Positions 1 through 64,000 of a stretch of DNA of 64,000 nt are shown in pieces (the stretch's first letter is position 1; every line of letters begins with the position of its first letter). A program made the translations under genes and the position numbers. The notes beneath the pieces are model-generated. The model did not search any database. It was not told where the DNA came from and saw nothing but the letters and a program-made list of their open reading frames with translations. The stretch comes from Macrostomum lignano (lineage: Eukaryota): assembly GCA_002269645.1 (NCBI GenBank), contig NIVC01001805.1, positions 124,001-188,000 on the forward strand, written 5' to 3'.

Positions 1-114
1 GCTGTAAGGATGTCAGCAAGTAAATTTGGTGCCTCGGTTTCTAGGAATTCATAATTGAGTCCAAGTTTTAACCCGTTTATCTCCATTCAAAATGGAATGC
101 CCCTCGATTCACCC

Positions 115-716
115 CACTAGAATGCCACCCATTCACACTAGAAAGCCACTCCATTCACGCGCGAGTACGACTTCATTCACGCTAGAATATACCACTCCAT
201 TCACGCTAGAGTATCACTTCATTCACGCTAGAATACCACTCCCTTCACGCTAGAATACCACTCCGTTCACGCTAGAATATACCACTCAATTCACGCTAGA
301 AAGCCACTCCATTCACGCTAGAATACCACTCAATTCACGCGAGAATACCACTCCGTTCACGCTAGAATACCACTCCATTCACGCTAGAATACCACTCCAT
401 TCACGCTGGAATACCACTCCGTTCACGCTAGAATACCACTCCATTTACGCTAGAATACCACTCCGTTCACGCTAGAATACCACCCCATTCACGCTAGAGT
501 ACCACTTCATTCACGCTAGAGTACCACTCCATTCACGCTAGAAAGTCACCCCATTCACGCTAGAAAGCCACTCCATTCACGCTAGAAAGCCACTCCATTC
601 ACGCTAGAAAGCCACTCCATTCACGCTAGAAAGCCACTCCATTCACGCTAGAAAGCCACTCCATTCACGCTAGAAAGCCACTCTATTCACGCTAGAAAGC
701 CACTCTATTCACGCTG
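115..716. repeat. 22-bp minisatellite (ATTCACGCTAGAATACCACTCC)n
   Basis: About 27 tandem units visible directly. Confidence 0.95.
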
Positions 717-1667
717 TAATGTATTGCCATCACTTAGCAAAATCTTTTGTAGTGCGCTCCGTGCTGTGGCAATTTTTATTATTTGAACGTATATTAACTG
801 ATGAGCAATTAAAAGCTTGCAATATTCATTTTACTATCACTAAAGTACAAAGTCAACATTTATCATCGCTGCTTTAATTGAAGCTGTCAAAGATTATTAT
901 GCAATCTGTTTATTTTTGAACCAACTTCAACTTTCCTGCATTCTTCTAACTTTAATTTTCAGTACTTATATAAGCTGCTGAATTCTGCTCCCGGGTGCTT
1001 CAGTATTGCAAACTGATGTTTTTAGCCATCAGAATGTGCTCAGCGAATGCATTTGCCAATGCCACACCTATTCAACTGTTTTTAACTTACCTTTTTTCAC
1101 AATCCAATTTTTATTCCCCAGAAACGATCTGTTTCCCATCAGCTAATGCAATTTTCTGTCAAATTGTGTTTCTTTAAAATTCCGTCTAGGCTTAATATCA
1201 ACCGCTTTTGTGTACATTTTTATTTTATTGCTGTTATGCTTGTCACCAGTTGTCCGCTGATCAACCGTCTATCGCCGCCAGGTGCTGAAGGCTCACACTG
1301 AACCAACGGGTAGAATTTCAACAATATCATTGCTGCTCATTAAATTCTTCTTCAACAATGATACCCTGGTAAGCTTGTATTTATTAGCAAACTATAGTTT
1401 GTGTCTGGAGTTGATTTCTTTCAATTTGCTTTTCCAAATAATGATTTATGGCTAGCTGGGGCCGGACTCGAATGATGACGGAAGCGATACTTTGAGGAGC
1501 GAATCGGTTGCCGTGCTGGACTCGAGCTGCTGCTACCTGTCTGTGTGTTCAGCTTTTGAGTCCGGCTTGGCGACCGCCTCCGATGCGATGCATCCGGTGA
1601 TTGGCGGTGACCGCCCACTGGCGCACCGTCCTGACTGCCGGCTCCTAGGATTGCGCTGGCTTGACCT

Positions 1668-2155
1668 GCCCAGATCCCCAGTTGCTGGGCCAGCCTCCCA
1701 GATCCCCAGTTGCTGGGCCAGCTTTCGGGATCCTCAGTTGCTGGGCCAGCTTTCGGGATCCTCAGTTGCTGGGCCAGTCTCCCAGAGTGTCAGTTGCTGG
1801 GCCAGCCTCCCAGAGTGTCAGTTGCTGGGCCAGCCTCTCAGAGTGTCAGTTGCTGGGCCAGCCTCCCAGAGTGTCAGTTTCTGGGCCAGCCTCACAGAGT
1901 GTCAGTTGCTGGGCCAGCCTCCCAGAATGTCAGTTTCTGGGCCAGCCTCCCAGAGTGTCAGTTGCTGGGCCAGCCTCTCAGAGTGTCAGTTGCTGGGCCA
2001 GCCTCCCAGAGTGTCAGTTGCTGGGCCAGTCTCCCAGAGTGTCAGTTGCTGGGCCAACCTCCCAGATCCTCAGTTGCTGGGCCAGCCTCCCATATCCTCA
2101 GTTGCTGGGCCAGTCTCCCAGTGTCAGTTGCTGGGCGAGCCTCCCAGATCCTCAG
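1668..2155. repeat. 27-bp minisatellite family A (GTTGCTGGGCCAGCCTCCCAGA[GTGT/TCCC/TCCT]CA), copy 1
   Basis: Tandem units just upstream of the CEP131 exon at 2281. Confidence 0.95.
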
Positions 2156-2280
2156 TTTTCCATATGATTCAGCACTCAGTCCTTCCAAACTGTTCCACAT
2201 AGCACAACAAAAGTGATATGGCCATGCTCAGCAGTGTACTCGCATGCAGCCATTATGATATAACTGCCCCCGCATTGCAG

Positions 2281-9491
<7,211 letters not shown>

Positions 9492-9563
9492 TTTGCACTT
9501 CTAGCTCGTACAATCTACCAATCCGTGTGTATATACAGCGCCCATGATTGGATATTGTACCGC

Positions 9564-9569
9564 AATAAA
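9564..9569 (+). terminator. Candidate polyadenylation signal of CEP131
   Basis: AATAAA 73 nt after the CEP131 stop codon. Confidence 0.6.
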
Positions 9570-10571
9570 ATTATTTTGCCTGTTGCATCCTCTTTGACCA
9601 TCAAAATTAGAAATCAAATGGTGGCTAGCCGAGTGACCAAGTTAAGCAGACTCGGCCGCGGTTAGTACGCTAACTGAATAGGCTGCTGCTTGTGTCGCGC
9701 CTTGAGACTCCATATGTTGATCAATAAAAGCAGCGCAAGCGAAGTCAAGAGCAGGCGCAGTCTGGCCATAGACTATAGAACTGCACCAGCTCCCAGTCTC
9801 GTTTTGAGCGTCCTTTTCCTATTTCGGCTGGCCAATTTACACGATTAGTTTTTGTCTATGGCCAAGACATGCATCTGCACGCCAGAGACTTCGCTAGCGC
9901 TGCCATTTAGACTATCAATTGCGATATTAGGCGATGTACTTTTCTGTTAATCCGTCCTCAAATCTGTTAGTTGCTAAAGTTTAATACGTCCCTTTTTAAA
10001 CTTTGCTTTCTTGATCACGCCGTCAAAGTGTTACGTAAAAAATGCTATTGTTATTAACTGTTACGCTTAATAAGCCAGCTGCCTGTTTCTATGCTGGCTG
10101 CTTGATGAGTTGCTTTCTGATTTATAAATTGTTAATGATTTCATACTGCATTCTTGTACGCGTCTTCTAACATTCAAGTCTGTCTATATTATATATTTAT
10201 TATGCATGCTATATCAGTTTATATCGATGCTGTGACACATTCCTATTTGCAGTTCGCAAACTTTTCTTGCACATTCCACACGGCTTTACTATTAGTAGCT
10301 TGTTGCAGGCGGCAAAACTTGTTACTTTTTTATTATTATTACTGGTTTTAAGCATTCGATTCTCCTGATAACAGCCTTCTTTGCCTAGCGCTACTGATTG
10401 GCACTTGCGAATGCAGAGAATGTACTCGTAATATAATAACTGCATTGGGCAGCAGCTTTGCTGTGATATGCGCCCAGACACTCCAACCTGCTTCTTTCTG
10501 TGTTAATCACTCTATCAAATTCAAATATTTGAGATTTTAAGTAGCTTAACTTGATCTTTTATGGTTACACC

Positions 10572-11188
10572 ATCCTCACAGTTGCCGGCCAGCCTCCCAG
10601 ATCCCCAGTTGCTGGGCCAGCCTCCCAGATCCTCAGTTAGTGGGCCAGCCTTCCAGAGTGTCAGTTGCTGGGCCAGCCTCTCAGATCCCCAGTTGCTGGG
10701 CCAGCCTCCCAGAGTGTCAGTTGCTGGGCCAGCCTCCCAGATCCCCAGTTGCTGGGCCAGCCTCCCAGATCCCCAGTTGCTGGGCCAGCCTCCCAGAGTG
10801 TCAGTTGCTGGGCCAGCCTCTCAGATCCCCAGTTGCTGGGCCAGCCTCCCAGATCCTCAGTTGGTGGGCCAGCCTCCCAGATCCTCAGTTGGTGGGCCAG
10901 CCTCCCAGAGTGTCAGTTGCTGGGCCAGCCTCCCAGATCCCCAGTTGCTGGGCCAGCCTCCCAGAGTGTCAGTTGCTGGGCCAGCCTCCCAGATCCTCAG
11001 TAGCTGGGCCAGCCTCCCAGATCCTCAGTTGCTGTGCCAGCCTCCCAGATCCTCAGTAGCTGGGCCAGCCTCCCAGATCCTCAGTTGCTGTGCCAGCCTC
11101 CCAGATCCTCAGTTTCTGGGCCAGCCTCCCAGATCCTCAGTTTCTGGGCCAGCCTCCCAGAGTGTCAGTGGCTTGGCCAGCCTCCCAG
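10572..11188. repeat. 27-bp minisatellite family A, copy 2 (upstream of the ADAP ATG)
   Basis: Same unit as 1668-2155. Confidence 0.95.
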
Positions 11189-11410
11189 AACTTTGTTTGA
11201 TAGGCTCAGCTCCCCATTCTTTGTTGCAGTAATAAAAAGAGTAATTCAGTTTTACGGTACCGATCTCTGCCTTGCATTTTGATTATATTTTCTCTTGCAC
11301 TCTCCAATTTAATGCCTAGAATCGAATATTTCTACTTTAAGTAGCCGCATACGCATCAGGTTGCGCGACGCTTCGGAATTCTAAATATTTACTGGAACAG
11401 CACGCAGCAA

Positions 11411-14400
11411 ATGGCCACAGCCGGTCCGATCTCGGCCATCCGCTCGTTGGCCGAGCGCCCAGAGAACAGCCGCTGCGCCGAGTGCCTGGCCTCGGGCACC
11501 ACCGTGGCCAGCTTGGACACTGGCGGCACCTTCGCCTGCAACGCCTGCGCCATCGCCTACCGGAAGGCCGGCCTGCGCACCAAGTCGATTGAGCGGGACC
11601 GCTGGCAGGAGGCTGAGGTGGCCGCTATGCAGGTTATTCACTGATGAGCTTTTGTATTAATTAGAGGCCTCTTCAGACTTTTAGCTGTAGGATGTGTCCT
11701 ATTTTTAACAATATAATTATCTTGTTAATTGCCCACAAATTTATCTCTTATTTACCTTTAAATTTGATCCTTAGTCACCTCAAGAATCGCCCCTAATCAC
11801 CTCCAGAATCGCCCCTCATCACCTCCAGAATCGCCCCTAATCACCTCCAGAATCGCCCCTCATCACCTCCAGAATCGCCCCTCATCACCTTAATAATCGC
11901 CCCTCAGCACCTCAAGAATCGCCCCTCATCACCTCCAGAATCGCCCCTCATCACCTCCAGAATCGCCCCTCATCACCTCCAGAATCGCCCCTCATCACCT
12001 CCAGAACCGCCCCTCATCACCTCCAGAATCACCCCTCATCACCTCCAGAATCGCCCCTCATCACCTCCAGAATCACCCCTCATCACCTCCAGAACCGCCC
12101 CTCATCACCTCCAGAATCGCCCCTCATCACCTCCAGAATCGCCCCTCATCACCTCCAGAATCACCCCTCATCACCTCCAGAACCGCCCCTCATCACCTCC
12201 AGAATCGCCCCTCATCACCTCCAGAATCGCCCCTCATCATCTCCAGAACCGCCCCTCATCACCTCCAGAATCGCCCCTCATCACCTTAATAATCGCCCCT
12301 CAGCACCTCAAGAATCGCCCTTAAATCACCTCGACAATCACTGTAATCTGTCTCAGGAAATCTCGAATCTCCTAAAGTATCACCCTTTAATCGTCCTGAA
12401 AATCGCTCCTAGACAGACCATCCCGATCCCCTACTTCCCCGTCCAGGGCAACCTCGCGGTGGCGCAGCAGCTGGAGCGCAACCTGCCCGCCTTCTACCGG
12501 CGGCCGCTGCCTCACGCCGACGCCGACGTCATCCGGCAGCAGTTCGTGCTGGCCAAGTACAAGCGGAAGGAGTTCACGGACCCCGCCATGCAGGTGAGCC
12601 GCGCTGCTGATGCAGGTGGACCGCATGATGATTACCGATTGGGATTTTCATGATTCCCGATAGGGATTTTCATGATTCCCGATAGGGATTTTCATGATTC
12701 CCGATAGGGATTTTCATGATTCCCGATAGGAATTTTCATGATTCCCGATAGGGATTTTCATGATTCCCGATAGGGATTTTCATGATTCCCGATAGGGATT
12801 TTCATGATTCCCGATAGGAATTTTCATGATTCCCGATAGGGATTTTCATGATTACCGATAGGAATTTTCATGATTCCCGATAGGGATTTTCATGATTCCC
12901 GATAGGGATTTTCATGATTCCCGATAGGGATTTTCATGATTCCCGATAGGGATTTTCATGATTACCGATAGGGATTTTCATGATTCCCGATAGGGATTTT
13001 CATGATTCCCGATAGGAATTTTCATGATTCCCGATAGGGATTTTCATGATTACCGATAGGAATTTTCATGATTACCGATGGGGATTTTCATGATTACCGA
13101 TTGGGATTTTGTAATCCCTCTTATCGAGTATATGGATTTTTTCTAAATTCTGCAGGTCGTGGTCAGAAAATCAGAGGATTAAAATAAACCAATTTGCATT
13201 CCAGGTGGCCTACCACAGACTCGGCGGCGGCGGGTTCTCAAAGGAGGGCGCCCTGATGAAGCGGCTGAAGGACTCTGACAAGTACCTGCCTAGGCATTTT
13301 GAGCTGTCAGAAAAGAATAATTATCTGCGGTATTTCGTTAAGGACGGACAGCGGGAGGCGAAGAACACGATTCCCATTGATCAGGTGAGCGGCTTCTCAT
13401 GCCGTGTCTTCTTGCCGCTCATGTCAGTATCCTTTTGTGAGATAAGGTCTGGTAATAAATTCCGTATTCAGTGAGCTTTCATAACCAGCAGCCTAGAAGA
13501 ATCGCCCCAATGAGCTTTCATAACCAGCAGCCTAGAAGAATCGCCCCAATGAGCTTTCATAACCAGCAGCCTAGAAGAATCGCCCCCCCCCAATGAGCTT
13601 TCATAACCAGCAGCCTAGAAGAATCGCCCCAATGAGCTTTCATAACCAGCAGCCTAGAAGAATCGCCCCAATCAACTTTCATAACCAGCAGCCTAGAAGA
13701 ATCGCCCCCCCCCAATGAGCTTTCATAACCAGCAGCCTAGAAGAATCGCCCCAATGAGCTTTCATAACCAGCAGCCTAGAAGAATCGCCCCAATCAACTT
13801 TCATAACCAGCAGCCTAGAAGAATCGCCCCCCCCAATGAGCTTTCATAACCAGCAGCCTAGAAGAATCGCCCCCCCCAATGAGCTTTCATAACCAGCAGC
13901 CTAGAAGAATCGCCCCAATAAACTTTCATAACCAGCAGCCTAGAAGAATAGCCCCCCCCCAATGAGCTTTCATAACCAGCAGCCTAGAAGAATCGCCCCC
14001 AATGAGCTTTCATAACCAGCAGCCTAGAATAATCGCCCCCCCAATGAGCTTTCATAACCAGCAGCCTAGAAGAATCGCCCCCCCCCAATGAGCTTTCATA
14101 ACCAGCAGCCTAGAAGAATCGCCCCCCCCCAATGAGCTTTCATAACCAGCAGCCTAGAAGAATCGCCCCCCCCCATATGAGCTTTCATAACCAGCAGCCT
14201 AGAAGAATCGCCCCCCCCCCCAATGAGCTTTCATAACCAGCAGCCTAGAAGAATCGCCCCCCCCCAATGAGCTTTCATAACCAGCAGCCTAGAAGAATCG
14301 CCCCAATAAACTTTCATAACCAGCAGCCTAGAAGAATCGCCACCCCCCCCCCCAATGAGCTTTCATAACCAGCAGCCTAGAAGAATCGCCCCCAATGAGC

Positions 14401-17400
14401 TTTCATAACCAGCAGCCTAGAAGAATCGCCCCCAATGAGCTTTCATAACCAGCAGCCTAGAAGAATCGCCCCCCCCCAATGAGCTTTCATAACCAGCAGC
14501 CTAGAAGAATCGCCCCCCCCCAATGAGCTTTCATAACCAGCAGCCTAGAAGAATCGCCCCCCCCCCCCAATGAGCTTTCATAACCAGCAGCCTAGAAGAA
14601 TCGCCCCAATAAACTTTCATAACCAGCAGCCTAGAAGAATCGCCCCCCCCCCCCAATGAGCTTTCATAACCAGCAGCCTAGAAGAATCGCCCCCCCCCAA
14701 TGAGCTTTCATAACCAGCAGCCTAGAAGAATCGCCCCCCCCCCAATGAGCTTTCATAACCAGCAGCCTAGAAGAATCGCCCCCCCCCAATGAGCTTTCAT
14801 AACCAGCAGCCTAGAAGAATCGCCCCCCCAATGAGATTTCATAACCAGCAGCCTAGAAGAATCGCCCCAATAAACTTTCATAACCAGCAGCCTAGAAGAA
14901 TCGCCCCAATAAACTTTCATAACCAGCAGCCTAGAAGAATCGCCCCCCCCCAATGAGCTTTCATAACCAGCAGCCTAGAAGAATCGCCCCCCCAATGAGC
15001 TTTCATAACCAGCAGCCTAGAAGAATCGCCCCCCCCAATGAGCTTTCATAACCAGCAGCCTAGAAGAATCGCCCCCCCCCAATGAGCTTTCATAACCAGC
15101 AGCCTAGAAGAATCGCCCCCCCCAATGAGCTTTCATAACCAGCAGCCTAGAAGAATCTTCCCCCCCCAATGAGCTTTCATAACCAGCAGCCTAGAAGAAT
15201 CGCCCCCCAATGAGCTTTCATAACCAGCAGCCTAGAAGAATCGCCCCCAATGAACTCCCATAACCAGCAGCCTAGAAGAATCGCCCCCCCCCCAATGAGC
15301 TTTCATAACCAGCAGCCTAGAAGAATCGCCCCCCCAATGAGCTTTCATAACCAGCAGCCTAGAAGAATCGCCCCCCCCCCAATGAGCTTTCATAACCAGC
15401 AGCCTAGAAGAATCGCCCCCCAATGAGCTTTCATAACCAGCAGCCTAGAAGAATCGCCCCCAATGAGCTTTCATAACCAGCAGCCTAGAAGAATCGCCCC
15501 CCCCCAATGAGCTTTCATAACCAGCAGCCTAGAAGAATCGCCCCCCCCCCAATGAGCTTTCATAACCAGCAGCCTAGAAGAATCGCCCCCCCCAATGAGC
15601 TTTCATAACCAGCAGCCTAGAAGAATCGCCCCAATAAACTTTCATAACCAGCAGCCTAGAAGAATCGCCCCCCCCAATGAGCTTTCATAACCAGCAGCCT
15701 AGAAGAATCGCCCCCCCCCCCAATGAGCTTTCATAACCAGCAGCCTAGAAGAATCGCCCCCCCAATGAGCTTTCATAACCAGCAGCCTAGAAGAATCGCC
15801 CCCCCCCCAATGAGCTTTCATAACCAGCAGCCTAGAAGAATCGCCCCCCCAATGAGATTTCATAACCAGCAGCCTAGAAGAATCGCCCCAATAAACTTTC
15901 ATAACCAGCAGCCTAGAAGAATCGCCCCAATAAACTTTCATAACCAGCAGCCTAGAAGAATCGCCCCCCCCAATGAGCTTTCATAACCAGCAGCCTAGAA
16001 GAATCGCCCCCCCCCAATGAGCTTTCATAACCAGCAGCCTAGAAGAATCGCCCCCCCCCCCAATGAGCTTTCATAACCAGCAGCCTAGAAGAATCGCCCC
16101 AATAAACTTTCATAACCAGCAGCCTAGAAGAATCGCCACCCCCCCCCCAATGAGCTTTCATAACCAGCAGCCTAGAAGAATCGCCCCCCCCCAATGAGCT
16201 TTCATAACCAGCAGCCTAGAAGAATCGCCCCCCCCCCAATGAGCTTTCATAACCAGCAGCCTAGAAGAATCGCCCCCCCCCCAATGAGCTTTCATAACCA
16301 GCAGCCTAGAAGAATCGCCCCCCCCCCAATGAGCTTTCATAACCAGCAGCCTAGAAGAATCGCCCCCCCCCAATGAGCTTTCATAACCAGCAGCCTAGAA
16401 GAATCGCCCCCCCCAATGAGCTTTCATAACCAGCAGCCTAGAAGAATCGCCCCCCCCCAATGAGCTTTCATAACCAGCAGCCTAGAAGAATCGCCCCCCC
16501 CCAATGAGCTTTCATAACCAGCAGCCTAGAAGAATCGCCCCCCCCCAATGAGCTTTCATAACCAGCAGCCTAGAAGAATCGCCCCCCCCAATGAGCTTTC
16601 ATAACCAGCAGCCTAGAAGAATCGCCCCCCCAATGAGCTTTCATAACCAGCAGCCTAGAAGAATCGCCCCCAATGAGCTTTCATAACCAGCAGCCTAGAA
16701 GAATCGCCCCCCCCCAATGAGCTTTCATAACCAGCAGCCTAGAAGAATCGCCCCCCCCCAATGAGCTTTCATAACCAGCAGCCTAGAAGAATCGCCCCCC
16801 CCCAATGAGCTTTCATAACCAGCAGCCTAGAAGAATCGCCCCCCCAATGAGCTTTCATAACCAGCAGCCTAGAAGAATCGCCCCCAATGAGCTTTCATAA
16901 CCAGCAGCCTAGAAGAATCGCCCCCCCCAATGAGCTTTCATAACCAGCAGCCTAGAAGAATCGCCCCCCCCAATGAGCTTTCATAACCAGCAGCCTAGAA
17001 GAATCGCCCCCCCCCAATGAGCTTTCATAACCAGCAGCCTAGAAGAATCGCCCCAATAAACTTTCATAACCAGCAGCCTAGAAGAATCGCCCCCCCCCAA
17101 TGAGCTTTCATAACCAGCAGCCTAGAAGAATCGCCCCCCCCAATGAGCTTTCATAACCAGCAGCCTAGAAGAATCGCCCCCCCCCCAATGAGCTTTCATA
17201 ACCAGCAGCCTAGAAGAATCGCCCCCCCCAATGAGCTTTCATAACCAGCAGCCTAGAAGAATCGCCCCCCCAATGAGATTTCATAACCAGCAGCCTAGAA
17301 GAATCGCCCCAATAAACTTTCATAACCAGCAGCCTAGAAGAATCGCCCCAATAAACTTTCATAACCAGCAGCCTAGAAGAATCGCCCCCCCCAATGAGCT

Positions 17401-20330
17401 TTCATAACCAGCAGCCTAGAAGAATCGCCCCCCCCAATGAGCTTTCATAACCAGCAGCCTAGAAGAATCGCCCCCCCCAATGAGCTTTCATAACCAGCAG
17501 CCTAGAAGAATCGCCCCAATAAACTTTCATAACCAGCAGCCTAGAAGAATCGCCCCCCCCCCCCAATGAGCTTTCATAACCAGCAGCCTAGAAGAATCGC
17601 CCCCCCCAATGAGCTTTCATAACCAGCAGCCTAGAAGAATCGCCCCCCCCCCAATGAGCTTTCATAACCAGCAGCCTAGAAGAATCGCCCCCCCCAATGA
17701 GCTTTCATAACCAGCAGCCTAGAAGAATCGCCCCCCCCCAATGAGCTTTCATAACCAGCAGCCTAGAAGAATCGCCCCCCCCCAATGAGCTTTCATAACC
17801 AGCAGCCTAGAAGAATCGCCCCCCCCCAATGAGCTTTCATAACCAGCAGCCTAGAAGAATCGCCCCCCCCCAATGAGCTTTCATAACCAGCAGCCTAGAA
17901 GAATCGCCCCCCCCCCAATGAGCTTTCATAACCAGCAGCCTAGAAGAATCGCCCCCCCCCCAATGAGCTTTCATAACCAGCAGCCTAGAAGAATCGCCCC
18001 CCCCAATGAGCTTTCATAACCAGCAGCCTAGAAGAATCGCCCCCCCAATGAGCTTTCATAACCAGCAGCCTAGAAGAATCGCCCCCAATGAACTCATAAC
18101 CAGCAGCCTAGAAGAATCGCCCCCCCCCAATGAGCTTTCATAACCAGCAGCCTAGAAGAATCGCCCCCCCCCAATGAGCTTTCATAACCAGCAGCCTAGA
18201 AGAATCGCCCCCCCCCAATGAGCTTTCATAACCAGCAGCCTAGAAGAATCGCCCCCCCAATGAGCTTTCATAACCAGCAGCCTAGAAGAATCGCCCCCAA
18301 TGAGCTTTCATAACCAGCAGCCTAGAAGAATCGCCCCCCCCCCAATGAGCTTTCATAACCAGCAGCCTAGAAGAATCGCCCCCCCCAATGAGCTTTCATA
18401 ACCAGCAGCCTAGAAGAATCGCCCCCCCCCAATGAGCTTTCATAACCAGCAGCCTAGAAGAATCGCCCCAATAGCTTTCATAACCAGCAGCCTAGAAGAA
18501 TCGCCCCCCCCAATGAGCTTTCATAACCAGCAGCCTAGAAGAATCGCCCCCCCCAATGAGCTTTCATAACCAGCAGCCTAGAAGAATCGCCCCCCCCCAA
18601 TGAGCTTTCATAACCAGCAGCCTAGAAGAATCGCCCCCCCCAATGAGCTTTCATAACCAGCAGCCTAGAAGAATCGCCCCCCCAATGAGATTTCATAACC
18701 AGCAGCCTAGAAGAATCGCCCCAATAGCTTTCATAACCAGCAGCCTAGAAGAATCGCCCCAATAAACTTTCATAACCAGCAGCCTAGAAGAATCGCCCCC
18801 CCCCAATGAGCTTTCATAACCAGCAGCCTAGAAGAATCGCCCCCCCCCCCAATGAGCTTTCATAACCAGCAGCCTAGAAGAATCGCCCCCCCCAATGAGC
18901 TTTCATAACCAGCAGCCTAGAAGAATCGCCCCAATAGCTTTCATAACCAGCAGCCTAGAAGAATCGCCCCCCCCCCAATGAGCTTTCATAACCAGCAGCC
19001 TAGAAGAATCGCCCCCCCCAATGAGCTTTCATAACCAGCAGCCTAGAAGAATCGCCCCCCCCCAATGAGCTTTCATAACCAGCAGCCTAGAAGAATCGCC
19101 CCCCCCCAATGAGCTTTCATAACCAGCAGCCTAGAAGAATCGCCCCCCCCCAATGAGCTTTCATAACCAGCAGCCTAGAAGAATCGCCCCCCCCCAATGA
19201 GCTTTCATAACCAGCAGCCTAGAAGAATCGCCCCAATGAGCTTTCATAACCAGCAGCCTAGAAGAATCGCCCCCCCCCAATGAGCTTTCATAACCAGCAG
19301 CCTAGAAGAATCGCCCCCCCCAATGAGCTTTCATAACCAGCAGCCTAGAAGAATCGCCCCCCCCCCCAATGAGCTTTCATAACCAGCAGCCTAGAAGAAT
19401 CGCCCCCCCCCAATGAGCTTTCATAACCAGCAGCCTAGAAGAATCGCCCCCCCCCAATGAGCTTTCATAACCAGCAGCCTAGAAGAATCGCCCCCCCCCC
19501 AATGAGCTTTCATAACCAGCAGCCTAGAAGAATCGCCCCCCCCCAATGAGCTTTCATAACCAGCAGCCTAGAAGAATCGCCCCCCCAATGAGCTTTCATA
19601 ACCAGCAGCCTAGAAGAATCGCCCCCCCCAATGAGCTTTCATAACCAGCAGCCTAGAAGAATCGCCCCCCCCAATGAGCTTTCATAACCAGCAGCCTAGA
19701 AGAATCGCCCCCCCCAATGAGCTTTCATAACCAGCAGCCTAGAAGAATCGCCCCCCCCCCAATGAGCTTTCATAACCAGCAGCCTAGAAGAATCGCCCCC
19801 AATGAACTCCCATAACCTTCCAGGTGAACGTGACCATGCTGGGCTCCGCAGTGGACGGGCACCCCAACCTCATGCAGATCATGTTCCCCCAGGGCAGCAG
19901 GACCCGCAGTCTCTATGTGTACACGACGAGGACCAGGAGATCATCAACTGGTACAACGCGGTCCGCGGCTGCAAGTACTATCGCTATCAGATGTCGCTGC
20001 TGTCAGCTGACGAGCTGCGCCAGCTGACTCCTCACCTACGACTTCATCATCTGCGACTGGCTGTGCAAGACCGGGCCGAACCAGACGGAGGCCTGGAAAC
20101 GGCGCTGGTGCTTCTGCTGCGCCGGTCGATCTTCTACTTCACCAACTTTATGGAGCCGCTGGCTAAAGGCGAAATCTGGCTGGGCGAGCGCCCGGATTCT
20201 CCGTGGAGTCCGGGGCGCCGGCCAACTTCAAGAAGAAGCCGGTTGGCCACATCTTCACGCTTCCCTAGCAACCGAGTCTTTGGCGAAAAAAAATTGACAC
20301 CCCGACAGCGAACTCGACGCCCCAAATAGT
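11411..20330 (+). CDS. ADAP1: ArfGAP with dual PH domains (ADAP/centaurin-alpha-like); last exon carries several frameshifts
   Basis: Exons 11411-11632, 12447-12593, 13205-13384 and 19824-~20330, joined by phase-0 GT-AG introns. ArfGAP zinc finger CAEC...CNAC..AYR, then AFYRRP...AKYKRKEF, PH1 (EGALMKR...YLPRHFEL...IINWYNAVR) and PH2 (WLCKTGPNQTEAWKRRW...AKGEIWLG). PH2 is readable only by switching frame about 5 times. ADAP1 and ADAP2 cannot be distinguished. Confidence 0.85.
11773..12335. repeat. 22-bp minisatellite (GAATCGCCCCTCATCACCTCCA) in ADAP intron 1
   Basis: About 25 units. Confidence 0.95.
12626..13110. repeat. 22-bp minisatellite (GATTCCCGATAGGGATTTTCAT) in ADAP intron 2
   Basis: About 22 units. 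Confidence 0.95.
13472..19817. repeat. 6.3-kb minisatellite, unit AATGAGCTTTCATAACCAGCAGCCTAGAAGAATCG(C)4-12, in ADAP intron 3
   Basis: Roughly 150 units of about 38-46 bp with a variable C-tract; ends a few bp before the acceptor AG (19822-19823). Confidence 0.97.
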
Positions 20331-22254
20331 CCCTGGCAGTTTAGCCGCCTACCGTATAAAATTCCCCTGTGTTGGCCGCAGGCCGTATGGAAAATAGCTT
20401 ATTAATTAATAATTAGTAATCATGCTTCACTTTGCTATTTGATAAGTCTTCGCACTACTAATTTGACTCGATTATTAAATTTTAAGCAAAGCAACTGGTT
20501 TTTATATGTTGAATAGCTAATTAATTAGTTTCCTCATTAACTGCAGCGCTATAATCAGCAGGTTAGATCTAAGTGCTTCCACACCGCAGGCTTCTGTCTA
20601 TACATTTCCTCTCTTTTTAGATGCCTGGACCTACGGGAGGTTTGAAGGAATGATGCCAAAATTTCTATAATTCCTTTTTAACGTTCCCTTTTTCTACAAA
20701 ACAGTAACTGTGTTACTAATTCTTGTGTTTACATATATTGTTTTCATATGTGTATTTAAAATACAGTAATTGCTCCCAGAGTTTCACTAAATTCTCCCCA
20801 GCTAAGAGTACATTTCTTATTGGCTGATTTTGTACATTTCTTTAATTTCTGGCCAAAACCAAATCTGCCGTTACTTTGCGGTTCAGTACTGACAGTAGTA
20901 TAGAAAGACTATGCGTAGGTTATGCAAGCTAGCTGTGTTTTTTGCATTGTATAAATATGCTTTGACAATTAAATGTTTTATTGCTGACAAACAATATCGG
21001 CTAACGTACATATTTATTCACAAACGAAGTATGATTTGCTATTCGGCATCCAATCCTAAGAACTGATCTTTTGTCATTTTTATACACTGTTTATTGCGGC
21101 TGCCTTAAAATCGAAATTCTAATTTATTTATAACTTTTATTGCTGACATTACATTTGCCGTGTTGCTTATAGTGCGTGACATTTTTCATATGTAGTTGTG
21201 TCTGCACCGCTCACTGTTTTTAATTTAAATCAAAAATAAAATCTGCGACTGGTGTGAATTTTCTCTCACTCCGCATTAAACTGGATAAAATATTGCGACT
21301 TATGCGCCGAATCCTTTTTGGTCTTTGCCACCTTGAAATGTATTTTATGAGCATACTTACAAATATTTGTGCATTTTGTTACCATTCCTGTGAGCTACAT
21401 GCTGCACTTAGCTGCTAGCTACCTGTTGCTCGGTATTGACAGTCGTGAACTGAGCTCCAATTTTAAAGTAAATCAACTGTTATTTGACCTGTTAGCCTTC
21501 AAAAATTAAAATGCCCCTACCTAACCTCATTCTCTCGTATGAGTGCGTATAAGCCAAGGGTATCCGTATACTGTAGTAGTAACCTTCGTCTAAAATTCAT
21601 TTGCAAGCTGCATCTAGTCAAGCTAGTCGCATAAGCAATGTTCAATTTTTTAAAAGGATGCATAATCAGCACTATAATTTAAATTTGTTCCACACTTGTC
21701 GATAAGTAGGGATTCTTCGCATTCACACAGGGGCGTAGTAAAGGCATACAGTTGTTCTTAAGTAAACGACAAGTCATGAAACCTCTGGCCAACAGAAATT
21801 CAGAAATGACTGCACACTCGCTTTGTGACTTTACTAACTTCATTCCCTGGCACTAATGATTATGATCATTTCTCTATGCCATTGAATTCAATTCTCGCGG
21901 CCGCGGCTGACTCGTGATTAAAAATACATGAAGACAATGTTCGGTTTACACTAATTACCGCGCGAATAATATAAATAAAAAATTGATAGGGATTTACAAC
22001 TTTGCTCGAAGTATTTTTTAGCTGTTGCTTCAATCTAGTTTAACTTTATTAAACTATTTGATAAGACTTTATTATCAGAGTTAATTACGTTAAAACTGTT
22101 GACTGTCACTAAATGACACTGAGGCACCGATTTAAATTGAAAGATAAGCTAATTTCCTAACTTAAAACGACATAGAGCTGAATTCGTGTTTCACTTTATA
22201 AATATTTTATTTAGATTGAACCTTAAATCCAATATCCAACTTTTAAGTACAGTT

Positions 22255-24742
22255 ATGAACAGACTTGCTATTCTCACCATCTTCACTGTTTTCGGATTTG
22301 TAGCTGCTGTGAAACCTAAAGTCACTGATAAGGTAAGGGATGAATTGTAAGCAAATGATTGTGCATGGTGGTTGTATTTCCTCTGTTTACGCTAGATGTA
22401 CGCCAGACAAACTGTTTGTACGCCATATGTACGCCAGCTAAAGCGTTTGTATGCCAGATGTACGCCAGCTGAAGCATTTGTAGGCCGGAATTTTTCTGGC
22501 ATATACTACATCTTCTGCAATATCGACTACATATAGTTCATTCTTCATTGATTTTTTGTGTGTAGGCTCTGTATTATAAGTATATGATAACTTCTTTTTA
22601 TATTAATTGGAGCCTAATTATTAGAGAAGACTGCAATTTCTGGCAATCCTCTAGTTTTGCACATTTAATTATTTTTTTAGAAAATAGCAACTTTGTTAGG
22701 CCTAGGCCTAGTTATTGCAAGTAAATTTGAACTCCTGCAAGTGCCAGGGTCAGGATTGTATACTGCTGTACGCCAGAACAAAAATTGCTTCCATAGCTCA
22801 TATATGCCAATGTACACCAACAAACTTATTGCACATAAAAGATATGCCAAAATAAAAATTACAAATTATGACCTATATTAACAGCTTGCAAAATTTTAAT
22901 ATTTAAAAAATTAATATGTTGAAGCAGGTAATTTTTTACTAAACTGTATAGAACTAGCTTATTTTAACTATTTTTGTTTTACTTTTAACTTCTTGAAAAA
23001 GTTAAACCCAGTTTTTAATTTAGTTTTCTGTTTTTTTATAAGGGGCTAGCTTTTTTGATCAAAATTTAGCTACTATAACTATGTACATGAAGACTATGCC
23101 TAATGTAAACTTAATCATTTTTAATGCTAATTGTGTAGATTGATTAGAACTCAGAACTTTGGTCTCACCTGCTGTCTTGGCAATCTTTATATGCCAAGCT
23201 GTATGCGAAGAAGGCATGCTAGGCCCCTCTGTATGCTAAGTTATATACCAATGCTATAGGCTAAAGTTGAAATCATAATGTACTATTGTATAGATATGAG
23301 GGTCAGTCAAAAAGTCAAAAATCAAAATGATAATTTTGTTCTGGCAAGCATTTTCCTTTAAATAAAAAATTACTTTTCTACATCCCCCTCCATGGTTAAA
23401 CACTTCTCCATACGGTGTTGCCATCTCACCAGCCCATTACTGTAGAATGCAGGAGGCTATGCAGCAAGCCACTGTGTAGTGGCCCTCTTAGCCACATTTT
23501 TGCCCTTATACCAGACTCCCTTGATGGCCTCCTTTAACTTTGGGAAGAGGAAGAAGTCTGGAGGAGCCAAATCAAGGGTGTATGGAGGATGCTGAAGGAT
23601 TTCCCAGCAAAATTCTTATAGAGCTTTGCAACAGAGCCAGGAAGTGTGGGTTGGTGCATTGTTGTAATGGAAGAGGACTCCCTAGTGTAGCTTGCCAGGT
23701 CACTTTTTGGCCAGTTCTCCGTCAGTTTGTCAGTTCTCTGACAGTTCTCCAACTGTCACCAAATTAACTAGTTCCCTATAAATCTATTTCAAGTCAAAGT
23801 AGTCCCTTTTTATATACCTTTTTGGTTTTCATATCTAATCCTGCTTATTTCAAATAAAAGGTCAAAATTGGAACTTTGTACCATTGCATTGCCTTGCCTA
23901 TGCCATAGGCTAAAATTGAGGGAAAAAATACAAATTATAAAACAACTTGAGTAATTTTATTTTTACTTTAGCCTTTGTCATGGTAAAAGTTATCATTTAT
24001 AGTTTCAAGGGAATTAGAGAAGCTGCTTAGCTTCTCACTAAAGTTGCTACTTTGACTAGTGCTTACTACTAAGTGTAACTATTGTATTTTACTAGATATA
24101 TTAATCATAAGCCTAACCTTAGCTTTCCTTTAATGAGCAATGGAGTAATTTTAATATGAAATAATTGAACTATGATTATATTTGTTAATGCACTGTTTTT
24201 TTATTTATACTTGTAAGATTTATATTTTATCTTATTTTTATAAAATTTCTTTTGTTTTGCTCACTTGAAGTTTTGGATTGTTTAATGAAGACAAGTCACT
24301 AGCATATCAATAGTTTTATTTTTGCATGATAATCACATAAAAAATTTCACTGATTAAAATCCGGTATCGCTTATACGCTCGTTAGATATGGGGCTGAGAC
24401 CTCGCCTCTGGTGCTCTCCCACAGGTGTACTTTGACATCAGCATCGGCGACAAGGATGCCGGCCGCATCGTGATTGGCCTCTTCGGCGAGACTGTCCCGG
24501 ACACCGTGCGCAACTTCAAGTCCCTCGCCGAGGGCTTCGAGGCCAAGTCAGGCGAGAAGCTCGCCTACAAGGGCTCCAAGTTCCACCGGGTCATCAAGGA
24601 CTTCATGATCCAGGGCGGCGACTTCACCCGCGGCGACGGCACCGGCGGCAAGTCCATCTACGGTGAGCGATTCCCGGACGAGAACTTCAAGCTGAACCAC
24701 TACGGCGCCGGCTGGTGCTCCATGGCCAACGCCGGGCCCGAC

Positions 24743-24774
<32 letters not shown>

Positions 24775-24964
24775 GCGCACCGACTGGCTCAACGGGCGCC
24801 ACGTGGTCTTCGGCAAAGTTCTGGAGGGCATGAGCGTTGTCAGGGCCATTGAGAACTCGCAGACGGACGGCCAGGACCGGCCGAAGCAGCCGGTGGTCAT
24901 CAGAGACAGCGGCTCCCTGCCGGTGGACGCCCCCTTCGAAGTGGAGGCCGCGCCCGCCAGCTAA
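22255..24964 (+). CDS. PPIB: Peptidyl-prolyl cis-trans isomerase B (cyclophilin B, ER/secretory), 205 aa
   Basis: Exon 1 22255-22332 encodes [26 protein letters not shown] (signal peptide) and ends at donor GTAAGG. Exon 2 24425-24964 follows acceptor CACAG and encodes VYFDISIG...[60 protein letters not shown], typical of PPIB. Confidence 0.95.
23297..23760 (-). mobile_element. Decayed mariner fragment in the PPIB intron
   Basis: TA-GAGGGTCAGTCAAAAAGT mariner-type end. The minus strand gives [11 protein letters not shown] and [30 protein letters not shown]...[12 protein letters not shown] with stops and frameshifts. Confidence 0.85.
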
Positions 24965-25160
24965 ACAGCTCCTGGCTGAAGAGCCTGAAGCAGCAACTCT
25001 TTGCCCCCATTTGCAGACAACTGTAGGCTGTATGAAGTTCAGGTTTACACACTGAGACAGGCGAGTTTTTACCGAAGGGATCAATTTCGTGTAGCTATAA
25101 AAATTATAACTTTCATTTGATTACTCTACTAATAGTAGAAATGTAAGGAAAATATTTGAC

Positions 25161-25166
25161 AATAAA
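25161..25166 (+). terminator. Candidate polyadenylation signal of PPIB
   Basis: AATAAA about 200 nt after the stop codon. Confidence 0.5.
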
Positions 25167-27244
25167 AGCTATGAAACGTGTTCTCAATACTGTCCTATTA
25201 AATATATTGGTTATTAATTATGTTTAGGCTGAAAAACTGAATCAACAGTTGTCTGCCAAATAGGGCTTTGGTGAAGAGTTAAAGAGCCCCAGGTCTGCTT
25301 GGCTGGATGATATTTACTGACCTTTGCAGTCCGTCAGCGATAGAAATGGCGGTCAATTGCTCATTTTTGTGTTTTTCTTGTTTCTCCCGCGCTTTTCTTC
25401 AGTCCAGCTGACCAGTGAGCTCCGCTTTTTTTTAATTTCTCTGTATCGTCATAAAAAATTATTCCTGCGTGCCACCGACTTGGAATTTCATTCATTTTTG
25501 GCATTGCTCTTCTGAATATTAAAACAAGGCTAAGTTGGCGTCAATTCATCCTATTTAGTTGATTTAAATTGTCTTTTGTTTCCCGCAATCGGTTTGCAGT
25601 CATTTGGTTTGTTCTTCTGCTTCCTCTTCTTGGCTTTTCTTTTCTTTGTTATACACGTATTCTTTCATCCACGGGATCGAGTGATTCAGAGTCAATACAT
25701 GTATTCTCTGTGCGCTGTTTGTTCGACGCAAATTGCTATGCCTCTCTGCTCAGCATCAAATCCATACTTGGGTTGTATCAGCGGCTTGTTGCTTCGCAAT
25801 TAAGAGATGGACTTCATTTTCTTTCTTTGCATGGCAAAAGCAGTGGTGAACTATAGCGAACAATGCAATGGACTGGATTCGCAGGTCCTGGCGTTGGATG
25901 CATGCAGCTATATATATATACGCTTTTGATCCAGAATTGGAAAATTTGCTTGAAGATCTTGCCGACCTCGAAGCTGCTGCATGATTATCGGTTGAACAGG
26001 AGTAACCGTCTCAATTCCACCAATCAATAGTGTCAGAAAGCCACCGCAGGAGCCGTGACAGGCCAGTCTCAACAGCTGGTCGGCCCTTTAACAACTGTAC
26101 ATGTACCTTTAACTGACAGACCCAATGACAGGACCAACTCGTCAAGAAGTACATGTATACTTCATAGTTGGCTGAGTTCACGTTACACGAGAGTCAGAGA
26201 CGCGTCTTCTTTATAACACCATTATACGCAGCTTGATGTTACTGTTGTCAATCTACATGGTAATTCTATCAGCCGTTCTAAAAATAAACCCTGCTGTCTA
26301 TGGTCCAAATGGGTTGAAGATTTCTGTCCGGTAAATCGGGGTTGTTTAGCTTGGTACTCTTTGGTCCCAAGTATAGTGTCGGGCCATCTATTGATACCAA
26401 ATTACTGTAGTGTCTAAAGAACTAAAATGGTGTCCGCGATACTAGCAGCGGCAGGGGCGTAGCCATGCATGTTAGAGCCACTAGAGGCTTCGCTACTCGT
26501 GAAAAAATATTTATCACTGTCTACCTCCAAAACCATATGCACAAACACATTGTCTCATGTATTTTTAGTAGCCTTATTAAATATCTGATAATGATTCCGA
26601 AGAGTTGAATAATAGCGACAGCATGACACGATGAAAGTCGCCCCCAGATGGGCTGGGCCGAAATTGATTTGCCGCCCGCTTGGCGCCCCACGATGGCGTC
26701 CTCTCAAGGCGCCCCTCTGATAGTGGCGCCCCCTCGTTGAATACATGAATTCAGCGGTTAGATTATGCGATGCAACTGTTAAACTACATTTACGTATATG
26801 CACATACAGAGACATGTAAATTGTATTCATGTGAGATGGATCAAATCAGTAACAGATTTTGTTGTCTGCTTCATATCATTGCATGTTTTTATGGATTTTT
26901 TACCCAATTTTCGTTTTAAGTGCAATTAATAAAATACGACTCATAGTGGACAAAAAATGAAACATTATTTTTGTTATGCTATTACAATGCATGAGTCAGC
27001 AAAGTATACGTCATATAGTTTGTTCTTTCTTCACACGACAACCTGCAATATAATAATACATGTAAATAATTAACTATAATTAAGTGACCTAATTAAACCG
27101 CGCCTGATTAAACGGACGCGACCACTGTAAATATAATTACGAGCGGAGACTTTGTGGGGTCTGCGACTTGGGGTGGGGGTTCTGACTGCAATTAGGGAGC
27201 CTCCCAGCGCCCCAGTCGGACTGCTAATCAAACACCCAGCCTAC

Positions 27245-27397
27245 CCCTATCTTGAAGCTGATTGGCTGCAACAAAATACAGCTTATTGGTGTGCGCCGTA
27301 TCTGCCATGTATGTACAGTTCATTTAAGCTGTTAACAATTAGACAACTCTGCAGTGCAAACCCCACCTACCAAATCCCGTCTTCGGCCCTATAAATA
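27245..27397 (+). promoter_or_regulatory. Promoter of Gly/Tyr protein 1: CCCTATCT-N7-GATTGG module and TATA box
   Basis: CCCTATCT 27245-27252, GATTGG 27260-27265, CTATAAATA 27389-27397. Confidence 0.65.
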
Positions 27398-27480
27398 CAT
27401 GTAGGGCAGTCGTTTCGACAAGGCTTCACCAGCAGTGAATTCGCCTTCTATCTACGTCTAATAACACAGCAGCATCCAGC

Positions 27481-28007
27481 ATGAAGTTTCTGGTCGTGTC
27501 TGCCGCCCTAATTGCGGTTGTTTTCGCCGGAGGCTATGACAGCTACGATAGCTACGATAACTACGGCGCTGGCGGCTACGGTTCCGGCTACGGCTCTGAG
27601 GGTTACGGTGCTGGCGGCTACGGCGGCTACGAGCCTGGCTACGGTGCTGGTGGCTACGGTGGCTACGAGCCTGGCTACGGTGCTGGTGGCTACGGTGGCT
27701 ACGAGCCTGGCTACGGCGCTGGCGGCTACAGTGGCTACGAGCTGGCTACGGAGCTGGCGGCTACGGTGGCTACGAGCCTGGCTACGGAGCTGGCGGCTAC
27801 GGAGCTGGCGGCTACGGCGCTGGCGGCTACGGCGCTGCGGCTACGGAGCTGGCGGCTACGGAGCTGGCGGCTACGGTGCTGGCGGCTACGGCGCTGGCGG
27901 CTACGGCGCTGGCGGGCTACGGCAGCCAGCATGGCCGGGGCTATGGCAGCAGTGGCAAGGCCAGCAGCAGCAAGGCCAGCAAAGCCAAGAAGGCCGCCCG
28001 CCGTTAA
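27481..28007 (+). CDS. Secreted Gly/Tyr-rich repetitive structural protein 1 (about 175 aa; candidate eggshell/cement-type)
   Basis: Signal peptide MKFLVVSAALIAVVFA, then GYGAGGYGGYEP and GYGAG repeats and a basic tail ...SKASKAKKAARR*. Single exon with an upstream TATA box. Three 1-bp indels in the repeat (about 27740, 27836, 27914) must be corrected to keep the frame. Confidence 0.85.
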
Positions 28008-29765
28008 AGTACATGTTGTACTTGGTACAAATCGGCGTATTGCTACGCGTGAAGAACTGTTTTGTTGTAGGATCGTTTATTGCAGATTTATATGCTAGAT
28101 CCATTCGGACGCTAGTGATGGTTTGCTAAATATAAAGCAGTTTTTCATATAAACTTAAAAAGTATTCAGATCCATTTGACTCTGTCTGTTTATTTCCTAT
28201 TCATAAATAGTTTACGCCGTCTTCAAACTACAATAAGATTAAGGAAGTGAGAAGAGAAAAGAAAAGAGTGGAAAGGGAGAGGAGAGGGGAAAGGGAGAGG
28301 AGAGGAAAGGAGGAGGAGAGGGAAAGGGAGAGAGGGGAAAGGGAGAGGAGAGGGGAAAAGGGAGAGGAGAGGGGAAAAGGGAGAGGAGAGGGGAAAAGGG
28401 AGAGGAGAGGGGAAAAGGGAGAGGGAGGGGAAGGGAGAGGAGGGTCGGATTGCTATTTTGGAGTTTAAAAGACTAGTCCGAGGTTCGGATACTCGTAGAG
28501 CGGCTTGGCGGGCATGGGTTTTCCCAACCCTGCTAAAATTATGATCTCGTCAGTTTGATACTTATAGTTCGTACTATCAAAGCAATCGCAAAATTAGCAG
28601 GTCATGCGAGCGTATTTAAAACTTTCCAACGTTATAATAACTTGCTACTTGATTAGCTCTGCGTTCGATTCGGTACGGAAAGGGAGAGGAGAGGGGAAAG
28701 GGAGAGGAGAGGGGAAAAGGGAGAGGAGAGGGGAAAGGGAGAGGAGAGGGGAAAGGGAGAGGAGAGGGGAAAAGGGAGAGGAGAGGGGAAAAGGGAGAGG
28801 AGAGGGGAAAAGGGAGAGGAGAGGGGAAAAGGGAGAGGAGAGGGGAAAGGGAGAGGAGAGGGGAAAAGGGAGAGGAGAGGGTAAAAGGGAGAGGAGAGGG
28901 TAAAAGGGAGAGGAGAGGGGAAAAGGGTGAGGAGAGGGGAAAAGGGTGAGGAGAGGGGAAAAGGGAGAGGAGAGGGGAAAAGGGAGAGGAGAGGGGAAAA
29001 GGGAGAGGAGAGGGGAAGGGAGAGGAGGGTCGGATTGCTTTTTTGGAGTTTAAAAAGACTAGTCCGAGGTTCGGATACTCGTAGAGCGGCTTGGCGGGCA
29101 TGGGTTTTCCCAACCCCTGCTAAAATTATGATCTCGTCAGTTTGATACTTATAGTTCGTACTATCAAAGCAATCGCAAAATTAGCAAGGTCATGCGAGCG
29201 TATTTAAAACTTTCCAACGTAATAACTTGCTACTTGATTAGCTCTGCGTTCGATTCGGTACGCTAATCCACATCCCATGCAACCATCCGCGCAGATGTTA
29301 AAAATCTTATTTAAAATAAAAATGAATTTCTGCATATCTAGCTGTCTCACCAAAGCTCCTCGTGACATCACGTGACTGGCGCTTTCTCTCATTTTTCACT
29401 CAAGATTTTTTTGGATTTTTCCCAGTGTGACAATATTTTGACAGCAGTGACCTTTACCCTAAAAAGTATATTCGCTCTAAGCTTTAATCCCAATCCTTCT
29501 GGAAAATTATCCTATAATTTTACTCTCCTTTTCATACATTTTCGTTGTTGATTTTTTTGGACTTGAAACTGAAACTCATAAATCATTTTGCATCGAAATT
29601 CGATTATTTGTGGCTGCACCTGTCACTTTTTGACTGTGTCCCGGTCTTGTGGCTTTCCGGATCAAGGGTGGCAACGAGCTCAGCCAATCAGAATTAGTTT
29701 GGTGTGCGTTCTAGCAAACCGGCTCAGCCAATCAGAATCGACGTGTTTCACTAACAGGACCAGCT

Positions 29766-30130
29766 AAGGGGGGCTGTAGCCCAGCGGTAGCGCAGCTGCT
29801 CTGGTGTGCCAGCGACCCAGGCTCGATTCCAAGTGCAGTCACATTAATTTGGGGCTGAATTGGAATCTCGGCTTGGCTCTGCTCGTGCAATTAACGGCCT
29901 TGAGAGCCAACCCCCCAAGGCGCAGTGAAGTGTACATGCCTAACGATAATATAAAGTTAGGGCCGCTGTACACTCCTGTGTGAGTGTGTGCCTGCGTACG
30001 TATCGCGCGCTTGTGTGCCTGCTCAGGGGAGTCGGCGGAATGGGCAGTAATGCCTCTCGCCGGTTGTGTGCCTATGTCGCTTTAAAGTGCGCCAGGGTGC
30101 ACACAACCCCCTGCCTCTAATAAAAAAAAA
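29766..30130 (+). mobile_element. tRNA-derived SINE with poly(A) tail and 13-bp TSD
   Basis: Pol III A-box-like TAGCCCAGCGGT, B-box-like GGCTCGATTCCA, 3' AATAAAAAAAAA tail, flanked by AACAGGACCAGCT on both sides. Confidence 0.85.
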
Positions 30131-31197
30131 CAGGACCAGCTGGTCCCTGTAATTTTAACCACCTTTTTTTCCTGCTCGGGTTTAATCAACTTTCCGGTTC
30201 TGTATTCTGTTATTTCCTATTCTGTCTGTTTACGCCGTTCTTCAAACTACAATAAGATTAAGGAAGTGATTAAGAAGAAAAGAGTGGAAAGGGAAGGAGA
30301 GGGGAAAGGGAGAGGAGAGGGGAAAGGGAGAGGAGAGGGAAAGGGAGGAGAGGGGAAAGGGAGAGGAGAGGGGAAAAGGGAGAGGAGAGGGGAAAAGGGA
30401 GAGGAGAGGGGAAAGGGAGAGGAAGGGGAAAAGGAGAGGAGAGGGGAAGGGAGAGGAGGGTCGGATTGCTATTTTGGAGTTTAAAAAGACTAGTCCGAGG
30501 TTCGGATACTCGTAGAGCGGCTTGGCGGGCATGGGTTTTCCCCTGCCCTGCTAAATTATGATCTCGTCAGTTTGATACTTATAGTTCGTACTATCAAAGC
30601 AATCGCAAAATTAGCAAGGTCATGCGAGCGTATTTAAAACTTTCCAACGTTATAATAACTTGCTACTTGATTAGCTCTGCGTTCGATTCGGTACGCTAAT
30701 CCACATCCCATGCAACCATCCGCGCAGATGTTAAAAATCTTATTTAAAATAAAAATGAATTTCTGCATATCTAGCTGTCTCACCAAAGCTCCTCGTGACA
30801 TCACGTGACTGGCGCTTTCTCTCATTTTTCACTCAAGATTTTTTTGGATTTTTCCCAGTGTGACAATATTTTGACAGCAGTGACCTTTACCCTAAAAAGT
30901 ATATTCGCTCTAAGCTTTAATCCCAATCCTTCTGGAAAATTATCCTATAATTTTACTCTCCTTTTCATACATTTTTCGTGTTGATTTTTTTGGACTTGAA
31001 ACTGAAACTCATAAATCTTTTTGCTGCGAAATTCCTGATTTTTGACTGGTGCCCTGGTCACTTGTGACTGTGTCCCGGTCTTGTGGCTTTCCGGATTAGT
31101 GGCAACGGTGTGCTCTAGCCAATCAAATTAGTTTGGTGTGCGTTTCTAGCTAACCGGCTCAGCCAATCAGAATCGACGTGTACTAACAGGACCAGCT

Positions 31198-31436
31198 AGC
31201 TCAACCCCCCAAGGCGCAGTGAAGTGCAATTAACATTGGAGCCACTTAATATTAACAGTAGGGTTAGGGCCGCTGTACACTCCTGTGTGAGTGTGTGCCT
31301 GCGTACGTATCCGCGCGCTTGTGTGCCTGCTCAGGGGAGTTGGTGGAATGACAGTAATGCCTCTCGCCGGTTGTGTGCCTATGTCGCTTTAAAGTGCGCC
31401 AGGGTGCACACAACCCCCTGCCTCTAATAAAAAAAA
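31198..31436 (+). mobile_element. Second copy of the SINE lacking the tRNA head
   Basis: Same body, poly(A) tail and AACAGGACCAGCT flanks as 29766-30130, but about 140 bp of the 5' head is missing. Confidence 0.8.
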
Positions 31437-31631
31437 CAGGACCAGCTGGTCCCTGTAATTTTAACCACCTATTTTTCCTGCTCGGGTTTAATCAACTTTC
31501 CGGTTCGAGTACGTGACCCTGAGGGATGATCTGGGTAAACAGTTACATTCTGATTCTTCTCCAACTGCACGCTGCATGATTCCACACCCCTGTCCAGTGA
31601 TATCAAGTTGGAAGACATTATTTCATGCATT

Positions 31632-32267
31632 TATACTCAGCAACAGTCAAAAGTTCCACCCCACTAAGCGAGATGATTTTTTCACTTATTTCGAGTGACG
31701 CCCTACGGCACGCGCAAAGCTTATTGCCGCTTGGGGTGGCTTGGGTCTGCTTAATGGTCCAGGCCTGGAGTTTATGCAGACCCAAGCCCAGGAACAACGC
31801 CCCGCCACACCAAGCCGATGCTGTTAGTCAACTGAAGGAACAGCTACAGCTGCGCACTCTGCGCTGGCCTTCCCGGTCCCCAGACATGAATCCCATCGAG
31901 CATGTCTGGGACTTCCTAAAACGTAGCATTCGAAAAGAGAATCCACCATAGAATGTTGCGGAGAGCTCTGCCATTGAAAAGAGAGCCATTGAAATTAACG
32001 CTTCGGAGCGGCTTCCCCAGGAATTTCTGCGCCGCCTCATCATTGGGATGCCCCGCAGAGTCGTCGCACTTCTGCGTGCGAGGGATCCCACACGCATCGC
32101 GATTCTAACTGAAACTTGCATAAAAATTTATGATTTTACTACGAGTATTGATAGTCAATCAACTTTCCCTTCCTCTCGGCGGCTTAGTTGCGTAACTTGA
32201 GGGTTGAATTGTGAGTGTGAAGTTTTCGCAATTTGGAGGGTGGAACTTTTGACTGTTGCTGAGTATA
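31632..32267 (+). mobile_element. Internally deleted Tc1-like element
   Basis: Perfect 30-bp inverted repeats TATACTCAGCAACAGTCAAAAGTTCCACCC, including the TA ends. Interior encodes NNAPPH...WPSRSPDMNPIEHVWDFLKR...PQEFLRRLIIGMPRR, the Tc1 C-terminus. Confidence 0.9.
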
Positions 32268-32967
32268 CGTCCAGAAGCTTGCGTGTACATGTATACAATG
32301 GGAATTGATGTAATGTACATTCCCCGACACAATAGTCTCGCTCCTGAAAAAGTCCTCTCGAGCTCTTGTCCCTGCATCCCGGCTGGTCAACATGCGTCGA
32401 TCAGGTCCCAGCAGCATCCTATCTATCTGCTAAGACTTCAAGATTGACAGATTAAAGGCGCTGGTTGTTTGGCTGCCAGAAACCAGATTTTGAGAGTGCC
32501 GGTTTGGTGAGCCAGTCGCATGCGCTGATGGCGGCGGATTAGTCTAATCTCCGGTTAGCTGATTTCTACCTTTCAATTTTTCGCTGCTTGTCTCTCGCTG
32601 TCTTCTTTTAGCTGCTGAGTCTGAGGCCTGACGACAAGCTTACGGCCCTCCGATCAACATCAAAGGCTCAAGTTGACCCCAAGATGACCCGAAGTTCTGC
32701 ATCTACTATATTATGCTAGAGTACTAAGATGTTGCGCTATACGAATAAGACACAAAAATTCAATAGTTCATTCGCAGCAGTTCATTCACAAGTATTTCTT
32801 CACTCGTGCAGAGATAAAATTAGTGTTCACAAAAAACATACAATAAAAATATCAAAACAGCTGTCACGTGATAATTAGGGGTCTGGGCGGGCAGGCCGGC
32901 GTGGTCACATGACATGGAGGAGTAGACTTTCGGGTATGCTGGTGAGAGGCTTATTTCGTACCCTTAA

Positions 32968-33073
32968 CCCTATCTCGATACCGATTGGTTCGCGCGAAGT
33001 CTTGCCTGAACATTTCTACCCCGTATTGGGTGGCGTTGCAAGCTGAACTTGAACCGGTTTATGGCTATAAATA
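32968..33073 (+). promoter_or_regulatory. Promoter of Gly/Tyr protein 2: CCCTATCT-N7-GATTGG module and TATA box
   Basis: CCCTATCT 32968-32975, GATTGG 32983-32988, CTATAAATA 33065-33073. Confidence 0.65.
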
Positions 33074-33181
33074 GACCGGCGCCCCAGCCAGCATGAAGCC
33101 AGTCCTGCATGCTAACAAATTATACGTTAATTAGAAAGCATTTTTTGACTTCCCCTGCAAACCAAATTAACCAGCGCCAGT

Positions 33182-33674
33182 ATGAAGTGCCTGCTTGTCC
33201 TCGCCGCCCTGATTGCCGTGGCCTACGGTGACGGCTATGACAGAGTCGATATCTACGACACCTACTATGACGGCTACGGGGCCGGGCACTACGACGAACA
33301 AGACGGTTATGGCAGCTACGGATCGGGCCAAGGTTCAGGCTACGGGGCCGGGCACTACGACGAACAAGACGGTCATGGCAGCTACGGATCGGGCCAAGGT
33401 TCAGGCTACGGATCGGGCCAGGGTTCAGGCTACGGATCGGCCAAGGTTCAGGCTACGGATCGGGCCAAGGTTCAGGCTACGGATCGGGCCAAGGTTCAGG
33501 CTACGGATCGGGCCAGGTTCAGGCTACGGATCGGGCCAAGGTTCAGGCTACGGTTCCGGCTACGGATCGGGCCAAGGTTCAGGCTACGGATCAGGCTACG
33601 GTTCCGGCTACGGATCGCGCTATGGTTCAGGCTACGACTCTTACGGTCATGGCAAGGCCTACCGCCGCCGTTGA
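33182..33674 (+). CDS. Secreted Gly/Tyr/Ser-rich repetitive structural protein 2 (about 164 aa), paralog of protein 1
   Basis: Signal peptide MKCLLVLAALIAVAYG, then GYGAGHYDEQDG x2, (GSGQGSGY)n and tail YGHGKAYRRR*. Two 1-bp deletions (about 33440, 33515) must be corrected. TATA box upstream. Confidence 0.85.
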
Positions 33675-34627
33675 GCATTGCAGAAGCAACGAGACACTAA
33701 AAAAGCGCCCAAAACACTGTGTACGGTTGTAGCATTTCTCAATGCACTGTAGATTGCGTAATATGTACTCGTATTTGCGAATGATTCGAGCATAATTTAT
33801 TATTTAGTTCTGTTTTCGAAATAAAACGTTCTTCTAATTTTACTTCGCCAATCAAAGCTTCCATTGTTGTCGTTTTCCCATTTCCTTGTTCACCAATCGC
33901 GCAAGCAGCCCTGCGCTGCAGATCTGGCAAAAAACCGCGAAGTTTTCTTGAAAGCAACAACAGGTAAGCAACATTTTACATACGGAAATCTAAGAAATTT
34001 CAATCAAAAAACAGATTTATTTCCATGAGGAGGTGAAACTGAAGTCTGCAGTACTGGTGCTTCTCTTAAAAGGATAAATTTAATACGCAATTACATGCAC
34101 ACAAATAACGCTAAACACCCATGTACTATTCTTTAATTATTTATGCATTGTTTCAGTTAATCACAGGAAACTAAAAAAATCTGGAAATGTACCAATTGAT
34201 TAATTAAGGCATACAGAGTAAAACAATAACTGACTTGAATTTCAACTCGCTTGGGGAAAATAGAATAACAAAAATGAAAACAAAGATAGCAGCTAATTTG
34301 TAGCAGCAGAGGCCGTCTATGTTAGATACGATATTTCAATTTGATAGGCAAAACAAAAGACTGGAAAATCAATCTGGAACAGCCATTAGTAGGCCGGCAC
34401 AGAAACAGCCCCGCCCGGATAAGAATTCAGAGCGGGCACGCGCAACTTGCCGCTTCTGATTGGCAGTCTGATGCTGGCGGATCAACATGGCAAATTGAAA
34501 ACAGAAGGTGCGGCATCTGTGACTGGGAGAGATAGTACAAATCAAATCTCTGGTTAAACACGAGCAGTATTTTTATTATGGGACTCTCTGTTGTCACCAG
34601 ACACAGCACAACACCTGCATTGACCAG

Positions 34628-34669
34628 TTAGTTCCAGATGTCCGTTGGGAAGCCGCCGCCGCTTGACGA

Positions 34670-34709
<40 letters not shown>

Positions 34710-37657
34710 GGCTGCTGCTGCTTGCCAGCGATTCCCAGGCCCGCCATCTGGCTCTGAATCTGCGGGGGACAGCGGCTGGTTGCTCAGACATCTTTCATCA
34801 TTGGCATCGGCTTCTTCTGCCCCCCCTCTCATCTGCATCCATGGCCTCAGCTTCCCGCTGCTCCTTCATCCCTGGTCTCAGCTTCCCGCTGCTCCTTCAT
34901 CCCTGGTCTCAGCTTCCCGCTGCTCCTTTATCCCTGGTCTCAGCTTCCCACTGGTCCTTCATCCCTGGTCTCAGCTTCCCACTGGTCCTTCATCCCTGGT
35001 CTCAGCTTCCCACTGCTCCTTCATCCCTGGTCTCAGCTTCCCACTGCTCCTTCATCCATGGCCTCAGCTTCCCACTGCTCCTTCATCCCTGGCCTCAGTA
35101 TCCCGCTGCTCATTCATCCCTGGCCTCAGTATCCCCTGCTCCTTCATCCCTGGCCTCAGTATTCCGCTGCTCCTTCATCCCTGGCCTCAGTATCCCTGCT
35201 CCTTCATCCCTGGCCTCAGTATTCCGCTGCTCCTTCATCCCTGGCCTCAGTATCCCGCTGCTCCTTCATCCCTGGCCTTTATCACATGTACCTGCTGCAG
35301 ATAAGCGGCCTGACTTGTTGGGGTTGGCCCATAGAACAGCTGCTGCTGTTGCTGCTGGAACGGCTGCTGTTGCTGCTGGAACGGCTGCTGTTGCTGCTGG
35401 AATGGCTGCTGTTGCTGCTGGAACGGCTGCTGTTGCTGCTGGAATGGCTGCTGTTGCTGCTGGAACGGCTGCTGTTGCTGCTGGAATGGCTGCTGTTGCT
35501 GCTGGAACGGCTGCTGTTGCTGCTGGAATGGCTGCTGTTGCTGCTGGAACGGCTGCTGTTGCTGCGGCAGTTGAAAGTTGTCACTAGCCTGATTAAACTG
35601 AGGCTGCTGCTGCTGCTGCCCAGTGGAATACAGCAGGGTGCCAGCAGTTTGGCTGTACAAGCCAGTCTGCATCACCTGCTGCTGGTAGAACTGGTGCTGC
35701 TGTTGCTGTTGGTACATGTGCGCCTGCTGCCCGGTTGCCAGCATCGGGCTACTCGCCGAGTAGTGCATGCCGCTTGGTGCGAACACCTGCTGCATCCCCG
35801 GCGGCTGGGCAGCGTACAGGGCCATTATGGAGTCTTTGGCCGACATTTTTGGCGGTGCTGCGGCGGCAGCTGATGATGAAGCATCCGCCACTGACGAGGT
35901 TGGCCAGCTTCCGCCATCATCAAAGATCAAATCCGGATTGACTCGCGGCTGGGTGGCCGCCGCCTGCTGCTGCTGCAGTGCCCCGTTGCCCACGGCAGCG
36001 GTGAAGTTGCCGAACTCGGAGTCCGGCGAAGTAGCCAGTCCCGACCCGTTCCTTGACGCGGCCGTTGATGAGCCGCCGCCAAGCAGGTCATCGTCGCCAA
36101 TCAGCAGCAAGTCTTGCGCCGGCCGCGCTGCTGGCGGTGGCGTCGGCTGCGGAGCCGCTTCAGCTGCCTTGCTCGCAGCGGTTGCGGGCGCAGTCGCTGA
36201 GCTTGCCGGAGCCGAGGCCGAGGCAGCGGCAGGCGGTCGCGGAATCGCCCCGATGGAGGCAGCGGGCCGCTGCTGCTGCGCGACTGTGGCGGCGGATGAC
36301 TTGACGAGGCTGTACACCGAGGACGGGTCCGGCCGGGGCGGCTTAAAGTTGGCGATGAGGTAGCGCCGGTCCTCGTACTTGGCCCTGATGAACTGCTCCA
36401 TGCCTGGACGGGTCAGGGGTGGGGGAGGGGGAAATGACTTTTAAAATGAAAAATACTTCGATTTATTATGCCGGTCAACTTAATTTATTGTGCACAAATG
36501 TTAGGAGTTTTTGCACTTGCAACAATCGCCTCCGGCTTTCCGCAAGCAAAACCTTTAAACTGTATCTTCATCATGTTTGACCGACTCCAGACTCGAGATT
36601 ATTTAGAAAGAAATTCATTTCGGACTTAAAATTGCAATAAAACTTTTAAAACCCCAAATCCAGTGCGTCTGCATAGCGAGCAGGAGAAAAGGGGTGGCGT
36701 CTCAGCACCCCAACCAGGTCGATAAACTGGCAAGCTTGTGTCTGACTTTGACCTCTCCTTACTGCTCTCTCATTGGCTGAGCTAGATTGGACCTGTCTCC
36801 TAGGTTTCGTCTGTCTAATATTTACCTCTCTACTTACTGCGCTCTCATTGGCTGAGCTAGATTGGACTTGCCTCCTAGGTTTCGTCCGTCTAATTTTGAC
36901 CTCTCTCCTTACTGCTCTCTCATTGGCTGAGATAGATTGGGCCTGCCCCTAGGCTGAGTTTCGTCCGTCTTGCGTTCACTTGTGTACATCGAGTTAAATG
37001 CTTGGTGTTCATTCTTAACCCCCCCCCCACATGCTCCTCAGGCCGCAAACCCCGAGGAAGGAAAGAAAATTTTAGCTGCCACAATAAATTCAAATGACCA
37101 TGCGCAGACAAACTACTGAAAGATGAGTAGACGCTCTACTTTTTCACAGCTTTTTTTCGTGAGAGAGCAGTAAAGACAGATGCCTGATCTGGTATCTGCG
37201 GTTTGCGGCAGCGCCCAAAGCCCCGGTACGAATTATAGGTAAAGTAAATAGCCTCAAAGCCGCCAATAAAAACAAAAAACCCACCAGCGTCGCTGTTCGG
37301 CCTGCGAAAGCTGCTAGGCAGATTGGCCTCGTAGGCGGCCCTGGCCAGCGTGTTGCCCATAGCGGCCACCCCGGCCACCTGGTCCAGAGTCCACGAGTCC
37401 AAATTAACGGACTTCACCTTGGAGATGTGCACGCCCAACTTTCGGTGGATGCCGGCGCACCGGATGCAGATGAACACGCCGATGTTCCAGCTGGCCCAGC
37501 GCGGACTCTTGGCCTCGCAGTCGGCGCAGTACTTGTTGTCCTCCTCTTTGAGCAGCGAGGCTAAGGCCTCCTGCAGCAGCTCTCTATCCTTGTCCGCCTT
37601 GCCGCCTGAGGCAGCCGACCTGCCGTTCCGCTTCTGCTGCTGGTGCAGGTAGCTCAT
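34628..37657 (-). CDS. SMAP1: Stromal membrane-associated protein (SMAP1/2-type ArfGAP), 538 aa
   Basis: Exons 37285-37657, 35292-36403 and 34628-34759 join in frame (phases 1 and 0). Canonical CADC-X16-CIRCAGIHR ArfGAP domain, [17 protein letters not shown] clathrin-box-like motifs, [11 protein letters not shown]-rich C-terminus ending PTDIWN*. SMAP1 and SMAP2 cannot be distinguished. Confidence 0.92.
34838..35278. repeat. About 30-bp minisatellite (CTTCCCGCTGCTCCTTCATCCCTGGTCTCAG) in SMAP intron 2
   Basis: About 15 units. Confidence 0.95.
35340..35565 (-). repeat. Coding 21-bp repeat (QQQQQPF)x10 in SMAP exon 2
   Basis: In frame in ORF 35247-36401. Confidence 0.95.
36750..36975. repeat. 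About 75-bp imperfect repeat x3 with CCAAT boxes in SMAP intron 1
   Basis: CTCTCTCATTGGCTGAG.TAGATTGG occurs three times. Confidence 0.8.
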
Positions 37658-39689
37658 GGCTGGCTGTGGGTACTGGGATGGGGGAGCAACAGTCAATAAT
37701 TATGATTGCACAATGTAGCTCATGGCTGGCTGTGGGTACTGGGATGGGGGAGCAACAGTCAATAATTATGATTGCACAATGTAGCTCATGGCTGGCTGTG
37801 GGTACTGGGATGGGGGAGCAACAGTCAATAATTATGATTGCACAATGTAGCTCATGGCTGGCTGTGGGTACTGGGATGGGGGAGCAACAGTCAATAATTA
37901 TGATTGCACAATGTAGCTCATGGCTGGCTGTGGGTACTGGGATGGGGGAGCAACAGTCAATAATTATGATTGCACAATGTAGCTCATGGCTGGCTGTGGG
38001 TACTGGGATGGGGGAGCAACAGTCAATAATTATGATTGCACAATGTAGCTCATGGCTGGCTGTGGGTACTGGGATGGGGGAGCAACAGTCAATAATTATG
38101 ATTGCACAATGTAGCTCATGGCTGGCTGTGGGTACTGGGATAGGGGAGCAACAGTCAATAATTATGATTGCACAATGTAGCTCATGGCTGGCTGTGGGTA
38201 CTGGGATGGGGGAGCAACAGTCAATAATTATGATTGCACAATGTAGCTCATGGCTGGCTGTGGGTACTGGGATAGGGGAGCAACAGTCAATAATTATGAT
38301 TGCACAATGTAGCTCATGGCTGGCTGTGGGTACTGGGATGGGGGAGCAACAGTCAATAATTATGATTGCACAATGTAGCTCATGGCTGGCTGTGGGTACT
38401 GGGATGGGGGAGCAACAGTCAATAATTATGATTGCACAATGTAGCTCATGGCTGGCTGTGGGTACTGGGATGGGGGAGCAACAGTCAATAATTATGATTG
38501 CACAATGTAGCTCATGGCTGGCTATGGGTACTGGGATGGGGAGCAACAGTCAATAATTATGATTGCACAATGTAGCTCATGGCTGGCTGTGGGTACTGGG
38601 ATAGGGGAGCAACAGTCAATAATTATGATTGCACAATGTAGCTCATGGCTGGCTGTGGGTACTGGGATGGGGGAGCAACAGTCAATAATTATGATTGCAC
38701 AATGTAGCTCATGGCTGGCTGTGGGTACTGGGATGGGGGAGCAACAGTCAATAATTATGATTGCACAATGTAGCTCATGGCTGGCTGTGGGTACTGGGAT
38801 GGGGGAGCAACAGTCAATAATTATGATTGCACAATGTAGCTCATGGCTGGCTATGGGTACTGGGATGGGGGAGCAACAGTCAATAATTATGATTGCACAA
38901 TGTAGCTCATGGCTGGCTGTGGGTACTGGGATGGGGGAGCAACAGTCAATAATTATGATTGCACAATGTAGCTCATAGCTGGCTGTGGGTACTGGGATGG
39001 GGGAGCAACAGTCAATAATTATGATTGCACAATGTAGCTCATGGCTGGCTGTGGGTACTGGGATGGGGGAGCAACAGTCAATAATTATGATTGCACAATG
39101 TAGCTCATGGCTGGCTGTGGGTACTGGGATGGGGGAGCAACAGTCAATAATTATGATTGCACAATGTAGCTCATGGCTGGCTGTGGGTACTGGGATGGGG
39201 GAGCAACAGTCAATAATTATGATTGCACAATGTAGCTCATGGCTGGCTGTGGGTACTGGGATGGGGGAGCAACAGTCAATAATTATGATTGCACAATGTA
39301 GCTCATGGCTGGCTATGGGTACTGGGATGGGGGAGCAACAGTCAATAATTATGATTGCACAATGTAGCTCATGGCTGGCTGTGGGTACTGGGATGGGGGA
39401 GCAACAGTCAATAATTATGATTGCACAATGTAGCTCATGGCTGGCTGTGGGTACTGGGATAGGGGAGCAACAGTCAATAATTATGATTGCACAATGTAGC
39501 TCATGGCTGGCTGTGGGTACTGGGATGGGGGAGCAACAGTCAATAATTATGATTGCACAATGTAGCTCATGGCTGGCTGTGGGTACTGGGATGGGGAGCA
39601 ACAGTCAATAATTATGATTGCACAATGTAGCTCATGGCTGGCTGGGTGGGTAATGGGGGAGCAACAGTCAATAATTATGATTGCACAAT
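37649..39689 (-). repeat. 66-bp tandem array (about 31 units) containing the SMAP acceptor-like site and ATG
   Basis: Sense unit TACATTGTGCAATCATAATTATTGACTGTTGCTCCCCCATCCCAGTACCCACAGCCAGCCATGAGC; the last unit runs into the SMAP CDS. Confidence 0.97.
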
Positions 39690-40388
39690 GAAAAAGCAAA
39701 TGTGCATTTTGCAATTTCCAATTTTTACTTTTCATTTCAAGTTATTAATTTAAGGCAGAGATTGGCTGCACATAAGATACTTGAGCATATGAATGACGGT
39801 CACACTTCAAGTGGAAAATGTTACTTGGATTGAAGCTTTTGACTAAAAAAAGCTTAACTGCTCCTATCTGCAATAGAAATTCTACCAGTCTTACATGCAT
39901 ACACTTGCAAGAAAAGCTGTGAATTTTAAAAAAAAACACTTTAATTTCTTTTAGCATGAATGAACTATTCTCAGATTTTATTCAAATAAACACTTATTAA
40001 ATATAGTTTTGTAAATTTCATGCAAAAAAATATTGCATTTTTTGGACACAATCGCCCAGTAACAAAAAAACTGCCATCACAGAAGTTAGCAAACCCTTAT
40101 GTTTGTAGCAAACACATGCTGATTGCAATCATTTAAAACAATGCATGATGCAGTCACAAATATTGTAGATATGAGTTGCTTGCAAGAAGCCTTTTCTATC
40201 CAATAAGCGTCACCAAGCTCATCAAAAATTTGCTCTACAGCAGCCAGACAGCTATTAGCAAAATGTCTTGTGGACAGATGAGACAAACATTGAGTTGTTT
40301 TAGGCACATTTTGCAGCTCAATATGTTTGATGCAAGCCAAATGAGGCATTTAAGCAAAATAATATAATATTAACTATAAAGCATAGTA

Positions 40389-40998
40389 TAGTGTTCTGCC
40401 ATAGCTATGGCTATGGGATCTTATGGCAAATATGGTAAAATAGGTGCCTATGGCAACTACAGATATGCCTACATTAGATAGCTCGCTTTACAGATAGTTG
40501 TTGTCACATTCCATAGATTTCCATAGCTGTAGTTATTTATTTAAAAAAATATTAGAACCAGGTAGAGTAAAACAAAGATACTTCAGTAAACTCTATTATA
40601 GACCTAGAAACTTATAGATTATACTTAATAAAGTACAATAAAACACTAGCAAACTCTAACTTTTATCAACGTGAATAAGTTCAGCATTAGTAATTTCAGT
40701 AGTGGTTAAGTATTGTTACCCTTTAAAAAGGAAGAAATTTAATCTAACAAAGACAATCAGGTGTTTGTTTTATTTTCTATTTTTATTTGCAGTTGTTTAA
40801 GCACCAGGTTATCTTCTTGATTCAAAATATTTTGTTTCCTAAACTTTTTGTTAAAACTTTGGCTACAGCTATGGGAACTATGGGAATATCGGTAATATTG
40901 AGGTCCCTACAGCTACAGAATAGAGAGAATTGGAATAAGCCATAGCTTTGCTTATGGCTACGGCTACAACATTTGGACCCCCTTATGACAGAACACTA
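40389..40998. mobile_element. hAT-like MITE, 610 bp
   Basis: 15-bp TIR TAGTGTTCTG(C/T)CATA; 8-bp TSD GCATAGTA / GCATAGAA; internal GCTATGG-like repeats. Confidence 0.7.
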
Positions 40999-41710
40999 GC
41001 ATAGAAATAGCACATCATGCTTGCTTTGGGATGGCTGCATTGCAAGTAGAATTGGAAATATTGTCCAAAATCATAGACATATAAACTTAGTAATGTATCA
41101 GGAAATACTAGCTATTAATGCTAATGTGACAATGTCATTATGCTATAATTTTTAGTTTCTTCTGTTTTTTATTGTGCTTAAATAGATTTCTTGTAATTAA
41201 TATGGGGCTAAGGGGAAGCCTTTTATTTGTTCTAGGAAAAATTCTGTCTATTATTTTGGTTACCACTTTTTTTGCAGTAGGTTTGGAGATTTTAGTGGGT
41301 CAGTTTTGGCATGGTTTTGAGTGTGGGAGTTTTGTGCTTTTTGGTATAGCCTTTTCCTCTCTCTCCTTGCACTCATTGTGCCTCGTTGCCATGTCCCAAT
41401 GATACCAAACAAAACTATTTCCCCTATAGGCTATAGAGCCAACCCAAACCAAATTAAACATTAGATTATATTTAGCATACTGGACTTAGTAACTCAACTG
41501 CTGCCAAGACTATGCCCTAGTAACTTTAATATATAAGTTATATTATTATTTGTCAAGTACTACAATGAAATTAATAACCAAGAATAATTAATACTAAATT
41601 TAATAGTTAAATTAAGTTACAATTTATTTTCTTTTATTTGTTGAACTGCACTGAGTGCTCTGCTACACTAGCTTAGTATGAGAAAGCTAAAGCTTGATTA
41701 TGATTGGTTG

Positions 41711-41985
41711 ATGCAGCAAGATAATGACCCAAAGCATTCCACCCAGGAATGATTTAATAATAAAAAGCTAAATCTAATAGGTCAAGTCAAAGCTCAGATC
41801 TAAGCATTATTAAAAGTCTCTCATTTGATCTAAAGAAAGCTGTTCACACTTGCAGACCTAGAAATCTAGATGAGTTAAAGAGGTTCTACATTGAAAAATG
41901 GGAAAAGATTGCTACAAAGCAGTAGAGTTGAGTGATTGTCAGTTATAGAAATCAATTGCAGGCCAATATTATTACTAAACAGAGG
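41711..41985 (+). mobile_element. Decayed Tc1 transposase fragment
   Basis: MQQDNDPKH..., SSDLSIIKSL..DLKKAV...PRNLDELK...KWEKI...SYRNQL, with stops and frameshifts. Confidence 0.75.
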
Positions 41986-42619
41986 CAGATGTAAAAAAAA
42001 TTCAAGGGGAAGGCAAGCTATCCTAAGCACTATAACCCAATAGTAAAAAAAGATACCTAGCATAGTTATAGGCCAAAAAAAGTATAGCCTACTTTTTTAC
42101 CATGGTTAAGAGGGGGTCATGGCCTTTTTTACCTCCCCATTAGATTGGCCATTACTACTAAGGATAGAGTTACAAAGTATTACTTGTTAAAATTTCAAAC
42201 AGACTTACTAAATTTTCATTGGCACTTTCTTGTTTTTGGTAATTTTTTCAAACTACACAATATCCATATTCTAAAAATGGTTTGTTGATAAGTAGGTACC
42301 TATCTATCCAAGGAGGTATGCAATTGATTTTAGCAAAAATAGCTCAACCAATTTTGTTTGAACTTGCACTATTCAATCAGAATTTTTTCTGTCTGCTTTG
42401 TGTGACTTTTACTCTACCTGACATGGTGTGAGTGTTGAATTATAAGTGCTACAAATTCATTTATAAATTTGATAAGAGCTAGCCTAGAGGTGAATGGACT
42501 GGACTGTTAATGGAGCAACCTGGGTTCAAATCTTAGTAGGGCCTAGGGCCTAGTGTAACAAAAGTAGCCATTTTTTATTGAAATATTTTATTAAAAGACT
42601 AATTAAAAACACCTGGATT

Positions 42620-42830
42620 TTTGCACTTGATAAGCTAAGGATTACTGCACTTGATAAATGAAGGATTATTGCACTTGATAAGCCAATGATTATTGCACTT
42701 GATAAGCAGGCCAAGGATTATTGCACTTGATAAGCCAAGCATTACTGCACTTGATAAACAAAGGATTACTGCACTTGATAAGCTAAAAATTATTGCACTT
42801 GATAAGCCAAGGATTATTGCACTTGATATG
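42620..42830. repeat. 24-25-bp degenerate minisatellite (ATTGCACTTGATAAGCCAAGGATT)
   Basis: About 9 units in AT-rich sequence. Confidence 0.85.
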
Positions 42831-44639
42831 CTAAGCCTAAGGATAGCTAATGCTAGGCCTATGCTATATTTTAATCACAATGTATAGCAAAAAATGTTCT
42901 TGTTACATTAGGCCCTATAATGGCATTGCCAGATCCAGGCCTAGCCATTAGAAAATGGGCTCCAGTGCCGGAACTCTAGCAATTATTGTACAGAACTTGC
43001 ATTTTTAATCAAAAAGCTTTCTGACTTAAATTTCTAGCACAGAGTAGGCCTAGGATGTCTACCAAACAGCAAAAAATGTTTTTTTTCTGCTCAGATGATA
43101 CATCATCCTGACTATGGCCTATGCCTATGGGTTTAGGCCTAGGCTATGCCTATCAGTATCATCCCCTTATGCTATGGCTGGACATATAAGTTATAGGCCT
43201 AACTTGAGTTGAGTTGAAAGTATATGCAATGCTGATGCAAGCGGTCCCAGGTCAATTCGGTGACAAGACATGTCGGTGACAACAACTTCGGTGACAACTT
43301 GGGACGTTTCGGTGACACCAGTGGTCAATTCGGTGACAAGCTTTTTAGACTTGATTTGACTATTTTTCGTTGTTAAATATTAAAATATTGCTGTTACTAA
43401 ACTCTTATTAAAGTAATAAAGGTTCGTATGCTATCAATTATCATTTTGTTTGAGTGCGTTTGGAGGCATAACACTTATGTTTAACAGCGCGCACTTAATT
43501 TTATCCATACTTTTAATTTTTCAACTCAAGTCAACGAGAATTGATGTTTCGATTTTTTATACTACATCTACATTTACATGTATTGTAGATGTACATGTAC
43601 GTCTTAAAAGCCATTGAACGAGTTCAGAAAACAACTGTATATCTATAGGACTATAGCGTAGCTTATGACTGTACATGTTTTTATGTGCTAATTCAGGGAC
43701 TATAACTTATAAGGCAAGGGGCGCCAATAGGGGCGGACGTACCCGTGGATAGAGCTTGATAGAACTTATTGAGCCCCCAAAACCTAAGTTTGCACCCTTT
43801 AAACTAGATTTTTCGCCTCCTACACGCATTTTTGCACCCCTAGCTTAAAAATTGGCGCCCCTCATTGACGCCACGCCACCCCTCATTGGCGCCCCTCATT
43901 GACGCCACGCCAAAAATTGGCGCCACTCATGAATTATTGGCGCCCAAAACTTGGACCGATGCCCCGGCCCCCCTTCGGCCCCCAAATGAAATTTTCGATC
44001 CGCTACTGTATGTGCGCCTCACAGAGTATAGATTATGGATGAGTTGGCTTGAAATTTATCATGTAATTAATTCTGGCGCTTATTGACAAAGCTGTACTGT
44101 GAACTTATGGTCGTGGCGATCGTGACCATGTTAACATAAACACATGTGTACAAATGTAAAGTCATACAAAACTTGGTCTTCTACATTTAGTAAATGAATA
44201 ACACTTATTCGTTCATTCAGCAACACAGTTAAGTGAATGTGATAATTATACTATATAAGAAAATTGCTGCGCTCTTGTTAGCACTCATTACATCACAATG
44301 ACTGGTTGCTAACCGCTAAATCCACGAATCACAGAACCAGCATTAAGTTATGCTAGGTAATCTAAACGGATGTGGTCAATCAGAATTGCTTACTTTCTAC
44401 GCAATCGAAATTCTGTGATATTGTGATATTCTATTGGTTAAAACGCCATCACATTACATGTATATTGCGCATGCGTCCTATATCCATACTTGTACAGAAG
44501 CAATTGAACGCAAGACCCATAGCTACCAGTCGGCGCACTATAATATATTTACTCTTTAACACTCAAGAATATCGACTTAATATCTTCTCTGCATCTAAAA
44601 AGCAACTAGCTAGATAAAGAATACCAGCTCAATTGTCTG

Positions 44640-47405
44640 ATGGAAGTCGAAGAAGACGTCTGTCCAGCGTGTGTCAGAGCAGTAACTGACGAGGAGCCTG
44701 CATTAAATTGTGACAAGTGCAAACATTGGTTCCATCGACTGTGTTTGACTGGTAAGTTTATGCCCTATATTCTGCATTCCATCAACTTAGTGTGCATTCA
44801 CTCTTAAAATGGAAGAGGAGAAAGAGGGTAGGGGAGAGAAGGTGGGGAGAGAGGGTAGAGGGGAAGAAGGTAGTGGAGAGAGTGAAGAGGAAAAGAGAGT
44901 AGGGGAGAGAAGGTGGGGAGAGGAGGTAGAGAGGAGAGAGGGTATGTGGAGAGATGATAAATGGCTGAAATTGTTTTTGCTTTTTATTTTAGGAGCATCG
45001 TTCATTTCTGCTGCACATTATAAGAAGTTGATGAAGAAGAGTTCTTTTTCTTGGTGCTGCATGATCTGCACTACTCAGGAGGTACATGTAGAGAGCGATG
45101 CTGAGGTTGAAGTTGCTGCTGCCGGTGGTGATGAGGTAGAGAGCGATGCCGAAATCGATGTTGCTGCTGCCGGTGGTGATGAGGTAGAGAGCGATGCCGA
45201 AATCGATGTTGCTGCTGCCGGTGGTGATGAGGTAGAGAGCGATGCCGAAATCGATGTTGCTGCTGCCGGTGGTGATGAGGTAGAGAGCGATGCCGAAATC
45301 GATGTTGCTGCTGCCGGTGGTGATGAGGTAGAGAGCGATGCCGAAATCGATGTTGCTGCTGCCGGTGGTGATGAGGTAGAGAGCGATGCCGAAATCGATG
45401 TTGCTGCTGCCGGTGGTGATGAGGTAGAGAGCGATGCCGAAATCGATGTTGCTGCTGCCGGTGGTGATGAGGTAGAGAGCGATGCCGAAATCGATGTTGC
45501 TGCTGCCGGTGGTGATGAGGTAGAGAGCGATGCCGAAATCGATGTTGCTGCTGCCGGTGGTGATGAGGTAGAGAGCGATGCCGAAATCGATGTTGCTGCT
45601 GCCGGTGGTGATGAGGTAGAGAGCGATGCCGAAATCGAAGTTGCTGCTGCCGGTGGTGATGAGGTAGAGAGCGATGCCGAAATCGAAGTTGCTGCTGCCG
45701 GTGGTAGCGAAAGTGATGAGGTAGAGAGCGATGTTGAGATCCAAGTTGCTGCTACTGCTGATTCATCGATTGAAGACCCAGACCCTCAACCAGTCGCTGA
45801 TCACAATCGTCCAGAGACATTTGAGGTACTTCAAAACGGAAGCAATAGAGGTTCAGTCCTTGTTGTTTCCTCAAAAGGATACAGCTATGGTTTTCACCGT
45901 AGGCGTGGTGATCACGAATACTACAGATGCACTCAGCGCAATCGACATACGCCATGCTGTGCGACCCTAAATCGCAGAGCCGGTGAAGACTTCCGACCAG
46001 GAAAAAGGAACCACTGCCATGCACCAACAGCTGATGCTTGTGCAGTACGAAAAATTATTCGAGACGTGAAGACATCAGCAGCTGCGGATGTCTTCAAATC
46101 TGCTGCGGCTCTATCTGAGAAGCGACTTCTACACAGTTATCGTTCGTCAGAGGCTAAAAACTTGCCAAATCCAGCGAATCTTGCTAGAACAGCTAATCGT
46201 TTTCGAGAAAGGCAACGGCCAGAGGAGCCAAAGACATTAAACTTTGAGCTGCAGCACGAAGCGATTCCCGATGGCTTTTGCAGAAGCGATGTTCGAGTTG
46301 GGGACCGTCGTCACCTTGTCTTTGCGACTGAGCAACAGATTGCTTTGTTGAAAAAAACTTCCGACATCTACATGGACGGAACCTTCTCAATCGTAAGAAG
46401 GCCTTTTGTGCAGCTCTATTCACTTCACGGTTTTCTGAGGGCGGAAGGACAAATAAAACAGGTAATAATTAAGTTCCTACTGAAACGCTTATAAAGCATA
46501 AAGCATAAAGTATAAAGCCCACCAAGTATAAAGCATGGAGGCATAGCAAAGAAACTCTAAATCAAATGGTGTTACTCTTAGTAGCGGAATACGCAAATCA
46601 TAGTTTATGCATCCTATATATTTAATTTTTTTTCTAAAAGCCGTTTTATTTAAACCAAAAACAGGTACCATTGGCCTTCATTATCATGTCTGGGAGACGA
46701 ACCCGGGACTACAAAGCCATTTTAAGGGAAGTTCGAAGATTCGCTCCCGATTTCTCACCCGCGAGATTCGTTCTCGACTATGAGCAGCCAGCCTGGAAGG
46801 CGGTTCGACGCATCTTTCCGCAGGCTGAAGTGCAGGGCTGCAATTTCCACTGGACACAGGCAGTCTGGCGAAAAGTTCAGAACCTGGGTCTGCAGCAGTC
46901 CTATCGTGATGATGATGGCACAGAACGGTTCGTCCAGAAGTTGATGGCACTGCCGTACCTGCCACGTGACGAGATTAACGAGGTGTTTGAAAGCCTCCGA
47001 GCTTCGCAAGCTGCTCAGGCAGACGAAAGACTGCAGGAACTATGCGAGTACATTGGCAGTACATGGTTGGGCGAAGGCAGCAACTGGAAAGCGGATGACA
47101 TTTGCGTGTTTGGTCAGCCCATCAGGACCAACAACGACCTGGAGGGCTGGCACTATCGCCTAAACCGTAAAGCTGGGAGTCGCAACCTCCAGTTCTATCT
47201 GTTGCTGCAACTGCTCCACGAGGAAGCTATCCTGGTGCCACTCCAGGCTCACCTGCTGTCCAGAGGGGTACTGCGTCGAGAGCAGCGGCAAGGCTACCGC
47301 ACAGTTCAGTCTCGTTTGTTTCGCTACTGGGCGGAACATGAACAAGGTACTCGAAGCACTCGGCGGCTGCTTAAATCCTGTGGTCGTCTCTTTAATCCGA
47401 AGTGA
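44640..47405 (+). CDS. PHD finger-acidic repeat-FLYWCH-MULE DDE transposase, 3 exons, 773 aa
   Basis: Exons 44640-44751, 44993-46461 and 46665-47405 join in frame. C4HC3 PHD (CPAC..CDKCKHWFHRLC|..WCCMIC), FLYWCH (GYSY...YYRC...C...NHCH), MULE catalytic motifs YMDGTF, FVLDYE, GCNFHW, RTNNDLEGWH; no stop codons. Confidence 0.92.
45082..45750 (+). repeat. Coding 48-bp minisatellite (DEVESDAEIDVAAAGG), 12 near-perfect plus 2 degenerate copies
   Basis: Units start at 45130, 45178 ... 45658, in frame within transposase exon 2. Confidence 0.95.
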
Positions 47406-50315
47406 CATGACGACTGTGTTGCACCAAAGACTACATATGTACTAGACATATACACTAGACTGTGCATGTACTAGAATCAAGGCCGGATATTTAGGGAACT
47501 ATACTACTCGCGTATACCATGTACTCTCGCAGTAGCGCAACCAGAAATTTGTTGAGGGGGCGAATCATTCGCTTGGTCCCCTTTGATTTTTTCCGGTCCC
47601 CCGAAGGAGGGGCAACCGCCCTCCCCCCCAGCTGGTTGCGCCAGCTGAATTACTCTCATTCTCATTCGTATACTCATTATATTGTACTGTACATGTTGTG
47701 TCGACTTGTGTTGACGCCTTTTTGGTGCAAATATGTGTACTGTTTCTCTATCCTTGCTAAAATACACTGCTAAATAACTGAACTAGATGTATCATTCAGC
47801 TCATTATACTATCGATTAATTTCATATACTTACACTGTACGTACTGTAACTAATTGCTTTGAAATAACTTGATTTAGTAACCACAATAAATTTGTTTACG
47901 AAAATCAGACACCAATAAGAAACTATAGCCTTTGACTATACATCAAAGGGGGGAGGGGGCGGGGGGCGTCGGTCTTAGTTTTGGGCCCAATTATTCATGA
48001 GTATGAGGGGCGCCAATTTTTAAGCTAGGGGTGCAAAAATGCGTGTAGGAGGCGAAAAATCTAGTTTTTAAAGGGTGCAAACTTAGGTTTTGGGGGCTCA
48101 ATAAGTTCTATCAAGCTCTATCCACGGGTACGTCCGCCCCTATTGGCGCCCCTTGCCTTATAAGTTATAGTCCCTGAATTAGCACATAAAAACATGTACA
48201 GTCATAAGCTACGCTATAGTCCTATAGATATACAGTTGTTTTCTGAACTCGTTCAATGGCTTTTAAGACGTACATGTACATCTACAATACATGTAAATGT
48301 AGATGTAGTATAAAAAATCGAAACATCAATTCTCGTTGACTTGAGTTGAAAAATTAAAAGTATGGATAAAATTAAGTGCGCGCTGTTAAACATTAAGTGT
48401 TATGCCTCGAAACGCACTCAAACAAAATGATAATTGATAGCATACGAACCTTTATTACTTTAATAAGAGTTTAGTAACAGCATATTTTAATATTTAACAA
48501 CGAAAAATAGTCAAATCAAGTCTAAAAAGCTTGTCACCGAATTGACCACTGGTGTCACCGAAACGTCCCAAGTTGTCACAGAAGTTGTTGTCACCGACAT
48601 GTCTTGTCACCGAATTGACCTGGGACCATGCAAGCCGACCTGCACTATAGCAAACTAATAACTACTGCATTTTTAGCTACTTGTTTTATTAAAAATCCTG
48701 TTAGTTTTTAAAAAAAAATCTTAACCTTACAAGAATATACATATATATATCAAAAAAATATATTTTTGGTAAAGTAGATAGACTGTCAAGTCTCAATCTG
48801 AAGATCAATAGAACATTGCTGAACTTTACTCAAATTTTTCATACCAAATTTACGCGAAATTTTACAATCAATTCAAACAAAGTCTTCCTTTAGATGCGTG
48901 AGTTTAGGCTATTAATTTCCTCAGAATGTAGTATAGTAAGCTAAAATAAGTAAAAATGAAAAAATACAACTAACGAAGTCAGCGGGCATTTGAGTCTAGA
49001 TGAGGACTAAGGGCAATCAAAAGAAATTTTAGGAATTTAGGCGAGAATTCTAAAGAATAGTCTAATAACTTCTTGTGGCTGGCGATGATGGCGCCCCTTT
49101 TCCTTTGGGTTGGCAGTCCTAAGTATTCAGTATATTCTGAACTACTTTAATTGAATGGACGGAGTGATTGAATCCAAAACAATTGACAAAATACTTCGAG
49201 TGTCAGAAAACCAAGCATTAGAAGTTGCTTGGCTAACTTCATACTATAGGCTCAGGTCTCTTGGTTGTCTTCTTCTAGTGGTCCTTGATACTTAACTGCC
49301 CGCTAATTTTGATGTAGTCTGTGGCATTAAAAGGCAAGAATAGAGTGGGAATATCTTGTACGCAATAAGCTTCTTTCCATATACATGTACAGTACTTATT
49401 CATACTTAGTGGTGTGTGGAGTGAATCGAGGTTTTTGCTTTAGACAGTTGCGTCGTCGAGCGCCCCCTGTAGATAATTTTTTAATTGAGAATTCAGGGCC
49501 TGAAGCAAAGATCATATATACAGAGAGAATATAAGATCTATGGCCTGAAGGTACCTTTTGTTGAAAAGTTTGCTAGCCGCTGTTGACATTATAGTCAGTC
49601 GGACTCGGCACACAATGAGCTGTTTATTTGTTTAATTTAAAAAAAACAGCGAAAGGACGACACCATGGGGAGTTAAAAACAACAGCAAAAAATCCTGACG
49701 TGAATGAACCGCATGCTGTCAAATAAATAGAAGCTCAATCAACGAAAAGTCGGCTAACTACGGAGCGCACAAAACGCGATTATTGGAATAGAAGAAGCGC
49801 CTAAGCACGGTTTTTATGAGGTTTTCTTATGAAAAATGAAAGCAAATCAGCGATGCAATTGTTCACAAAATGCAGCACTCATGTACAATTCTATTATTCT
49901 GGCAGTGCAAATGCACAAGAGTTGCATCCTGCATTATAGGGTAAATATTGGTTAATAGACAATTAAATAAGGATTAAAATGATACATCAAGACAATTCCC
50001 GAGTGCCCCTGTTGTTGTTTCTACTGTTCAGTAATATTACATTACCAGTAATATTACAAGACCAGTAATATTGTATTACTAGTAGTACTCGTATTACATG
50101 ACCAGTAATGTTGCATTACCAGTAACATTACATGACAGTAATATTGCATTACGGGTAATACTGCAGGACTAGTATTACTGCTGCAGTCTACATGCGTCTC
50201 AGTCTCAGCTCCCCTCAGATTTCGGGCCTTCGGAAAGATACAAATGAAGCCATTATGCTCATTTGAGCACAGAGAGCAAGTTCCCTCAGAGTCCCTGTGT
50301 GGTCTGTGCCCAGAT

Positions 50316-61885
<11,570 letters not shown>

Positions 61886-63069
61886 CTAGTTCTAGTAAGA
61901 TCAATAGAAAAAATCAAAAGTTAATACCGTCACCTGTCTATCAAATTAAATTAAGCTAGTTGTGGTAAGGGTAATCGTAATTATTTTACAGAGTCTACGG
62001 TTGATTTTTTTAGATTATATCTATTTTTGATATAACTAAACTCTAACAGTATAAGTCGAAAAGACGACCGACCAAAAAAAAATTAAATGTCAAAGAAATA
62101 TTAAATTAAAAACGAAAATCAACACGTGCTGAGAATTCATTATAAAATTATATCTACAACTTTGACAATTTTTATTTCATTAGCAACTTTAATAAACCTA
62201 TATTGTGCCTTTTGGAACTTACTTGCAGACATAAGATGGTTCAAATGTTTTAACCTTTGTTTTAAAAGCTTGACGGTTTACCAAAAAGCAACTCCGCCAC
62301 GAAGATTACTGTCTGTCCACATCGACATCGACATCGACATCAGAGCAGCCACATCGACAAATTTGCCCCTTTTGTAACAGAATAGTGGGTACTAATAGGT
62401 TTTTATTTAAATAGCTGAGATCTTGTATGTTTTTGGCAACTCTGTCCGGCATGAGTACTGCAAATAATTGCTACATGTACGAGCATTGTATAGTAATACC
62501 TTAAGCATCTGTATTTATATATACTTTAAGCCATGCAATCGCTATTTTTCAGTCTAAGAGCATCGCCGCAGGCTGCCCAAAGGCCGCTCGAGAGGCCAGT
62601 CTGTACTATTAGGTAAAAAGTTTTACAGCCTCACCTCCTCTGCTCAATTCAAGGTGACGTGCGCGCAGGGGGGATTGCTTCCTCCCGATTGCTCCTCTCG
62701 ATCGATCAACTTTCTCTGAGCGCATCAGTCATACCTCTTAATTTGCTCTGGAGGACAGGCGCCACAACGTCATCTGTGTGTACGCCAACCGCGCCAAGCA
62801 CATCGACAAATCCGTAACTGCAGAGCTCAATTCTGCATGCTACCAAACTTACATATAAATACTCTCCTTGATCAGCCAGCTTCCCGAGACCTCATCATTG
62901 TCCCATACTTCTTGCATGTCTACCAGAGGGCGTCCTGTTGTTTTTAGACTTGGATCGGCGATTAATGCCAGACTAAGCATGGCGCAGCACTAAAAATGGC
63001 CTGCTGGCCGATCCCAAACAACCTGTGGCACCTTCTGGTGACTTCAGCTGCATGCATGGTAGTCGAGTA

Positions 63070-64000
63070 CGGGTTGTCAGAAAATTTCTGATTGTAATAA
63101 CTTGAGAACGATAAAAAGTAGAAACATGAAAAGTTACAAATGTCTTCCTTAACATCTATTCACTCAAAGTGTGAGCCCTCAGCTTCAATGCACTTCTCCC
63201 AACACCGCACCAGCACGTCAATGCCTGCAGTCATGCCATTGTTCGCTGGCGGCAATGCCAGCCTTGTAGGCCCGATTCACGTCTTCCTCTGCGCTGAAAC
63301 GCTTGCCCCGCATCGACTCCTTTATGCTAGGAAGTGGAAAAGTCGCATGGACTTAAGTCCAGGAATAAGGCGGATGCGGAAGAATTTCCCACCCCCACGA
63401 CTCGATCGTAGCCAGCACGCTTTGCTTTCGGTGCGGGGCTGCGTTGTCGTGAAGCAGAATCGGGCCAGCCGCGTGAAGTGCAGGCCTTTTGTCCCGAATG
63501 GCACGCCGAACTTTCACCAGAACCCACAGGTGTAGAAATCACCTGCATTGACCGTCTGCCCCACTGGCACAGGCTGATCGAACAACAGACCCTCCCGGTC
63601 GAAGAAAGTCACGTGCATGACCTTCAGCTGGCCGATGCTCCGGATGGCTAGCTTTTGAGGTCGCGGAGAACCTGGTCTGCACCATGTGGCACTCTGCCGC
63701 TTCAACTCCGCCTCCCAAGAATGCGCCCAGGTTTCGTCGCAGGCAACGATCCTTTGCAGGAACGCCATGCCCTCCCGCCGACACCGCTGCAGGTTGGATG
63801 CGCACATGGCGACCCGCAAAAGTCTCCTATGGTCTGCCGCATTTCTTCAAAAATCTCGGTTGCTGAACGCCCCTGAAGGACATGAAACTTGATGATCGCT
63901 CGATTGTCGCGTTTAGAAAAACTCTCTCGCAAGACGGAATGCGCCATGGGTGTGGTTGAAAAATTACTGCTACACAGGCTAGAAATGATCTGGTGCTCTG
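63070..64000 (-). mobile_element. Mariner (DD34D-type) element with an internally deleted, frameshifted transposase; runs off the window
   Basis: End TA-CGGGTTGTCAGAAAA at 63070. ORF remnant 63947 to 63160: RAIIKFHVLQGRSATEIFEEM, FLQRIVACDETW, LLHDNAAPH, HPPYSP, EKCIEAEGSHFE*. Confidence 0.9.

Follow-up and report, generated by a model that had tools for sequence, protein, structure and literature searches.

Minisatellites and other variable number tandem repeats (VNTRs) are found at the 5' ends of genes, as exemplified by the human INS VNTR, the MAOA-uVNTR, and the dodecamer repeat of CSTB. GCN4 and ATF4 exemplify translational control that is based on upstream open reading frames (uORFs). 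The outrons of spliced leader (SL) trans-spliced genes are reportedly the subject of Conrad et al. (1993), a work cited within PMC8629364. In Macrostomum lignano, 30% of genes are trans-spliced and the SL ends in ATG (PMC8629364), which bears out the initial annotation of this DNA in its statement that the species uses SL trans-splicing; for flatworms, PMC12582326 cites Cheng et al. (2006) for use of the 3'-terminal AUG of the SL as initiator. The motif [T/C]TNCAG is present at 9551 of 21754 M. lignano SL sites and hence is not obligatory, and the spacing from one trans-spliced gene to another is commonly inflated by repeats (PMC8629364). Tandem arrays and simple repeats constitute 15% of the genome (PMC5730564).

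We analyzed a tandem array directly upstream of a SMAP-type ArfGAP gene of M. lignano, in a 64-kb stretch of DNA (hereafter, the window). The array resembles the above VNTRs in that units of tens of bp are arranged head to tail immediately upstream of a gene, in the high identity and variable copy number of these units, and in its likely expansion through slippage or unequal exchange. The array is ordinary in kind and unusual in content: the repeated unit is not anonymous DNA. We consider it likely that this array is a young, copy-number-variable minisatellite, produced by in-place tandem duplication of the SMAP 5' boundary and tolerated as part of a discarded outron.

Structure and content of the repeat unit

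Tandem Repeats Finder reported a repeat at 37649..39690 of the window with a period of 66, 31.0 copies, 98% matches, and a score of 3965; the 66-bp unit lies within the size range of minisatellites (approximately 10–100 bp). A table of the individual units resolved n = 31 head-to-tail units, 21 of them identical to each other, with lengths of 66 nt (28 units), 65 nt (two units), and 63 nt (one unit). Moreover, a 30-nt piece of the unit matched the window 31 times with zero mismatches, where shuffled sequences are expected to give zero matches, and matched nowhere in the window outside the array. The earlier count of about 31 tandem copies of the SMAP acceptor and start codon is thus confirmed. 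The features of the locus are as follows, with a slash marking putative splice junctions:

37649..39689, minus strand: tandem array of 31 units of 66 bp (Tandem Repeats Finder, unit table, and match of the 30-nt piece)
39627..39689, minus strand: distal-most unit, 63 nt and diverged (CCCCCATTACCCACCCAGCC), without the CCCAG/TAC arrangement (unit table)
37700..37723, minus strand: example, at units 30/31, of the potential seven-codon uORF ATG AGC TAC ATT GTG CAA TCA TAA, which recurs in each distal unit
37649..37714, minus strand: gene-proximal unit (unit 31), the sole unit that leads into real coding sequence and an exact match to the one copy at locus L002
37673..37695, minus strand: the proximal unit's probable 3' splice (SL trans-splice) acceptor, reading TTGAC..TGTTGCTCCCCCATCCCAG, with its AG at 37674-37673 (from sequence; gene models start at 37672)
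37658..37672, minus strand: leader of 15 nt, TACCCACAGCCAGCC, whose open frame is shared by the SL terminal AUG and the SMAP AUG
37285..37657, minus strand: coding part of SMAP exon 1, with the ATG at 37657-37655 and the ArfGAP zinc finger, 100% identical at three loci
37640..37641, minus strand: AG of CACCAG/CAGCAG, 18 nt inside the CDS, a candidate second SL site (start of the L002 NCBI model)
35292..36403, minus strand: SMAP exon 2, with a 21-bp coding minisatellite at 35342-35565
34628..34759, minus strand: SMAP exon 3 with the stop codon

On the minus strand, the unit reads ATTGTGCAATCATAATTATTGAC TGTTGCTCCCCCATCCCAG TACCCACAGCCAGCC ATGAGCTAC and contains, in order, a branch-point-like TTGAC, a pyrimidine tract, CAG, the 15-nt leader, and ATG AGC TAC. 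In the proximal unit these codons continue as CTG CAC CAG (MSYLHQQQ...) and run into an intact SMAP gene with a CDS of 538 aa. The claim that the unit copies the true SMAP 5' boundary is upheld. The distal units instead continue as ATT GTG CAA TCA TAA, encoding MSYIVQS and a stop. Pfam PF01412 was found on homologs. A full-length SMAP query retrieved M. lignano UniProt proteins that were 97–98% identical; these entries required the full-length query, since a search limited to exon 1 yielded nothing beyond short and distant homologs. Exact look-ups of two open reading frames of the window (the SMAP read-through frame and a neighboring Gly/Tyr-rich frame) returned no record.

Signals for splicing and initiation recur throughout the array. 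The TTGAC, the TGTTGCTCCCCCATCCCAG tract, and the CAG are intact in 30/31 units, so that in each of these a branch-point-like site and a pyrimidine tract lead up to an AG, and 31/31 retain the ATG in a favorable context, with G at −3 and A at +4. None of the three GT dinucleotides of the unit (GTGCAA, GTTGCT, and GTACCC) fits the M. lignano donor motif GT[G/A]AG (PMC8629364). The initial annotation was accurate on these points, having described distal units encoding MSYIVQS in near-uniform start context and a unit with no strong donor. Variants, which the initial annotation overlooked, include CATAG in three units, which places a stop in the frame of an AUG supplied by the SL, and GCT replacing GCC before the ATG in one unit.

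Such intactness could be taken to mean that the spliceosome spreads SL addition over the approximately 31 acceptors, giving mRNAs with 0–30 uORFs and making array length a heritable, fast-mutating dial of SMAP output, particularly as the unit has no donor able to remove the units downstream. However, intactness is explained by youth: the unit table gives approximately 0.5% variants per site overall, from which we calculate an expectation of approximately 0.8 hits across the 150 AG/ATG positions, so that finding none or a single one there is unremarkable.

The unit might also be cis-spliced, with a 27-nt micro-exon (TAC...ATT) and a 39-nt intron (GTGCAA...CCCAG) producing in-frame YPQPAMSYI repeats. 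While both lengths are multiples of three and the frame stays open, GTGCAA is no fit to GT[G/A]AG, the average M. lignano intron measures 1.1–1.4 kb (PMC5730564), and no gene model or database protein carries such repeats, all of which make this arrangement extremely improbable. A protein search with the open sense frame of the array, in repeated form, found no protein. With the antisense open frame, all matches were of low identity and fell on repetitive proteins without relation to it (e.g., P0243), and we regard them as repeat-against-repeat noise. Rfam had no match in the 36–44 kb section of the window. For RNA comprising three units and the beginning of the exon, the predicted fold was less stable than those of shuffled sequences (z = +1.5), so no structure accounts for acceptor choice.

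Copies of the locus and origin of the array

The window was compared with two further copies of the locus, L002 and L003; a single assembly, made from one inbred line, is the source of all three. L003 contains 25 units and its flanks are 99–100% identical to those of the window (100% across the 601 nt upstream, 99.1% across intron 1). L002 is an older homeolog with exactly one unit, and its non-coding flanks are 88–94% identical to, and colinear with, the flanks of the window array. The unit count therefore varies between copies of the locus (1, 25, and 31), as in a VNTR, and differs by six units between the near-identical L003 and window. Given the single unit of L002 and the 25 units of L003, the array arose in place by duplication of the gene 5' boundary and its length still varies; the colinearity of L002 and the comparison within the window place its source in unique sequence, not in a dispersed element. 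The junction shows a one-base microhomology (C), and slippage or unequal exchange probably accounts for growth after the first duplication.

The variant units of the window array are not the same as those of the L003 array, which indicates rapid turnover. Two units of each array have a 1-nt deletion inside the C5 run, as is typical of residual long-read errors, and a single assembly is behind all the evidence; this would be in keeping with an assembler artefact affecting the array or its length, a possibility that had been raised from the outset. However, the array is present on two distinct contigs, at the identical site but with different lengths and variant units. The 2-kb array is also well inside long-read length, and the assembly was additionally evaluated with paired-end and mate-pair libraries (PMC5730564). 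We therefore regard an artefact as very improbable.

We found no sign of constraint on the array. The uORF is not conserved among homologous genes, given that L002 is without an upstream unit and hence without a uORF. Identity of the unit between homeologs was dropped as a sign of constraint because 100% identity extends over the whole of exon 1, so that neither gene conversion nor coding constraint is separable from it. Tandem arrays make up 30.9% of the window and are also frequent at the paralogous locus L001, which has no similar 5' structure. The difference between 25 and 31 units would provide variation for a dial of SMAP output, but the homeolog works with one unit and minisatellites are everywhere in this genome. 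That length tunes output, as had been suggested, is not supported: two near-identical loci differ in length, and 31% of the window is tandem arrays.

Gene model 5' ends and acceptor choice

The UniProt models P0121, P0122, and P0241 begin with YPQPAMSY, at the base that immediately follows the CAG of the proximal unit (37672), and the NCBI model P0242 of L003 begins with PQPAMSY, 3 nt past the AG. Because three models start at the very next base and one starts 3 nt later, this CAG is probably the real acceptor. The NCBI model of L002 begins after another AG, 18 nt inside the CDS and 33 nt downstream of the CAG. Neither the 3-nt offset of the L003 model nor the 18-nt offset of the L002 model is accounted for by SL joining at CAG/TAC.

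Several features of the annotation are consistent with trans-splicing at this position. Gene 5' ends of M. lignano were trimmed at SL-read peaks during annotation (PMC5730564), and other 5'-partial CDSs of the NCBI annotation begin just past an AG, e.g., cyclophilin after ctctcccacag. The acceptor TCCCAG, for its part, departs from the non-obligatory SL-acceptor motif [T/C]TNCAG at one position, matching 5/6. The model 5' ends fit SL addition at the proximal acceptor and loss of the array as outron; we infer SL joining at this CAG from gene-model boundaries, not from reads. Joined at CAG/TAC, the SL terminal AUG, which the initial annotation did not consider, would be in frame with SMAP, an arrangement that coincidence would produce with a roughly 1-in-4 chance. 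In a distal-spliced RNA, the in-frame SL AUG would lengthen the first uORF beyond MSYIVQS to 13 residues. The candidate proximal junction is ...TTATTGCATG/TACCCACAGCCAGCCATGAGCTAC followed by CTGCAC, or by ATTGTG in the distal form, and the candidate junction at site +18 is ...TTATTGCATG/CAGCAGAAGCGG; the unit–unit junction ATGAGCTACATTGTGCAATC without SL would mark unspliced precursor. In the window we found neither an SL RNA gene nor any sequence resembling the SL. We dropped a reading of the locus-tag suffix 'g2' as 'second gene of transcription unit', since we found no statement of the naming rule in PMC5730564. Literature searches on the SMAP locus tags and on repeats containing trans-splice acceptors found nothing relevant.

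The boundary could alternatively be a transcription start, with the unit a core promoter (ATAATTAT approximately 29 nt upstream of an Inr-like CCAGTA) and the array a set of 31 stacked promoters or enhancer modules. The spacing of these motifs is readable in the unit, which also holds candidate factor sites (the bZIP-like palindrome ATTGTGCAAT and TAATTA); transcription initiated on the A or G of CAGTAC would likewise yield YPQPA models, and tested M. lignano genes have regulatory elements close to the start (PMC5730564). In contrast, all motif matches are short and seen as resemblance only, whereas the 17 nt before the CAG are rich in C and T, as is typical of an acceptor tract, and the branch-point-like TTGAC lies 20 nt upstream. 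An RNA-seq assembly seldom extends to the exact base of an unspliced 5' end, yet the first base of three independent ML2 models is the one right behind the AG, and other NCBI partial CDSs begin just past acceptor AGs. We therefore consider a promoter array unlikely.

Also unlikely is SL addition spread over 31 equivalent acceptors, whether by recursive SL trans-splicing to the last acceptor or with an array-length-dependent ladder of uORF-loaded mRNAs as outcome. All five SMAP models carry proximal-specific sequence (...MSYLHQQQ or further downstream), 0/5 include a distal unit, and no array sequence was found in annotated proteins. Together with the single unit of L002, this argues against the array acting as working decoys and uORFs, as the initial annotation had proposed, and we consider control of SMAP output by such a dial quite unlikely.

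We favor a tolerated minisatellite. The duplicated 66-bp segment would comprise a 3' splice acceptor (most likely an SL acceptor) together with the 15-nt leader and SMAP codons 1–3. The array would lie upstream of the acceptor in actual use, hence in the outron, and be thrown away; the mature mRNA would have the SL joined at the gene-proximal CAG/TAC, with the in-frame SL AUG adding residues ahead of MSY. Four circumstances may make the array nearly neutral. RNA spliced at a distal unit would keep unpaired downstream acceptors, so that re-trans-splicing may funnel it to the last one; a real exon with a donor follows, it appears, the last acceptor only; distal-spliced RNAs with many uORFs would probably be poorly translated and unstable; and there is a homeolog that lacks the array.

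Implications and comparison with known systems

In one respect, the array adds one minisatellite to a genome full of them. It also illustrates that repeats in M. lignano can engulf gene boundaries, thereby confusing read mapping and 5'-end annotation. Moreover, the locus is a natural experiment on trans-splice choice among identical acceptors, with controls of 1, 25, and 31 units in one animal, and transgenesis in M. lignano makes such an experiment doable. If distal units are used, minisatellite length would be linked to translation through uORFs; if there is a true mRNA ladder, a fast-mutating minisatellite would be a heritable dosage dial on one homeolog of a trafficking gene. If they are unused, acceptor choice would depend strongly on downstream context.

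Unlike the INS, MAOA, and CSTB repeats, which consist of anonymous promoter DNA, the SMAP unit copies the gene's own acceptor, leader, and AUG plus three codons. The locus shares with the outrons of SL genes in M. lignano and nematodes (PMC8629364) an acceptor near the AUG, the lack of an upstream cis donor, and probable discarding of upstream RNA; intergenic and outron space in M. lignano is often repeat-bearing, as it is here. However, an ordinary outron has one main acceptor, whereas that of SMAP would present approximately 31 near-identical ones. Should distal units reach mature mRNA, they would resemble the uORFs of GCN4 and ATF4 as short reading frames in good start context upstream; known regulatory uORFs show conservation and sit within the mature leader, whereas those of SMAP are missing in the homeolog and are probably lost along with the outron. 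As for the SL terminal AUG, the cyclophilin neighbor in L002 appears to depend on it, whereas SMAP, although in frame with it when joined at CAG/TAC, has its own AUG 15 nt downstream and so does not need it.

Structure of the 66-bp array and the SMAP gene

Tandem Repeats Finder identified a single array at 37649..39690, with a period of 66, 31.0 copies, 98% matches and a score of 3965. Cutting the minus strand at each ATTGTGCAATCATAA yielded 31 units (21 identical), with a consensus of ATTGTGCAATCATAATTATTGACTGTTGCTCCCCCATCCCAG, TACCCACAGCCAGCC and ATGAGCTAC in succession. A search of the 64-kb window with a 30-nt piece of the unit returned 31 matches without mismatch, where none is expected by chance, and no match outside the array. 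The gene-proximal unit reads on as CTG CAC CAG... into the SMAP coding sequence, giving MSYLHQQQ..., and the distal units read into the following unit as ATT GTG CAA TCA TAA, giving the potential uORF MSYIVQS*. Each unit holds three GTs (GTGCAA, GTTGCT, and GTACCC), none of which matches the M. lignano donor motif GT[G/A]AG (PMC8629364). The initial annotation had thus described the array accurately.

Variation between units in the window is confined to their 3' half, the first 30 nt being invariant. The pyrimidine tract reads CCCCT instead of CCCCC in four units, CATAG replaces CACAG in three, the C5 run is short by one C in two, and GCT replaces GCC before ATG in one. Positions 1-20 of the unit, within its invariant 5' half, contain two putative motifs, the bZIP/C-EBP-like palindrome ATTGTGCAAT and TAATTA.

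The downstream gene encodes a SMAP-type ArfGAP, with PF01412 found on all homologs. The database entries most similar to it come from Macrostomum lignano and are 97-98% identical. It is intact, with canonical GT..AG introns and a 538 aa product. The array is a copy-number-variable minisatellite built from the 5' boundary of an intact gene.

Array, gene, and neighboring features in the window
39627-39689, minus strand: distal-most unit, 63 nt, CCCAG/TAC arrangement lost
37285-37657, minus strand: SMAP exon 1
35292-36403, minus strand: SMAP exon 2
34628-34759, minus strand: SMAP exon 3
44809-47402, plus strand: FLYWCH zinc finger and MULE transposase ORFs, weak Pfam hits, between SMAP and NAGidase
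~50400-54000, minus strand: beta-N-acetylglucosaminidase (NAGidase, PF07555) gene, on the SMAP strand, ~10.7 kb upstream of the array

Other copies of the locus and origin of the array

Through a cluster look-up, two further NCBI gene models were located in this assembly (GCA_002269645.1), and their loci serve for comparison.

Comparison loci
NIVC01001806.1 (L003): array at the same place, 25.0 units
NIVC01000022.1 (L002): no array, exactly one consensus unit

L002 reads ...GCTTTTTG ATTGTGCAATCATAATTATTGACTGTTGCTCCCCCATCCCAG TACCCACAGCCAGCC ATG AGC TAC CTG CAC..., and in its non-coding flanks it shares 88-94% identity with the window, which identifies it as an older homeolog. L003 is far closer, with 99.1% identity in intron 1 and 100% in the 601 nt that precede its array. 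Since there is a single unit in L002, 25 in L003 and 31 in the window, comparison of the loci indicates that one unit is ancestral and that the array formed at this very site once the homeologs had split; the duplication junction has a microhomology of one base (C). The window and L003, otherwise ~99% identical, differ by six units and several variants. Variant units in L003 are not those of the window: one CATAG, two C deletions, and one in which ATTGTGCAAT is replaced by ATTGCGCAAT. Array lengths and variant patterns that differ between two contigs argue against an assembly artefact.

Exon 1 and the proximal unit (439 nt) are 100% identical across all three loci, unlike the adjoining intron and upstream DNA, in which the window differs from L002 by 6-12%. 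Such identity suggests homeolog gene conversion or very strong constraint. Because exon 1 is identical in 3/3 loci, the array-bearing copies show no decay, and the perfect match of the unit between homeologs is no evidence that the acceptor is constrained.

Tandem arrays with units of 16-75 bp occupy 30.9% of the window, the paralog locus is similarly array-rich, and SMAP itself contains three further minisatellites.

Other tandem repeats
13472-19800: largest array in the window, 44 bp x 148 copies, 6.3 kb
Window 35342-35565, L002 12010-12293, L003 12099-12382: 21-bp coding minisatellite of SMAP exon 2, (QQQQQPF)n, with 10.7, 12.7 and 13.7 copies, respectively
Window 34836-35278: 31-bp x 14 array, beginning 14 nt after the SMAP exon-2 donor, also in L002 and L003
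SMAP intron 1: 75-bp repeat

The differing copy number of the exon 2 repeat means that SMAP protein length varies between gene copies. Simple together with tandem repeats account for 15% of the M. lignano genome (PMC5730564), and repeats are known to lengthen the distances between its trans-spliced genes (PMC8629364); an array falling on a gene boundary is therefore unsurprising here. Two signal-peptide-like Gly/Tyr-rich repeat ORFs (window 27481-28098 and 33182-33700, plus strand) drift in frame inside their own tandem repeats; their homologs appear as annotated small genes in both L002 and L003. Window 28200-29400 and 30200-30900 are local duplicates that share small ORFs and AG-rich 18-19-bp arrays.

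The segment at 44809-47402 does not align to L002 and is therefore probably a transposon insertion. NAGidase lies too far from SMAP for a tight operon, unless repeats and transposon are discounted.

The 5' boundary of SMAP

Three UniProt models of M. lignano SMAP from the older ML2 assembly (P0121, P0122, and P0241) have YPQPAMSY at their N-terminus and start on the base that follows CAG. Since P0121 bears polymorphisms of the L002 type, this 5' boundary also holds for the single-copy locus. Two NCBI models, both flagged partial, start elsewhere: that in L003 begins PQPAMSY, 3 nt past the AG, and that in L002 (L002 10001 / window 37639) has QQKRNG as its first residues, its start lying 18 nt into the CDS, just past CACCAG. 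The NCBI annotation placed gene 5' ends at SL-trimmed read peaks (PMC5730564). Two other partial CDSs in the L002/L003 loci also begin right after an AG. A cyclophilin CDS (L002 20023-20562, minus strand) lacks its own ATG, and its first codons, GTG TAC TTT GAC, immediately follow ctctcccacag; with GTG right after the acceptor AG, its start codon seems to be the AUG at the SL end.

The M. lignano SL is CGGTCTCTTACTGCGAAGACTCAATTTATTGCATG (PMC8629364). Joined at CAG/TAC, its AUG is in frame with SMAP; joined at a distal unit, it would instead encode a 13-residue peptide. Together, the model starts, the AG-adjacent partial CDSs and the in-frame AUG point to the proximal CAG as the most likely site of SL addition, a reading we hold with good confidence from model boundaries rather than reads. 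It does not account for the L003 model beginning 3 nt late or the L002 model beginning at +18. The +18 start may mark a further trans-splice site or reflect a quirk of annotation; an SL AUG there would also be in frame (MQQKRNG...). The main alternative is that CCAGTA is a sharp transcription start and not a splice acceptor: it is Inr-like and ATAATTAT lies ~29 nt upstream, both being motif resemblances.

Fate of the array and comparison with known systems

Model 5' ends fall at or near the proximal boundary, and we infer that the array belongs to the outron and is lost from the mRNA. Several features may explain why the last acceptor would prevail. Splicing at a distal unit would leave unpaired acceptors downstream, where the RNA could be trans-spliced again, which would make the last acceptor the only stable end point. 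That acceptor alone precedes a 373-nt exon with a donor. Distally spliced RNAs, with as many as 30 uORFs, should be translated poorly and are probably unstable. The array-free homeolog may also relax selection.

At an array variant density of ~0.5% per site, ~0.8 hits are expected, by calculation, on the 150 AG + ATG positions of the distal units. One CCCAG is lost, in the distal-most unit, in line with neutrality, and variant density compared with these positions gave no sign of selection on the array. Folding of three units plus the exon start revealed no special RNA structure relative to shuffles (z = +1.5), no Rfam family matched between 36 and 44 kb in the window, and a protein database search found the array sequence, in either open frame, absent from annotated proteins.

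The array is real, but the proposal in the initial annotation that it acts through decoy acceptors and uORFs is unsupported so far, there being no selection signal and no uORFs in the homeolog. It appears quite improbable that distal acceptors are really used, whether by repeated trans-splicing or as a uORF dial.

The array has some use for asking how SL trans-splicing chooses among acceptors, because loci with 1, 25 and 31 units act as internal controls, and the amenability of M. lignano to transgenesis makes such a test feasible in the animal. We found no description of tandemly repeated trans-splice acceptors with start codons in the open-access literature. Regulatory uORFs are expected to be conserved; the potential uORFs of the array are absent from L002 and so fail this comparison. 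The array qualifies as a minisatellite/VNTR: its units are of fitting size and lie in tandem, their number varies between loci, and they arose in place. Similar VNTRs lie in the promoters or 5' regions of other genes; what sets this one apart is that each unit copies signals for RNA processing and translation start.
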